The notes under the pieces were generated by a model. That model was not told where the DNA came from, made no database searches, and saw nothing but the letters and a program-made list of their open reading frames with translations. Source: an uncultured Gemmatimonadales bacterium (lineage in GTDB: Bacteria > Gemmatimonadota > Gemmatimonadetes > Gemmatimonadales > Gemmatimonadaceae). Taken from it: a DNA stretch of 64,000 nt. The position numbers and the translations under genes are program-made. Location of the stretch: assembly GCA_963851265.1 (NCBI GenBank), contig CAWKNZ010000007.1:384001-448000 (forward strand), in the 5' to 3' direction. Positions 1-64,000 of this stretch are shown here, piece after piece; within the stretch, counting starts at the first letter, position 1; each line of letters starts with the position of its first letter.

Positions 1-1529
1 TCGCCTACACCGTCGCGATGCCCGACCCGGCGTCTCACGTGTACGAGATCGGGATGGAGGTGCGCGGCATGCTCCCGGACACGCTCCGCCTCGTGTTGCC
101 GGTCTGGTCGCCGGGGCGTTATGCGCGCGTCGACTTCGCGCGCAACGTGCAGGCCTTCGCGGCCGCGGACGGGCGTGGACGGCCGCTCCGCTGGACGAAG
201 CTCGGCGGGTCGACGTGGGGCGTGGCGACCGACGGCGCGGCGGGCGCGGGCCCACGCACCGTGCGCGTCCGGTACGGCGTGTACGCCGACAACCTGTCGG
301 GCACCTACAGCGTGCTCGACACCGCGCATGCCAACTGGAACGGCGCCGGCCTGTTCGCGTACGTGGACGGGCACAAGCCCGACGCCGTCTCGCTCGCGGT
401 GCGGCCGCCCACGGGGTGGCGCGTGCTGAACGGCGCGCAGGGGAACCCCGAGCGCGAGGTCGCGACGTCCGACGGCTCGGTCGCGTTCCGGTTCCCGAAC
501 TACGACGAGATGATCGACGCGCCGACCGAGGTCGCGCCGGCGGCGAACGTCGCGGTCGACAGCTTCAGCGTGGACGCTCGGCGGTACCGCGTCGTGCTGC
601 ACCACAACGGGCCGCTCGACGCGCGCGTGCGGCGGCAGTTCGTCGACGGGGCGCGTGCGATCGTCGCGCGCGAGAACCGCGTGGTCGCGCCGCCGCCGCT
701 CGCGCAGTACACGTTCCTCGCGCACGCGGGCTACGGCGGCGGCGACGGGATGGAGCACCTCACGTCCACCGAGGTCATCACGCCGCGCACGCTCGCCGAT
801 TCGGCCGCCGCCGCCGCCTTCCTCGGCACCGTCGCGCACGAGTACTTCCACACGTGGAACGTGAAGCGCGTTCGGCCGGCCGCGTTAGGCCCGTTCGACT
901 ACACCGACGCACAGCACGAGCCGTCGCTGTGGGTGGCCGAGGGGTGGACGCAGTATTACGGCGAGATCACGCCGGTGCGTGTCGGGCTCGTGTCGCGCGC
1001 GGCGTTCTACGCGGGGCTCGCACGCACGCTCCAGGCGGTGAACACGTCGCCGGCGCGGCTCGAGCGCTCGCCGCGCGCGGCGTCGTTCGACGCGCCGTTC
1101 TTCGACGGCGCGCGCGCGCCGATGGACGTGAACTCGCGGGCGACGTTCCTGACGTACTACGTCGCCGGCGCGGCGCGCGCGCTCGCGCTCGACCTGATGA
1201 TCCGCGGCGCGTCGGGCGGCACGCGCTCGCTCGACGACGTGCTACGCGCGCTCAAGCGACGCAGCTGGGACACGCCGCGCGCGAGCTACTATCTCGAAGG
1301 GCGCGGCTACACCGAGCAGGACGTGGAGCAGGCCGCGAGCGAGGTGGCCGGGACGGACCTCCACGACTGGTTCGACCGGCACGTGGGCGGGACGGAGGAC
1401 ATCGTGTGGGCGCCGCTGCTCCGGGCCGTCGGGTTGACGCTCTCGACCGACCCGGGCGCGTGGACGATAGCGGAGGACCCGGCGGCGACCGCCCAGCAGG
1501 TCGCGCTCCGCGACGCCTGGTTGCGGTAG
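1..1529 (+). CDS. M61 family (glycyl aminopeptidase-like) metallopeptidase, 5' partial
   Basis: GGMEH-like GDGMEH, HEYFH zinc motif and LWVAEGWT; frame is open to the window edge upstream of ATG 18. Confidence 0.85.
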   Translation, partial: AYTVAMPDPASHVYEIGMEVRGMLPDTLRLVLPVWSPGRYARVDFARNVQAFAAADGRGRPLRWTKLGGSTWGVATDGAAGAGPRTVRVRYGVYADNLSGTYSVLDTAHANWNGAGLFAYVDGHKPDAVSLAVRPPTGWRVLNGAQGNPEREVATSDGSVAFRFPNYDEMIDAPTEVAPAANVAVDSFSVDARRYRVVLHHNGPLDARVRRQFVDGARAIVARENRVVAPPPLAQYTFLAHAGYGGGDGMEHLTSTEVITPRTLADSAAAAAFLGTVAHEYFHTWNVKRVRPAALGPFDYTDAQHEPSLWVAEGWTQYYGEITPVRVGLVSRAAFYAGLARTLQAVNTSPARLERSPRAASFDAPFFDGARAPMDVNSRATFLTYYVAGAARALALDLMIRGASGGTRSLDDVLRALKRRSWDTPRASYYLEGRGYTEQDVEQAASEVAGTDLHDWFDRHVGGTEDIVWAPLLRAVGLTLSTDPGAWTIAEDPAATAQQVALRDAWLR

Positions 1530-1578
1530 GACGGCCGGTCGGACGGCCGACCCGCCGCCGTCGCCGAACGGGCGAGCC

Positions 1579-2343
1579 CTACCGCGCCCGCACGGTCCCG
1601 AGTCCGCCGTCGACTCCGATCACCTGGCCGGTGATCCACGCGGCGGCCGGAGATAGGAGGTACGCGATCATCGCGGCGACGTCGTCGGGCTCGCCGAGGC
1701 GCCCGAGGGCGTGCATGCCGAGCGACGCCTGCTCGCCCGCCGGGGTGGCGGTGATGCGGGCGGTGAGAGGCGTGCGCACGAGCCCCGGCGCGACGCAGTT
1801 GACCCGCAGTCCCCGCGCGGCGTAGCTGGCCGCGGCGGACTGGGTCAGGCCGATGACGCCGGCCTTCGCGGCGGCGATAGCCTCGTGGTTGGCGAGCCCG
1901 GTGCGCGCCGCCGCGCTCGCGACGAGGACCACGGCGCCGCCGCCCGGCTGCGCGGCGAGGGTCCGGCCGGCGGCGCGGACCGTCGCGAACGCGGTCGTGA
2001 GTGACGCGGCGACGGTCGCGTCGAACTCCGCCTGCGACGTGAGGTGCGCGGGCTTGAGCAGGAGCGAGCCGGCGCAGTTGACGAGGCCGGCGATTGGGCC
2101 GTGGTCGCGCGCGGCGTCGGCGACGAAGGCGTCGACGGCGTCGAACCGGGTCGCATCGAGGGCGACGCGGGCGACGGCGGCCGCGCCTAACGACGCCGCG
2201 ACCGCCTCGAGCTTGGTGGGGTCCCGGCCCGCGAGGACCAAGCGCGCGCCGCCCGCCGCGAGTTGGCCGGCGAGCGCGGAGCCGATCCCGCCGGCGGCGC
2301 CGATGATCAGGTAGAGCGGAGCAGCGTCGGTCGTATGCGTCAT
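1579..2343 (-). CDS. SDR family NAD(P)-dependent oxidoreductase
   Basis: GAAGGIG Rossmann motif, NCAG, VNCVAPG, ITGQVIGVDGG; the YxxxK position reads IAAAK; ATG at 2343. Confidence 0.85.
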   Translation of the reverse strand: MTHTTDAAPLYLIIGAAGGIGSALAGQLAAGGARLVLAGRDPTKLEAVAASLGAAAVARVALDATRFDAVDAFVADAARDHGPIAGLVNCAGSLLLKPAHLTSQAEFDATVAASLTTAFATVRAAGRTLAAQPGGGAVVLVASAAARTGLANHEAIAAAKAGVIGLTQSAAASYAARGLRVNCVAPGLVRTPLTARITATPAGEQASLGMHALGRLGEPDDVAAMIAYLLSPAAAWITGQVIGVDGGLGTVRAR

Positions 2344-2460
2344 GCGGGCCGAACGCGGGGCGGCCGCGCGGGTTCCCACGCCGCCGGGCGACGGGGCGTT
2401 GACGGAGGGACCGCGGCGGCCCGCGAGGCGCTCGAACTACCCTGTGAGTGGCCGCCCAGG

Positions 2461-3243
2461 TCAGGGCGAGAGCCGCTCCCGGCGCCAGTCCGACCCGTCC
2501 CGGACGTACCGAATCCGATCGTGCAGCCGGCTCGCCCGACCCTGCCAGAACTCGTACGCCGTGGGCACCACGCGGTAGCCGCCCCAGTGGTCGGGAAGGG
2601 GGACCGGACCGCCGTCGGCGAACCGCGCCTCGGTCGCGGCGAAGTCCCGCTCGAGCGCCGCGCGGTCGGGGAGCACGCTCGACTGCCGCGACGTCCACGC
2701 GCCCATCTGGCTGCCCCGCGGGCGCGTCGCGAAGTAGGCCGCACTCTCTTCGCGCGACGTGCGCTCGACGGCCCCCACGACCCGCACCTGCCGTTCCAGC
2801 TCGGCCCACCAGAAGACGAGCGCGGCGCGCGACGTGGCCTCGATCTCCTGCGCCTTCTGCCCGCGGTAGTCGGTGTAGAACACGAAGCCGCGTGCGTCGG
2901 CGCCCTTGAGCAGCACGACGCGCGCATCGGGCGCGCCGTCGGGCGCGACGGTGGCGAGCGTCATCGCGTTCGGCTCGACCGCCTTCGCGTCGAGCGCCTC
3001 GCGGAACCACCGCCGGAACTGCGCGACGGGGTCAGGATCGACGTCGCCCTCGTCGAGCGCCGCGCGCGTGTACGACCGGCGCAGGTCGGCGATCTCGGGG
3101 TCGACCGGCGCGACCCGGGGCCGTCCGCCTAACGTCGGGTCGGGTGCGCCGCGGTCGGCGGCGTCCCCGACGGTGTCGGCGCGCCAGCTCGCCGGCGACG
3201 CCGAGTTCGGTGCGTTCGCGCCCGACGCGGTGGGGTCGCTCAC
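2461..3243 (-). CDS. pdxH: Pyridoxine/pyridoxamine 5'-phosphate oxidase
   Basis: LRRSY, ARVVLLKG, RQVRV, EFWQGRASRLHDR, WRRERLSP; GTG start at 3243 inferred from its position just after the bioB stop. Confidence 0.93.
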   Translation of the reverse strand: MSDPTASGANAPNSASPASWRADTVGDAADRGAPDPTLGGRPRVAPVDPEIADLRRSYTRAALDEGDVDPDPVAQFRRWFREALDAKAVEPNAMTLATVAPDGAPDARVVLLKGADARGFVFYTDYRGQKAQEIEATSRAALVFWWAELERQVRVVGAVERTSREESAAYFATRPRGSQMGAWTSRQSSVLPDRAALERDFAATEARFADGGPVPLPDHWGGYRVVPTAYEFWQGRASRLHDRIRYVRDGSDWRRERLSP

Positions 3244-3247
3244 GCGC

Positions 3248-4324
3248 TCACCCGAGCTGCGCCATCGGCAGCGGCGCGCGCGGGTACGCCGCGGGCAACC
3301 CGGCATACGGGTCGCCCGCGAGCGGCTCGCCGTCGGGCGTCTCGACCACGAAGCCGGCGTCGCGGATCAGGTCGAGGTCGGCCCGCGCCGCGGCGCCCTG
3401 CGTGGTGAGGTAGTCGCCGATGAAGATCGAGTTCGCCGCGTACAGCCCCATCACCTGCATCGAGCGCAGGTGCACCTCGCGCCCGCCCGCGATGCGGATC
3501 TCCTGCGACGGCAGCAGGAACCGGTAGAGGGCGAGGATGCGCAGGCAGCGCCGCGGGTCGAGGGCGCGCACGTCCGCGAACGGCGTGCCGGGGACAGGGA
3601 TCAGGAAGTTCACGGGCACGGAGCGCACCTCGAGCGCGCGGAGCGACAGGGCGAGGTCGATCACGTCGTCGTCCGTCTCGCCCATCCCGACGATCCCGCC
3701 CGAACACGTCTTGAGCCCCGCCGCGCGGACCTGCTCCACGGTGGCCACACGGTCCTCGAAGGTGTGCGTGCTCACGACTTCCGGCGTGAAGCGCGCGCTC
3801 GTGTTGAGGTTGTGGTTCACCTGCGTCACGCCGGCGTCCTTGAGCGCGACGGCCTGCTCCTGCGTGAGCAGTCCGAGGCACGCGCAGATCTTCAGGTCGT
3901 GTCGTGCGCGCACCTCGCGCACCGCGTCGAGCACCTTCTCGAACACGCGCCCGCCGGGCGAGCGCCCCGAGATCACCATGCAGAAGGTGCCGGCCTTGAG
4001 CGCGGCCGCGCGGTCCGCGGCGTCGAGGATGCGCTCGCGCGCGAGCATCGGGTACTTCTCGATCTCGGCGCCGCTCACCTTCGACTGCGAGCAGTAGCCG
4101 CAGTCCTCGGGGCAGAGTCCGCTCTGCGCGTTGAGCAGGAAGTGCAGGCGCACCTTGTTGCCCCAGTGGTGGCGGCGCACGCGGTACGCCGCCGCCAGCT
4201 GGTCGAGAAGCGCGTCGTCCGGCGCGCGGAGCACGGCGAGCGCGTCGTCGCGCTCGATCAACTCGCCGGCGAGCGCGTGCTCGGCGAGGCGGTTCCAGTC
4301 GGTGCGGTGGGTGGAGAGCAGCAT
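3248..4324 (-). CDS. bioB: Biotin synthase (radical SAM)
   Basis: CPEDCGYC motif, [34 protein letters not shown]. Confidence 0.96.
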
Positions 4325-4357
4325 GCGCGAGAAGCTAACCCGGAGTGGCCGTCCGAC

Positions 4358-4807
4358 TCAGCGCGCGTCCGTTTCGGCCGCGCCGAGCGTGAACTGCGCG
4401 AAGCCGACCGTGACGCCGCCGGGCTCGCGCACGTACAGCTCGTCGGAGCCGTAGAACGTGGTGTGGCGCGCCTTCACGACCGGCACGCCCTGCATCACGC
4501 GCTCGATGGCGTCGAGGTCGTCGACGGCGAGGAAGAGCGTGACCGGCTGCGCCTCCCGCGACGCGCGCAGCGCCGCCGCCAGTGCCGGGTGCTCCTCCGC
4601 GATGCTCGCGACGGTCTGGTACATGACTTCGACCGCACCGCGGCGCGCGCTGGCGAACAGCAGGCCGCCGTCGGGCCCGGGCACCGTGTTCTCGACCGCG
4701 AACCCCAGGCGGTCGGTCCAGAACGCGAGCGACGGTTCGACCTGCTCGACGAGCATCACCGGCGTGAGCTGTGTGACCTGCGGGGCGGTGGACGGGGGCG
4801 CGGACAT
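4358..4807 (-). CDS. VOC/glyoxalase family protein
   Basis: LTPVMLVEQVEPSLAFWTDRLGF and TFYGSDELYVREPGG; ATG at 4807. Confidence 0.8.
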   Translation of the reverse strand: MSAPPSTAPQVTQLTPVMLVEQVEPSLAFWTDRLGFAVENTVPGPDGGLLFASARRGAVEVMYQTVASIAEEHPALAAALRASREAQPVTLFLAVDDLDAIERVMQGVPVVKARHTTFYGSDELYVREPGGVTVGFAQFTLGAAETDAR

Positions 4808-5703
4808 GGGTGCGTGTGGGAGGCGGCGGGTGAGCGGCGGGTGAGCGGCGCGCGGCGCGCCGCGAGCGGCGCGGCTACGGCCCGGAGGTGGGCGGCGGCG
4901 GCGGGCCGGTCGTGCGCGGGGCGGTCGTGCGCGGGGCGATCGTCCGCGGGTGGCGGGTCGGCCGCGGCGCCTGTGTCGGCCCGGAGCACGGCGGCGAGCG
5001 GGGCCGCGGCGCGCGCGAGCGTGCGATCGTCGCCTAACGTCTCGGGGGGCACGTGGGCGAACGCCACGACCGGTACCGCGGGCAGCAGCTCGCGCAGAAC
5101 GCCGAGGTTGGTGCGTTCGGCGACGTCGGCGTGGTCCGGGTGGCGGTCGTTGAGCACGACGGCGCGGACGGTCAGACCGCGCCGCTCCGCCTCGCGGATG
5201 GTGAGCAGGGTGTGGTTGACCACGCCGAGGCGGTTCGCGGCGACGACGACCACGGCGAGGTGCCACGCGAGCGCGAGCGCGGCGAAATCGACCACCTGCC
5301 CGCGGGAGTCGCGCGCGAACGGAACGAGCAGCCCGCCCGCGCCCTCGACGACCAGCGCGTCGGCAAGGGCCTCCAGGCGCGCGCGCGCCGCGTCCAGGCG
5401 CCCGAGGTCGACTGCACGGTGCGCGCGATCCCCGGCCACGAGCGGCGCGAGCGGTTCGGCGTACACGATGGGGCACACGTCGTCGTGCGCGTGCACGGCG
5501 CCCGCCGCGCGCCGCAGGCGCGCGGCGTCCGAATCGGGCGTCCCGTCGGTGATGCCGGTCTCGACGGGCTTCATCGCGGCGACGCGCAGCCCGCCGGCGC
5601 GGAGGTTCGTGACGAGCGCGCACGAGACGAGTGTCTTCCCGACGCCGGTGTCGGTGCCGGTCACGGCGAGGCGGAGCTGGTGCGTGGGCGTGCGGTCGGG
5701 CAT
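4756..5703 (-). CDS. bioD: Dethiobiotin synthase with low-complexity C-terminal tail
   Basis: GTDTGVGKT P-loop, KPVETG, VVEGAGG, LGVVNHTLLT. Confidence 0.92.
   Translation of the reverse strand: MPDRTPTHQLRLAVTGTDTGVGKTLVSCALVTNLRAGGLRVAAMKPVETGITDGTPDSDAARLRRAAGAVHAHDDVCPIVYAEPLAPLVAGDRAHRAVDLGRLDAARARLEALADALVVEGAGGLLVPFARDSRGQVVDFAALALAWHLAVVVVAANRLGVVNHTLLTIREAERRGLTVRAVVLNDRHPDHADVAERTNLGVLRELLPAVPVVAFAHVPPETLGDDRTLARAAAPLAAVLRADTGAAADPPPADDRPAHDRPAHDRPAAAAHLRAVAAPLAARRAPLTRRSPAASHTHPCPRPRPPPRRSHSSRR
4907..4951. repeat. 15-bp tandem repeat, 3 copies (third degenerate)
   Basis: cggtcgtgcgcgggg x2 then cgatcgtccgcgggt; encodes the (A/P)xDRP-AHDRP-AHDRP run in the BioD tail. Confidence 0.75.
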
Positions 5704-6040
5704 GCGGGGGCGGCAGGGCGGATGCGTCCCGCTACGTTAGCCGCGTCGCGGTCGCGGCGGTACGCGGCGGTACACCGCGCGCATCGCGGCCGTCGAGGCC
5801 ACCGCCGCCAGGAGCGCGACCGGGCGGCGAAAGTGGGCGCGTGCGAGCTGGCGTGAGCATGACTCCGGGTCTCGGGCTCCCGTCAGGTGCCGCACTTCCG
5901 ACCGTCCGCGGCGTTTACGTCGCGCTTGCGTCGACCGCCTCCGCTCGCGCCCTCCGCCGCGGTGAGCCTTGCCAGGTCCGCACACCGGGTGTGCGGCCTT
6001 CGACTGCGTGCGCCGCGATGCGGCGGCCGGACGCCGCCCC

Positions 6041-6625
6041 CTACGAGCGTCGACGCCGTGCTGCGGCCGCGAGGCCGAGGCCGACCGCGACGAGCCCGAT
6101 CGTCGCCGGCTCGGGCGTCACCGTCCCGGTCGGGTTGGCCGCCAGGATGGCGGCCGGCGTGTTCTCGAGGGAGAAGTACGTCGTCGCGCCGTCGGCCAGT
6201 GCGTTCGTGAACTCGATGGTGCCCGTCGTGTTATCGGGGCTGACGTTCGCGAACCGCATGTTCGGACCTTCATATCCCGTGGCGTGCGCCCACGTGCACG
6301 TAATGTTGAACGTGCACAGGCCGTCGTTGTCGAATCCGAACGCGTCGAGGTTCGGGGTGGTGAGCGTGAACGCGCTCACCGCGTGTCCCGAATTGTTGAG
6401 GACTCCGACGAGCGCGTCATCATTCCCATCGTAAGGTCCTTGCGTGGGGTCGCGCGTGATGCTGACGCTCCCGTCGGGGTTGAACGTGATCAGCACGCCA
6501 CAACTCGCGTCCCCACCCACTCGCGGACACTCGGTGAACGGTTGCGCCCTCGCGGTGCCCGGGGCGAGGACGACGCCGAGCGCGAGTGCGCTGGCGAGAA
6601 GAGCAGTCGAACGGAGCGTGCGCAT
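6041..6625 (-). CDS. PEP-CTERM sorting-domain secreted protein
   Basis: GGAGG RBS, signal peptide ending ARA-Q, C-terminal TPEPATIGLVAVGLGLAAAARRRRS. Confidence 0.9.
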   Translation of the reverse strand: MRTLRSTALLASALALGVVLAPGTARAQPFTECPRVGGDASCGVLITFNPDGSVSITRDPTQGPYDGNDDALVGVLNNSGHAVSAFTLTTPNLDAFGFDNDGLCTFNITCTWAHATGYEGPNMRFANVSPDNTTGTIEFTNALADGATTYFSLENTPAAILAANPTGTVTPEPATIGLVAVGLGLAAAARRRRS

Positions 6626-6734
6626 GCGACCTCCCGAAAGGAACGGCTGCGGCGGTGGCCCCGCCGCCGGGCGTGAACGCCGGCCGCGCGCGGCATCCGG
6701 CCGGATGCGCCGCGCCGAGCGTGAATGGCGCGCT

Positions 6735-6763
6735 ACGATACGAATGACCGCCGGATCGCGCAA
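6735..6763 (-). promoter_or_regulatory. Putative sigma70 promoter of the PEP-CTERM gene
   Basis: TTGCGC-N17-TATCGT on the minus strand about 110 nt upstream of the start. Confidence 0.5.
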
Positions 6764-6854
6764 TAGCTGCGAATCGTGACGAAGCCGACGCGGGCGACGC
6801 GTTTCTGACGGTCCGTCCCTAATGGTCCGGCGTTCGGCGGCGCGCGCCGCCCCG

Positions 6855-8195
6855 TCACGCGTCGTCCAGCACCCCGCCGCCGGTCGCGGCGGGCGCGCGC
6901 GCGCCGCCGAGGAAGCGGTCCACGACCGCGTACGCCAGCGCGAGTTCCTCGTCCGTGGTGCAGTACGGCGGTAGCACGTAGCACGCGTCCCCGAGCGGCC
7001 GCAGGAGCACGCCCTCCGCGAGGGCGTACTCGGCGAGCCGGCGGCCCACCGGAGCGAGGTAGCCCTCGCCGCCGTCGTCCGCGAGGTCGAACGCCGCGAC
7101 CGTGCCGAGGACGCGCGCGCCGCGCACGCGCGGGTGCGCGCCTAACGCTGCGAGCTCGCGGCGGTGCGCGGCCTCGATCCGCGCGCGCGCCGCCGCGCAC
7201 GCCGGGTCGCGGAGCAGGGCGAGGCTCGAGAGCGCCGCCGCGCAGGCGACGGGGTTGGCCGTGAACGAGTGCCCGTGAAAGAACGTGCGGCGGCGGTCGT
7301 CGCTCAGGAAGGCGTCGAACAGTTCGCCGCGAACGGCGGTCGCCCCCATCGGAAGGAACCCCCCGGTCAGCCCCTTCGACAGGCAGACGACGTCGGGCTC
7401 CACGCCGGCGCCGCCGCACGCGAAGAGCGGCCCCGTGCGCCCGAACCCGGTCATCACCTCGTCCGCGACGAGGTACACGCCGGCGTCACGGCACCGCGCC
7501 GCGAGCGCGCGCAGCACAGCGGCGTCGTACATCCGCATCCCGGCCGCGCCTAACACGAGCGGCTCGACGACGAGCGCGGCGAGTTCGCCGCGGCGCGCGC
7601 CCAACAACGTGTCGAACGCGGCGAGCGTGCCCTCGGGGTCGCGGCTCGGGTCGGGGAGCCGGGCGACCTCGAAGAGGTGCCCCTCGTACGCCGCGGAGAA
7701 CACGCCCCGCGCGCCGACGCTCATCGCGCCGAACGTGTCACCGTGGTACGCGCCCTCCAGCGCGGCCACGAGGCGGCGCGGACGCCCGCGGTTGTGCCAC
7801 GACTGCAGCGCGATCTTCACGCCGACTTCGACCGCGGTCGACCCGTTGTCCGAGAAGAACACGCGCTCCAACCCCGGCGGCAGCACCGCGGCGAGTTCGG
7901 CCGCGAGTCGAGCGGCCGGGGCGTGCGTGAATCCGGCGAAGATCACCTGCTCGAGCGCGCCCGCCTGCTCGGCGACCGCGCGCGCGATCGCCGGCTCGGC
8001 GTGGCCGTGCAGCGTCACCCACCAGCTCGAGATCGCGTCGAGGATGCGGCGGCCGTCGGCCGCGTGGAGCCAGGCGCCGCGCGCGCCCACGATCTCCACG
8101 GGCGAGGGGGCGTTCCAGTGCTGTGTGTACGGATGCCAGACGTGCCTCGCGTCGAGCGCGAGGACGTCGGGCGCATGCTGACGTTGCGTGTGCAT
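6855..8195 (-). CDS. bioA: Adenosylmethionine-8-amino-7-oxononanoate transaminase
   Basis: WHPYTQ, DAISSWW, SDNGSTAVE, YHGDT, DEVMTGFGRTG, SKGLTGG. Confidence 0.95.
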   Translation of the reverse strand: MHTQRQHAPDVLALDARHVWHPYTQHWNAPSPVEIVGARGAWLHAADGRRILDAISSWWVTLHGHAEPAIARAVAEQAGALEQVIFAGFTHAPAARLAAELAAVLPPGLERVFFSDNGSTAVEVGVKIALQSWHNRGRPRRLVAALEGAYHGDTFGAMSVGARGVFSAAYEGHLFEVARLPDPSRDPEGTLAAFDTLLGARRGELAALVVEPLVLGAAGMRMYDAAVLRALAARCRDAGVYLVADEVMTGFGRTGPLFACGGAGVEPDVVCLSKGLTGGFLPMGATAVRGELFDAFLSDDRRRTFFHGHSFTANPVACAAALSSLALLRDPACAAARARIEAAHRRELAALGAHPRVRGARVLGTVAAFDLADDGGEGYLAPVGRRLAEYALAEGVLLRPLGDACYVLPPYCTTDEELALAYAVVDRFLGGARAPAATGGGVLDDA

Positions 8196-8249
8196 CGGGG
8201 GCAAAGGCCGGCACGGCCGGCGGGGCGGGAGAGGGCGGCTCGGGCGGTC

Positions 8250-9482
8250 CTACCGCGCGAGCACCGCGGCCACCGCTTCGACCGCCGCGTCGACGTCGGC
8301 GTCGCTGTGCGCCGCGCTGGCGCTGAGCCGGAGCCGTGCCGCGCCCGCGGCGACCGTCGGCGGCCGGATCGCGCCGACGAGCACACCGCGCGCGCGCAGC
8401 GCGTCGCCGGCGCAGGCGGTGCGGCGCGCGTCGCCCACGAGCACGGGAATGATGTGCGCGTCGTCCGCGCCCGGCAGGCGGAGCCCGGCCGCGGCCAGCC
8501 CGGCGCGCAACCGGCGCGCGACCGCGCGCACCCGCTCGCGCCGCCACGGTTCCGCGGCGGCGACGGCGAGCGCCGCGCGCGCGCCCGCCGCGACCGCGGG
8601 CGGGGGCGCGGTCGTGAAGACGAACGACCGCGCGCGGTTGAGCAGCCACTCGCGGAGCGGCCGCGCGCCCGCGACGAACGCCCCGGCCGCGCCGAACGCC
8701 TTGCCTAACGTTCCGACCGTCACGTCCACGGCGCCCTCGACACCGCAGCGCGCCGCGCTCCCGCGCCCGCCGGGCCCGACGACGCCGGTCGCGTGCGCGT
8801 CGTCGACGTACAGGAACGCCCCGTGTCGCCGCACGACCTCCGCCGCCTCGGCGAGCGGGTGCAGGTCGCCGTCCATCGAGTACACGCCCTCGACCACCAC
8901 CCAGCGGCGCCGGAAGCGGCCCGCGTCGGCGCCTAACGCGGCGTCGAGCGCGGCGGGGTCGGCGTGCGGCACCACGCGCACCGCCGCGCCGCCCGCCCGC
9001 GCGAGGCGGCACCCGTCGACGATCGAGGCGTGGTTGAGCGCGTCCGAGTAGATGACGTCGCCGGCGCCGGCGAGCGCGGGGATCGTGCCCGTGTTCGCGG
9101 CGTACCCGCTGGCGAAGCACAGCGCGGCGTCGGCGCCCTTGAGCGCCGCGAGTTCGGCCTCGAGGGCGTGGTACTCGGGGTGATCGCCGCCGATCAGGCG
9201 CGCCGACCCGGCACCGAGCCCCTCGCGGGCGAGCAGCGCGGCGGCGGCCGCGGCGGGGCGCGGGTCGGCCGCGAGCCCGAGGTAGTCGTTGGACGCGAAG
9301 TCGAGCATCCGCGGGCCGGACGTGCGCGCGCGCGGACGGAGCGCGCGCCGCAATCCCGCCGCGTCGAGCGCCGCGAGCTCGGCGTCGAGCTGCGCCGCGA
9401 GCGACGCGTCGGGCGGCAGGTCGGCCGACCGGTCGGCGCGCGGGTCGAACGGCGGCGGGAAGGGTGCGAGAGCATCTGCCAC
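8250..9482 (-). CDS. bioF: 8-amino-7-oxononanoate synthase
   Basis: FASNDYLGL, SGYAAN, NHASIVDG, YSMDGD, DDAHA, TLGKAFG, IRPPTV. Confidence 0.95.
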   Translation of the reverse strand: MADALAPFPPPFDPRADRSADLPPDASLAAQLDAELAALDAAGLRRALRPRARTSGPRMLDFASNDYLGLAADPRPAAAAAALLAREGLGAGSARLIGGDHPEYHALEAELAALKGADAALCFASGYAANTGTIPALAGAGDVIYSDALNHASIVDGCRLARAGGAAVRVVPHADPAALDAALGADAGRFRRRWVVVEGVYSMDGDLHPLAEAAEVVRRHGAFLYVDDAHATGVVGPGGRGSAARCGVEGAVDVTVGTLGKAFGAAGAFVAGARPLREWLLNRARSFVFTTAPPPAVAAGARAALAVAAAEPWRRERVRAVARRLRAGLAAAGLRLPGADDAHIIPVLVGDARRTACAGDALRARGVLVGAIRPPTVAAGAARLRLSASAAHSDADVDAAVEAVAAVLAR

Positions 9483-9631
9483 GCGCGGAAGCTACACCAC
9501 CCACGTCGGACGTCCGCACGTGCCGACCGGCGACCCAAACCGCGCGGCCGACGTCCGTGTCGAATCCTCGCCCCAACCGGAAGCGTATGGTGCGCGATCC
9601 CTCCCGCGCGCCCCCCCGATCCCGCGCCAGC

Positions 9632-10707
9632 ATGCGTGTCGCCCCACTCCTCCTTGCCGCCGGAATCTTGCCGGCCGCACTCCGCGCGCAATCCACGGAG
9701 GGTACACGGAGCGGTACACGCTGCGTGGCGACGACGTGGCAGTTTACGACCCCGCCGGCCGCGTGCAGGTGGTCGCGGGGACGGGCGGCGACGTGGTCGT
9801 CGAGGTCACGCGCCGCGGCCGCGACGCGGGGCGCCTGCGCGTCCTCACGGGCGAAGTCCGCGGGCACGATGCGCTGCGCGTGGTCGCGCCCGCGGGCGAC
9901 CTCGTCTATCCCGATCTCTCACGCGGGTCGAACGTCACGCTCCACGTCAACTCCGACGGCACGTTCGGGGGAAACCAGGGCGGCGGCCTGTTCGGCCACT
10001 TCACCTCGGACGACCTCACGATCCGCCGCGACGGGCGTGGCGTCGAGGCGTCGGCCGACGTGACGGTCTACGCGCCGGCGGGCCGCCGACTGACCGTGCG
10101 CCTCGGTGCGGGCGCCGCCAGCGCGCGCGACGTCGACGGCGATCTCACGTTGACTGCCGTCGCGGGCCAGGTCGCCACCGAACGCACCCGCGGTCGCCTC
10201 GTCGTCTCGGCGGGCAGCGGTCCGGTGCGCGTGCGGGATGCGCAGGGTCAGGAGGTCAACCTCGACACCGGATCCGGCGGCGTCGACGTGCGCGGCGTGC
10301 GCGCCGACCGCGTGCGCGTGGACGCGGGCTCGGGCAGCGTCAGCGGCGGCGAGATCGAGACGGGCGACGCCGCCATCGACGTCGGGTCGGGCGGCTTGCG
10401 GCTCGAACGGCTGCGTGCGCGCACGCTCAAGCTCGACGCAGGGAGCGGAAGCGTGGAGGTCGAACTCGCCGGCACGGTCGACAGCGCTCGGATCGACGCG
10501 GGGTCGGGCGGAATCATCCTGCGCCTGCCGCCGACGCTGGGCGCGACGCTCGATGTGGAAGCCGGGAGCGGCGGAATCCACACCGAGATCCCGGTGCAGG
10601 TGACGCGCACCGAGCGGACCCACCTGACCGGGCGCGTCGGGGACGGGCGTGGTCGGATCGTGATCGACGCAGGGTCGGGCGGCGTGAGAATCGGGGCGGC
10701 GCGGTAA
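9632..10707 (+). pseudogene. Secreted DUF4097-like beta-strand repeat protein, frameshifted just after the signal peptide
   Basis: Signal peptide MRVAPLLLAAGILPAALRAQ is in a different frame from the repeated D-x-GSG body; 11-bp imperfect duplication at 9695-9705. Confidence 0.7.
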
Positions 10708-10760
10708 TGCGGCGTCGGCCTCGGCAGTCGATCGGTCCGCCGAATCCTCGACGAGGCACG

Positions 10761-10790
10761 AAAAACCCCCCGGCCGAGGGCCGGGGGGTT
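10761..10790 (-). terminator. Intrinsic terminator downstream of rpmE2
   Basis: CCCCCCGGCC/GGCCGGGGGG stem, 3-nt loop, followed by TTTTT on the minus strand. Confidence 0.85.
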
Positions 10791-10824
10791 CAGCGTCGCC
10801 GTCGCGCGTGGCGCGACTAACCTC

Positions 10825-11067
10825 TCAACGCCCGTAACGCTTCTTGAACTTGTCGACGCGTCCCTGCGTGTCCACGAGCCGCTGCTCGCCCGTGTAGAAC
10901 GGGTGCGACATGTTCGTGATTTCGAGCGGGATCACCGGATACTCGTTGCCGTCGGAGAGCCGGATCTTCTGCTCGCTCGTCATCGTCGAGCGCGTGACGA
11001 TGAGCTGACCGTTGGACAGGTCCTTGAAGACCACGGGGTGGTAGAGCGGATGCGTGTCGTTCTTCAT
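10825..11067 (-). CDS. rpmE2: 50S ribosomal protein L31 type B (no CxxC motifs)
   Basis: MKNDTHPLYHPVVFKD...SHPFYTGEQRLVDTQGRVDKFKKRY, 80 aa; AGGA RBS. Confidence 0.95.
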   Translation of the reverse strand: MKNDTHPLYHPVVFKDLSNGQLIVTRSTMTSEQKIRLSDGNEYPVIPLEITNMSHPFYTGEQRLVDTQGRVDKFKKRYGR

Positions 11068-11241
11068 ATGAGTCCTGCGGTCGCCCGCGGCACGTGGCAG
11101 AATTGATGTCGGCGGCCGGAGGCCAACCGCGCGCAGCCAACGAACATAACGAAAGCGCAGGCGGTTCTCCACTCCCGTTCGCGCTCGAGGACCGTCGCGA
11201 CGCTGGACGGGTCTCGCCGTCGCGGACGAGGCTGCGCCGAC

Positions 11242-11697
11242 TCAGCGCGTGCGGGTGACGGCCGCGGCCGCCCGCACGACCGTCGTCATTTCGGCGCGCA
11301 CGACCTCCCGGCCGTCGACCGTCGCACGTCCAACGGTGCGGCAGATCCCCCGCTTGAACTGGCGGAGGGTGACCTCGAGCCGCAGCTCGTCGCCGGGCAC
11401 CGCGCCCCCACGACAGCGGACGCGGTCGAACCCCATGAAGTACGCGACGGTCGTCGCCGGATCGCCGGCCATGCCCAGGAGCAGCGCGCCGGAGGTTTGA
11501 GCGAGCGCCTCGATCACGAGCGCGGCCGGCATGGCGCGCACGTCGTCGGCGCGCCCGCGCATGAACCATTCGTCGGCCGTGACTCGCTTGACTCCGACCA
11601 CCCGCACCCCCGGGTCGAGTGCGACGATCCGGTCGACGAGCAGGAACGGATACCGGTGCGCGAGGAGCCCGAGCAGGTCCGTGCCGACGTCCCTCAG
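11242..11697 (-). CDS. fabZ: FabZ-like hotdog-fold dehydratase (divergent)
   Basis: HRYPFLLVDRI, GVKRVT, MPAALVIEALAQ, VPGDEL; start probably CTG at 11697. Confidence 0.75.
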   Translation of the reverse strand: MRDVGTDLLGLLAHRYPFLLVDRIVALDPGVRVVGVKRVTADEWFMRGRADDVRAMPAALVIEALAQTSGALLLGMAGDPATTVAYFMGFDRVRCRGGAVPGDELRLEVTLRQFKRGICRTVGRATVDGREVVRAEMTTVVRAAAAVTRTR

Positions 11698-12239
11698 GGC
11701 GCGCCGCCTTCGCCGGCGAGCTCGACGCGCCACTCGATGCGCAGCGCCGGGTCGAGCGAGTCGCGCACCGAGCAGTACTTCGTGACGGCAAGCTCTACTG
11801 CGCGTTCGGCATGCGCGCGTTCGATCCCCGCGCCGGCCATCGAGTACACGAGCGCGACGTGCGTGAGGCGACCCGGCGTGCCCTGAAAGCGCTCGCCTTC
11901 CACGTCGATCGACAGCGACTCGAGCGGGGTGCGGCGCTTGGCGAGGATGTCGACCACGTCGACCGCGGTGCACGCCGCGAGTGCCGCAAGCAGCGCGTCG
12001 ACCGGGCTCGGCCCCGACCGTCCACTCGAGTCGAGCCGCACGGCGGGCCCGCCCGGGCGGCCGGCGTCGAACACGTGGTGGCCTTCCCAACGCACCGCCA
12101 CACGGGCCGGGGCGCGCGTGGTCGACGCGTTCGACACAACCGCCGGAGCGGCTGTGGCCGTGGCCGGATCGGCGACCGCGGGGGCAGCCGTCGGAACGTC
12201 GCCGCCCGGGGTGGCGGGGCTCGTCGGGTCGACCACCAT
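11694..12239 (-). CDS. OsmC/YhfA family protein
   Basis: GPSPVDALLAALAACTAVDV and AVELAVTKYCSV; TGATG overlap with the upstream gene. Confidence 0.88.
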   Translation of the reverse strand: MVVDPTSPATPGGDVPTAAPAVADPATATAAPAVVSNASTTRAPARVAVRWEGHHVFDAGRPGGPAVRLDSSGRSGPSPVDALLAALAACTAVDVVDILAKRRTPLESLSIDVEGERFQGTPGRLTHVALVYSMAGAGIERAHAERAVELAVTKYCSVRDSLDPALRIEWRVELAGEGGAP

Positions 12240-13150
12240 CAGCGGGCGTCTCCGGTGGCCGCCGCCGGCCCGACTTCGATGGGCGCACGGACCGCGTTCC
12301 CCCACTCGGTCCACGACCCGTCGTAGTTGCGCACGCGGTCGTAGCCGAGGAGATAGGTGAGCACGAACCAGGTGTGACTCGACCGCTCGCCGATGCGGCA
12401 GTACGTGACCACGTCATCGCCCGGCGCCAGCCCGGCCTCGCCCTCGTAGATCGCGCGGAGCGCGTCGGCCGGTTTGAACGAGCCGTCCGCGTCGGCTGCG
12501 CGGGCCCAGGGCACGCTGCGCGCTCCGGGGATGTGGCCGCCGCGGAGCGCGCCCTCCTGCGGGTAATCGGGCATGTGCGTGCGTTCGCCGGTGAACTCGG
12601 GAGTCGATCGCACGTCGATCATCGGGCGGCCCGCGCGCATGTGGTCCATCACGTCGTCGCGGAATGCCCGCGCGGCCGCGTCGTCGCGCTCGGGCGCGGA
12701 GTAGTCACTCGGTGCGAACGTCGCTCGTTCCTCGGTCATCGGGCGGCCCTCGGCCTCCCACTTCGCCCGACCGCCGTCCATCACGCGCGCGTTCGCGAAC
12801 CCGAACAGGCGGAACACCCAGAACGCGTACGTCGCCCACCAGTTGTTCTTGTCGCCGTAGAACACGACGGTGTGCGAGTCGTCGACACCGAGGCGCCGCA
12901 CGAGGGCCTCGAACTGGGTGCGATCGACGTAGTCGCGAACGACGGCATCGTTCAGGTCGGCGTGCCAGTCGAGCTTCTGCGCCCCGGGGACGTGTGCGAG
13001 GTCGTACAGGAGCACGTCCTCGTCGCTCTCGAGCAGGCGGAGCGCGGGGTCGTCGAGGTGCGCGGCGACCCACTCGGTCGAGACGAGCGCTTCCGGGTGC
13101 GCGTAGCCCTTGGCGGCGACGGCAGGGTCGAGCACGGTGTTCGTGGGCAT
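12239..13150 (-). CDS. Sulfurtransferase (double-domain rhodanese, SseA/CysA-like)
   Basis: HIPGA, active-site loop [18 protein letters not shown]. Confidence 0.93.
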
Positions 13151-13322
13151 CCGCGGAAGTTAGCCGCGGCGTGGGGCGCGCGTCCGACGCGGGCGGGACG
13201 GCGCGCCGTTTCGCAGGCCGCGCTGTACCTTTTCACGCCACGGCCGCACGCCCGCCCGGCACGTCGCTGCCGGGGCGGCCGAGGCCGCGCCACGCCACAC
13301 TTCTATCTCCGTCGACCGCTCG

Positions 13323-14513
13323 ATGCCCGTCGTGCACTCCCGCTCCGCCGCCGTCCTCCTCGCCGCCGCATGTGCCGCGGCGTGTGCCACCGCCCAGGCA
13401 GGTGCCCAGAGCTCGTCCGCCGCGAACGGGTCGGCGCGCCAGCAGCCCGGCGTGACGCGGGCGCCGTTCGGCGCGCTGCCAGACGGGCGCGCGGTCGAGC
13501 GGTTCACGCTGACCAACGCGCACGGCATCACGCTGCAGGCGATAACGTACGGCGCGATCATCACCACGCTGCGCACGCCCGACCGCGCGGGCCACCTCGA
13601 CGACATCGTCCTCGGCTTCGACAGCGCCGCGGGCTACCCGCTCGGCAAGTCGCCCTACTTTGGCGCGGTCGTCGGCCGCTACGCCAACCGCGTCGCGAAC
13701 GGGCGCTTCACGGTCGACGGGCAGACGTACCAGCTGGCGCGCAACGACGGGCCCAACACGCTCCACGGCGGGCTCGTGGGCTTCGACAAGCAGATCTGGA
13801 CGGGGCAGCCGTTTCGACACGGCGACAGCGTGGGCGTCACGTTCAGCCGCGTGAGCGCGGACAAGGAAGAGAACTTCCCCGGCAACCTGACGACGCGCGT
13901 GACCTACACGCTCACGCCGCGGGACCAGCTCGTGATCGACTACGTGGCGACCACCGACCGCGCCACGCCGGTCAACATGTCGCAGCACACCTACTGGAAC
14001 CTCGGCGGCGCGGGCAGCGGGACCATCAACAACGAGGTCATCGCGATCGACGCGTCGTCGTACACGCCGGTGGACTCGACGCTGATCCCGACGGGCGAGA
14101 TCGCGCCGGTGGCGGGGACGCCGTTCGACTTCCGCAAGCCGACCGCGATCGGCGCGCGCGTGGGGCAGACCAACACGCAGCTGCGCTACGGCAAGGGCTA
14201 CGATCACAACTGGGTGCTCGACCGCGGCGGCCGGACGGGGCTCGTGCACGCGGCGCGCGTCGTCGACTCCGCCTCCGGCCGGACGCTCGACGTCGCGACC
14301 ACGGAACCGGGCCTCCAGTTCTACGGCGGCAACTTCCTCGACGGCACGATCCGCGGGAAGGGCGGGCGCGTGTACGCCTACCGGTCGGCTCTGGCGCTCG
14401 AGACGCAGCACTTCCCCGACTCGCCGAACCACGCGAATTTCCCGAGCACGATCCTGCGCCCCGGCACCACGCTGCGGTCGCGGACGGTGTTCACGTTCGG
14501 CACCACGCGTTAG
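13323..14513 (+). CDS. galM: Aldose 1-epimerase (galactose mutarotase) with N-terminal signal peptide
   Basis: GRYANR, LHGG, HTYWNL, GYDHNW, LETQHFPDSPN. Confidence 0.93.
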   Translation: MPVVHSRSAAVLLAAACAAACATAQAGAQSSSAANGSARQQPGVTRAPFGALPDGRAVERFTLTNAHGITLQAITYGAIITTLRTPDRAGHLDDIVLGFDSAAGYPLGKSPYFGAVVGRYANRVANGRFTVDGQTYQLARNDGPNTLHGGLVGFDKQIWTGQPFRHGDSVGVTFSRVSADKEENFPGNLTTRVTYTLTPRDQLVIDYVATTDRATPVNMSQHTYWNLGGAGSGTINNEVIAIDASSYTPVDSTLIPTGEIAPVAGTPFDFRKPTAIGARVGQTNTQLRYGKGYDHNWVLDRGGRTGLVHAARVVDSASGRTLDVATTEPGLQFYGGNFLDGTIRGKGGRVYAYRSALALETQHFPDSPNHANFPSTILRPGTTLRSRTVFTFGTTR

Positions 14514-14522
14514 GCATCTCCG

Positions 14523-15619
14523 ATGGCCGACGCACCCTCCGGTAATCCCCCCGGGCCCTCGCTGCAGAGCCTCGCCGAGCGTCCGCACCGCCGGCACAAC
14601 CCACTCACGGGCGAGTGGGTGCTCGTCTCGCCGCACCGCACGCAGCGCCCGTGGCAGGGGCAGGTCGAGACCACGGCCGCGGCCGCGCGGCCGCGGTACG
14701 ACCCCACGTGCTACCTCTGCCCGGGCAACGTGCGCGCGAACGGCGAGCGCAACCCGGACTACCCGGGCACGTTCGTCTTCACGAACGACTACGCCGCGCT
14801 GATGCCCGCCGACGACGCGACGCCCGCGGCGCCCGTGGTCGTCGACGCGGGGCACCTGCTGCGGGCGGAGGCGGAGACTGGGACCTGCCGCGTGCTCTGC
14901 TTCTCGCCGCGGCACGACCTCACGCTCGCGACGTTAGGCACGCCGGCCGTGCGCCGGGTCGTCGACGTGTGGGCCGAGCAGACGGCGGAGCTCGGGGCGC
15001 GTCCCGACATCGGCCACGTGCAGCTGTTCGAGAACCGCGGCGAGATGATGGGCGCGAGCAACCCGCACCCGCACGGCCAGCTGTGGGCCCAGCGGCACGT
15101 GCCGCTGCACACCGCGGGCGAGCTGGTGCGCCAGGGCGAGTACCACGCGCGGCACGGGCGCCCGCTGCTCGCCGACTACCTCGCCGCGGAGGAGCGGCTC
15201 GGGGAGCGCGTCGTGGTGGCCAACGACGAGTGGGTCGCGCTCGTGCCGTTCTGGGCGGTGTGGCCGTTCGAAACGCTCGTGCTGCCGCGGCGCGCCGCGT
15301 CGTCGCTTCCGGAGCTGGACGCCGCCGCGCGCGACGGGCTGGCCGACGTGCTCTCGCGCCTCACCGCGACCTACGACCGCGTGTTCGACGTGCCGTTCCC
15401 GTACTCGATGGGCGTCCATCAGGCGCCCACGGACGGCGCCCGACGGCCCGAGTGCACGGTGCACCTGCACTTCTACCCGCCCCTCCTTCGCTCGGCGACG
15501 GTGCGCAAGTTCCTCGTCGGCTACGAGATGCTCGGCGAGCCTCAGCGCGACCTCACGCCGGAGAGCGCGGCGGAGCGGCTGCGCGCGCTCGCGACGCGAC
15601 CCGCCACGACCAACGTCCC

Positions 15620-15623
<4 letters not shown>
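14523..15623 (+). CDS. galT: UDP-glucose--hexose-1-phosphate uridylyltransferase
   Basis: [45 protein letters not shown]. Confidence 0.96.
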
Positions 15624-16801
<1,178 letters not shown>

Positions 16802-16853
16802 GCTCGTGCCGCCGACCCCGCCTGCGCTCCCCACGTCGCTTCCCGTCATCCTG

Positions 16854-18110
16854 ATGCCCACGTTTTTGTCCGCCCGACGCGCCGCCTGTGGCGCGCTCGC
16901 CACCATCCTCCTTGCGGTCGCGCCGGCCGCACGCGCGGGCGCCCAGGGCGTTGCCACGCCGCGGCCGCCGCGCGACACGCGCCCGAGCGCGACCACGCTG
17001 CAAGTCGCTGGGGCCGCCGCTGACGGCCAGTGGACGCCGGCGCACGCGCGCGCGTGGTACGACTCCGTCGGCTGGGTGGCGGGGAGCAACTTCCTGCCGA
17101 GCACGGCGAGCAACGAGCTCGAGATGTGGCAGGCCGCGACCTGGGATCCTGCGACGATCGACAAGGAACTCGGCTACGCGGAATCGCTCGGCATGAACAC
17201 GATGCGCGTGTTCCTGCACGACCTCGCCTACAAGCAGGACCCGCAGGGCTTCTTATCGCGCGTCGACCAGTTTCTGGCGATCGCCGACAAGCACCACATC
17301 CGCCCGATGCTGGTGTTGTTCGACGCGTGCTGGGATCCGTTCCCGCACGCCGGGCCGCAGCGGCAGCCGTACCCGTGGGTACACAACTCGACGTGGGTGC
17401 AGAGCCCCGGCGTCGCGATCCTCAGCGACACCAGCAAGCACGACTCCCTGCGTCCGTACGTGACCGCGGTGGTCGGACGTTTCGCGCGCGACCGCCGCGT
17501 CCTCGCGTGGGACGTGATGAACGAGCCGGACAACATCAACCGGCCGGCATACTTCATCTTCGAACCGCGTAACAAGGGCGACTACTCGCTCGCGCTGCTC
17601 AAGAAGGCGTTCGGGTGGGCGCGGTCGGTGGGCGTGACGCAGCCGCTGACGACGGGGCCGTGGAAGGGCGACTACGCCGACACCGCCACGATGTTGCCGA
17701 TCACGCGCTGGCAGCTCGAGCACTCGGACGTGATCACGTTCCACAGCTACGACGAGCTGCCGCGCACGCGCCAGCTCATCGCGGCGCTGCGCCGGTACAA
17801 CCGGCCGATCATCCTCAGCGAGTACATGGCCCGCCCGGTCGGCAGCACGTTCCAGACGCATCTTCCGGTGCTCGCGACCGAACACGTGGGCGCGATCAAC
17901 TGGGGCTTCGTGCAGGGTCGCTCACAGACGATCATGCCGTGGGATTCGTGGACCCGCGAGTACACGGGCGAGCCGCCGGTGTGGTTCCACGACATCTTCC
18001 GCACGGACGGCACGCCGTACCGGTCGGAGGAGGTCGCGCTGATCCGGCAGGTGACCGGCGCGAACGTGAAGGGCGCCGCGAGGCGGTCGGCGGCGACGCG
18101 CGGCAACTGA
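16854..18110 (+). CDS. Secreted clan GH-A glycoside hydrolase (GH5, probably subfamily 13)
   Basis: Signal peptide; GSNFLPSTASNELEMWQ, acid/base WDVMNEP, nucleophile LSEYMAR. Confidence 0.8.
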   Translation: MPTFLSARRAACGALATILLAVAPAARAGAQGVATPRPPRDTRPSATTLQVAGAAADGQWTPAHARAWYDSVGWVAGSNFLPSTASNELEMWQAATWDPATIDKELGYAESLGMNTMRVFLHDLAYKQDPQGFLSRVDQFLAIADKHHIRPMLVLFDACWDPFPHAGPQRQPYPWVHNSTWVQSPGVAILSDTSKHDSLRPYVTAVVGRFARDRRVLAWDVMNEPDNINRPAYFIFEPRNKGDYSLALLKKAFGWARSVGVTQPLTTGPWKGDYADTATMLPITRWQLEHSDVITFHSYDELPRTRQLIAALRRYNRPIILSEYMARPVGSTFQTHLPVLATEHVGAINWGFVQGRSQTIMPWDSWTREYTGEPPVWFHDIFRTDGTPYRSEEVALIRQVTGANVKGAARRSAATRGN

Positions 18111-18242
18111 CCGGGCGGCCTCGTCGCGGGTCATACGCTCACCGCCGCGGGAAGGACGAGGCCTTGAGATCGCCATTTCCGCGCGCGCCGGTCTGCGCTG
18201 CGGGGCGGATGCCGGGTCGATTGGCGGGTGTACCTTCCACGG

Positions 18243-19418
18243 GTGCACTCGCCCCTCTCTAACGTCGAGATCGCGGCGCCCACGTCGGCCGCGAGCGGCG
18301 CCGCCACCACCGCGTTCCGCGTCGACGGCTCCGCGATCGTCTACCGGCTGTACGACGTCGCATACGAGATTCGCCTCGACCGCGCGCTCGACCTGCTGGC
18401 CGCGAGCGCGCCCGCGCGCGTGCGGCCGGTGCGCGGCGAGGCGCAGGCGCTCCAGATCGCCAATCCGCCGCTGACGCTCATTCTCGGACAGGAGCAGGTG
18501 CGGATTGCCGACGTCGGCGCGTGCGACGCCGAGGTGTCGGCGCGGATCTTCGATTTCGGCGTCGTCTCGCTCCGCTTGCGCTTCGACGCGCCACGCGACG
18601 TGACGTGGGCGGAGTTCGCGCGCTTCGGCACGGCGGTCGACGTCGGCACCAACCTGACGCCCATCTTCGACCACCACCTGCGACTCCTGACCGAGCGCAT
18701 CGCGCCGGCGACCGAGCGAGCGAACGTCGCCGCGCAGACCGAGGATTACGTGGTGTTCCGCGTCGACGCGCTCCGCGACGCGAGCGGCCGGCCGACGTCG
18801 CCGCAGGTGCTCGACGCCGCGACCGCCGCGCCGCTCCTGCTCGGCGAGTCGCGCCCGCTGTCGGCCGACGCGCGGCGCGAGTTGCTGCCGCACCGGTTCA
18901 GCTACTACGCCGACGACCTCGCCATCCTCACATGGGACAACGCGCTCGTCGTCGAGCCGCGCGCGAGCGACGCGGACGTGCAGTACATCCTCGAGTTCGC
19001 GAACGCCCAGCTGCTCGAGCTGCGGTACTACGACGCCGTGCTCGACGCGGAGTTGCCGGCAACCAACGACCGGATCGCGGCGGCGCGGCGCGGCGTCGCG
19101 CACCTGCTGCGCCGCGGGTACGCGCCACTGTTGCGCGAGCTGCAGGCACGCGTGACAGACTCCACCGAGCTCGTCGAGCGTGCCGAGAACGCGCTCAAGG
19201 TCACCGACGACGTGTACCTCGCGCGCGTGTATTCGGCGGCGCTCGACATCTTTCGCGCGCGTGCCTGGCGCGCGGGGATCGACCGCAAGCTCACCATCCT
19301 GCGCGACACGTACGGGATGCTGAACGCGGAGGCACAGGCCGCGCGCGGAGAGGTGCTCGAGGTGACCGTCGTCCTGCTGATCTTCATCGAGATCGTGCTC
19401 GCGGCCGTGCGGCACTAG
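18243..19418 (+). CDS. Conserved hypothetical membrane protein (RMD1/DUF155-like, C-terminal TM helix)
   Basis: RIFDFGVVSLR, ILEFANAQLLELRYYD, DVYLARVY, LEVTVVLLIFIEI; start chosen from the upstream TACCTT. Confidence 0.7.
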   Translation: MHSPLSNVEIAAPTSAASGAATTAFRVDGSAIVYRLYDVAYEIRLDRALDLLAASAPARVRPVRGEAQALQIANPPLTLILGQEQVRIADVGACDAEVSARIFDFGVVSLRLRFDAPRDVTWAEFARFGTAVDVGTNLTPIFDHHLRLLTERIAPATERANVAAQTEDYVVFRVDALRDASGRPTSPQVLDAATAAPLLLGESRPLSADARRELLPHRFSYYADDLAILTWDNALVVEPRASDADVQYILEFANAQLLELRYYDAVLDAELPATNDRIAAARRGVAHLLRRGYAPLLRELQARVTDSTELVERAENALKVTDDVYLARVYSAALDIFRARAWRAGIDRKLTILRDTYGMLNAEAQAARGEVLEVTVVLLIFIEIVLAAVRH

Positions 19419-19512
19419 CGCAGCCCGAACGGCCGAGCGGCAGCCGTACGCCGGGACGGGCCAGTTCAGCCCCGCCGGCGCGACGGTGGCGGGGTCCTCG
19501 GCGGTCGGGGCA

Positions 19513-19533
19513 CCGTGCAAAGACTTTGCACGG
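19513..19533. promoter_or_regulatory. Perfect palindrome, candidate transcription-factor site
   Basis: CCGTGCAAAG-A-CTTTGCACGG in intergenic DNA. Confidence 0.5.
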
Positions 19534-19583
19534 CGGTGGCGGGCGCGCGGGCGCCGGGCCGGGCAGGCGTTAGGTTCCGGCGG

Positions 19584-19994
19584 ATGACCGGAGCGACCGT
19601 TGCCCAGACCGTGAACCTCGGCCTTCACCTACCGGCCGCGGTTCTCCGTTGGTGGGTCGCCCCGTGGCCGACCGTCCCGACCACGCGCGACGAGGCGTTA
19701 CAGGCGGCGGTTGGCGTCGGGGGGGCGTTGCTCGTGCTGTACGCGGGCTGGGCGCACACCGCGCACCGCGCGACGGTAACGCAGGTGCGCGGCGTCGCGT
19801 CCGCCGGTGTCGGCTTCCTGTTGAGTGCGTACGCGTCGTCCGCGCTCCGCGGACACCCCGTGCTCGGGCCCGCGGTGTCGATGGTGGGAGTCGCACTCGT
19901 CTTCCGGGCGAGCGTGGCGCTCGTACGGGAGCGCCACGACGCACGCGCCCACACCGAACGCGACGCGCGCGGCGGCGGACCGCCCAAGCCGTGA
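19584..19994 (+). CDS. Small hypothetical membrane protein
   Basis: About three hydrophobic segments; TAGGTT 7 nt before the ATG. Confidence 0.55.
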
Positions 19995-20001
19995 GCGGAG
20001 C

Positions 20002-20367
20002 GTGACCACCTGGTCGATCGTGGGCGCACCGGCCAGCGCGCCGAAGGCACCCGCGCCGGTGATGGACGGCTACCGACACCACGTGCTCGTCTGCACCGGG
20101 GCGTACTGTGCCCCGGACCGGCGCGGGCGCGAGCTCTACGCGCTGCTCGCCCGGCTGCTGCAGCGCGAGGGGCTTCTGTTCGGCCCCGACCGCGTCAAGC
20201 GGGGCGAGACGCCGTGTCTGGGCGTCTGCACCGGCGGGCCGATCGTCGTCGTCTACCCCGAAGGCGTGTGGTACGCCGGCGTGACGCCCGCACTGCTGGA
20301 GCGGATCGTGGTCGAACACCTCAAGGGCGGGCGGGTGGTCGCGGAGGCGGTCTTCCACCGACTCTGA
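20002..20367 (+). CDS. Thioredoxin-like [2Fe-2S] ferredoxin
   Basis: [10 protein letters not shown]...[20 protein letters not shown]...IVVEHL; start may instead be ATG 20062. Confidence 0.88.
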
Positions 20368-20385
20368 GGGCCGCCGGGGGCGGGC

Positions 20386-20685
20386 CTAACGTGCGCGGCG
20401 GCGCAGCTCGTCCTGGAGTGCCCGGAGGTGACGCGGCCACACGTGCCGCGCGAGGTGGAGGAAGTTGCGCCGCGCGTCGGGCTCGGCGGTCAGGAACTCG
20501 GCGACGCCGCGGTGCCCCTTGCGCGTGTTGCAGGCCCCACACGCCGTCACTAGGTTGCCGCCCGACCGGTCGCCCCCCTTCACGCGCGGCTGGACGTGGT
20601 CGACGCTGAGCTGCTCGACGGGGAACTCGCCGCCGCAGTAGACACACCGGTGACCGTCGCGGGCGAACACTTCCTCGCGCCTCAT
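20386..20685 (-). CDS. Small HNH endonuclease
   Basis: RDGHRCVYCG...DHVQPRVKGG...NLVTACGACNTRK. Confidence 0.9.
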   Translation of the reverse strand: MRREEVFARDGHRCVYCGGEFPVEQLSVDHVQPRVKGGDRSGGNLVTACGACNTRKGHRGVAEFLTAEPDARRNFLHLARHVWPRHLRALQDELRRRAR

Positions 20686-20892
20686 CCGCTTTTCACCCCG
20701 CGCCGAGCGCCGCGATCCGCGATGCCGCCCCTCTTCGACCCGCGCCGCGCCATCCTCGGCGCCGCGCGCCGACTCGTCGACCCCGACGAGGCCGCGCCCG
20801 CGCCCGGCGACCAGCCGCCGCGCCTCACGGCGCAGGCGATCGGCGCATCACCGGGTCCCACGCCCGGTGCTCCACCTTCTGCCTCTCCGCGC

Positions 20893-21075
20893 ATGTCTCG
20901 CTCCCGCGACAAGATCCTGACCAACCTCGACGAGATGTACCGCGAGGCGTTCGAGCGCGCCAAGGCCGCCGGCGACGCGCAGCAGATGACGACGCTCGAT
21001 TTCGCCTACCGGCGCGAGCAGCTGTACTTCGAGATCCTGCTCGACGTGCGCGACGCGGTCGAGCGGCGCGGCTGA
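20893..21075 (+). CDS. Small hypothetical helical protein
   Basis: 60 aa with typical codon usage; an in-frame ATG at 20722 could be the real start. Confidence 0.65.
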   Translation: MSRSRDKILTNLDEMYREAFERAKAAGDAQQMTTLDFAYRREQLYFEILLDVRDAVERRG

Positions 21076-21098
21076 ACGCCGGTGCCGGCCGCGCCGTG

Positions 21099-21455
21099 AT
21101 GCCCGGCCCGATCACGCTCGCCGTCGTGAACGCCCGGGTGCATACCGGCGACCCGCGCCGACCCTGGGCCGACGCGGTCGTCGTGCGCGGCGACCGGCTC
21201 GCGTTCGTCGGCTCGGCCGCCGAAGCGCGGAAGCTCACGCGCGAGGCGCCCGAGGCGCGCGTCGTCGACGTCGGCGGCCGGTTCCTGACGGCCCCCGCGG
21301 ACGCGCCCGGCGTGCTGCGTGCAGGCGAGCCCGCCGACTTCGTCGTCGTCGACCGGGACCTCTCGCGGACCGACGCGGCGGCCGCCGGCGACGCGCAGGT
21401 CATCCTCGCGGTTCGCGGCGGCCGCGTCGTCGGCGACGCCGGCGCTCTACGTTAG
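21099..21455 (+). CDS. Amidohydrolase beta-sandwich-only protein
   Basis: N-terminal NARVHTGD...VVDVGGRFL joined directly to C-terminal GVLRAGEPADFVVVDRD...GGRVV. Confidence 0.7.
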   Translation: MPGPITLAVVNARVHTGDPRRPWADAVVVRGDRLAFVGSAAEARKLTREAPEARVVDVGGRFLTAPADAPGVLRAGEPADFVVVDRDLSRTDAAAAGDAQVILAVRGGRVVGDAGALR

Positions 21456-21488
21456 GCATCCGCCCCGCCCACCCCAGCGCCCGCTCCG

Positions 21489-22031
21489 ATGTCGACTGCC
21501 GGATCGCCCCTGCTCGACGCCCCGCCATCCGCCGACGGCGCGGAGTTCCTGCCCTACTACGGCGCCTACATCGCGCTGGTGCCGCGCGGCAACGTGCTCG
21601 ACACGCTCGACGCGCAGCTCGCCGACACCGTCGCCGTGGTCGACGCGATCGGCGAGGCGCGCGCCGGGCACCGCTACGCCGCGGGGAAGTGGAGCGTGCG
21701 GGAACTCGTCGGGCACGCGGTGGACACCGAGCGGATCTTCACGTACCGGGCGCTCGCCGCCGCCCGCGGCGAGACGCACCCGCTCCCCGCGTTCGACGAG
21801 AACGCCTACGTGGCGAACGCCGGGTTCGACGGGCGGGCGCTCGGCTCACTGCTCGGCGAGTGGACGGCGGTCCGGCGCGCCACGCTCTCGCTGTTCCGCA
21901 ACCTCGACGACGCGGCGCTCGCGCGTCGCGTCGTGGCCAACGGCGCGCCGATGTCGGCGCGCGCGGCGGCGTGGATCATCGCGGGGCACGAGCTACACCA
22001 CCGCGAGATCCTGCGCAGCCGCTACGAGTAG
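21489..22031 (+). CDS. DinB family protein
   Basis: YAAGKWSVRELVGHAVDTERIF, FDENAYV, IAGHELHH. Confidence 0.9.
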   Translation: MSTAGSPLLDAPPSADGAEFLPYYGAYIALVPRGNVLDTLDAQLADTVAVVDAIGEARAGHRYAAGKWSVRELVGHAVDTERIFTYRALAAARGETHPLPAFDENAYVANAGFDGRALGSLLGEWTAVRRATLSLFRNLDDAALARRVVANGAPMSARAAAWIIAGHELHHREILRSRYE

Positions 22032-22061
22032 CGGTTACGAGAGGCGCGCCGACCGCGCGCG

Positions 22062-22370
22062 TCATCCCCAGCGCACCGGCAGGTTGCCGCGCCGGATATC
22101 GCGCGCACCGGCCGACACGCCGAGTCCGACGGCCACGGCGAAGCAGACCGCCGAGCCCGCGCCGACGAACGGGAGGACCAGCGCGGCGAGCATGCCGATC
22201 GCGAGCGCGCCCGCGGCCGCGATCCACGGCGCGGTGCCGCGCTGGACCGCGTCGACGAAGCGCAGGCGGTCGCGCACGAAGCGGCGACTGACGACGTAGC
22301 CCGCGGCCACCGCCACGAGCGTCAGGACGAAGGCCACGAACGAGAGCGTGGCAAAGAGCGCGTGCAACAT
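22062..22370 (-). CDS. Small hypothetical membrane protein
   Basis: GGAGG RBS; three hydrophobic segments; RRFVRDRLRFVDAV. Confidence 0.75.
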   Translation of the reverse strand: MLHALFATLSFVAFVLTLVAVAAGYVVSRRFVRDRLRFVDAVQRGTAPWIAAAGALAIGMLAALVLPFVGAGSAVCFAVAVGLGVSAGARDIRRGNLPVRWG

Positions 22371-22446
22371 GCAATTCCCTCCGGTTGCCCACCTTACCGC
22401 TCGGGACCGCGGGAAGTTTCGCGGCACCGGCGTGTTACTGTCCCGC

Positions 22447-23547
22447 ATGGCTGACGCCGCCCCGCTTCCGCATCAGCGCCCGCCGGCCGATCCGGCCGTG
22501 GGCGCCGCCACTCCCGCACCCGCCACGTCTCCCGCCCCGGCGAGCGCGCCCGGCGCGCGGGCGCGTCGGGCGCGGCTCACCACGCCGACGATCGACGACG
22601 ATCTCGGGTTCGGCGCGGTCGTCGCGCGCGAGAGCCGGCGGCGCCTGCTCAACGTCGACGGCTCGTTCAACGTCGCGCGTGAAGGGCTCGGGCCGCTCGA
22701 CCGACTCGCGCCGTACCATACCGCGCTCATCATGCCGTGGCCGCGCTTCCTCTCCTACTTCACGGTGGGGTATGTGGCGGTGAACCTGCTGTTCGCGCTC
22801 GCGTACTGGCTGTGCGGGCCGGACGCCCTCGTCGACGGCGGCCACACGCTCGACGGAAACGCGTTCGTGCGGGCGTTCTTCTTCAGCGTCGAAACCTTCG
22901 CGACGATCGGCTACGGCTCGATCGCGCCTGCCGGCATCGCGGCGAACACGCTCGTCACGGTCGAGGCGCTCGTGAGCATCCTGTCGGTGGCGCTGGTGAC
23001 GGGCCTCGTCTTCGCCCGCTTCTCGCGGCCGACCGCGCGCATCCGATTCAGCCGGCGCGCGCTGCTCGCGCCGTTCGGCGACGGCACCGCGTTCATGTTC
23101 CGCCTCGTGAACGAGCGACGCACGGAGCTGGTGCAACTGGAGGCCCGGGTGCTCTTCGCGCGCTTCGTCGAGCAGGACGGGCGCCGGATCCGGCGCTTCG
23201 ACGAACTCGCGCTCGAACGGCAGAGCGTGGTGTTCTTTCCGCTCGCGTGGACCATCGTGCACCCGATCGGGCCGGAGAGCCCGCTCGCCGGATTGGACCG
23301 CGCGACGATGAACGAGATCGAGGCCGAATTCCTGGTGCTCCTGTCGGGCATCGACGAGACGAACGCGCAGGTCGTGCACGCGCGCACCTCGTACAAGCCT
23401 GACGAGATCGTCGCCGGCGCGAAGTTCGGCGACCTGTTCAACCCGACGCGTCCGGACGGGACGCTCTCGATCGACGTGTCGCGCCTGGACGACGTGCAGT
23501 CCGCGACGATACCTGGCGCCGTGAACGCCGTGCCGAACGCCGGATAG
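22447..23547 (+). CDS. Inward-rectifier potassium channel (KirBac-like)
   Basis: FFFSVETFATIGYG filter, FARFSRP, WTIVHPI, ARTSY. Confidence 0.93.
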   Translation: MADAAPLPHQRPPADPAVGAATPAPATSPAPASAPGARARRARLTTPTIDDDLGFGAVVARESRRRLLNVDGSFNVAREGLGPLDRLAPYHTALIMPWPRFLSYFTVGYVAVNLLFALAYWLCGPDALVDGGHTLDGNAFVRAFFFSVETFATIGYGSIAPAGIAANTLVTVEALVSILSVALVTGLVFARFSRPTARIRFSRRALLAPFGDGTAFMFRLVNERRTELVQLEARVLFARFVEQDGRRIRRFDELALERQSVVFFPLAWTIVHPIGPESPLAGLDRATMNEIEAEFLVLLSGIDETNAQVVHARTSYKPDEIVAGAKFGDLFNPTRPDGTLSIDVSRLDDVQSATIPGAVNAVPNAG

Positions 23548-23695
23548 CGCGGGCGCGTCAGGCGCCGCACGTCGACACGGCGATCATCTCGTGGCGGGAC
23601 GGATGTAGGGGTCCGACGTGCGTGGCGTGTCTCGCACGAAATGCCGCGTGCGCGACCGCGCGCGGCGCTCCGTCCCCCTGCGCCCCGCTCCTCTC

Positions 23696-24961
23696 ATGGC
23701 TCCCCGCCGCGTCCTCGCCGCCGGTGCTTGCGGCGCCCTCGTCCTATCCGCACCCGCCGCGCGCGCGCAATCGCCGGTCGTGCTGGAAGGCTTCGCCGCA
23801 CGAACTGACCAGTCATCCGCCCCGGTGTTCGGCGGCCTCGCCCTCGGCGCGTACACCGGCCCGTTCGGACTGCGAGTGAGCGGATCGCTCAACACCGCGC
23901 ACGACGCGACCGCGAGGCCGCAGGCGTACGACTACGGCGGGTACGGCTGCCACCGCGGGCGGTGCGTCGACGCGTACGGCAACGGCGGTGGACCGTCGCT
24001 GCACGTGGCCGCCTGGACGGCCGACGCTGACCTCCTGTTCGAGCCCCTGCGCACGTTCGGCGTCGGCCGCGCACTGCTGCTCGGATTCTCGCCGTACGCG
24101 TTCGGCGGGATCGGCTACTACGCGACACGCCCGGCCGCGGGCGTCGACACGGGGCTCACCACGCTCAATTACGGCGTCGGCGTGCGCCACGAGCTGCTCG
24201 GCTGGCTCGGCGTGACGGGCGAGGCGCGCTTCCGGCGTGCGCTTCGTGGCGACACGGCGGCGCTCAACTTCAACCGGCACAACGCCCAGTTCCGCGTCGG
24301 CCTGACGGTGAGTTTCGGCGGAGGCCACGCCGCGCGCGCCGCGGCGACCGCGGTGCCTGGCCGCGGCGTGGTGACCAACGGCGCCGGCCGACCGGCTGCG
24401 GCCGTGCCGATGACCCCGGGCGCCTCGATGGCCGCGGTGCCTTCGCGTATCGTCCCGCGCGTCCTCGACCTCGGCGACGGGCTGGTCAACGTCCCGTACC
24501 TCACCGGCGGGACCACTCCGGCCGACGGGTTCGACGCGGCCGGCTTCGTCCAGTACGTGTTCGGGCGCGAAGGGGTGGAGCTGCCGCGGACCGTGCGGCA
24601 GCTGGCACAGTCGGGAATGACGGTGTCGACGCGCGGCGGCGACCTGCGGCCGGGCGATCTGCTGTTCTTCGCCAACGACGGCAGCACGCCCGATCACGTG
24701 GCCATCTACGTCGGCCATAACCGCGTGCTGCACGCGACGGCGAGTGGCGGGGCCGTGCGCTACGACGTGCTCGGCGAGGGGGCGCGCGGCGCCTGGTTCG
24801 CCTCGCACCTCGTCGCCGCGCGGCGCGTGGTGGACGGCGGATCGGCCGCGGATCGCATGCCGAGTGACGGGGACGGCGCGCCACCGGGGTCGGGCGCGGC
24901 GGACGACGCGACGGGCCAGCCCGACCGCGCCCCACAGCCGACGAGCGGAGGCGCGCGCTGA
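23696..24961 (+). CDS. Outer-membrane beta-barrel-like domain fused to NlpC/P60 (C40) domain lacking the catalytic Cys
   Basis: Signal peptide; amphipathic strands (SPYAFGGIGY, NYGVGV, FRVGLTVSF); GFDAAGFVQYVF, PGDLLFF, HVAIY. Confidence 0.8.
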   Translation: MAPRRVLAAGACGALVLSAPAARAQSPVVLEGFAARTDQSSAPVFGGLALGAYTGPFGLRVSGSLNTAHDATARPQAYDYGGYGCHRGRCVDAYGNGGGPSLHVAAWTADADLLFEPLRTFGVGRALLLGFSPYAFGGIGYYATRPAAGVDTGLTTLNYGVGVRHELLGWLGVTGEARFRRALRGDTAALNFNRHNAQFRVGLTVSFGGGHAARAAATAVPGRGVVTNGAGRPAAAVPMTPGASMAAVPSRIVPRVLDLGDGLVNVPYLTGGTTPADGFDAAGFVQYVFGREGVELPRTVRQLAQSGMTVSTRGGDLRPGDLLFFANDGSTPDHVAIYVGHNRVLHATASGGAVRYDVLGEGARGAWFASHLVAARRVVDGGSAADRMPSDGDGAPPGSGAADDATGQPDRAPQPTSGGAR

Positions 24962-24963
24962 GC

Positions 24964-26112
24964 ATGCGCCATCGCCTCGCGTGCCTCGCCTCGTTCGCAC
25001 GGCCGGCGCTGCTCGGCACGGTCGTGTTCGCGGCCGCAGTTCCGGCACGGCGCCTCGCGGCGCAGCAGTCGGTCGCGGCGGTACCGCCCGTGGGAACCGC
25101 CGATGCCCGCACTCCGCTCGGCGTGTCGGTGAGCGCGTCCGGCGGCAGCCGCGACACGCTCGGCCTTCTGGTCGTCTCGGTCACCCCCGAGAGCCCGGCC
25201 GACCGGGCGGGCATCTCGGAAGGCAATCGTCTGGCCGCGATCAACGGCGTGTCGCTCCGCCTCGCGCCGTCCGACGTCGGTCAGGCGGGGTCGGGTGACG
25301 CACTCGTGCGGCGCCTCGACGAGGAGATCCAAACGGCCCGCCCGGGCGAGCCGTTGGTCCTGCTCGTGCTCGGGGGCGGCCGCCGCCAGTTGGTCACGAT
25401 CCCGACTAACGGTTCGCCGACCAGCGCGGCGGCCCCTGCCTCCGCGCCTGCCGCCGTCGTCACGGCGTCACCCGCCGATGCCGCGCCGGCCGTCACGCCG
25501 ACCGTCGTGACCCCGCCCGTCGCCCCGTCCATCGTGTCGGCGGTCATCCCGGGTGCGGTCGCTCCGGCCGCGCGCGCACCGGTCGCCGCGTCGGCGGCTG
25601 CGTCCCCGTCCGACGCCGCGCGATCGGCGCTCGCACCCGTCGACTCCGAACGCGCGGCGTCGCTCGGCGGACTGATCGAGCGCATGGGCGAACTGCAGCA
25701 GCAGTTGCATCGACTCGCGCGCGACGAACGCTCGCTCGCGATGGCCGACTCGCTCTCCGACGCGGAGGAAGACCTCGCCGCCCTGCGCCACCGGCTACGC
25801 GGCGCCGAGGCGCGGCTGGCGCGGGCGGATTCCGCTCGCGACGACTCGGCGCGCGCCGGCGGCCTGCCCGGACTTCGCCTCGCGCCCGTGAACGAGGAGC
25901 TCGCCGCCTACTTCGGAAGCGGGAGCGCGCGCGGGCTGCTGGTCGTGCAGGCCAGCGCCGAGTGGGACCCGGTTCGCAGCGGGGACGTCGTATTGCGTGT
26001 GGATGGCGCGCCGGCGACCGTGGAGCGGCTGCGCGTCGCGTTCGACCCGCACCGGCGCAGCACCATCGAACTGCTGCGGCGCCGGCGCGCGCTCACGGTC
26101 ACCCTACACTGA
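24964..26112 (+). CDS. Secreted PDZ-domain protein with coiled-coil linker
   Basis: GLLVVSVTPESPADRAGI...INGV and a second GLLVV...GDVVLRVDG; no protease motif. Confidence 0.75.
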   Translation: MRHRLACLASFARPALLGTVVFAAAVPARRLAAQQSVAAVPPVGTADARTPLGVSVSASGGSRDTLGLLVVSVTPESPADRAGISEGNRLAAINGVSLRLAPSDVGQAGSGDALVRRLDEEIQTARPGEPLVLLVLGGGRRQLVTIPTNGSPTSAAAPASAPAAVVTASPADAAPAVTPTVVTPPVAPSIVSAVIPGAVAPAARAPVAASAAASPSDAARSALAPVDSERAASLGGLIERMGELQQQLHRLARDERSLAMADSLSDAEEDLAALRHRLRGAEARLARADSARDDSARAGGLPGLRLAPVNEELAAYFGSGSARGLLVVQASAEWDPVRSGDVVLRVDGAPATVERLRVAFDPHRRSTIELLRRRRALTVTLH

Positions 26113-26168
26113 CGAGCGCACGGGCGGGCTCCCGCAGACGCGGGGGCCGCCCGTGCACGCGACGACGC

Positions 26169-28322
26169 TCAGTACGCGAGCACCTCGGTGACCGCGCGCT
26201 TGAACGTCTCGACCTGCGGCAGGATTGCGTCCTCGAGCGAGGGCGCGTAGCCGACGAACGTGTCGGTGCTGGCGACGCGTTTGACCGGCGCGTCGAGCCA
26301 CGCGAAGCAGTCGTCGGCGATGCGCGCGGCGATCTCGGCGCCATAGCCCCAGGAGATCGAATCCTCGTAGCCGACGATCACGCGCGACGTCTTCTTCACG
26401 CTCGCGTACACCGCCTCGCGGTCCCACGGCGCGAGCGTGCGCAGGTCGATGACCTCGACGTTCACGCCGCTTTCCTCGGCCAGCTGGTTGGCCGCGGCGA
26501 GGGCGCGCTGCACCGTCGCGCCGTAGGTCACGATCGTCGCGTCGGTGCCCTCGCGCACCGTGCGCGCCTTGCCGAACGGGATCATGAAGTTGGGCCCCGC
26601 GTACCGCCCCTTGTTGTACGTCTGGCGGTAGAGGTGCTTGTGCTCGAGGAAGATCACGGGGTCGTCGCAGCGGATGCTCGTGCGCAGCAGCCCGGCCGCG
26701 TCGAGCGCGGTGCTGGGGCAGACGACGCGGAGTCCCGGGCAGTGCGTGAACAACGACGCGCCGGTCTGCGAGTGGTAGATCGCGCCGCGGATGTAGCCGC
26801 CGTACGTCGTGCGCACGACGACCGGCGCCGCGAACGCGTTGTTGGACCGCCAGCGCATCGTCGCGAGTTCGTCGCGCAGCTGCATGTAGGCCGTCCAGAT
26901 GTAGTCGAAGAACTGGATCTCGACGACCGGCTTGAAGCCGCGGTGCGCGAGCCCGATCGCCCGCCCGATTATGTTGGCCTCGGCGAGCGGGCTGTTATAG
27001 ACGCGGGCCGACCCGAATTCGGTCTGCAGGCCGTGCGTCGCCTTGAACACGCCCCCCTTGCCCTTGACCTTCCCGAGGTGCTGCTCGCGGCTCACGTCGG
27101 CGACGTCCTCGCCGAACACGAGGATTCGCTCGTTGCGGCGCATCTCGTCCCGGAGCACCGCGTTGATGCTGTCGATCATCGTGACGTCGCCGCCCGAGAG
27201 CTGCGGGTCGTCTTCCGTGTCGAACTGCTCGCCCGTCGGGTCGACGTCGGGGGAGTAGACGAAGTCGTAGACCGTGTCGGCGGCCGGCTGCGGCTGTGCG
27301 AGCGCGTCGTCGGTGGCGGCCAGGATCTCCGCGTCGACGTCGGCGGCGATCGCGTCGAGCTGGTCGTGCGTCGCGTGACCGCTGGCGACGAGCCACGCCG
27401 GGAAGGTCGTCAGCGGGTCGCGCCGGGCGTCCTCGTCGCGCTCCTCCTGCGGGCGGTAGAGCGTCTCGTCGTCGGAGAGCGAGTGCGAGTACGGGCGGAT
27501 CACCTTCGCGTGCACGAGCGCGGGGCCGCGGCGTGCGCGCGCGTGCGCGACCGCGCGCGACACCGCCTCGTAGCTCGCCAGGAGGTCGCAGCCGTCGACG
27601 CGCTCGATGTGCAGGTCGGGGAAGTTCTCGACGAGGTCCGAGATCGAGCCGCCCGCCGTGTTCACCTCGACCGGGACCGAAATGGCGTAGCCGTTGTCCT
27701 CGACGAAGTAGACGACCGGCAGCTTGAGGTTGCTGGCCGTGTTCATCGACTCCCAGAACTCGCCCTGGCTCGTCGTCCCGTCGCCGGTCGAGACGAACAC
27801 CACCTCGTCGCCGTGGAAGCCCTCCGCGATACCGAGCAGTCGCGCGCGGAGGGACCCTTCGGCGGCGCCGACCCCTTGCAGGAACTGCGTGCCCGTGGGC
27901 GAGGAGGAGCTGGCGATGTTCAGCGCCTTGTGCCCCCAGTGCGACGGCATCTGTCGGCCGCCCGAGCTCGGGTCGGCGGCGGCGCCGACGGCCGAGTACA
28001 GCATGTCGCGGGCGGTCATCCCGAGCGCGAGGCAGAGGGCGCGGTCGCGGTAGTAGGTGTAGAACCAGTCGTACCCCGCCTTGAGGACGAGGCCCGCCGC
28101 GGTGAGGATCGCCTCGTGCCCCGCGCCCGAGATCTGGAAGAAGATCTTGTTCTGCCGCTTCAGCTGGACCTCCTTGTCGTCGAGCCGGCGCGACAGGAGC
28201 ATCGTGCGGTAGGCGGCAAGGAGCTGATCGCGGCTCAGAGGCGTCGCGGCGCCCTTCGGCGCTGCCGCTGGGGCCGCGGCGGCGGAGGCGGGCCTGCGGG
28301 TCGGGCGGGTGCTGGTGGCCAT
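26169..28322 (-). CDS. 2-oxoacid (probably branched-chain) dehydrogenase E1, fused alpha/beta
   Basis: GRQMPSH, TPP motif [43 protein letters not shown]. Confidence 0.93.
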
Positions 28323-28544
28323 ACTTCGGATGCGGGACGGGTGCGAAACGCGCCACGGCAAGATAGGGGGCGGCCCCCGTACGGCGGGATGGGCGCGCGT
28401 CCGCCAGCGCGGCGGCGACCGCTCGGTCCGGTATGGCGGCGTCTGGCAGGCGTAGTAGTCCTGCTACACAAAACGTCTGCAGCCGACCGAATTGCCGGGC
28501 CCGCGCGGCCCGGACGGGCGATGCAGGGACGAGACGCGTCCGGA

Positions 28545-28560
28545 TGTGCTTGACATCACA
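28545..28560. promoter_or_regulatory. CRP/FNR-family-like operator whose spacer is a TTGACA hexamer
   Basis: TGTGC-TTGACA-TCACA inside the inverted repeat CCGGATGTG-N8-CACATCCGG (28540-28565). Confidence 0.55.
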
Positions 28561-28651
28561 TCCGGCGCGCCGGAGTATGGGACCCTCGCCGCCCCCACCG
28601 TGCGTCGGTCACGCGGGCCGCACCCGGTCCCCATCACCGAGGGTTCTCGAC

Positions 28652-29629
28652 ATGCACCCGTATGCTCGCCGCCCGGCTCAGATCACGCTCGCCTGCATCC
28701 CGCTGGTTGCCGCGGCGGCGGGCGCGCAAACGACGGGGGACAACGGGGCGGATCTGGAGAAGTGCGACAAGCCGATCGGCACCCTCGCGGTCGTCGAGCC
28801 GCAGAACGAGGTGATCATCGCGCTCGCGCGCTACCAGCTGCAGTCGCCGACGGGGCTCATCCGCATGATGGTCCAGCAGTCGCGCTGCTTCCAGGTGGTC
28901 GAGCGCGGGGCCGGCATGCGCAACCTCATGCAGGAGCGCGAACTCGCCCAGGCCGGGCAGCTGCAATCGTCGTCCAACGTCGGCGGCGGACAGCTGCGCG
29001 CCGCCGACTTCGTCCTCACGCCCAACGTGCTGTTCTCGGAAGGGAACGCGGGCGGGGTGGCCGGCGCGGTCGGCGGCTTCTTCTCGCGGCGCGTGCCGGT
29101 GGTGGGCGCGCTCGGCGGCGGACTGAAATTCAAGGAGGCGCAGACCAACATCCTCATCGCCGACACGCGCAGCGGCGTGCAGGTGGCGGCGGCAGAGGGG
29201 AAGGCGCGCAAGCGGGACTTCGCGCTCGGCGCCCTCGGCTTCGCCGGCGGAGTGGTGGGCGGGCTCGGCGGTTACACGAACACCAACGAGGGGAAGGTCG
29301 TCGCCGCCAGTTTCCTCGACAACTACAACAACATCGTGAAGGCGGTACGCGCCGACCCGAACCTGCAGCACATGGCCGCAGGAGGCGCGAACGGTGCCGC
29401 GGCCGGGAGCGAGAAGGCCGGCGCGGTGTTCGCCGAGGGCGACGTGATCGTTCCGAAGATCGCCAACGTGACTTTGCTCTCCGGCCCTTCGGAGTCCGCC
29501 CGGCCCGTGGGCGTGCTGGGCAAGGCGGACGAGCTGGTGTCGATGGGCGAGGAGAAGAGCGGGTACGTGCGCGTGCAGGGAGGCGCGCACGAGGGGTGGG
29601 TGCGCAAGGCGCTCGTCCGCAAGCAGTAA
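28652..29629 (+). CDS. CsgG/HfaB family secreted protein with C-terminal SH3-like domain
   Basis: LEKCDKPIGTLAVVE, QQSRCFQVVERG, YTNTNEGKVVAASFLD; C-terminal GYVRV...EGWV. Confidence 0.8.
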   Translation: MHPYARRPAQITLACIPLVAAAAGAQTTGDNGADLEKCDKPIGTLAVVEPQNEVIIALARYQLQSPTGLIRMMVQQSRCFQVVERGAGMRNLMQERELAQAGQLQSSSNVGGGQLRAADFVLTPNVLFSEGNAGGVAGAVGGFFSRRVPVVGALGGGLKFKEAQTNILIADTRSGVQVAAAEGKARKRDFALGALGFAGGVVGGLGGYTNTNEGKVVAASFLDNYNNIVKAVRADPNLQHMAAGGANGAAAGSEKAGAVFAEGDVIVPKIANVTLLSGPSESARPVGVLGKADELVSMGEEKSGYVRVQGGAHEGWVRKALVRKQ

Positions 29630-29659
29630 GGCCCGGTCGGTCGCGCGCGGCGGAATCGG

Positions 29660-29682
29660 GGGGCGCCCAACACGGGCGCCCC
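29660..29682 (+). terminator. GC-rich hairpin between the CsgG-like gene and the metalloprotease
   Basis: GGGGCGCCC-AACAC-GGGCGCCCC; no U-tract. Confidence 0.4.
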
Positions 29683-29701
29683 TCGGCGCGTTGTGGCAGC
29701 T

Positions 29702-32173
29702 ATGACGACCGCCCCCGCCCGCGCCGCGCGCGCGCTCCTGTATGCCGGCGTCCTTGCCGGCACCCGGCTCGCAGCCCAGCCGGCCCCCGCGACCGAACGC
29801 CTCGACGGCTTCCTTCCGCTCCGACTCGAGTCGGCGAGCGGCCGGGTGCTTCTCGAGCTCCCCGCCGACACGACGCGCGCCCTCCTCCTCACCTCGCTCG
29901 CGACCGGGCTCGGATCCAACCCGGTCGGACTCGATCGCGGCGCGAACGGCGAGGGCTACGTCGCGCGCTTCGAGCGCTCCGGCGCGCGCGTGCTCGTCGT
30001 GCTGGAGAACTGGAAGTATCGATCGAGCGACTCGGCGAATGCCGCGCACCAGCGGACGATCGCGGACGCGTTTCCGCCGAGCACGATCGTGGCCCTGCCC
30101 ATCGTTCCCGCCCCGACCACGGCGGCGGGCGGCGCATCTGCTACCACGCCGCCGGGCGCGCGCCTGGTGGTCGACGCGACCGACCTGTTCGTCCGCGACT
30201 GGATGGAGGTGACGCGCACGCTCGCCCGGACGGGGCAGGGGAGCTACGCGCTCGCGCGCGACCGCTCGGGCGTGTACCGCCCCGCGACGCGCAATTTCGC
30301 GCACAACACCGAGGTGGACGTGGCGCTGACCTTTGCCGCCGCGGGTCCCCCCGGCCCGATCGTCGAGTCGATCGCGCCCGACGGGCGGGCCGTCACACTG
30401 CGCGAACACGTCTCGCTCCTGCCGCTCCCGGCCGGCTACCGGCCGCGCGAGGCCGACCCTCGCGTCGGGTACATCGGCGTGCGTTTCCAGGACTACGCGC
30501 GGCCCGTGGACCGTCCGTTAGGCGTGACGTGGATCGCGCGCCACCGCCTCGACCGCGGGCCGGACGGGCGCATCGCCAATCCGATCGTGTACTACGTCGA
30601 CCCCGGGATCCCCGAACCCGTCCGCACCGCGACGATGCAGGGCGTCAAGTGGTGGGAGGACGCGTTCGCGCGCGCCGGACTCGCGGGCGGACTGCGCGTC
30701 GAGTGGCTGCCCGCGGGCGCCGACCCGGCCGACGCGCGCTACAACGTCGTGCAGTGGGAGAACCGCAACGAGCGCGGGTGGTCGATCGGCGGTTCGTTGG
30801 GCGACCCGCGGACGGGCGAGATCGTCAAGGCGATGGCGCGCATGGACTCGCACCGCGCGCGCACCGACGCCAACATCTACGCGGCGCTCGTCGGCGCGGA
30901 CGCGACGCCGGCGGAGACGGCCTTCGTGCTCGCGCGCGTGCGCCAGGTCAGCGCGCACGAGGTCGGGCACACGCTCGGCCTCACGCACAACTACATCGCC
31001 TCCTCGTACGGGCGCGCGAGCGTGATGGACTATCCCGCGCCGCGCGTGCTGCCGCGCGCCGACGGCACGCTCGACCTCTCGCAGGCGTACGCGGTCGGGC
31101 CGGGCGACTACGACGTGTGGGCCATCCGCTGGGGGTACGGCATCTTCCCCGCCGCGACCGAGGGCGACTCGCTGCGCGCGATCGTGGCCGAGGGCCTCCG
31201 GAAGGGCTACCTGTACCTGAGCGACGCGGACGCGCGCCCCGAGTTCTCGAGCGACCCGCGGGTGAATCTGTGGGACGACGCGGACACGGAGGACGAGTAC
31301 TGGACGCGCACCACGAACGTGCGCCGCGCCGCGATGGCGCGCTTCACGGAACGGGCCGTGCGCCCCGGCGACCCGATCGCGCTCGTGCAGGAGCGCTTCG
31401 TGCCGCTCTACTTCTGGCACCGCTTCGCGCTCAACCGGCTCGCAAAGACGTTAGGCGGCGTCGAGTACGCGAACGCCGTTCGCGGCGACGGGCAGCAGGC
31501 GACGCGCCCCGTCGCCCCGGCTCGGCAGCGGCGCGCGCTCGCCGCGATCGCCGGCGCGCTCGCGCCCGCGGAACTCGCCGTGCCCGACACGGTGCGCACG
31601 CTGCTCGCGCCGTGGGCAGACCAGGTCACGCCGGCCGTCGAGCTGTTCGGGGGGCGGGCGCGGCCCGTGTTCGACGAACTCGGCGCCGCGCGCACGCTCT
31701 CGGCGATGATCGTCGACGCGGCGCTGCAGCGCGACCGCGCGACGCGGCTCGTTCAGCAGCGTCTGCACGACCCGCTGCAGCCGGGGCTCGGCGACGTCGT
31801 CGACGCCCTCCTCGCGGCGACCGCGCCGCGCGCCGAGGCGCCTCACGGCGGCGCGGGCGGAACGGCGCCACGCGACGCCGCGCTGCGCCGCGTCGCACAG
31901 CGGGCCGTCGTCGACCGCCTGCTGGCGCTCGCCGCCGACAGCGCGGCGGCACCCGAGGTGCGCGCGATGGCCGAGTTGAAGCTGGGCGCGGTGGCCGCGA
32001 CCGCGCGGCGCGTGCCGCCCACCGGGGACGTCGACGCACGCGCACACCTGCTCGCGCTCGCGGCGGACGTTGACCGGTGGCAGACGCGGCGCGAAGCCCC
32101 GCGACCGACGCCCGCGCTCGTCGCGCCCCCGGGTGACCCGTTTGGCGAGGGGTGGTTCGGCGACGATTGGTAG
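29702..32173 (+). CDS. Secreted zinc-dependent metalloprotease (DUF5117/EcxA-like metzincin)
   Basis: HEVGHTLGLTHN, Met-turn SVMDY, PIVYYVD, DPRTGEI. Confidence 0.9.
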   Translation: MTTAPARAARALLYAGVLAGTRLAAQPAPATERLDGFLPLRLESASGRVLLELPADTTRALLLTSLATGLGSNPVGLDRGANGEGYVARFERSGARVLVVLENWKYRSSDSANAAHQRTIADAFPPSTIVALPIVPAPTTAAGGASATTPPGARLVVDATDLFVRDWMEVTRTLARTGQGSYALARDRSGVYRPATRNFAHNTEVDVALTFAAAGPPGPIVESIAPDGRAVTLREHVSLLPLPAGYRPREADPRVGYIGVRFQDYARPVDRPLGVTWIARHRLDRGPDGRIANPIVYYVDPGIPEPVRTATMQGVKWWEDAFARAGLAGGLRVEWLPAGADPADARYNVVQWENRNERGWSIGGSLGDPRTGEIVKAMARMDSHRARTDANIYAALVGADATPAETAFVLARVRQVSAHEVGHTLGLTHNYIASSYGRASVMDYPAPRVLPRADGTLDLSQAYAVGPGDYDVWAIRWGYGIFPAATEGDSLRAIVAEGLRKGYLYLSDADARPEFSSDPRVNLWDDADTEDEYWTRTTNVRRAAMARFTERAVRPGDPIALVQERFVPLYFWHRFALNRLAKTLGGVEYANAVRGDGQQATRPVAPARQRRALAAIAGALAPAELAVPDTVRTLLAPWADQVTPAVELFGGRARPVFDELGAARTLSAMIVDAALQRDRATRLVQQRLHDPLQPGLGDVVDALLAATAPRAEAPHGGAGGTAPRDAALRRVAQRAVVDRLLALAADSAAAPEVRAMAELKLGAVAATARRVPPTGDVDARAHLLALAADVDRWQTRREAPRPTPALVAPPGDPFGEGWFGDDW

Positions 32174-32206
32174 GCGCCGTCCGGACCACCCGGCCGGACC
32201 GGAGCG

Positions 32207-32653
32207 TCAGGTGGCGTCCGGGTCGGCCATGATCTCGACGAGGTTGCCGTCCGGGTCGCGGACGGCCGCCTCGTAGTAGCCGTCTCCGGTGAGGCGGGGC
32301 CCGGATTCGACGGGCACCCCGTCCGCGCGGAGGCGCGCCGCGAGAGCGTCCACCGCCGCGCGCGAGCCGACCGCGAGAGCGAGGTGGGCGTACCCGACGA
32401 CCTCCCCCAGCGCCGCGGGTGCGAGCGCCGGGGCCGTCATCAGCTCGATGCGCGCGCCGTGTTCGCGCGCGGTCGGATGCGAGTCGTCGCGGACCGACGC
32501 CGGGAAGTGCAGGAAGTACGACGCGAACCCCGGGCGGCGCGCGCTCGCGTAGCGCGGTCCGACGGTCGCGCCGAAGTACGTCACGTAGAACGCACGTAAC
32601 CGTTCGAGGCTGTCCGCGTCGTGCGTCCAGACCGCGACGTGGTCGACGCGCAT
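32207..32653 (-). CDS. VOC family (lactoylglutathione lyase-like) protein
   Basis: DHVAVW, GYAHLALAVGS, PRLTGDGYYEAAVRDPDGNLVEI. Confidence 0.88.
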   Translation of the reverse strand: MRVDHVAVWTHDADSLERLRAFYVTYFGATVGPRYASARRPGFASYFLHFPASVRDDSHPTAREHGARIELMTAPALAPAALGEVVGYAHLALAVGSRAAVDALAARLRADGVPVESGPRLTGDGYYEAAVRDPDGNLVEIMADPDAT

Positions 32654-32684
32654 GGCGTCGTGCGACGGCGAATGGGGCGCCGCG

Positions 32685-33326
32685 TCAGAACGCGCGGTTG
32701 ATACTCTGGCCGCAGACCGTGCCGCTCACCGATCCCGTCCCGGCGGGCGCCACGCTCGCCGTGTAGTCGAGCTGACAGCTACCGCCCGACCAGCTGAATC
32801 CCCCGGAAATGCGGACCGTCGCGATCCCCGACTGCGCGAACGCCGCCACCGGTATGGCGATCGCCATTGCGATCGCCGGCGCGCCCGTCACCGCGACGTT
32901 GCGGTCACCAGCCGACACCACGCAGCCCTGCGGAGTGGACGTGATCGTGCTCGTGATCGTTCCGCTGCCACGCTCGTCCAGGTTTTCGGTGAAGGTCGCC
33001 GTACCCGTGACCGAACCGCCGAGCGGGCATGCCTCGCTGAACGAAACGGGTGACAGAACGAGCCGCGGCAGCCCGTCCGCTGCCGAGGCGGGCGCGGTTG
33101 GCGCGCGCGAGAACGCGAGCGACGCCGGAATGCCGGCGAGGTGCGTCGCACCGCCCACCGCGCCGTACATCTGCGCGACGAACGCACTCGCGATCGCGCC
33201 GGCCTCGTCGGCGCTGAGCCGGTTCGCCGGGTTTCTCGCGGGGTCGGTGGCGGACGAACACGCCGCAGCGAGCGTCGTGCTGGCGGCCACGCCGAACAGC
33301 GCCGGCCGACTTTTAGTGCGTAGCAT
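32685..33326 (-). CDS. Hypothetical lipoprotein
   Basis: GAGG RBS; lipobox LAAAC; Cys-containing beta-rich body (CPLGG, GTVCG). Confidence 0.7.
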   Translation of the reverse strand: MLRTKSRPALFGVAASTTLAAACSSATDPARNPANRLSADEAGAIASAFVAQMYGAVGGATHLAGIPASLAFSRAPTAPASAADGLPRLVLSPVSFSEACPLGGSVTGTATFTENLDERGSGTITSTITSTPQGCVVSAGDRNVAVTGAPAIAMAIAIPVAAFAQSGIATVRISGGFSWSGGSCQLDYTASVAPAGTGSVSGTVCGQSINRAF

Positions 33327-33472
33327 TCGGTGGACCTCTGGCGCGTGTCGGACGGGGACGAGCGCGCACCCCGCCGCTCGCCCCGCGGCCGCGTGCTCGT
33401 GCCGGGCAATACTGACCCGGCACCACGAGCTGTCAATACGCGGGCGCCGCAACGGGCCGTCCTACGGGCCCG

Positions 33473-34852
33473 CTACTGCTCCAGCGTGTACAGGTACGCC
33501 GCGATGTCGCGCGCGTCGCCGTCGGTGACGCCGAGGTTGGGCATCGCGTTGCCGGGCGCGACCGACTGCGGCATCACGATCCACTGGACCAGATGCTCGG
33601 GCGTGTTGGCGAGGTAGCCCGCGATGATCGCGCGCTCGCGCCAGCCGGTGAGCGGCGGGCCGACCATCCCGTCGGCGCCGCGGATGCCGGGAATCAGGTG
33701 GCACGATCCGCAGCCGTACGTGCGGATGGCGCGCGCGCCGCGGGCCGGGTCTGCCGCGAGGTGCGCGCCGCCCTGGATGGACGCGAGTTCGCCCGTGCTC
33801 GCCAGATCACCGCCGACCTCGCTCCCCTCGCGGCGGCCCTCGCCCCCGCATGCGCCGAGCAACACGAACACGAGGAGCGCCGCGGCCGTCGCGCCGAACG
33901 CGTGCGCCGACCGGAGCCCGCGCGCCGGCGCGCCACGCGACCGGCGCGCGTCGGCGAGCATCCACCGCGCCGCGAGTGCGAGCGCGGCGCCGACGTAGAC
34001 GAGCCCCGCCGGCACCCACATCACGAGCCCGGCCAGTTGCTGATCGGCGATGAGCGTCGTGTGCCACGCGCGCGCGCCCGCCGCGTGCACGGGGTACCAC
34101 GGCGCGCGCGAGAAGGCGAGCAGCGCGCCCATCGCGCTGCCCAGCAGCCCCATGCTCATCACGTACAGGATGCCGGCCGCCTCGCCGAGCACCCGACGCC
34201 CGGTCGGCTGCGCCACGCGCCACCAGAACAGCCACGCCGTGCCGAGGAAGCTGACGTGCTCCAGCGCGTGCACCGCGTCGTTGCCTAACGCCGCCGAGTA
34301 GAGGACGGGGACGTGCCAGGCGACGAGCGCCACCGCGTGGAGCAGCCACGCCGCGGCCGGGGTGGCGACGGCGTGCGTGACCGCGCGCGCCGCCCGCTGC
34401 GGCGCGCGCCGCGCGTTCCACCACCTGGCCAGCGCGCGCCGGGCGCCCGCCGGCGGCGCCCACGCGAGCGCGAGCGGCAGGTTGGCGAGGGCGAGCAGCG
34501 GGGCGGCGACGAGGATCAGCAACAGGTGCTGGGCCATGTGCGCCGAGAAGAGCGCGTCTGCCACGGCATCGAATGGGGACACGAGCGCGGCGAGCAGGAC
34601 GACGATGGCCGCCGCGAACGCCCGCGCCTGCGCGATGCGGACCCCGCGCCCGCGACCCGCCCGCGCCCAGATCCGGCGCACGCCGAGCGCGTACGCCGCG
34701 GCGAGCAGGAGCGACGCGACGAGCGGGCCGACGTCGGGCGCCCACCCACCGGCGGCGCCCACCGCGTGCTGGCCCACCGGGTGCGCCCACGCCACCGCGG
34801 GTGTGAGCAGGGCGGCCAGGACGAACCGAACGTGTCGCGCGGTCACCGACAT
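33473..34852 (-). CDS. caa3-type CtaG assembly protein fused to C-terminal cytochrome c
   Basis: FSAHMAQHLLL, WHVP, HALEH, DQQLAGLVMW; then CGSCH and AMPNL. Confidence 0.88.
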   Translation of the reverse strand: MSVTARHVRFVLAALLTPAVAWAHPVGQHAVGAAGGWAPDVGPLVASLLLAAAYALGVRRIWARAGRGRGVRIAQARAFAAAIVVLLAALVSPFDAVADALFSAHMAQHLLLILVAAPLLALANLPLALAWAPPAGARRALARWWNARRAPQRAARAVTHAVATPAAAWLLHAVALVAWHVPVLYSAALGNDAVHALEHVSFLGTAWLFWWRVAQPTGRRVLGEAAGILYVMSMGLLGSAMGALLAFSRAPWYPVHAAGARAWHTTLIADQQLAGLVMWVPAGLVYVGAALALAARWMLADARRSRGAPARGLRSAHAFGATAAALLVFVLLGACGGEGRREGSEVGGDLASTGELASIQGGAHLAADPARGARAIRTYGCGSCHLIPGIRGADGMVGPPLTGWRERAIIAGYLANTPEHLVQWIVMPQSVAPGNAMPNLGVTDGDARDIAAYLYTLEQ

Positions 34853-35265
34853 CCCTCCACGAACGCGGCGCCCGTCGCCAGTACGATGCCGATGAGGGCG
34901 ATCGCCGCGAGCACGCCGCCGAAGAGGGCGAGGAACGCGGCCCGTTCATTCCGGACCCCAGTGCCGACGATGTCGGCGTGCGGAAAGCGGCGGCGCCCGC
35001 GCGCGAGCGCGACCGTCACGAGCGCCATGAGCACGAGCGCGACGGCCGACGCGGGAAGCGAGATCGCGCGCGGCCCGCCTCCGGCCCGGCACGCGTTGTA
35101 CGACCCGATGTAACTCACCGCCTCGTGGAGCGCCCAGACGATCGGTCCGAGCGCGAACCAGATCCAGAGTCGCCGCAGGGCGCCCGGCGGCGGTGGCGGC
35201 GCCGAGGGCTTCCCGCCCGATGCGGACGGTGCGGGTGCCGAGGAGGACGTTGCGGATGCGGCCAT
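34843..35265 (-). CDS. Small membrane protein in the oxidase operon
   Basis: Three TM segments; GPIVWALH...Y...AC; C-terminal Cys. Confidence 0.7.
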   Translation of the reverse strand: MAASATSSSAPAPSASGGKPSAPPPPPGALRRLWIWFALGPIVWALHEAVSYIGSYNACRAGGGPRAISLPASAVALVLMALVTVALARGRRRFPHADIVGTGVRNERAAFLALFGGVLAAIALIGIVLATGAAFVEGCR

Positions 35266-35275
35266 CAGTCCCTCC

Positions 35276-35899
35276 TCAGAAGCGCGGCGCGAGGTAGAGC
35301 GACGTGAACACGATGAGCCACACCGCGTCGACGAAATGCCAGTACAACACCGTGTTGTTCACCGCGAGCGTGCGCCCGGGCGGAAACGCCCCCGTGATCG
35401 CGCGCAGCAGCGTGTGGCCGAGCGCGAGCAGCCCGGCGAACACGTGCGCGCCGTGGAACCCGGTGATCGTGTAGAACATCGAGCCGTACGCGTCGGTCTG
35501 CGGCCGGAACTCCGCGCGCGACCACTCGAGCCCCTGCACGCCGAGGAACACCGCGCCCATCACGATCGTGAGCGCGAGGCCCGCGATGAGGCCGCCGCGG
35601 TTGCCGCGGTCGGCGCTCCGGTCGGCCCACCACGCCGCGCCGCTGCTCGCGACGAGCAGCGCGGTGTTGGGCGCGACGAGCGCGAGCGGCGGCGCGCCGG
35701 TGGTCGGCCAGGTCGCGTGCTGCACGGCGAGGTAGAAGTAGCTCCCGAGCAGGTAGCTGAACAGCGCGGCCTCGGTCGCGAGCAGCACCATCATCCCCCA
35801 CCAGCCCACGTCGTGCCCGCCGCGCCCGGCGGACACCGGCGGGCGCGCGGGCGCGCCCGCGGCGACGTCGTTAGGCGCCGTCGCGCCGGCCGCGCTCAC
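35276..35899 (-). CDS. ctaE: Cytochrome c oxidase subunit III (short form)
   Basis: ATEAALF, TGFHGAHV, LYWHFVDAVW; GTGA overlap with subunit I. Confidence 0.9.
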   Translation of the reverse strand: MSAAGATAPNDVAAGAPARPPVSAGRGGHDVGWWGMMVLLATEAALFSYLLGSYFYLAVQHATWPTTGAPPLALVAPNTALLVASSGAAWWADRSADRGNRGGLIAGLALTIVMGAVFLGVQGLEWSRAEFRPQTDAYGSMFYTITGFHGAHVFAGLLALGHTLLRAITGAFPPGRTLAVNNTVLYWHFVDAVWLIVFTSLYLAPRF

Positions 35900-37899
35900 G
35901 CCGTACCCCCGCCGTAGGCGGGCTCGGCGCCGCCGTCGCCGCTCCGCGGCGGCACGCCCGGCGCGTGGTGCCCGGCCGGCCAGAACCACGCGCCCAGTGC
36001 GAGGACCGTCGCCGCCACCCCGAGCACCGACGGCCAGAAGCCGCGCAGCATGAGCCCCCAGAACAGCAGCGCGAGCGCGGCCGCGAGCGCGAGCGGCCAC
36101 GGCGAGTCGCCGGGCATGTGCATGATCCCCTCGTCACCCGCGTCCATCACCGTCGTGCCGAGCGTCTCGCGGCCCTCGAGCAGCGTCGCCCCGCGCGCGC
36201 CCGAGTCCAGGGCCGCGATCTCGTCGGCGCCCTGCTCCCACAGCGGCTCACGCCCGCGCACGGTCGGGATGCGCGCGAAGTTGTACGCCGGCGGCGGCGA
36301 GCTCACCGACCACTCCAACGTGCTCGCGCCCCACGGGTTGTCGCCGGCCGGCTCGCCGCCGGCCAACGAGCGCACCACGTTCGCGAGGAAGACGAGGAAG
36401 CCGATCGAGAAGATCGCCGCCCCGATCGTCGACCACATGTTCGCGCTGTCGAACCCCATCCCCTGCGCGTACGTGTAGACCCGCCGCGGCATCCCGGCGA
36501 GGCCGAGCTGGTGCATGGGCCAGAAGAGCACGTTCGCCCCGACGAACAGCAGCCCGAACGAGAGCTTGCCGAGCCCCTCGTGCATCATCTTGCCGGTGAA
36601 CTTCGGGAACCAGTAGTGGATGCCCGCGAGCACCGGGAACACGTTCGCGCCGACGAGGACGTAGTGCAGGTGCGCCACCACGAAGTACGTGTCGGTCACC
36701 TGGCGGTCGAAGGCGACGAGGCCCGTCATCACGCCGCTCAGCCCCCCAATCACGAACAGGAGGAGGAACCCGATGCAGTACAGGAAGGGCGTCTTGTAGA
36801 CCGGCTTCCCGAACCAGATCGTGGTCACCCAGGCCACTGTCGTGATGCCGCTCGGCAGCGACACGGTCATGCTCGCCGCCGAAAAGAACGACGTCGACAT
36901 CGCCGACATGCCGGTCACGAACATGTGGTGCGCCCACACGCCGAAGCCGAAGATCGCCACCGCGACGCTCGCCAGCGCGACGAGCGTGTACGCGGCGAGC
37001 GGCCGGCGGCAGAATGTCGGAATGATGGTCGAGACGATACCGAACGCCGGCAGCACGACGACGTACACCCACGGGTGCCCGAACACCCAGAACAGGTGCT
37101 GCCAGAGGAGCGCGCTGCCGCCGCCCTGGGGGTCGAAGAAGTGCATGCCGTAGCGCCGGTCGAGCTCGAGGAAGACGAGCGCGACGGTGAGCGACGGCAA
37201 CGCGAAGACGATCGCCACCGACGCGCTCAGCGTGCTCCACACGTAGATCGGCATCCGGTTGATCGACATTCCCGGCGCCCGCAACTTCGCGATGCTGACG
37301 ATGAAGTTGGCCGCGCCCACCGTCGTCGAGATCGTCAGGAACAGCAGCCCGAGCGCGTAGAAGTCGAGGTTCGGCCCCGGCGAGTACGCGCGCGAGGTGA
37401 GCGGCACGTACGCGAACCAGCCGCCGTCGGGCGCCTGGCCGACGAGGATGCTGCCGTAGAGGAAGCACCCCGCGAACAGGAAGCTCCAATAGCTGAACGC
37501 GTTGAGGCGCGGGAACGCCATGTCGCGCGAGCCGATCAGCAGCGGCACGAGGTAGTTGCTGAAGCCCGACAGCACCGGCGATGCGTAGAGGAAGATCATC
37601 GCCGTGCCGTGCATGCTGAACAGCTGGTTGTACGCCTCGGGCGAGAGGAACCGCGAGTCGGGGCGCGCGAGCTGCACGCGCATGAGCGCCGCGTCCGCGC
37701 CGGCGAGCACGAAGAAGAACGCCGCCGTCCACAGGTAGCGGATCCCGATCGTCTTGTGGTCGACGCTCGTGAGCGCGCCGGCGAGCGTGCGCGGGGTTTC
37801 CCAGATCCACCGCAGCCGTTCGACGGCGGCGCGCGGGTCCGTCGCGCGCGGGTCGGCGGGGGCGACGGGGACGGGCGTGGGTTCGACGCGCGTGGCCAT
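35896..37899 (-). CDS. ctaD: Heme-copper oxidase subunit I (atypical A-family-like)
   Basis: DHKTIG, MHGTAM, DMAFPRLN, GHPWVY, WAHHM, AHLHYV, GMPRR. Confidence 0.93.
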   Translation of the reverse strand: MATRVEPTPVPVAPADPRATDPRAAVERLRWIWETPRTLAGALTSVDHKTIGIRYLWTAAFFFVLAGADAALMRVQLARPDSRFLSPEAYNQLFSMHGTAMIFLYASPVLSGFSNYLVPLLIGSRDMAFPRLNAFSYWSFLFAGCFLYGSILVGQAPDGGWFAYVPLTSRAYSPGPNLDFYALGLLFLTISTTVGAANFIVSIAKLRAPGMSINRMPIYVWSTLSASVAIVFALPSLTVALVFLELDRRYGMHFFDPQGGGSALLWQHLFWVFGHPWVYVVVLPAFGIVSTIIPTFCRRPLAAYTLVALASVAVAIFGFGVWAHHMFVTGMSAMSTSFFSAASMTVSLPSGITTVAWVTTIWFGKPVYKTPFLYCIGFLLLFVIGGLSGVMTGLVAFDRQVTDTYFVVAHLHYVLVGANVFPVLAGIHYWFPKFTGKMMHEGLGKLSFGLLFVGANVLFWPMHQLGLAGMPRRVYTYAQGMGFDSANMWSTIGAAIFSIGFLVFLANVVRSLAGGEPAGDNPWGASTLEWSVSSPPPAYNFARIPTVRGREPLWEQGADEIAALDSGARGATLLEGRETLGTTVMDAGDEGIMHMPGDSPWPLALAAALALLFWGLMLRGFWPSVLGVAATVLALGAWFWPAGHHAPGVPPRSGDGGAEPAYGGGTA

Positions 37900-38933
37900 T
37901 AGTGCAAGCTCTCGAGGTAGGCGACCACGGCCTGCAGGTCGGCGCCGGACATCGCGACGACGGGCATCCGGTTGCCGGGTTTGATCCGCTGCGGGTCGCC
38001 CACCCAGCCGGCGAGGTCGCCGCGCGTGTTGGGCAGCGTCCCGGCGGCGAGCGTGGCGCGGCTCGCCAGGTGTGTGAGGTCGGGCCCGGCCTGCCCGCCG
38101 AACTCGGTGCCGCGTACCGCGTGACATCCCGCGCAGCCGAGCGACGCGAACGCGACGCGCCCGGCCTGCTCGTCGGGGCGGGTGGCGGGCGCCGCGGGCG
38201 CGTGCTGCGCGGCGAGCCACTCGCCATACTCCACCGGCGTCTGGGCGACGACGGTGAACCCCATGTGCGCGTGCTGCTGCCCGCAGAACTCGCCGCACTC
38301 GCCGTAGTACGTGCCCGCCGTGTCGGCCTCGAGCCAGATCGTGTTCACCTGACCGGCGACGAGGTCGGTCTTGCCGGCGAGCTGCGGCACCCAGAAGGAG
38401 TGATTCACGTCTTGCGTGCTGAGGGCGATGCTGACGCGCCGGCCGACGGGCACGTGCAACTCGTTCGCGGTGACGACGCCGCTCTTCGGATAGCGCACCT
38501 CCCACCACCACTGGTGCCCGACGACCACCGCATCGGCGCGCGCGGCGGCGTCGGGGTCGTTGACGGCGAACGGCTGCGCCTGCGCGTTGGTCTTCACCGT
38601 CGACCAGACGAACACGGCGGCCAGCACGAGCGCCGGCAGCACGAGGCCTAACATCAGGATGCCGCGCACCTCGTCCGGGTGGTCGTGCTGGTCGCGCGCG
38701 GACGCCGCGGCCCCGGCGACCGAGAGGTCGCCGCGCCCGCGGTTGCGCCAGAGGGGCGTCGCGAGAAAGCCGATGAAGATCAGGAAGACGATCGTCGAGA
38801 TCGCGATCAGCGCCCAGCCGAGCGCCGCCGACTCGACGGCCGCGCGCCCGCGGGCCGCGAAGATGGACAGCGTCGTCGGCGTCTGCGTCGGGATGAGCGC
38901 GAGCACCGCCAGCGTGGCACGCAGCGCCGTCAC
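37899..38933 (-). CDS. ctaC: Cytochrome c oxidase subunit II with CuA site and fused cytochrome c (caa3 type)
   Basis: HQWWW, DVNHSFW, CGEFCGQQHAHM, CAGCH, KPGNRMP. Confidence 0.93.
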   Translation of the reverse strand: MTALRATLAVLALIPTQTPTTLSIFAARGRAAVESAALGWALIAISTIVFLIFIGFLATPLWRNRGRGDLSVAGAAASARDQHDHPDEVRGILMLGLVLPALVLAAVFVWSTVKTNAQAQPFAVNDPDAAARADAVVVGHQWWWEVRYPKSGVVTANELHVPVGRRVSIALSTQDVNHSFWVPQLAGKTDLVAGQVNTIWLEADTAGTYYGECGEFCGQQHAHMGFTVVAQTPVEYGEWLAAQHAPAAPATRPDEQAGRVAFASLGCAGCHAVRGTEFGGQAGPDLTHLASRATLAAGTLPNTRGDLAGWVGDPQRIKPGNRMPVVAMSGADLQAVVAYLESLH

Positions 38934-39640
38934 GGGCCGGTGGTGCGCGGGGCGACGACGAGCGAGCCGGTGGCGTGGCGCGCGTGGCCGCCCGGCCACG
39001 GCTCGCCGCGCGTCTGCGCGATGGCCCAGACGTAGGCCGCGACCTCGCGCGTCTCGTCGGCCGTGAGGTCGCCGTAGAGTCCGCGCATCGGCATCGCCAC
39101 CTGCGAGCGGGTGATGTTTTCGGGCACGCCGTTGAGGATGAGAGAGTCGGCACCCGCCCACCCGGCCGCGTTCTCGATCGGCACGTAGATGAGACCGGCC
39201 GTCAGGGAGGACCCGCGCTTGGGAAGACCGGTCGCCTCCATGCCGTGGCACTGAAAGCAGCCGCCCTTCCCGTGGAAGATCGCGTCGCCCGCGACGATGT
39301 CGTCCACGCGCATGCTGTCGGGGAGGGTGGGCAGCGTATCGGGCTGAGACTCCTCGTCGGTCTCCGTGACGCGCGCCAGCGCGAGCGGGGTCGTGCTCGC
39401 GAACACGCTCGCGCCGGTCGACGACGCCGCGCCGGGCGGCGCGACGGCGCCGAGCGTGCGGAGCGCGCCATACGGCTGGTCGCTGCCGCGCGCCGCGTTG
39501 GTCGCATGCAGGAGGTCGGTCGCGAGAAGTCCTCCACCCACGACGATCACGGTCGCGACCGCCCAGACGGCGCGCCGGCTCACGCGTGGCTCCGCCGGCG
39601 GCTCTGCTCGGGGCGAATCGGTTGGCTGCGGTGTTGGCAC
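38930..39640 (-). CDS. Monoheme cytochrome c (paralog 2)
   Basis: N-terminal TM segment; GKGGCFQCHG; distal AMPMRG. Confidence 0.88.
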   Translation of the reverse strand: MPTPQPTDSPRAEPPAEPRVSRRAVWAVATVIVVGGGLLATDLLHATNAARGSDQPYGALRTLGAVAPPGAASSTGASVFASTTPLALARVTETDEESQPDTLPTLPDSMRVDDIVAGDAIFHGKGGCFQCHGMEATGLPKRGSSLTAGLIYVPIENAAGWAGADSLILNGVPENITRSQVAMPMRGLYGDLTADETREVAAYVWAIAQTRGEPWPGGHARHATGSLVVAPRTTGP

Positions 39641-39643
39641 GGC

Positions 39644-41482
39644 TCAGTGTTTTCCGCCGCTACTGCCGCCGCTACTCGGCCGCGGGAGCGTGTCGACGGT
39701 GGTGACCGTCGGTGAGGTGGTGCGACCGCGCGCGTCGAGCGTGAACACGACGACCTCGTCCCCGCGCGGCGTGTTGGCGAGCAGGTTCCCGCCCGCGGCC
39801 ACGGCGACGTACTGCACGCCGTCGATCGCGTAGGTCATCGGCGGGGCGTTCACGCCGGCGCGCGCCGTGTACGCCCAGAGCTGCGCGCCGGTGCGCGCGT
39901 CGAGCGCAAGCACCTTCTTGTCGGACGTTCCCGTGAACATCAGACCGCCCGCCGTGGCGAGCGCGCCTCCGACCATCGGCTTCGGCGTCGGCACGAGCCA
40001 CGCGACGCGCCCGGTGTTCACGTCCACCGCGGAGATCGTTCCCGTGGGCTTCGACGTCGACGGGTAGTACCGGCCGCCGACGTACCACGCCCCGGGGTCG
40101 CGCTCCTCGTGCCGGCGCTTGTACAGGAAGGGCTCGCGCAACCCGAGGATGTACACGAGCCCGGTCTGCGGGCTGTACGCCGTGGGCGACCACTGCGAGC
40201 CGCCGAAGGCCCCGATCTGCTGCACCACGCCGCCCTGCAGCGGCGGGGCGGGGAAGGTCGGGCCGATGCCCGTGAACGGATCGGAGCGGCGGATGGGTGC
40301 CCCGGTGCGGCGGTCGACGATGAAGAACCACCCGGCCTTGCCCGCCTCGCCGGCGGCCGGCACCACGCGCCCCGACGCGTCGCGCACGTCGAACAGCACC
40401 ACCGGACTGGCGAGGTCGAGGTCCCACGTGTCGTGCGCGACTTCCTGCGCGCACCACGCGCGCTTGCCGGTGCGGTAGTCGACGGCGATGATGCTGTTGG
40501 CGCACAGGTTGTCGCCCGGCCGCACCGAGCCGTCGACGTCGGGCGACGTGTTGCCGGTCGAGAAGATCGCGTAGTGCAGCACCGTGTCTATGGCCGGGTT
40601 GTTCCAGACCGGCGCGCCGCCGTGCTTCCACGCGTCCGCGTACTTGGCGCTGTCGCGGTGTTCCTGCGCGAGGTCGCGGTGGAAGTCCGCGCCGAACGCG
40701 TCGCTCGCACCGAACTTCCCCCACCAGCCGCCGTCCTCGGGTCCCAACACCGTGTGAAAGCGCCAGAGTTCGTCGCCGCTGCGCGTGTCGAGCGCGACGA
40801 CGAAGCCGCGGATGCCGTACTCGCCGCCGCTCACCCCGAGCATCACCCGGTTCTCGATCACCGTGGGCGCCGCGCTGAAGCTGTAGCCCTGGGTGTTGTC
40901 GGCGACCTTGCGGTCCCACAGCAGGTGCCCCGTCGCCGCGTCCAGCGCCACGATGCGCGCGTCGAGCAGGCCCAGAAACACCCGGCCGCCGTACACGGCG
41001 ACCCCGCGGTTCATCGCCCCGCAGCAGATCACCGTCTTGCCGAGCTCGGGTACCCATTCCCAGCGCTTCGCACCGGTTCGCGCGTCGAGCGCGATCACGT
41101 GGTCGAGCGCGGTCGAGAGGTACATCGTGCCGTCGACCACGACCGGCGTGGCCTCGAACACGTGCGGCACGCCGGTCTTGTAGACCCAGGCGACGCCGAG
41201 GCGGCCGACGTTGGTCGTCGTGACCTGTGTGAGCGGCGACCAGCGCTGGTTGGAGTAGTCGCGCCCGTTGAGCGCCCACGCGCCCGTGTCGGCGAGGGCG
41301 CGGCGGAGGGCGGCGTCGGCCGTGCGCGCGTCGTCGGTGCGCACGGTCACGTGTGCGGCGGCGTCCGGCGTCCCGGCCGCGGCGGCGCGACCGCATCGTG
41401 TGGTCGCGGCGACCGCGGCGAGCGGGAGCAGCGCGGCCGCGCCGCGGCGCAGCGTTAGGCGAATCATACTCGGCGGCATCAT
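39644..41482 (-). CDS. PQQ-dependent alcohol-dehydrogenase-family protein (paralog 2)
   Basis: Vicinal ICCG, NRGVA, SGGEYGIRG, GNTSPD, HDTWDLD, QYVAVAAGG. Confidence 0.88.
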   Translation of the reverse strand: MMPPSMIRLTLRRGAAALLPLAAVAATTRCGRAAAAGTPDAAAHVTVRTDDARTADAALRRALADTGAWALNGRDYSNQRWSPLTQVTTTNVGRLGVAWVYKTGVPHVFEATPVVVDGTMYLSTALDHVIALDARTGAKRWEWVPELGKTVICCGAMNRGVAVYGGRVFLGLLDARIVALDAATGHLLWDRKVADNTQGYSFSAAPTVIENRVMLGVSGGEYGIRGFVVALDTRSGDELWRFHTVLGPEDGGWWGKFGASDAFGADFHRDLAQEHRDSAKYADAWKHGGAPVWNNPAIDTVLHYAIFSTGNTSPDVDGSVRPGDNLCANSIIAVDYRTGKRAWCAQEVAHDTWDLDLASPVVLFDVRDASGRVVPAAGEAGKAGWFFIVDRRTGAPIRRSDPFTGIGPTFPAPPLQGGVVQQIGAFGGSQWSPTAYSPQTGLVYILGLREPFLYKRRHEERDPGAWYVGGRYYPSTSKPTGTISAVDVNTGRVAWLVPTPKPMVGGALATAGGLMFTGTSDKKVLALDARTGAQLWAYTARAGVNAPPMTYAIDGVQYVAVAAGGNLLANTPRGDEVVVFTLDARGRTTSPTVTTVDTLPRPSSGGSSGGKH

Positions 41483-41497
41483 CGACTCGGCGTCATC

Positions 41498-42235
41498 TCA
41501 ACGCGCACCCCCCGCCGGGCGTTCGGCGGGCGTGCGACTCGCCTTGAGGCGGTTCGCAGGTTTCGCGTCGGCGCTCACCGTGGCCGGCGCACCGGTGCCG
41601 CGCGTCGGGCGGGCGGGCGGCACGCGCTCCGCGCCGCGCGGAACTGCGGATGCCGTGCCGGTGGCTGCCGCGGGCGTCGGAACGAGCGCGCCGTGCAGCT
41701 CGTGCCCGCCCGGCCAGGGCTCGCCGCGCGTCTGACTGATCGCCCACACGTACGCGGCCACGCGCCGGATCTCGTCCGACGAGAGGTCGCCGCGTGCCCC
41801 GCGCGCGGGCATCCCGATCGGGCTCCGGCTCTGCACGTCGGGCATCCCCGCGCGGATGAGCGAGTCGATCGCGCGCCACTGATACGGCACGTACGCCAGC
41901 CCGGCCGTGATGCCGTCGCCGGCCGCGGGCATCCCCTGCGCCTCGACGCCGTGGCACACGAAGCAGCCGCCCTTGCCGTGGAAGATGGCGTCGCCCGTCG
42001 TGATCTGGTCGAGTGTCATGCCGGGGGGCAGCGGCGCGAGCCGGGCCGGCTGCAGGTCGTCGTTGCGCGGGTTGGGCGAGGTCACGGCCGTATTGCCAGA
42101 GGGCTGCTGCGGGTGGGCCTGACCCTGCTGTGCGCCCGCGGCCGTCGCCGCGACCGCGAGCAGCGCGCAGGCTCGCGCGCCGAGTCGCGCGCCTCGGCGC
42201 GCGAGCCGATCGCGCACGTGCTGCACCACGGTCAT
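41498..42235 (-). CDS. Monoheme cytochrome c (paralog 1)
   Basis: Signal peptide; GKGGCFVCHG; GMPARG; ATGA overlap with the upstream dehydrogenase. Confidence 0.88.
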   Translation of the reverse strand: MTVVQHVRDRLARRGARLGARACALLAVAATAAGAQQGQAHPQQPSGNTAVTSPNPRNDDLQPARLAPLPPGMTLDQITTGDAIFHGKGGCFVCHGVEAQGMPAAGDGITAGLAYVPYQWRAIDSLIRAGMPDVQSRSPIGMPARGARGDLSSDEIRRVAAYVWAISQTRGEPWPGGHELHGALVPTPAAATGTASAVPRGAERVPPARPTRGTGAPATVSADAKPANRLKASRTPAERPAGGAR

Positions 42236-44115
42236 GGCTTCCCGCCGAGCACCGGATTCACCGCCGGCTCGCCCGAGCCGCGCGCCGTGTCCTGCATCGC
42301 ACGCGCCGTCGCCGCACGGCCCACCCCACCCTCCGCGCCGGTCGAGGCGCCGGTCCGCGGGCCGCCCGAGGCCCCCGCGCCGTCGAGCGCGAACACGAGC
42401 ACCTCGTCGCCGCGCGCGCTGTTGAGCGGCAGGTTGCCCCCGGCCGCCACCGCCACGTACTGCCGGCCGTTGAGCGCGTACGTCACCGCCGGCGCGTTCA
42501 CCCCCGCGCGCGCGCGGTAACGCCACACCTCGTGCCCGTTGCGCGCGTCGTACGCGACGAACGCCGAATCGGAGAGTCCGGTAAAGACGAGCCCACCCGC
42601 CGTCGCGAGCGCGCCGCTGATCGTCGGTTGCGCGAGCCGCACCTGCCAGGCGATGCGCCCGGTGTTGAGGTCGACGGCCGAGAACGTTCCGTAGTGCCCC
42701 GTCTGCCCAGACGTGACCACGCCGCCCCAGTACTGCGCCGGCGCCTGCAGCTCCTCGTGCTGCCGGCGGTACAGCTGCGGGAAGTAGTTGCCATCCACGT
42801 ACAGGTATCCCGTCTCGGGGCTGTAGGCCGGCGGTGACCAGTCCGACCCGCCGAGCGTGGACGGCGCGATCACGACGCCCGCCTCGGTCGGCACGGTGAA
42901 CATGTTCTCCTGCGGCACGAACGCGTCGGAGCGGCGGATCGGACGTCCGGTGCGGCGGTCGAGCACGTACACCCACCCCGTCTTGCCCGCCTGCGCGACC
43001 GCCGGCACGGCGCGGCCGGTCGAGTCGCGCACGTTCACTAGCACCACCGGCGATGCGGGGTCGTAATCCCACAGGTCGTGCGAGACCTCCTGGTAGTGCC
43101 AGCGGTACTCGCCCGTCTTGAGATCGATGGCGACGATGCAGTCGGTGAACAGGTTGTCGCCGGGCCGCACGCGGCCGTCCACGTCCGGGGCGGCGTTGCC
43201 GATGTTGAGATAGACCAAGCCCAACGCGGTGTCGACGGCCGGGGTGTGCCACATCGGGCCGCCGCCGTGGCGCCACGCGTCGGGGTACGTCGCGCTGTCC
43301 CGGTGCTCCTGCGCGAGGTCGCGGTGGAAGTCGGCGCCCCAGGGATCGCGTGCCCGCCACGCGCCCCACCAGCCGCCGTGCGCGGGATCGGGGATCGTGT
43401 AGAAGCGCCACACCTGCTTTCCGGTGCCCGCGTCGTACGCGGTGACGTAGCAGCGGCCGCCCTGCTCGCCGCACGAGATCCCGGTGATGACCTTGCCGTC
43501 GACCGCGAGCGGCGCGGCGGTGATGTGGTAGCCCTGCTGATTGTCGCCGACCGACACGTCCCACAGCAGGCGACCGCTCGCGGCGTCGAGCGCGACGAGG
43601 CGCGCGTCGACGGTCCCCATGAACACGCGCCCGCCGTAGACCGCCACGCCGCGGTTGATCGGCCCGCAGCAGTCGACGGTCGTCCGGTACGGGTGCACGT
43701 ACTCCCAGCGCTTCGCGCCGGTGGTCGCGTCGAGCGCGACGACGTGGTTGCGCGGCGTGGAGATGTACATCACCCCGTCGACCACGACGGGGCTCGTCTC
43801 GAAGCCGGCGACGATGCCGGTGTGGTAGATCCACGCGGGCGCGAGTCGCGCCACGTTCGCCGTCGTGATCTCGCCGAGTGGCGACCAGCGTTGATTCGAA
43901 TAGTCGCGGCCGTACGACGGCCACGCGGCGCCCGCCGCCATGGCCGACCGAATCGCCGCGTCGGCGTGCCGCGCGTCGACGCCCGCGGACGGCGCCTCAC
44001 GCGCGTCGGCATCCGTCCCGCGACAGCCCGTCCCTGCGGCGACCCCGGCGGCTAGTACTCCCATCACCCCACGACACCTGCCCGCCCGTGCGATCGCACG
44101 GCGTAACCGCCCCAT
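42232..44115 (-). CDS. PQQ-dependent alcohol-dehydrogenase-family protein (paralog 1)
   Basis: GGGAGGAG RBS; DCCG, NRGVA, SCGEQGGRC, GNAAPD, HDLWDYD, QYVAVAAGG. Confidence 0.88.
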   Translation of the reverse strand: MGRLRRAIARAGRCRGVMGVLAAGVAAGTGCRGTDADAREAPSAGVDARHADAAIRSAMAAGAAWPSYGRDYSNQRWSPLGEITTANVARLAPAWIYHTGIVAGFETSPVVVDGVMYISTPRNHVVALDATTGAKRWEYVHPYRTTVDCCGPINRGVAVYGGRVFMGTVDARLVALDAASGRLLWDVSVGDNQQGYHITAAPLAVDGKVITGISCGEQGGRCYVTAYDAGTGKQVWRFYTIPDPAHGGWWGAWRARDPWGADFHRDLAQEHRDSATYPDAWRHGGGPMWHTPAVDTALGLVYLNIGNAAPDVDGRVRPGDNLFTDCIVAIDLKTGEYRWHYQEVSHDLWDYDPASPVVLVNVRDSTGRAVPAVAQAGKTGWVYVLDRRTGRPIRRSDAFVPQENMFTVPTEAGVVIAPSTLGGSDWSPPAYSPETGYLYVDGNYFPQLYRRQHEELQAPAQYWGGVVTSGQTGHYGTFSAVDLNTGRIAWQVRLAQPTISGALATAGGLVFTGLSDSAFVAYDARNGHEVWRYRARAGVNAPAVTYALNGRQYVAVAAGGNLPLNSARGDEVLVFALDGAGASGGPRTGASTGAEGGVGRAATARAMQDTARGSGEPAVNPVLGGKP

Positions 44116-44233
44116 CCGCTCCTCCCGAGTACATGCTCCGTGACGCGTGCGTCGCCGCACGTAGCATAACGCACACCGCGGCGCCCGCCGGCGCGAGCTT
44201 GACGGGGGTCGTACCGCACCCGACCTTGCCACG

Positions 44234-44701
44234 ATGTCCGACTCCACCCGCGCGTGCCCGTTCTGCGACCTGGTCCGCGGCTCGGCCGAGGTCTCGCTCT
44301 GCTACGAGGACGCGACGGCGATCGCGTTCATGGACATCCAGCCGGTGAATCCGGGGCACGTGCTCGTCGTGCCCCGCGAGCACTACGAGTGCATCGACGA
44401 CCTGCCGCGCGAGGTCGGGGAGCATCTGTACGGCGTGGCGACGCGCCTGATCCCGATCATCCAGCAGGTCGCCGGCACCCGCGACATGAACGTGGTCGTC
44501 AACAGCGGCGCCACGGCCGGCCAGGACGTCTTTCACTTCCACGTGCACCTGATCCCGCGGCGTGCGGGCGACGGCTTCGACGTGCCGCTCCCGTTCCCCG
44601 AGTCCGAGATGCCCGACCGTACGCGCCTCGACGCGATGGCGGCCCGCATCATCGCCGCCGTGCGCGATCCGGTGCGTCGCACCGCCGTAACGCCGCCTTA
44701 G
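44234..44701 (+). CDS. HIT family nucleotide hydrolase
   Basis: CPFC, DIQPVNPGHVLVVP, AGQDVFHFHVHLIPR. Confidence 0.93.
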   Translation: MSDSTRACPFCDLVRGSAEVSLCYEDATAIAFMDIQPVNPGHVLVVPREHYECIDDLPREVGEHLYGVATRLIPIIQQVAGTRDMNVVVNSGATAGQDVFHFHVHLIPRRAGDGFDVPLPFPESEMPDRTRLDAMAARIIAAVRDPVRRTAVTPP

Positions 44702-44713
44702 TGCCCCGGGGGC

Positions 44714-44729
44714 TTGGCACGCGCGCTGC
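44714..44729 (+). promoter_or_regulatory. Putative sigma54 (-24/-12) promoter
   Basis: TTGGCACGCGCGCTGC with GG-N10-GC spacing, followed by an AT-richer stretch. Confidence 0.5.
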
Positions 44730-44736
44730 GTTATAC

Positions 44737-45020
44737 GTGATTGTAAGCAAGATCGGTCGTCAGAGGGTGGACGGTCCCTGATCACACCGGCGGAGGCGCG
44801 ATGGCGGCAAGCTGGCATGCGTGCGGCGGCGGAGCGGCGGGACGCGCGGTGCGGCGCGCCGCGGTCCACCCCGCCGCCGTCGCGTCACCGCCGGTTGCCG
44901 CACCACCGCCCGTCGCCGTCCTGACCCCGGTACCGCCGCCAGGCGCAGCAGCCGCCGCCACATCCACCAGCCGACACCCCGCTTCCGGGCTTCTCCCGGG
45001 GGCGGGGTGTCGCCGTTTCG
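44737..45020 (+). ncRNA. Candidate structured leader or small RNA upstream of an HNH gene
   Basis: 44786-44808 pairs with 44873-44895 (23 positions, 2 G-U, 1 mismatch); 18-bp hairpin at 44972-45012. Confidence 0.4.
44972..45018 (+). terminator. Terminator-like hairpin immediately upstream of the HNH gene
   Basis: 18-bp stem with 2 G-U pairs, CTTCT loop, then CCGTTT. Confidence 0.55.
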
Positions 45021-45040
45021 TGCGAGGATCGAGAGCCCCG

Positions 45041-45601
45041 ATGCCCCGTCCGCTCGCCCGTTCGTCCACCCGCAACGCCGCCGCCACGCGCAGCGCCCTC
45101 CGCGCCGCCGCCCTCACCGTCCTGAACGGCGGCGCCGCCCGACCCTGCACCGGGCGCCGCACGCCCGACCGCGGCGCCCGCTCCCGCGACCGCGCCCCCG
45201 CGAGCCGGCCGCGCGACTATGCGCTGCTCGCGGTCGGCGCGAAGCGCGCGATGCGCGCCGCCACGCTCCGCGACTGTGGCCGTCGCTGCGTCTACTGCGC
45301 CGCCGCCCTCTCCTTCGACACGGTCACGCTCGACCACGTGTACCCGCGCGCTCACGGCGGTCCCAACATCGCCGGCAACGTCGTGGCGGCATGCGGTCCG
45401 TGCAACCGCCTGAAGGCCGACCTCCTCCCGAGCGAGTTCTTCCTCCGCCACCCCTGGGCGGGCCTCAACTTCATGCGCTACGCGCGCACGGTGCACCGCG
45501 CACTCAAGCGCGGCGCGCGCCGCGCCGTGAGCCTCGCCTACGCGGGCGAGGCCGAGCTCGACCGGGCGGGGCGGGTGCCCGAGCGGCTGCGCGCCGCGTA
45601 G
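45041..45601 (+). CDS. HNH endonuclease
   Basis: RCVYCA...LDHVYPRAHGG...NVVAACGPCNRLK; start uncertain (in-frame ATG 44801 has a GGAGG). Confidence 0.85.
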   Translation: MPRPLARSSTRNAAATRSALRAAALTVLNGGAARPCTGRRTPDRGARSRDRAPASRPRDYALLAVGAKRAMRAATLRDCGRRCVYCAAALSFDTVTLDHVYPRAHGGPNIAGNVVAACGPCNRLKADLLPSEFFLRHPWAGLNFMRYARTVHRALKRGARRAVSLAYAGEAELDRAGRVPERLRAA

Positions 45602-45611
45602 CGCCCGGCGC

Positions 45612-48600
45612 CTAACGCCCCGCCGCGGTGCGGGCGGACGCGCCGAGCAGCGCGTCCGCCTCCCGCCGGCGGTCCCGCACCACGCGCTCGAGTTCGGCGT
45701 ACCGCTCGACCGCGTCGCGCCCCACCGGCTGGTCGCCCTGCGTCGTCATGCCGTACAGGTACCGCACCTCGGCCAACAGCCCTGGGCGCCCGTAGCGAAA
45801 GCGCTCGCCGGTGAGCGCGGCCTGCAAGGCGCGCAGTCGCGCGAGCCGGTCGGGCGCGCCAGCGGCGGCGGAATCGGCCGCGAGCCGCGTCACGCCCGCG
45901 GCGACGTCGCGCGCCAGCGCCTGCGCGTCGCTCACGAGGTCGCGCGCGCGCACGTTGTGCGCGAACTGCGCCGCGAGCACCGCGGGCGTGACGCCGTCGC
46001 GGCGCACGCGTGGATCTTCCTCGACGACGAGCGTCCGGGTCGCCGACCAGCCCGTGCTGTCGGCACGCGCGTCGCGCAACGCGAGCCGCACCGCGTAACG
46101 CCCGGGCGGCACCATCGGCCCCGCGCGCCCGCTGCGGCGCGGGTCGGCCGGGTCGAGCGGGCCGGGCGCCGCGAGGTCCCAGACGACCCGGTGCGCGCCC
46201 AACGAGACGTCGAGCGCGGGCGCGCCCGCCCGGACGTCCAAGGCGCCGCGCGGACGGGCGCCCGGCGACGATGATTCGGACGTGAACTCGCGGACCGGCC
46301 GTCCAGCAGAGTCGAGCACGGTGAGCGTGACGACCGCACCACGCGACCGTGGCCCCATCCAGTAGTCGAGCGTCGCGCCCGGGGGCGGGTATTCGGGGTC
46401 GGTCGACACCGCGCGCACACTCTCCTCGCCGCCGAACGCGCCGTGGTACCGCAGCCGCAGGGCCGGGCGCGGCGCGGCAAGCATCGCCGGCGCCGTGTCG
46501 AGCGCGGCGCGCGCCCTCGCATCGGCCACGGCGCGCAGTGGCGTCAGGTCGTCGAGAATCCACAACCCGCGCCCCTGCGTCGATGCGACGAGGTCGCCCC
46601 GCCGGTGCACCACGAGGTCCGTGACCGGGACGGCGGGCATCCCACCCCCGCCCGCGCGCGTCGAGTCGCCCGGCATCCGCGTGACGCGCGAGCGCGGCAG
46701 CGGCTGCCAGTGCGCGCCGTCGTCGGCCGACACGTACACGCCGAACTCGGTGCCGGCGTAGAGCAGCCCCGGGCGGACGAGGTCCTCGCGCACGACGCGC
46801 GTCGGCTCGTCGGCGGCGATGCCGTTCGTGCCCGGCGTGAGCAGGCGCCACGTGCGGCCGTAATCGTTGGTCGCGTAGAGGTACGGGCGGAAATCGCCCA
46901 ACTGGTAGCGCAGCACCGCGACGTACGCGCCCCCCGCGCGGTGCGGCGAGGGCTCCACCGTCTGCACGCGCCCGCCCGGCGGGAGCCCGGGCGGCGTCAC
47001 GTCGGCCCAGGTGCGCCCGCCGTCGCGGGTGACGTGCACCGGCCCGTCGTTCGCGCCCGTCCAGATCACGCCGCGCGCCGCCGGGCTCTCGCGGATGCTG
47101 TAGAGCGTCGCGTACATCTCCTCGCCGGTCGCGTCGACCGTGATCGGCGTACCCGAGATCGTGTTGCGGTAGCGCGGGTCGTTGGCCGTGAGGTCGGGCG
47201 AGATCGCCGTCCACGTCACGCCGCCATCCGTCGACTTATGTACGAACTGCGACCCGTAGTACACCGTGCGCGGGTCGTGCGGGCTCGTCGCCATCGGCGA
47301 CACGCGCTGAAAGCGGTACCGGAGCCCCGCGTTCGGCTCGCCGTAGAGTGACTGCCCGCCGATCCAGTACTGCCGCTCCTGCCCCGTGCGCAGGGCCATG
47401 CGGCTGAACTGCCCCTTGCACGCCCCCCAAACCGTGTCCGGGCTGCCGGGCTGTGGCATCACAGGCCCCGTCTCGCAGCCGGGACCGTGCCGCCAGGCCT
47501 GCGTCGGGTCGTCGACGCCGCCCGCCTCCAACGGGAGCGAGGGCACGATGAGCGTGCCCCCCTCGTCCTGCTGCGCGCCGTACACCCGGTACGGCACCTG
47601 GTCGTCCACCGCGACGTTGTAGATCTCGGCGGTCGGTTGGTTGAGTTGCGTGCTCCACGTGCGCCCGCCCGTGAGCGAGACGTTCACCCCGCCGTCGTTG
47701 CTCTGGATCAGCACGCGCCCGTCGTGGGGGTTGGCCCACAGGTCGTGGTTGTCCCCATGCGGCGTGGGCATCGGCGCGAACGTGCGCCCGCCGTCGGTGC
47801 TGCGGAAGAAGTCCTCCGCCCCGGCGTACACGACGTCGGCGTTGGTCGGGTCGGTCGCGAGCGTGGTGTAGTAGAAGGGGCGCGTGAGCAGCCCGGATTG
47901 CGCGTTCACCAGACGCCACGTCTCGCCCGCGTCGTCCGAGCGGTACAGCCCGGAGCCCGCCGACCCGCGCTCGGCCCGCGCCTCGACGAGCGCGTACACG
48001 CGCCGCGGGTCGGCCGCGGTGACCGCGAGATTGCTCTTCCCGAACAACCCGTTAGGCAGCCCGCCGCCGAGCTTCCGCCACGTCCGCCCCGCGTCGGTGC
48101 TCTTGTAGACGCCGCCCTCGCGCGCGCCCGAGATGATCGTCCACGGCTTGCGCTCGGCGCGCCACATCGACGCGTAGACGACGTCCGGGTTGCCGGGCTG
48201 CAGCTCGACGTCGATCGCGCCGGTGCTGTCGGAGACGAAGAGCACGCGCTGCCACGTCCGCCCGCCGTCGGCCGTCCGGTAGAGTCCGCGCGCGGAGTCG
48301 GCGCGGAACGCGTTCCCGATGGCCGCCACGTACGCGACGTTCGCGTCGCGCGGATCCACGCGCACGCCGCCGATCTGCCCGACGTCGCGGAGCCCGGCGA
48401 ACGTCCACGTCCGCCCGGCGTCCGCCGAGCGGTAGACGCCGCGTCCGGTCGAGACGTTGCTGCGGATCGCGTCCGAGCCGGTGCCCACGTACACCACGCG
48501 TGGGTCCGACGGGGCGACCTCGACCGCGCCGACCGAACCCTCGGTGAAATACGCGTCGGTGAGATTGCGCCACGTCGTCCCCGCGTCCTCCGTCTTCCAC

Positions 48601-48899
48601 ACGCCACCGCCCACGCCGCCGAAGTAGAACGTGTACGGCTCTGACGGAACGCCGGTCACCGTCGTGACACGGCCGCCGCGCGTCGGCCCGATCGAGCGCC
48701 AGCGCAAGCCGGCGAGCAGGGCGGGGTCGATCGCGGCCGCGTTGGACGCCGGAGACGGCTGCGCAGCGGAGCTCGACTGCGCACGGGAGGCCGCGGGGAC
48801 GAGCCCGGACGCGAACGCCGTAGCGCCTACCGCGGCGAGCGCGGTCACGGAACGACGGACGCGAAGCGAGCGGTGCGCGGCCGGTGGAAGCTGTGTCAT
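45612..48899 (-). CDS. Secreted VPS10/BNR (Asp-box) repeat glycosyl-hydrolase-like protein
   Basis: WRSIGPTRGGR, many S/T-x-D-G-G-x-T-W repeats, GTEFGVYVS, STQGRGLWILDD. Confidence 0.88.
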   Translation of the reverse strand: MTQLPPAAHRSLRVRRSVTALAAVGATAFASGLVPAASRAQSSSAAQPSPASNAAAIDPALLAGLRWRSIGPTRGGRVTTVTGVPSEPYTFYFGGVGGGVWKTEDAGTTWRNLTDAYFTEGSVGAVEVAPSDPRVVYVGTGSDAIRSNVSTGRGVYRSADAGRTWTFAGLRDVGQIGGVRVDPRDANVAYVAAIGNAFRADSARGLYRTADGGRTWQRVLFVSDSTGAIDVELQPGNPDVVYASMWRAERKPWTIISGAREGGVYKSTDAGRTWRKLGGGLPNGLFGKSNLAVTAADPRRVYALVEARAERGSAGSGLYRSDDAGETWRLVNAQSGLLTRPFYYTTLATDPTNADVVYAGAEDFFRSTDGGRTFAPMPTPHGDNHDLWANPHDGRVLIQSNDGGVNVSLTGGRTWSTQLNQPTAEIYNVAVDDQVPYRVYGAQQDEGGTLIVPSLPLEAGGVDDPTQAWRHGPGCETGPVMPQPGSPDTVWGACKGQFSRMALRTGQERQYWIGGQSLYGEPNAGLRYRFQRVSPMATSPHDPRTVYYGSQFVHKSTDGGVTWTAISPDLTANDPRYRNTISGTPITVDATGEEMYATLYSIRESPAARGVIWTGANDGPVHVTRDGGRTWADVTPPGLPPGGRVQTVEPSPHRAGGAYVAVLRYQLGDFRPYLYATNDYGRTWRLLTPGTNGIAADEPTRVVREDLVRPGLLYAGTEFGVYVSADDGAHWQPLPRSRVTRMPGDSTRAGGGGMPAVPVTDLVVHRRGDLVASTQGRGLWILDDLTPLRAVADARARAALDTAPAMLAAPRPALRLRYHGAFGGEESVRAVSTDPEYPPPGATLDYWMGPRSRGAVVTLTVLDSAGRPVREFTSESSSPGARPRGALDVRAGAPALDVSLGAHRVVWDLAAPGPLDPADPRRSGRAGPMVPPGRYAVRLALRDARADSTGWSATRTLVVEEDPRVRRDGVTPAVLAAQFAHNVRARDLVSDAQALARDVAAGVTRLAADSAAAGAPDRLARLRALQAALTGERFRYGRPGLLAEVRYLYGMTTQGDQPVGRDAVERYAELERVVRDRRREADALLGASARTAAGR

Positions 48900-49088
48900 C
48901 CTGGGCGAGGCGAAGGAGCGGGCAGGCGGAGCGCGGGAGGAACGCGTCGCAGCAACCCCCCGCCCGCGCGCACGACTCCGCGAGTTCGCCGAGGGATGGT
49001 GCGCGGCGTACGGAATGACAACGCCGCGCACGCCCCGTTCGCTGCGGCACGCCGGCAGGTCCGCACCGCGCCCGCTTGCGGAACGCAC

Positions 49089-49116
49089 AACGGCCGCCCC
49101 GTTGGGGGCGGCCGTT
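49089..49116 (-). terminator. Hairpin downstream of the L,D-transpeptidase gene
   Basis: AACGGCCGCCCC-N4-GGGGCGGCCGTT; weak U-tract. Confidence 0.55.
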
Positions 49117-49140
49117 CTCGTCAGTCGGTCGGATCCGAAT

Positions 49141-49782
49141 TCAGGGCTTGATGCGCACCGGGGTGCCGACGGGCACCTCGTTCCACAGCTCGTCGATCTC
49201 GTCGTCCGTGACCGCGACACAGCCGTTGGTCCAGTCGTAGGCGCGGTGGTCCGACCCGATTGCGCCCTCACCGTTCGGCAGCCCGTGGATCATCACGTCG
49301 CCGCCCGCGGTCACACCCATCGTCTGCGCGCGCGCGAGGTCGGCGGCGTTCGGGTAGGAGATGTGCAGCCCCTTGTGGTAGCGGCTGAACGGGTTGCGGC
49401 CGTCGATGGCGTACAGCCCTTCCGGGGTGCGGAAGTCGCCGATCTGCTCCTTCGCGCCGACCGGCTTCTGTCCCAGCGCCACGTCGAACGTGCGCACGGG
49501 GAGCCCGCCACTGAAGAGCGTGAGGCGGCGCAGCGACTTCTCGACGATGAGGCTGTCGGCGGTTATCCCGTGGCGTCCGCCGGTGATCGCCGAATTGGCG
49601 ACGGCCGACCGGGGCGCCGAGGGGGTACTCGACCCGCGTGGGTCGATGCGTCCGCCTGCATGGGCGGAGGCGGGTGCGGGGGCGGGACGCGGAACGTCGC
49701 CGCTCGGGACCAGGGCGACCGCAAACGCGGCCGGGGTCGAGAGCAGGGCGAACGTTGCCGCGACGACGAAACGGTTGCGCAT
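49141..49782 (-). CDS. YkuD-family L,D-transpeptidase (YafK/DpaA-like)
   Basis: GDFRTPEG, ISYPN, MIHG...WTNGCVA, GTPVRI. Confidence 0.9.
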   Translation of the reverse strand: MRNRFVVAATFALLSTPAAFAVALVPSGDVPRPAPAPASAHAGGRIDPRGSSTPSAPRSAVANSAITGGRHGITADSLIVEKSLRRLTLFSGGLPVRTFDVALGQKPVGAKEQIGDFRTPEGLYAIDGRNPFSRYHKGLHISYPNAADLARAQTMGVTAGGDVMIHGLPNGEGAIGSDHRAYDWTNGCVAVTDDEIDELWNEVPVGTPVRIKP

Positions 49783-49898
49783 CGTCGACAGAGACAGCGG
49801 AAGGGGATGTGTGCCGGCGGGGGACCGCATGCCGGCGAGTGGAGAATGACGTCCCGCGCGCGAGGACGCAACAGCACGCCCCCCTCGCGCGAACGAAT

Positions 49899-51947
49899 CT
49901 AATAGTCGACGGGCCTCAGGTAGGCTTCGCCGATCGCCGTCGGACTGATCATCGCGACCGCGGGGAGGCGGCGCTTCCAGTGCGTGCCTTCGAGCCGCTT
50001 CTGCACGAGAGACACTTCAGCCGCGGGATACCCTCGCGCCACGAGGTCCTCGGCTCGGTACCCGGCGAGCAACCAGTTGAGCAGCTCGTCGGCGCGCGCA
50101 TAACGGATGCCGAAGTCGCCCTCGTCGGTCTGCCCCTGCACGAGATCCGCGCTCGCGGGCTTCTCGACGATCTCGCGCGGCACGCCGAGCTGGCGCGCGA
50201 GCGCCCACACCTGCGTCTTGTACAGGTCACCGAGCGGGTTGACCGGGGGCGAGTCGTCGGCGTGCCAGGTGTAGTAGCCGAACAGCCGCTCGGTCTTGTT
50301 ACCGGTCCCGAGCGGGAGGGCGCGGTAGCGAGCCGACAGGTCGAACAGCGCGATCATGCGCGTGCGGGCCATGACGTTGCCGCGCCGCGCGCCGTCCGCG
50401 TCGGGCTCGTGTGCCAAGTAGCCGTCGACCGCGGCCGTGATCTCGAGGGTGCGGGTCTGCACGCCGAGCGCGTCGACGACGAGTTGCGCGTGGGCGAGCG
50501 ACTCGGGGCTCGACGTGCGGTAGGGCATGCGCACGGTCACGACGTTCGCGGCACCGAGCGCGCGCGCGGCGAGAAACGTCGTGACGGCCGAATCGACGCC
50601 CCCCGAAAGCCCGACGACCGCCGTGCGGAAGCCGCGCCGGCCGAACTCGTCGCGGATGAACTCGACGAGCCACCGTTCGACGAGCGGCGCGTCGATCGCG
50701 AGCGAGGGCGGCAGGCCGTTGTCGGCGAGCGCGACGCGGGTGACGGCGATCGCTGGCGGTACCGGACGTCCCCCCGCCGGCGCGGACGTCGCGACCCCGC
50801 GTGCGCTCTCCCCGCGCGCCGGTGGGTCTCCCTCGGCGCCGGGCGCGGCGTCGGGCGCGTCCGCGACCGGGTCCGGGATCGTCGGCGACGTGACCGCGCC
50901 CGGCGACCCGACGTCGGGCGTGCCTAACGGAACCGCGGCGGGCGCAGCACCGCGCTCGTCGGCGCGCACGAGCGGGTGCGGCGCGTCGGACTCGGCGGCG
51001 GCCGGGTCGTAGTCGAGCGGGCGCCGAGGCCCGTCCTCGGTGCGGGAGAGGGCGCGGAGCAGGTGCGGCAGCCCGACGCGCAGGTCGCTCAGCAGCGGCG
51101 AGTCCGCGCGCACCCGCCGCACGTCGCCGAGGTCGAGCGTGACGTGGAGGATTTCTTCGTCGAACACCGACCCGCGCGCGCGCACGTCGCCGGCCGGACC
51201 GATCACGCTCGACGAACCGCCGAAGCTCTTCCCCCCTTCGCTGCCGACGAGGTTGGCGTAACACACCACCACGCCGTGCTCCTCGGCGATGCTGCGCACG
51301 AGGCGCTCCCACCGAGCCACGCTCGCGGGCCCGGGCACGTCGTCGCCGCGCGGCCACACGCCCCGCGCCGGAGCGGCGGAGAGGACGAACACCACCTGCG
51401 CGCCGTCGAGGGCGGCGATCGTCCCGGTGAGCGAGTGCCACGCGTCCTCGCACACCAGGATACCCGCCCGTCCCCACGGCGCGTCGAATGCGCGGAGGTC
51501 GAGTCCGCGCTCGACGAAGCGCTCCTCGTCGAACAGGCCGTACGTGGGGAGGAAGAGCTTGCGGTGCACGTGGCGCACGACCGGCGCGGCCCCGCCCTCG
51601 ACGCCTAACGTCGCGTAGAGCGCGCCGTTGTGGAGCGTGTCGCGCCACACCTCGTAGAACCCGACCACCGCGTCGAGCGGTGCGGCGGCGAGCCCGCGCG
51701 CCGCGCACGCGTCGCGATACGCGGCGTCGAGGTCGCGGGCGGCGGTGCCGGCCGTGACGGCCAGTTCGCGCACGCCGCCCTCGACGAAGTAGCCCGTGGT
51801 GGCGGTCTCGGGCAGCAGGACGACCTCGGGCCGCGGATCCAGCGCGGCGCAGTCCGCGAGGAGCTGCCCGATGCGGGCGACGTTCGCGGCGTAGGCACCC
51901 TTGACGGGTTTGAACTGCACGACGGCGGTCGTGAACGGAGTCGGCAT
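49899..51947 (-). CDS. nadE: NAD+ synthetase with N-terminal nitrilase-fold glutaminase domain
   Basis: Triad LPE / HRKLFLPTY / VCEDAW; GLSGGVDS, GNVMARTRM, PLGDLYKTQV, PASADL, QTDE. Confidence 0.92.
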   Translation of the reverse strand: MPTPFTTAVVQFKPVKGAYAANVARIGQLLADCAALDPRPEVVLLPETATTGYFVEGGVRELAVTAGTAARDLDAAYRDACAARGLAAAPLDAVVGFYEVWRDTLHNGALYATLGVEGGAAPVVRHVHRKLFLPTYGLFDEERFVERGLDLRAFDAPWGRAGILVCEDAWHSLTGTIAALDGAQVVFVLSAAPARGVWPRGDDVPGPASVARWERLVRSIAEEHGVVVCYANLVGSEGGKSFGGSSSVIGPAGDVRARGSVFDEEILHVTLDLGDVRRVRADSPLLSDLRVGLPHLLRALSRTEDGPRRPLDYDPAAAESDAPHPLVRADERGAAPAAVPLGTPDVGSPGAVTSPTIPDPVADAPDAAPGAEGDPPARGESARGVATSAPAGGRPVPPAIAVTRVALADNGLPPSLAIDAPLVERWLVEFIRDEFGRRGFRTAVVGLSGGVDSAVTTFLAARALGAANVVTVRMPYRTSSPESLAHAQLVVDALGVQTRTLEITAAVDGYLAHEPDADGARRGNVMARTRMIALFDLSARYRALPLGTGNKTERLFGYYTWHADDSPPVNPLGDLYKTQVWALARQLGVPREIVEKPASADLVQGQTDEGDFGIRYARADELLNWLLAGYRAEDLVARGYPAAEVSLVQKRLEGTHWKRRLPAVAMISPTAIGEAYLRPVDY

Positions 51948-52043
51948 GCGGGGAGAATACATCGCCGGGGCCTCCGCCGACGACCGGGCGCGGCGCGACG
52001 TCGGCCCGGCGGCGTTGCGTTCCGGCGCATGTAACTTCCGGGC

Positions 52044-54164
52044 GTGCACACGCCCCGACACCTGAGTCCGCCGCCCGTCGCGCGACCCGCCGCGCTCGCC
52101 CTCGCCGCCGCGTCGCTCGCCGTCGCGACGCCCGTCGCCGCGCCCGCGCAGCCCGCCGCCCCCGTCGCCGGAACGGGCGAGCCGTGGCGCATCATCCCGC
52201 TGCCGCAGGCGAGCGTGGTGCTCGCGCGCGACGGCGCGACCGTGGTCGGCGAGATCGGGCGTCAGCTCCGCACGAGCGTCGCGCTGCGCTCGCTGCCGCG
52301 CTACGTGCCCGCCGCGTTCGTCGCCGTCGAGGACAAACGCTTCTACCAGCACAACGGCATCGACGTGGTCGGCATCGCCGGCGCGCTCAAGGACGCGGTG
52401 CTCGGCGAGGCGCGCGGCGCGAGCACCATCACGCAACAGCTCGTCGGCAACATGCACCCCGACGCGATCGACCGGCGCGACCGGTCTCCCGCGCGCAAGC
52501 TCCGCGAGCAGGAGGCGGCCATCGAGATGTCGCGGCACTACTCCAAGGAGCAGGTGCTCGAAGCGTACCTCAACACGATCTACTTCAACCACGGACGCTA
52601 CGGCGTCGACGCGGCTGCGCGCTACTACTTCGGCAAGCCCGCGGCGCAGCTCTCCGTCGCGGAGGCGGCCTCGCTCGCCGCGATGCCGAAGAGCCCCGTG
52701 CTGTACGACCCGTCCAGGTTCCCGGCCCGCAATCAGGAGCGGCGCAACACGGTGCTCGACCTCATGGCCGACCAGGGCATGCTCACCCGCGGACAGGCCG
52801 ATGCGGCCAAGCTCGAGCCCGTGCGCACCACGCCCGAGGGCGGCGTGGTGGCCGCGTCGCGCTATTTCGTCGACGTCGTGCGCGCACAGGCCGAGCGCGC
52901 GGGCGTGCCCATCGCGCAGGGCGGCTACCGGGTGGTGACCACGCTCGACCCCGCGCTGCAAACCGCCGCCTCCGACGCGCTCGCGCAGCAGGCGGCGGCC
53001 ATCGAGCGCCGTCCGGGCTGGCGGCGCCCAACGCTCGCGCAGTACGAGCAGGCGCGGGGCGCGGCGGCGGTCGGGTCGAACGCGCCGGCCGGCCCCGCGG
53101 CCGCGCCCGCCTACCTGCAGGGCGCGGTGGTCGCGCTCGACCCGGCCACCGGCGAGGTGCGCGCGCTGGTCGGCGGCCGCGACTACGCCGACTCGCCGTA
53201 CGACCGCGCGGTCAACGGCCGACGCCAGCCGGGGTCGAGCTTCAAGCCGTTCGTCTACTCGACCGCGCTCGCGGAGGGCACGCCGCCCAACGCCATCGTG
53301 GGCGACACGGCGATGCGGGTCCCGCTGCCCGACGGCCGCGTGTACAGCCCCGAGAACTCCGACGGGCAGTTCCTCGGCCTCATGACGATGCGCGAGGCGC
53401 TGGCCCGATCGCGGAACCCGGTGGCCGTGCAGCTCTGGCTCCAGGCGGGACCCGACTCGGTGGCGGCGCTCGCCCGGCGCGCCGGCATCAACACGCCCAT
53501 CGCGCCCAACCCGGCCAACGCGCTCGGCGCGACCGCGCTGCAGCCGCTCGACTTCGTGGCCGCGTACGCCGCGTTCGACAACGGCGGGCTCGCGGTGTCG
53601 CCACGCTTCGTCGCGCGCGTCGAGGACCGCACCGGGCGCACCGTCTGGGCGCCCCAGGTCCCCGCACCCGCCCCGGCCATCGACCCGCGCGTCACGTACA
53701 TCATGCGCGACATGATGCGCGACGTCGTCGACCGCGGCACCGCGACCAGCGTGCGCCGCTTCGTCCCCGCGCGCGTGCCCGTTGCCGGCAAGACGGGCAC
53801 GACGAGCGACAACGTCGACGTCTGGTTCGTAGGCATGACGCCCGACCTCGTCGCCGGCGTCTGGCTCGGCTTCGACCGTCCACAGACGATCACCTCGGGC
53901 GCCGCGGGCGGGACGCTCGCCGCGCCGGTGTGGGGGCAGATGGTCGCACGTTGGTACCAGAACCGCGCGCCGGGCGGCGCGTGGGGGCCGCCGCCGCCCG
54001 GCGTGGTGTCGCTCGTGCTCGACCGCCAGAGCGGCCAGCCCGCGGACACCACGACGCCTGGCGAGCGGAAGTACACGGAGTACTTCGTCGAGGGGACCGA
54101 GCCCGGCGCACAGACGTTCGACCCCTGGAGCGTGTTCCGCGCAGGCCCGATAATCCGGCCGTGA
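52044..54164 (+). CDS. Class A penicillin-binding protein (PBP1A family)
   Basis: EDKRFYQHNG, GASTITQQL, RKLRE; SSFK, SRN, KTGT. Confidence 0.93.
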   Translation: MHTPRHLSPPPVARPAALALAAASLAVATPVAAPAQPAAPVAGTGEPWRIIPLPQASVVLARDGATVVGEIGRQLRTSVALRSLPRYVPAAFVAVEDKRFYQHNGIDVVGIAGALKDAVLGEARGASTITQQLVGNMHPDAIDRRDRSPARKLREQEAAIEMSRHYSKEQVLEAYLNTIYFNHGRYGVDAAARYYFGKPAAQLSVAEAASLAAMPKSPVLYDPSRFPARNQERRNTVLDLMADQGMLTRGQADAAKLEPVRTTPEGGVVAASRYFVDVVRAQAERAGVPIAQGGYRVVTTLDPALQTAASDALAQQAAAIERRPGWRRPTLAQYEQARGAAAVGSNAPAGPAAAPAYLQGAVVALDPATGEVRALVGGRDYADSPYDRAVNGRRQPGSSFKPFVYSTALAEGTPPNAIVGDTAMRVPLPDGRVYSPENSDGQFLGLMTMREALARSRNPVAVQLWLQAGPDSVAALARRAGINTPIAPNPANALGATALQPLDFVAAYAAFDNGGLAVSPRFVARVEDRTGRTVWAPQVPAPAPAIDPRVTYIMRDMMRDVVDRGTATSVRRFVPARVPVAGKTGTTSDNVDVWFVGMTPDLVAGVWLGFDRPQTITSGAAGGTLAAPVWGQMVARWYQNRAPGGAWGPPPPGVVSLVLDRQSGQPADTTTPGERKYTEYFVEGTEPGAQTFDPWSVFRAGPIIRP

Positions 54165-54292
54165 AACGCGCCTGACGTGAGGCGCCGCACGTCGTGCATG
54201 ACGCGGCCGTCACGGGCACGTCACGCTCGGCACGTTAGCTTCACCGTCGGGAGGGGCGGGGCATCCGACGATTCGAGCAACGCACGGCTCTC

Positions 54293-56309
<2,017 letters not shown>

Positions 56310-56313
56310 GCCG

Positions 56314-58917
56314 TCAGCGCGCCGCCGCGGCCTCTTCCATCTCCTCCATCACGGTCTTGCGGGCCGCGCCGGCCGCCGGCCCTTGGGCCGGCAGCAGGGC
56401 GACCTCGAACACCTCGTCGAGGGTCTCGACGGGGTGGAAGGTGAGCTCGTCGCGCACCTCCTGCGGGATGTCCTCCATGTCGGCCTCGTTGGCCTTGGGG
56501 AGGATGATGTGCTTGATGCCGGCCCGGTGGGCGCCGAGCACCTTTTCCTTCAGGCCGCCGATCGGGAGCACGCGGCCCCGGAGGGTCGCCTCACCCGTCA
56601 TCGCGACGTCGCGGCGCACGGGGCGCCCGCTCATCGCGGAGACGATCGCCGTGCTCATCCCGGTGCCCGCGCTCGGTCCGTCCTTGGGGATCGCGCCCGC
56701 GGGGACGTGCACGTGCACCTCGATGTTGCCGAGCCGGTCTTCCGGGATCCGCAGGCGGCCGGCGTGCGTCGCGGCGTAGGTGAGCGCGGCGCGCGCGCTC
56801 TCCTTCATCACGTCGCCTAACTGGCCGGTGAGGATCAGCGAGACGTTGCCGTAGCCGGCCACCTGCATTCCCTCGTCGGCCGAGTCGCCGTTCCGGCGTC
56901 CGCCCGCGCTCAGCCGCCGGATGGCGGCCTCGATGAACATGATGTCGCCGCCCATCGGCGTGTAGTACATGCCGGTGGCCACGCCCACCTCGTTCTGCTC
57001 GCCGACCTTCTCGGGGTGCACGCGCGGCCGGCCCAGCAGCTCGCGCACCTCCTCGGCGTCGATCGTGTTGTCGTCGAGCACGGCCGCGTTGCCGGTCGCC
57101 ACGCGACGGGCCACCTTGCGGGCGACCGCGCCCACCTGGCGCTCGAGCTGGCGGACGCCCGCCTCGCGCGTGTACTCGCTGACGATGCGCATCACCGCGT
57201 CGTCGGTGAACGCGATGTGCTTGTCGCCGAGGCCGCTCTCCTCGAGCTGGCGCGGAATCAGGTACTTCTTCGCGATCTCCGCCTTCTCGCGCTCGGTGTA
57301 GCCGGCGAACTCGACCACCTCCATGCGGTCCATCAGCGGCCCGCTGATGTTCTGCGGGAAGTTGGCGGTCGCGATGAAGAGGCACTCGCTGAGGTCGAAC
57401 GGCACGCCCATGTAGTGGTCGACGAACGCGTTGTTCTGCGCCGGGTCGAGCACCTCGAGCAGCGCCGCCGCGGGGTCGCCCTGGAAGCCGTGACCGAGCT
57501 TGTCGACCTCGTCGAGCAGGAAGACGGGGTTCTTCGTGCCCGCCTGCTTCATCCCCTGGATGATGCGCCCCGGGAGCGCGCCGACGTAGGTGCGCCGGTG
57601 CCCGCGGATGTCCGCCTCGTCGCGCGCGCCGCCGAGGGCCACGCGCACGTACTCGCGGCCTAACGCCTTCGCGATCGACTTGGCGATCGAGGTCTTACCC
57701 ACGCCCGGCGGGCCGGTGAAGAGCAGGATCGGGCCGCGCGCCATGGCCTTGGCCTTCGCCTCCTTCGTGTCGGTCACCGGGCGGTCACCGTCGGCCGTGC
57801 TCGCGGCGAGCGTGGGCGTCGCGTCGTCGCTCTCCGGCATCAGCTCCGACGCGGGCACCTCGCCCTTCTCCTCGACTTCCCTGGCCATCTGATCCGCGCG
57901 CAGCTGGCGCACGGCGAGGAACTCGAGCACGCGGTCCTTGACGTCCTGCAGCCCGTAGTGATCCTCGTCCAGGATCCCCGTCGCGCCGTTCAGGTCGAGG
58001 CGGTCGTCGCTCCGCGTCCCCCAGGGCAGTTCGGCGATCCACTCGAGGTACGTGCGGATGACCTGCGCCTCCATCGACTCGCGGCCGGCGCGCTCCAGAC
58101 GGCCGAGTTCGCGCTCGACCTCCTGCCGCGCCTCCTTCGGCAGCGGCAGCGCGCCCAACTTCTCGCGCAGCGCCTCGAGCTCCTTCGACTGGTCGTCGTC
58201 GCCGAGCTCCTTCTGGATGGCCTTCATCTGCTCGCGCAGGAACATCTCGCGCTGGCGCTCGCCCAGCTCTTCCTGCACCGCGCTCTTGATGTCCTCCTGC
58301 GCCTCGAGCAGGCCGATCTGGCGCTGCACGAGCACGAGCACCTTGCGCATGCGCTCCTCGACGCTGAGCGTCTCGAGCAGCCCCTGCTTCTCGGCAACCG
58401 TCAGCTCGATGTAGCCGGCCACGAGGTCGGCGAACTTGCCCGGCTCGGTGACCGAGTCGAGCACCTGGTGCACGACCTCCTCGGGCAGCCCGCGGCGTTC
58501 TCCGAGCTCCGCGGCGCGCTCGCGCGTCTCCTTGTGGAGCGCCTCGAACGCGGCGTCCTTGTCGTCGAGCGGCAGCATCTCTTCGGCGGGCACCGTGACC
58601 GCATGGAGGTACCCGTCGGTCGTGGTGAACTGGAGCGCGGTCGCACGCTGCTCGCCCTGGAGCAGGAGCTGCACGCCGCCCAGCCCGCGCTGGATCTGCC
58701 CGATGCGGGCGATCACGCCGGTGGTGTAGAGGTTCTCCGACGACGGTTCGTCCGAGTTGTCGCGCTGCGCCACGGCGAACACGACGCGCTCGTCTTTGAG
58801 CGCCGCCTCGATCGCGCGCAGCGTCCCGGGCCGCCCGGCCGCGATGGGCTGTGTGACGCCGGGGAAGATGACCGTCCCGCGCAGCGGCAGGACGGGAAGG
58901 GTTTGGCGATGTGCCAT
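56314..58917 (-). CDS. lon: ATP-dependent Lon protease
   Basis: LPLRG, GPPGVGKT, RRTYVGALPG, LLDEVDK, PKDGPSAG, GGLKEK. Confidence 0.96.
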   Translation of the reverse strand: MAHRQTLPVLPLRGTVIFPGVTQPIAAGRPGTLRAIEAALKDERVVFAVAQRDNSDEPSSENLYTTGVIARIGQIQRGLGGVQLLLQGEQRATALQFTTTDGYLHAVTVPAEEMLPLDDKDAAFEALHKETRERAAELGERRGLPEEVVHQVLDSVTEPGKFADLVAGYIELTVAEKQGLLETLSVEERMRKVLVLVQRQIGLLEAQEDIKSAVQEELGERQREMFLREQMKAIQKELGDDDQSKELEALREKLGALPLPKEARQEVERELGRLERAGRESMEAQVIRTYLEWIAELPWGTRSDDRLDLNGATGILDEDHYGLQDVKDRVLEFLAVRQLRADQMAREVEEKGEVPASELMPESDDATPTLAASTADGDRPVTDTKEAKAKAMARGPILLFTGPPGVGKTSIAKSIAKALGREYVRVALGGARDEADIRGHRRTYVGALPGRIIQGMKQAGTKNPVFLLDEVDKLGHGFQGDPAAALLEVLDPAQNNAFVDHYMGVPFDLSECLFIATANFPQNISGPLMDRMEVVEFAGYTEREKAEIAKKYLIPRQLEESGLGDKHIAFTDDAVMRIVSEYTREAGVRQLERQVGAVARKVARRVATGNAAVLDDNTIDAEEVRELLGRPRVHPEKVGEQNEVGVATGMYYTPMGGDIMFIEAAIRRLSAGGRRNGDSADEGMQVAGYGNVSLILTGQLGDVMKESARAALTYAATHAGRLRIPEDRLGNIEVHVHVPAGAIPKDGPSAGTGMSTAIVSAMSGRPVRRDVAMTGEATLRGRVLPIGGLKEKVLGAHRAGIKHIILPKANEADMEDIPQEVRDELTFHPVETLDEVFEVALLPAQGPAAGAARKTVMEEMEEAAAAR

Positions 58918-59221
58918 TGCGTTGATGACCGATGCTGGGGGCGTGGCGGCGCGGCGGGCGCCGAGCGATCGCTCGGCGGAGCGGGCCGCGTCGCACGCTC
59001 CGTTCCTGCCCGGCCTCTATTGCACGATGCGCGCACCCCCGGTGTGCCACCCTGGCTTGGATTTGACGGCCCATAGCTGCGCGGGTGTCGTGGCCGGCGC
59101 GTGCTGCTGCCGGAACGGCGGCGCCGCCCACGCAGTTCCGGGCCGCAGGTGCGGTGCCTGTTCGGAGTCGCCTGCGGCTGCTACACTAGGGCTCACCCCA
59201 CCCGCTGCGACCACTCCCGCC

Positions 59222-61435
<2,214 letters not shown>

Positions 61436-61583
61436 CGCGTCCGCCCCGCCGCAGCACGGCCGGAGTGCGAGCGGCCGGGCCCGCGCGGCGGCGCGGCGGC
61501 GCGCGACACTTCGCCGCGCGGCGTGCCGTAGAGCACGCGGCCGTACCGGTCGTCGTTCCTTCTGCTTTCGCCGCGCGCTCGTG

Positions 61584-63856
<2,273 letters not shown>

Positions 63857-63860
<4 letters not shown>

Positions 63861-64000
63861 AGATCACCCTCGTGCGACACGGCCGGCCGACGCTGTGGCG
63901 CGCTGGCTGGCTGTCGCGGGCGGGTTTCGAGGCCTGGTGCGCGGCGTACGACGCGGCCGGGCTCGGTAGCGACGCCGCCCCGCCTGCCGGGATCGTCCGG
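63857..64000 (+). CDS. Histidine phosphatase family protein, 3' partial (absent from the ORF track)
   Basis: My translation from CTG 63857: (M)KITLVRHGRPTLWRAGWLSRAGFEAWCAAYDAAGL; RHG motif; GAGGTG 8 nt upstream. Confidence 0.75.

Follow-up and report, generated by a model that had tools for sequence, protein, structure and literature searches.

Clusters in which a PQQ dehydrogenase sits beside the genes of a terminal oxidase are already known, the closest being the XoxF3 systems of Acidobacteria, Gemmatimonadetes and Verrucomicrobia (Voutsinos et al. 2024, PMC10875860). In the accessible portion of that article these comprise a PQQ dehydrogenase and a cytochrome c beside coxII, coxI, coxIII, a hypothetical protein of 110-130 aa, ctaG and a cytochrome c. 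A further relative is COX operon type a-II, which according to the available part of its description 'often contains' PQQ dehydrogenases (Degli Esposti et al. 2014, PMC4013037), and which was renamed A1 subtype a in PMC6431628. The locus described here lies in a window of 64,000 nucleotides of DNA from an uncultured, soil-type Gemmatimonadales bacterium, the whole stretch that was analysed. Like the XoxF3 systems it has co-located coxII, coxI, coxIII, a small hypothetical protein, ctaG and cytochrome c, its dehydrogenases carry the Asp-x-Asp motif and it comes from the same phylum; unlike them its dehydrogenases fall outside XoxF, its cytochromes are not XoxG, there is no XoxJ and no NRAMP, and there are two input pairs. 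The accessible text of PMC10875860 makes no mention of a non-XoxF enzyme or of channel substitutions. With type a-II it shares PQQ dehydrogenases, a short subunit III and a long subunit I, but that type, in the portion available, is proteobacterial with MxaF-related enzymes, whereas here subunit I lacks both the A1 Glu and the K-channel Lys. The preliminary description did not recognise the arrangement as a described system; as the layout is in print, going by the accessible parts of PMC10875860 and PMC4013037, and as the source genome holds two further cassettes of that published dehydrogenase-oxidase layout, an undescribed architecture is ruled out.

The nine genes (Table 1) are all on the minus strand and tightly packed, just as had been reported, with junctions of -10 to +15 nt, which from DH1 to ctaG-c are an overlap of 4, gaps of 15 and 3, overlaps of 4, 1 and 4, a gap of 10 and an overlap of 10 nt. 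The four heme-c sites are likewise present as four CxxCH sites, and all four motifs quoted for the dehydrogenases and cytochromes were found in their places. The small membrane protein corresponds in location and length to the hypothetical protein described for XoxF3 systems (PMC10875860); family searches gave no match for it and an atlas search only unnamed clusters. It had been called a 3-TM protein, and a simple hydropathy scan gave two of the three segments. Atlas searches returned nothing more specific than generic cytochrome c and unnamed clusters. The CtaG part and the C-terminal cytochrome c are separate genes in several relatives. No sigma-70-like promoter was found at the operon, and the terminator-like sites (7 against 2.5 expected) are all within genes, have weak T runs and are left out of the argument.

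Table 1. The nine genes from DH1 to ctaG-c, with positions in the window; start codons were chosen by the analyst from the ORF list.
Feature	Position	Strand	Evidence
DH1, eight-bladed PQQ dehydrogenase, non-XoxF clade	42232..44115	-	PF01011; aligned to 6zcv, 1kv9, 1yiq; trees
cyt c1, monoheme class I cytochrome c, family distinct from XoxG	41498..42235	-	cytochrome c family match
DH2, same clade as DH1, different old subfamily	39644..41482	-	PF01011; trees
cyt c2, paralogue of cyt c1	38930..39640	-	cytochrome c family match; 57% over 137 aa
coxII-c, oxidase subunit II with CuA motif and fused heme c	37899..38933	-	TIGR02866 CoxB above cut-off
coxI, A-family subunit I	35896..37899	-	TIGR02891 CtaD above cut-off; alignment to solved CtaD
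coxIII, short subunit III	35276..35899	-	PF00510
small membrane protein between coxIII and ctaG	34843..35265	-	position and size; zero family matches
ctaG-c, caa3-type CtaG copper assembly factor with C-terminal cytochrome c	33473..34852	-	PF09678 residues 52-298; PF00034 residues 370-457

A phylogeny of the kind proposed as a check places DH1 and DH2 (58% identical) outside XoxF, a point that the preliminary description overlooked, and separate from Exa-like proteins. They are only 29-31% identical to the published XoxF3 T4_00353, with which two other enzymes of the same genome, from C9 and C10, share 67% and 56%, and they form a clade separate from XoxF3 (SH-aLRT 99); a joint clade is rejected at p-AU 1.2e-4 in a test with 5 XoxF3-like rows, T4_00353 not among them. 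XoxF3 membership is thereby ruled out. Against named families, DH1 scores 464 bits with TIGR03075 (cut-off 480), and TIGR04528, the Acido-empty quinoprotein group A, gives 355 and 323 bits, well below its curated cut-off of 650. The clade is without a close solved relative. It may already bear one of the PQQ-ADH type numbers given by Keltjens et al. (2014), such as type 8. It is found in 87/401 sampled genomes of the phylum and also in culturable Burkholderiales and Alloyangia, whilst a pattern scan of the genome contigs gave 49 loci, two of them close and the remainder distant quinoproteins. DH1 and DH2 as sisters are rejected (p-AU 1.2e-6), which rules out a recent local duplication, and the trees point to an old one, from old subfamilies.

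Published lanthanide ligand sets consist of Glu, Asn, Asp and Asp (PMC11845868, table). Both enzymes have this set, with the extra Asp two residues after the first (E217, N307, D350 and the lanthanide-type D352 in DH1; E221, N311, D354 and D356 in DH2), as seen by alignment to the PedH entry 6zcv. The set is kept in 120/120 nearest homologues, as is the vicinal cysteine pair (C149-C150 in DH1, C153-C154 in DH2). It is likely, judging from these residues, that the clade uses lanthanides, although the Asp-x-Asp motif is also present in two glucose-dehydrogenase-like proteins of the same genome, so that the motif alone is no proof of it. The clade has Lys (K378 in DH1, K382 in DH2) at the position occupied by Arg in XoxF and Exa enzymes, and it is without their long C-terminal loop. 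There is no CxxCH in DH1 or DH2, hence no fused C-terminal heme c domain, and DH1 is a possible lipoprotein, a call made by eye. The unusual insert reported to be common to the two enzymes does exist, but it is not private to the pair, being a signature loop of the whole clade (W249, W250, G260, E270 and D273 in 120/120 nearest homologues of the dehydrogenase); only a 16-residue stretch, identical between DH1 and DH2 and found in both paralogues within this genus, is peculiar.

The cytochromes are similarly distinct. Cyt c1 has CFVCH at 91 with Met142 as a likely ligand, and cyt c2 has an N-terminal hydrophobic segment (25-43) and is likely membrane anchored. Their best match to XoxG-like proteins is 29% over 77 aa, compared with 49-56% for the C9 cytochrome of the same genome, and family searches found no xoxJ among the nine genes, so neither an xoxG cytochrome nor the usual xoxJ lies beside these dehydrogenases. 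The family occurs in 13/401 genomes of the phylum.

A neighbourhood search had been asked for, and a comparison of 28 genomes upholds conserved linkage: an oxidase with Trp in subunit I, as here, shares a locus with the cyt c1/c2 family in 19/28, and a clade dehydrogenase is immediately upstream of the family cytochrome in 27/28. In G191 the family cytochrome lies beside the oxidase, and the locus contains no dehydrogenase of the clade. The pair stands in front of xoxF3-cox in 7/28 and in place of xoxF3 in 9/28, and the tandem order of dehydrogenase-cytochrome pairs is found in 4/28. The fetched locus has no oxidase in 9/28, five of these ending at contig ends, whilst G219, G320, G561 and G057 have more than 10 kb of downstream sequence without one. 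The wider clade (87/401) is mostly without this cytochrome family (13/401), and 20 of its loci gave no cyt c1/c2-family or cox match.

The oxidase belongs to the A family, as subunit I keeps the six His ligands and the cross-link Y279 (120/120 homologues) and subunit II has the CuA motif (H178; CGEFCGQQHAHM). The preliminary description overlooked that subunit I is without the D-channel Glu and the K-channel Lys. The Glu of GHPEVY that marks the A1 type is replaced by W277, which is Trp in 119/120 homologues, and the Lys by T353, a position that is without Lys in 120/120 and is A, S, Q or T, its four commonest residues, in 117/120; nor do any of the 24 Trp-type loci in which this residue was read have a Lys. 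Subunit II also lacks the Glu at the K-channel entry position, which the housekeeping copy has. N115, D126, N133, S191 and N198 are kept; of these the lower D-channel residues D126, N115 and N198 (120/120), together with the Arg pair, are invariant in homologues. The A2 type has Tyr-Ser before the CuB His, and here the residues are F273-G274 in 120/120 homologues. A literature search, with subscription journals outside its coverage, found no publication on this HPWVY variant, and none reporting a biochemical test of any clade member or Trp-type oxidase; loss of the K-channel has already been published for other COX1 groups (bioRxiv 2020.03.01.968255, in part). In six annotated plasmid loci the Trp-type oxidase comes after either a PQQ enzyme or a GMC enzyme, or without either of them. 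Mesorhizobium sp. INR15 also has a Trp-type oxidase.

Transcript data exist for a relative, Methylocella tundrae T4 (Trp-type oxidase T4_00359-61), where the genes concerned are the Trp-type subunit I, subunits II and III, ctaG and an adjacent xoxF3 (PMC11102522 supplement, in part). In anoxic methanol with N2O relative to oxic methanol the log2 changes, in that order, are +4.8, +5.9, +4.1, +3.0 and +3.3, and in a methane comparison they are -2.2, -3.8, -2.7, -1.2 and -2.7, so that in the part of the data available (PMC11102522) oxidase genes and xoxF3 move together. These data concern a relative with XoxF3 and not this operon, and the rise under anoxia is unlike what would be predicted of a plain oxygen reductase.

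The absence of pqq genes from the window, noted earlier, extends to the whole genome (94.4% complete), in which no pqqC, pqqD or convincing pqqB or pqqE was found. The same pqqC search gave hits above cut-off in 87/401 genomes of the phylum, which serves as positive control, and no positive in 14 control genomes. As a PqqU-like transporter is present (C7:160473-162467, 30% over 693 aa), PQQ would appear to be imported.

It is reasonably probable that the row encodes a short periplasmic respiratory chain. Two dehydrogenases, acting independently and predicted to use PQQ with a lanthanide, would each have a cytochrome of its own and feed a dedicated caa3-type oxidase. PQQ would be taken up from outside by the PqqU-like transporter, and the substrates would probably be alcohols or aldehydes larger than methanol, as suggested by the Lys for Arg and the missing C-terminal loop. 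Each dehydrogenase likely hands electrons from PQQ to its own cytochrome c; cyt c1 and c2 would in turn reduce the subunit II heme c, and the path would go on through CuA and heme a to the a3-CuB site, without quinone or complex III. Such a bypassing wire had been proposed before and is still the best reading given the linkage, whilst the arrangement itself is already published; alternative complex III-like genes (C2:958-966 kb) could also feed the oxidase. The oxidase is predicted to reduce oxygen, with chemical protons probably drawn from the cytoplasm through the kept lower D-channel and few or no protons pumped. The cassette would be a modular terminal unit with XoxF3, the DH1/DH2 clade, both, or a GMC flavoprotein as input. 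More tentative, and in our opinion possible without being likely, is the wider proposal of a lanthanide, non-methanol quinoprotein family, widespread in soil, that, with its own cytochromes and an oxygen-reducing oxidase without gating Glu and K-channel Lys (having a new proton route or not pumping), forms a plug-in, quinone-free scavenging chain on imported PQQ.

The same row could be a further XoxF3-type methanol system in which DH1 and DH2 oxidise methanol or formaldehyde as XoxF3 does, since its layout equals the published one (PMC10875860, in part), the pair directly precedes xoxF3 in some genomes and mch of the tetrahydromethanopterin pathway is present (C7:510691-511620). This is unlikely given the low identity to T4_00353 beside that of the C9 and C10 enzymes, the rejected joint clade, the missing xoxJ, cytochromes that are not XoxG, and the Lys and short C-terminal loop. 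It is less probable again that DH1 and DH2 join the oxidase in one supercomplex, whether as an obligate heteromer or as a two-step relay that takes an alcohol through the aldehyde to the acid. In each of the five G genomes having two copies (the source genome G000, G525, G611, G533 and G352), and in L002, the enzymes are of different subfamilies, and the tandem order and the identical 16-residue loop fit such a pairing. However, single pairs precede the same oxidase in G442, G542 and G428, a lone copy with oxidase is also found in G521, and G442, of the same genus and 97% complete, has a single clade member; in G533 and G352 the second enzyme is from a subfamily other than that of DH2, and in G352 two pairs flank the oxidase. 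As either subfamily occurs alone an obligate heteromer is unlikely, and the suggestion that the duplicated module was possibly heteromeric finds no support; two dehydrogenases would instead widen the substrate range without a heterodimer.

Whether the oxidase behaves as in the preferred short chain may be questioned from two sides. It might be a canonical proton pump working through replacement residues or waters, its yield unchanged by the substitutions, for which the invariant lower D-channel and Arg pair speak, as do other A-family enzymes in which the Glu is exchanged (A2 type) or the Lys is missing (bioRxiv 2020.03.01.968255, in part). We regard this as quite improbable, as the Glu is gone, the Tyr-Ser pair of the A2 type is not there either and the helix VIII position is nearly always A, S, Q or T. 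NorB has a Trp two residues after the CuB His, as is the case here, and with both channel residues lost the Trp-type enzyme might mainly reduce nitric oxide or serve in detoxification, with the dehydrogenases as electron donors, rather than reduce oxygen. In anoxic methanol with N2O its Methylocella homologue goes up about 28-fold, but the highest of the four TPM values of that homologue, as the ratios indicate, is in oxic methane (PMC11102522, in part). The kept Tyr279 cross-link, six His, D126, N115 and N198 and a score above the CtaD cut-off also count against this last reading, the least probable of those considered.

Confirmed lanthanide enzymes among eight-bladed quinoproteins are the XoxF clades and ExaF/PedH only, going by the part of PMC11996626 available (Table S1), and as the clade recurs across the phylum and has culturable members among Burkholderiales and Alloyangia, with homologues in Ideonella dechloratans and Alloyangia pacifica, it offers a ready test of whether lanthanide catalysis reaches further substrates. 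Surveys of soil in which dehydrogenase-plus-cox clusters are taken for methanol systems could miscount loci of this kind. Two residues regarded as central for delivering protons are both naturally altered in the linked oxidase, and as a culturable relative expresses a Trp-type oxidase its proton handling is measurable.

Among solved proteins, the type I alcohol dehydrogenases ExaA, PedE and PedH with cytochrome c550 (1flg, 6zcv, 6zcw) share with DH1 and DH2 a heme-free eight-bladed quinoprotein, vicinal cysteines and a separate cytochrome gene, and PedH also the ligand set; they differ in that DH1 and DH2, 34-36% identical to Exa-like plasmid proteins, form a separate clade with Lys for Arg, no long C-terminal loop and a linked oxidase operon. 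The type II quinohemoprotein alcohol dehydrogenases (1yiq, 1kv9, 1kb0) are the top-scoring solved relatives and share the Lys after the metal motif, but have a C-terminal heme c in the same chain, which DH1 and DH2 lack, and Thr where these have Asp; a structure search gave zero sequence match between the separate cytochrome and the type II heme domain. The A1-type aa3 and caa3 oxidases (mycobacterial CtaD 6adq/7rh5, Thermus caa3 2yev, R. sphaeroides 1m56) share all metal ligands, the cross-link Tyr, the Arg pair, the lower D-channel, CuA and the fused heme c, whereas here the GHPEVY Glu is Trp and the helix VIII Lys and subunit II entry Glu are absent. The dehydrogenase-plus-oxidase layout is thus the known part of this locus, and the input enzymes and their cytochromes are what is different.

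The operon comprises two PQQ dehydrogenases (DH1 and DH2), each followed by a partner cytochrome (cyt c1 and cyt c2), then oxidase subunits II, I and III, a small membrane protein and CtaG, and all nine genes are present on the minus strand over the span first assigned to them. The spacing is as tight as had been claimed, with overlaps of 4, 4, 1, 4 and 10 nt and gaps of 15, 3 and 10 nt, and family scans bear out the gene identities, recovering two PQQ propellers, two cytochromes c, a CuA/heme-c subunit II, subunit I and CtaG; the motifs quoted in the preliminary description and its four CxxCH heme-c sites are likewise found in the operon sequences. In the same scans subunit III is short, CtaG is fused to a cytochrome c and the small protein has no family match. 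Neither the lipoprotein-like nor the glyoxalase-family gene 3' of the operon found a match in the related loci, two of them from the same genus (L161, L162). The host genome (G000) is 4.6 Mb and 94.4% complete, and the closest named record for DH1 (L001, 89%) is labelled Gemmatirosa sp. A named Gemmatimonadales record (L002) has both dehydrogenase-cytochrome pairs as well as the beginning of the subunit II gene; immediately upstream of its dehydrogenase pair are bioD-like and sulfurtransferase genes similar to those of the window.

Features of the operon, its surroundings, the host genome and compared loci
Feature	Location	Strand	Remarks
Nine-gene operon	window 33473-44115	minus	
HIT gene	window 44234-44701	divergent to operon	upstream neighbour
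Possible lipoprotein	window 32685-33329	minus	no family match; 143 nt after operon
Glyoxalase-family gene	window 32207-32653	minus	31 nt after possible lipoprotein
Biotin synthesis-like gene cluster	window 3248-9482		from sequence inspection
Further dehydrogenase-plus-cox cassette	G000 C9:90500-99700		XoxF3-like enzyme
Further dehydrogenase-plus-cox cassette	G000 C10:167000-175500		XoxF3-like enzyme
Canonical caa3 operon	G000 C2:452-458 kb		
PqqU-like TonB-dependent transporter	G000 C7:160473-162467		30% to E. coli PqqU over 693 aa
Glucose-dehydrogenase-like PQQ protein	G000 C5:90689-93049		internal heme c motif, Asp-x-Asp
Glucose-dehydrogenase-like PQQ protein	G000 C8:115637-118222		internal heme c motif, Asp-x-Asp
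Glu/Gln-type subunit I	G000 C9:94203-96260		
Glu/Gln-type subunit I	L121:13039-14958		
Glu/Gln-type subunit I	L083:16398-18347		

The phylogenetic check proposed with the preliminary description places DH1 and DH2 outside XoxF3. In a tree of 45 rows (IQ-TREE quick search, LG+G4, SH-aLRT support only) both fall inside a 26-row clade with support of 99 that is separate from XoxF-like, Exa-like and quinohemoprotein rows, the trees being subsets of 130 extracted proteins that exclude most quinohemoproteins and near-identical relatives and contain no MxaF, sorbose or PDB sequences. Other members of this clade include proteins from Paraburkholderia sprentiae, Ideonella dechloratans and Alloyangia pacifica (46-48%). 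With a 42-row set, grouping 13 close rows with five XoxF3-like rows was rejected (p-AU 1.2e-4), as was a sister relationship of DH1 and DH2 (p-AU 1.2e-6). Among the tree labels only T4_00353 of Methylocella tundrae T4 comes from a publication, as xoxF3 in a supplement row of PMC11102522, and all others are by similarity and neighbours; locus L138 was confirmed to encode it, and identity to it is 67% for the enzyme of the C9 cassette, 56% for that of C10, 31% for DH1 and 29% for DH2. There is no close solved structure for DH1 or DH2, the best scores being scattered over type II enzymes, PedH and XoxF, and no class corresponding to the clade is among the characterised PQQ enzymes compiled in Table S1 of PMC11996626. 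The clade may correspond to a type that is numbered but uncharacterised in Keltjens 2014, for example type 8, which is reported to be abundant in genomes from weathered rock, those of Gemmatimonadota included (bioRxiv 10.64898/2026.07.10.737718).

All 120 nearest homologues retain the cysteine pair, E217, W289, N307, D350, D352 and K378 (DH1 numbering). The ligand positions align with those of PedH entry 6zcv, and the ligands match the Glu, Asn, Asp, Asp sets in a table of PMC11845868. Unlike XoxF and Exa, the clade has Lys at their Arg position, as do type II and glucose-type enzymes, and its C-terminal loop is far shorter than in the XoxF and Exa rows; together these features suggest that the pocket is more open and that methanol is not the substrate. 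As Asp-x-Asp is also present in both glucose-dehydrogenase-like proteins of the genome, lanthanide use by DH1 and DH2 is a prediction.

It had been suggested that the duplicated input might be heteromeric. In the same-genus genome G442 (97% complete) DH2 is the only member of the clade and is retained along with cyt c2 and the cassette, and genomes with two copies combine different subfamilies that are not always the same ones, thus an obligate DH1/DH2 heterodimer is unlikely. Residues 260-275 of DH1 are identical to 264-279 of DH2, a 16-residue patch with 44/48 nt in common, which occurs in one of 120 homologues (the query itself) and also in L001 and the DH2 copies of G525 and G442. Gene conversion in the genus ancestor is the probable origin of the patch, and G442 would then have lost DH1 at a later stage.

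In an alignment to solved CtaD structures, Trp (W277) of subunit I takes the place of the Glu of GHPEVY in the D channel, and Thr (T353) that of the K-channel Lys of helix VIII. Trp is present in 119 of the 120 nearest homologues, the remaining one having Asp, and 117 carry A, S, Q or T at the Lys position. All 120 keep the His ligands, Tyr279, the Arg pair, N115, D126, S191 and N198, and 119 keep N133. With Glu and Lys missing and the lower D channel intact, the oxidase probably has its chemical protons supplied from the cytoplasm and does little pumping. The Trp form occurs in all 18 fetched loci joining the cytochrome family to cox, in the C10 cassette and in six annotated proteobacterial plasmid loci, where it is directly preceded by a PQQ enzyme (L135, L139), a GMC pair (L136) or neither (L137, L140), or has xoxF3 convergent on it (L138). 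Glu is kept and Gln replaces Lys in C9, L121 and a second operon of G066, and the C2 oxidase is the only canonical one among those compared. The Glu/Gln-type subunits of C9, L121 and L083 have no Asn at the N115 position and Asn for Asp at that of D126. A search of the literature outside subscription journals found no publication on the Trp-type variant; other COX1 groups have already been described as lacking the K-channel Lys (bioRxiv 10.1101/2020.03.01.968255), and PMC6431628 places such oxidase operons under A1. According to the supplement of PMC11102522 the Trp-type homologue of M. tundrae T4, annotated 'A2-caa3-type', is transcribed and shifts in the same direction as xoxF3; its own log2 change is +4.8 for anoxic methanol + N2O and -2.2 for suboxic methane + N2O, with the order of the TPM columns inferred from ratios.

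A member of the dehydrogenase clade is carried by 87 of 401 phylum genomes (E 1e-120), and the cyt c1 family is rarer, with 13 of 401 and 21 of 301 family-level genomes. Linkage was followed in 28 genomes with this family (the window and 27 fetched, G424 and G451 left out), which are related to one another and so do not count as independent cases. In 27 a dehydrogenase of the clade, complete or truncated by a contig end, lies immediately before a family cytochrome, and the Trp-type oxidase shares the locus in 19, thus the linkage first seen in one genome is conserved. The layouts are tandem pairs before cox (four: G000, G525, G611, G533), pairs on both sides of cox (G352), a single dehydrogenase before cox (four: G442, G542, G428, G521), a pair with xoxF3 and cox (seven: G066, G244, G198, G165, G453, G463, G583), a pair 3' of a xoxJ/G-cox block (two: G334, G582) and the cytochrome alone with the oxidase (G191). 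No oxidase was seen at the other nine loci, four where the downstream sequence exceeds 10 kb (G219, G320, G561, G057) and five cut by contig ends. None of 20 loci of distant clade members (L090-L109) has a match to the cyt c1 family or cox. Together these patterns point to a dehydrogenase-cytochrome module that joins the oxidase cassette beside XoxF3 or in its place. Many of the distant members precede genes for a small exported protein and a putative porin; a xoxF-like gene is near some of them.

The absence of pqq genes, noted for the window, extends to the whole genome, where no pqqC, pqqD or convincing pqqB/E was found; pqqC was also found in none of five relatives (G442, G525, G475, G611, G352) and is present in 74 of the 86 other clade-bearing genomes. 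The genome does encode a PqqU-like transporter, and PqqU is reported to be common in the phylum (PMC12124388). CtaA is encoded elsewhere, cytochrome b of bc1 was not found in the genome and alternative complex III-like genes are present. The presence of mch is consistent with methylotrophy published for the phylum (PMC5103831, PMC6784897), which the XoxF3-like enzymes of C9 and C10 could serve. Gene order, read along established knowledge of type I quinoproteins, suggests that each dehydrogenase would use imported PQQ and a lanthanide to oxidise a periplasmic alcohol or aldehyde and would reduce its own cytochrome, from which electrons would pass through heme c and CuA of subunit II to O2; this whole chain is held, with moderate confidence, to be the most likely mechanism.

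The preliminary description did not recognise the arrangement as a described one, yet the dehydrogenase-plus-oxidase architecture is already in print. Voutsinos et al. 2024 (PMC10875860) report xoxF3 with CoxI, II, III, CtaG and cytochrome c in Acidobacteria and Gemmatimonadetes, CoxIII and CtaG being separated by a protein of 110-130 aa, and COX operon type a-II of Degli Esposti et al. 2014 (PMC4013037) often includes PQQ dehydrogenases. Locus L121, on a Sinorhizobium medicae plasmid, is an annotated example of the layout. The cassettes of C9 and C10, each with a SMP-30/gluconolactonase-like gene nearby, together with the operon and the C2 operon give the genome four caa3-type oxidases. Those of L121, L136 and L137 sit amid MgtC, DUF3606, DUF4142, VTT, GH15 and TPP-enzyme genes, neighbours typical of general-stress islands, and this setting may hint at starvation-linked expression of the proteobacterial cassettes. 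With the XoxF3 system the operon has the layout of the cox/CtaG cassette in common, but its dehydrogenases and cytochromes differ; what is left is an input family outside XoxF that brings its own cytochrome to a known cassette, plus a conserved and unusual oxidase.

Follow-up and report, generated by a model that had tools for sequence, protein, structure and literature searches.

Can an A-family heme-copper oxidase do without both the glutamate that ends its D-channel and the lysine of its K-channel? The question is raised by a subunit I gene in a 64,000-nucleotide stretch of DNA from an uncultured Gemmatimonadales bacterium (GCA_963851265.1, CAWKNZ010000007.1:384001-448000), here called the window, whose positions are counted from its first letter.

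A subunit I lacking both channel residues

The gene and the sites considered below are the following (Trp rows are the 173 aligned homologues that carry Trp at the E286 position).

35896..37899, minus strand: coxI, A-family heme-copper oxidase subunit I, a stop-free single frame of 667 aa
37069..37071, minus strand: Trp277 (TGG), at the position of the D-channel terminal Glu, E286 (CyoB alignment)
36841..36843, minus strand: Thr353 (ACG), at the position of the K-channel Lys, K362 (CyoB alignment)
37063..37077, minus strand: His275-x3-Tyr279 cross-link motif, a hallmark of O2 reductases, intact here and in 173/173 Trp rows
37522..37524, minus strand: Asp126, D-channel entry, equivalent of D132, kept with N115, N133 and N198 (alignment)
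37321..37329, minus strand: Ser191-Thr192-Thr193 hydroxyl cluster, upper D-channel (alignment)

In profile searches the product matched PF00115 (E 1e-146) and scored above the cut-off of TIGR02891. The best fold match of its AlphaFold model was the caa3 oxidase 2yev, and A1-type structures gave TM values of 0.70-0.82; the nearest solved relatives were actinobacterial aa3 oxidases (500 bits) together with Bacillus and Thermus enzymes, while ba3 reached only about 36 bits. At the C-terminus there is a two-helix extension resembling a fused COX4/CtaF (helices 601-617 and 621-638; AF2, pTM 0.86), an identity taken from PF12270 matches in two close homologues.

Residues were mapped on E. coli CyoB (NC_000913.3), the numbered reference within a 309-sequence alignment. 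The R. sphaeroides labels used for subunit I were transferred through the same CyoB alignment. The two numberings presumably coincide from helix IV on, which is consistent with the labels in the papers cited below.

This alignment bore out the central observations of an earlier, sequence-only reading of the locus: helix VI reads FGHPWVY, with Trp encoded by TGG, and the helix VIII Lys is replaced by Thr353. The A2-type Tyr-Ser substitute is likewise missing, since F273-G274 stand at the positions of CyoB W282/G283. All six His ligands (97, 275, 324, 325, 410 and 412), the cross-link Y279, D398 and the Arg pair R472/R473 are present (CyoB Y288, D407 and R481/R482); CyoB D135, N124, N142 and N207 correspond to D126, N115, N133 and N198, T359 to S350, and S299 to S290. 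Thr193 is new with respect to most canonical neighbours. The same reading had singled out TDT at the Mg site; the motif is there, but we rejected it as a special feature, because the His position is non-His in 13/14 near canonical E/K sequences (His in 1/14), and reads TDS in mycobacterial CtaD as well as in the canonical paralogue of this very genome.

A property of a widespread lineage

Among the 120 best homologues of 8000 scored candidates (7994 of which passed 1e-100), 119 contained HPWVY and one HPDVY, and the K-channel Lys occurred in 0/120. The larger alignment of 309 rows combined 86 locus ORFs with 223 of 270 fetched proteins, the 47 that did not span residues 95-480 being left out; some of its rows are duplicates from different sources. 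Trp occupied the E286 position in 173/309 rows, none of which had the Lys; at the Lys position they carried Ala (86), Ser (44), Gln (30), Thr (7), Gly (4), Val (1) or Asp (1). The proposed co-variation of Trp and Thr thus did not materialize: Trp is fixed, whereas the Lys position varies among Ala, Ser, Gln, Thr and Gly. For the same reason, and because Thr and Ala toggle among congeners, Thr353 was rejected as a B-type substitute.

Phylogenetic placement put the enzyme in the A family, in one Trp clade inside a larger Lys-less lineage. In a FastTree phylogeny of 231 rows, all 96 Trp rows formed a single group (0.978) nested in a 149-row Lys-less group (1.0). A quick IQ-TREE tree of 72 rows, rooted with CyoB and computed with the two trait columns taken out, required a single change per trait (SH-aLRT 95 and 99), and forcing the Trp group together with its two nearest E/K rows was modestly rejected (p-AU 0.037). 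A single change per trait on a nested tree means that Lys was lost first, to Gln, and Glu afterwards, and the stepwise series E/K, E/Q, W/Q and W/A,S,T is preserved. By phylum, the named W loci belong to Pseudomonadota (37), Gemmatimonadota (5), Acidobacteriota (5), Binatota (1) and Actinomycetota (1); cultured members of the clade include Methylocella tundrae T4, Mesorhizobium sp. INR15, Paraburkholderia and Nitrosospira. One nested copy (n=1) has Phe in place of Trp (GHPFVY). Against the function proposed below, a Trp at this site could plug the D-channel entirely, and the Phe of the nested copy would suit a plug better than a proton carrier.

Selection on the gene was compared with that on the canonical copy: dN/dS of the window coxI against a congener was 0.109, versus 0.119 for the canonical gene. 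Against a more distant congener it was 0.337, a value that we read as inflated by saturated, GC-biased synonymous sites. Strain-specific decay, the outcome that could have undone the sequence-only reading, was accordingly rejected, and the Trp/no-Lys state is a fixed property of a widespread bacterial lineage rather than a quirk of one strain. It is true that either loss is lethal to a canonical enzyme and that the canonical oxidase of the genome could cover respiration, as expected of a degenerate or catalytically dead paralogue; yet the open frame, the tight operon, the retained assembly factor, the dN/dS values and the invariance of all ligands across at least five phyla make this explanation scarcely credible.

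Retention of the D-channel and dismantling of the K-channel

The D-channel residues listed for the A family are Asp124, Asn113, Asn131, Asn199, Tyr35, Ser134 and Ser193 (PMC3084760), and the window subunit I has their counterparts in D126, N115, N133, N198, Y55, S136 and S191/T192. Throughout the Trp clade this part of the channel is nearly invariant (D126 in 172, N115 in 164, N133 in 172, N198 in 173, Y55 in 171 and S191 in 173 of 173 rows), as are the active-site residues (172-173/173), whereas the Lys-less sister clade that keeps the Glu has largely shed it (D126 in 15, N115 in 1, N133 in 23, N198 in 0, Y55 in 17 and S191 in 20 of 37). Since the sister clade shows that the fold can spare these residues, their retention in the Trp clade suggests that they are used.

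The K-channel had a different fate. Of its A-family residues Lys354, Thr351, Ser291 and Tyr280 (PMC3084760), the Ser and the Tyr are kept in the window subunit I, while Lys is replaced by Thr353 and Thr by Ser. The S365 position holds Ser or Asn in 15/173 Trp rows versus 14/14 canonical neighbours. In subunit II, the K-channel entry Glu was found in 0/47 scorable W loci and is also absent from 22 other Lys-less loci, while E/K loci have it in 11/11 cases by eye (9/11 by regex). Judged from these alignments, the K-channel is dismantled coherently, subunit II included.

Several hydroxyl residues are new in the Trp clade, at positions 193 (172/173), 225 (171/173), 311 (172/173), 314 (156/173; Val, not Thr, in the window subunit I itself), 347 (115/173) and 392 (170/173), which are mostly apolar or Gly in the 14 canonical neighbours. 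Asn419 and Arg54 (each 171/173) are further fixed novelties, and the L238 position is reduced to Ala, Ser or Gly. In the literature, L238, A319, G324, A356 and G398 are located in the K-channel wall (PMC9687966), and I323 on the path toward Y288/T359 (PMC4256069); combined with our alignment, this placement suggests a relining of the former K side by the new Ser/Thr residues. A relocated conserved acid was sought in subunit I, in the helices of subunit II and in a small three-helix hypothetical protein of the operon, and was rejected in all three: no acid in the subunit I helices is clade-specific, those at 69 and 291 being common to canonical enzymes. Compensating protonatable residues of a known subfamily, which could have explained the substitutions away, were thus not found in these proteins.

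In canonical enzymes, Glu-to-Gln exchange blocks proton uptake (PMC8361435), and K362M abolishes oxidase activity while keeping peroxidase activity (PMC7601700), effects that count against a working bypass of both residues. The K362M phenotype, with the loss of the K side and retention of the D side, might point to a cytochrome c peroxidase-like enzyme that runs only the peroxidase half-cycle on H2O2; we consider this very improbable, as D-channel mutations block peroxidase activity (PMC7601700), the Glu is gone from the Trp clade, and its Tyr is invariant.

Another possibility is a non-electrogenic O2 reductase: with the K-channel gone and the D-channel plugged by Trp, protons would enter from the periplasmic side, as they do in cNOR, and the enzyme would drain electrons from periplasmic dehydrogenases without coupling. 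Both canonical gates are indeed missing with no substitute acid found; Trp would add to the constriction that E286 forms with W172 and F282 in the O2 channel (PMC4256069), the latter two kept in 172 and 169 of 173 Trp rows, and the Phe of the nested copy fits as well. The D-channel residues, however, are nearly invariant here and have decayed in the sister clade, and new conserved hydroxyls stand on the K side; both points argue in the opposite direction and leave this explanation unlikely.

At the other extreme, the enzyme could be a fully or nearly fully pumping oxidase in which water clusters, Thr193, Asn419 and Arg54 substitute for both residues. A2 enzymes show that hydroxyl groups can replace the Glu (PMC8361435); the Trp clade retains W172, the Arg pair and D407, and its Asn419 and Arg54 are fixed. 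On the other hand, neither a Tyr-Ser pair nor an acid stands at the branch point, and the Mg/CuA Glu of subunit II is replaced in 17/48 W loci versus 0/34 others. The latter replacement is as expected with a relaxed exit site, and the 17 losses, which fall mostly in one subclade, are not independent. Taken together, full pumping appears rather improbable.

The operon and the genome

The genes around coxI are given below.

42232..44115, minus strand: PQQ-type dehydrogenase 2, with CC, Glu and a lanthanide-type DYD motif
41498..42235, minus strand: monoheme cytochrome c, paralogous to that encoded at 38930..39640 (profile search)
39644..41482, minus strand: PQQ-type dehydrogenase 1, with CC, metal-site Glu and D-x-D; not XoxF3
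38930..39640, minus strand: monoheme cytochrome c, with a 4-bp overlap pattern with coxII (weak PF13442/PF00034)
37899..38933, minus strand: coxII, caa3 type; CuA ligands intact, heme c at the C-terminus, no K-channel entry Glu (profile search, motifs)
35276..35899, minus strand: coxIII, short form (PF00510)
34843..35265, minus strand: conserved three-helix hypothetical membrane protein, a possible extra subunit
33473..34846, minus strand: caa3-type CtaG fused to cytochrome c (PF09678 and PF00034)

Thus, coxI is the sixth of nine co-oriented, mostly overlapping genes in the order PQQ dehydrogenase, cytochrome c, PQQ dehydrogenase, cytochrome c, coxII, coxI, coxIII, hypothetical and CtaG-cytochrome c, and the same nine-gene order is found in two congeners. 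Every subunit II inspected has a complete set of CuA ligands. The three-helix protein conserves two Cys and lacks a conserved buried acid; it matched nothing in Pfam or NCBIfam, its Atlas clusters were all hypothetical, and its iterative profile recovered 99 locus ORFs, including a few coxII N-termini. FNR-like boxes were rejected as regulatory sites, as the matches are coding sequence within helix X.

Both PQQ dehydrogenases scored below the TIGR03075 cut-off and about 250-290 bits against the XoxF3-like enzymes of most other loci, so that, judged by bit scores, neither is assigned to XoxF3. Dehydrogenase 2 came slightly short of the cut-off (464 versus 480 bits), and among proteins of solved structure it lies closest to quino(hemo)protein alcohol dehydrogenases. 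A search for PqqC gave no match in this genome nor in any control; a lone PqqD-family match is present. Across 80 genome loci, a PQQ dehydrogenase accompanied 30/49 W, 8/21 other Lys-less and 0/10 E/K loci, or 20/32, 5/12 and 0/6, respectively, when only loci with full flanks were counted. In the own phylum it was found at 12/15 verified W loci. The remaining 19/49 W loci have none nearby, and a large cytochrome c often lies downstream in them.

The genome, 94% complete, encodes a heme A synthase and four subunits I, which at the Glu/Lys positions read W/T (window), W/S (on C10), E/Q (on C9) and canonical E/K (on C2). A DNA pattern for GHPWVY occurred in 24/251 genomes of the phylum, of which 9/24 fetched loci had no oxidase gene, and W-type genes were verified in 16/251. 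Each of the 16 verified W genomes matches the canonical Lys motif as well, and the two genomes that had seemed to be W-only were rejected as false pattern matches without an oxidase gene. The canonical motif occurs, however, in 157/167 genomes of the two main families in any case (a tally that includes the unpublished genome G153), so this co-occurrence lends weak support to an accessory role.

Probable expression of a Methylocella member

A plasmid-borne ctaD of Methylocella tundrae T4 encodes GHPWVY with Ala in place of the Lys, and lies in the order dehydrogenase, binding protein, cytochrome c, ctaG, cytochrome c, hypothetical, cox3, ctaD and coxB. For this strain, T4_00353-55 have been described as a xoxF3 cluster and T4_00359-61 as an aa3 oxidase that was up 17- to 60-fold in anoxic cells on methanol and N2O, a condition in which many other respiratory genes were raised too (bioRxiv 10.1101/2024.01.15.574570). 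The W-type ctaD is probably this induced oxidase, the two being matched by gene order only, and its induction probably indicates expression and response to low O2, not function.

These data also bear on the suggestion that the enzyme reduces NO or handles another nitrogen oxide. NORs have repeatedly been derived from O2 reductases (PMC11214002), and the probable Methylocella member was induced with norBC in the anoxic, N2O-respiring cells. Nevertheless, that paper describes the cross-link Tyr as required for O2 reduction and as missing from the NOR families it covers, and the Trp clade keeps this Tyr in 173/173 rows; there is no FeB Glu ligand; neither NirK nor NirS was found above cut-off in the 94%-complete genome, nor a nitrite or NO reductase among 48 scanned neighbour ORFs (of 82 candidates; 19 W loci); and Methylocella T4 already has norBC. 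We therefore regard this function as quite improbable. Retention of the active-site Tyr, CuA and CtaG makes O2 reduction far likelier.

Proposed function

We propose, with a probability of roughly 0.55, that the locus encodes an accessory caa3-type oxidase that is fed by dehydrogenases, delivers protons without a carboxylate and pumps few or none of them. Electrons would pass from a PQQ dehydrogenase through cytochrome c to heme c/CuA, then to heme a and the heme a3-CuB-Tyr site, where O2 would be reduced by normal His-Tyr chemistry. The chemical protons would still originate in the cytoplasm and may travel (i) through the retained D-channel and then through water ordered by Ser/Thr residues, the Ser-Thr-Thr cluster acting in place of the Glu, and/or (ii) through a K-side remnant relined with Ser/Thr in a B-type-like manner. 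With Trp occupying the E286 cavity and no gating residue that could be protonated, pumping would be lowered or absent, and the enzyme would remain electrogenic through charge separation. Such an oxidase would serve as a low-yield, probably low-O2-induced outlet alongside the canonical A1 pump.

Of the consequences drawn in the sequence-only reading, different proton routing and a non-pumping oxidase fit the data, since the K-channel is dismantled, the D-channel body is under selection and new hydroxyls are fixed; NO reduction does not fare well. A doubtful further option is a third A-family subtype that would reduce O2 and still pump without Glu, Tyr-Ser pair or Lys, relying solely on Ser/Thr-ordered water and a Trp-shaped cavity. 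If true, neither canonical residue would be needed for gating.

Comparison with known oxidases

With the A1 aa3/caa3 enzymes (Mycobacterium CtaD 7rh5/6adq, Thermus 2yev, R. sphaeroides 1m56), the window enzyme shares the fold, six His, His-Tyr, the Arg pair, the D-channel body, a subunit II with CuA and heme c, and TIGR02891. Unlike them, the Trp clade has replaced E286 by Trp (W277 here, where A1 reads XGHPEVY) and K362 by Thr, Ala, Ser or Gln, has lost S365 and the subunit II entry Glu, and has gained a set of Ser/Thr residues. A2 enzymes (YSHPxVY) resemble it in lacking the helix VI Glu and keeping the D-channel, but the Trp clade has Phe-Gly (159-169/173) instead of Tyr-Ser, lacks the K-channel Lys and branches among A1. 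In B-type (ba3) oxidases, Glu and Lys are absent too, and the window subunit I has Thr and Ser at the K354/T351 positions of the B fingerprint (PMC3084760). Unlike the B family, which has no D-channel and a Thr/Ser/Tyr K-analogue, the window enzyme keeps the D-channel and has Ser (S290), not Tyr, at the S291 position; Thr stands at the K354 position in just 7/173 Trp rows, and the distance is large (36 versus 500 bits). The described c, q, b, e, s, g and nNORs lack the Tyr and have Glu or another FeB ligand (PMC11214002, PMC3084760), while Y279 is kept here and in 173/173 rows; six His and a helix VI cross-link Tyr are the residues of a heme-copper O2 reductase. As read from sequence, the enzyme is thus A family by descent (tree placement, CuA subunit II), yet outside the A1, A2, B and NOR definitions.

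Parts of this picture are published. The COX operon type a-II, with its COX1-COX4 fusion and PQQ dehydrogenases (PMC4013037), and the XoxF3-cox clusters (PMC10875860) have been described; between them they share that fusion, neighbouring PQQ dehydrogenases, CtaG, cytochrome c and a small hypothetical after coxIII with the window operon, which differs in having two non-XoxF3 PQQ dehydrogenases; proton channels are not discussed in the available parts of these two papers. Loss of the K-channel Lys alone is a published, repeated event: the A2 oxidases of acidophilic iron oxidisers have lost Lys and the subunit II Glu and kept the D-channel (10.1101/2020.03.01.968255; PMC8239418). These retain the D-channel terminus, whereas the Trp clade has neither Glu nor Tyr-Ser. 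We found no description of the double Glu and Lys loss and no mention of HPWVY or GHPWVY in the openly available literature searched; the double loss is not described in the readable text supplements of PMC11214002 either, and the available parts of PMC6431628, PMC10715153 and PMC12901375 contributed nothing further on what is known and what is new.

Genes of this kind are annotated as ordinary 'low-affinity proton-pumping aa3', a label that may misjudge how much energy soil bacteria gain from PQQ/lanthanide-linked chains. To an operon type that was already known, the present analysis adds the use of the sister clade as a control, the order in which the two residues were lost, the set of K-side hydroxyls and probable expression data. 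As a conserved counter-example provided by nature, the Trp clade spans at least five phyla, and its cultured members offer a natural, culturable test of proton delivery and pumping that probes whether both residues are needed.

Other Lys-less oxidases

A second type of oxidase lacking the K-channel Lys keeps the GHPEVY motif and was found both in the window's own genome and in the sister clade of the Trp group in the tree.

L002:8168-10261 (contig C9 of G000, the window's genome): Lys-less oxidase with GHPEVY

In this type, the D-channel entry is gone, its Asp being replaced by Asn, Ser or Glu, and N121 is lost, while a new Glu occupies the N207 position in 26 of the 37 alignment rows of the sister clade. 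This is a rewiring separate from that of the Trp clade. The D-channel is retained in actinobacterial oxidases in which Lys is replaced by Gln (L048, L049, L054, L046), one of which has Leu at the E286 position. These proteins carry a helix VII Glu (M320 position) that could serve as the Lys replacement.

Variants within the Trp clade

The coxI of L146 (G254:C5), a copy nested within the Trp clade, encodes GHPFVY instead of GHPWVY, and its genome harbors at least three such oxidase operons. At L099 (G187:C3), a W-type operon and a canonical operon with both channel residues lie divergently, back to back, within 5 kb. PQQ dehydrogenase is absent from a mostly betaproteobacterial W subclade (L033, L035-L038, L040, L041, L043, L045, L058, L006), in which FAHPWVY is frequent, the subunit II Mg/CuA Glu is lost, and a large cytochrome c usually follows the oxidase. 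The GHPWVY DNA pattern is also matched by a non-oxidase gene in Gemmatimonadota (L090-L092, L100, L103-L105, L107, L112).

Genes accompanying the oxidases

34843-35265 (window): three-helix hypothetical protein with two conserved Cys
39644-44115 (window): two PQQ-type dehydrogenases that carry D-x-D motifs, with related cytochromes c, one after each enzyme
L152:1208-12691 (Mesorhizobium sp. INR15 plasmid): pqqABCDE, PQQ dehydrogenase, cytochrome c, W-type oxidase
L151:7965-16158 (Methylocella tundrae T4 plasmid): W-type oxidase adjoining a xoxF cluster

The three-helix protein travels with the Lys-less lineage; late profile rounds started from it also matched N-terminal helices of some subunits II, and remote homology between the two is possible. 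Elsewhere in the window, an E1 2-oxoacid dehydrogenase with alpha and beta fused in one subunit (26169-28361, ORF translation) looks ordinary.

The window dehydrogenases fall outside the XoxF3-like group and score under the NCBIfam cut-offs. In two other genomes (L096:639-2525 and L097:13501-15354), dehydrogenases of their type precede XoxF-like genes and W oxidases. The INR15 genes form a single string and thereby a self-contained mobile module. Matched by gene order to tags in bioRxiv 10.1101/2024.01.15.574570, the T4 oxidase is probably the 'aa3' enzyme with 17-60-fold induction in anoxia.
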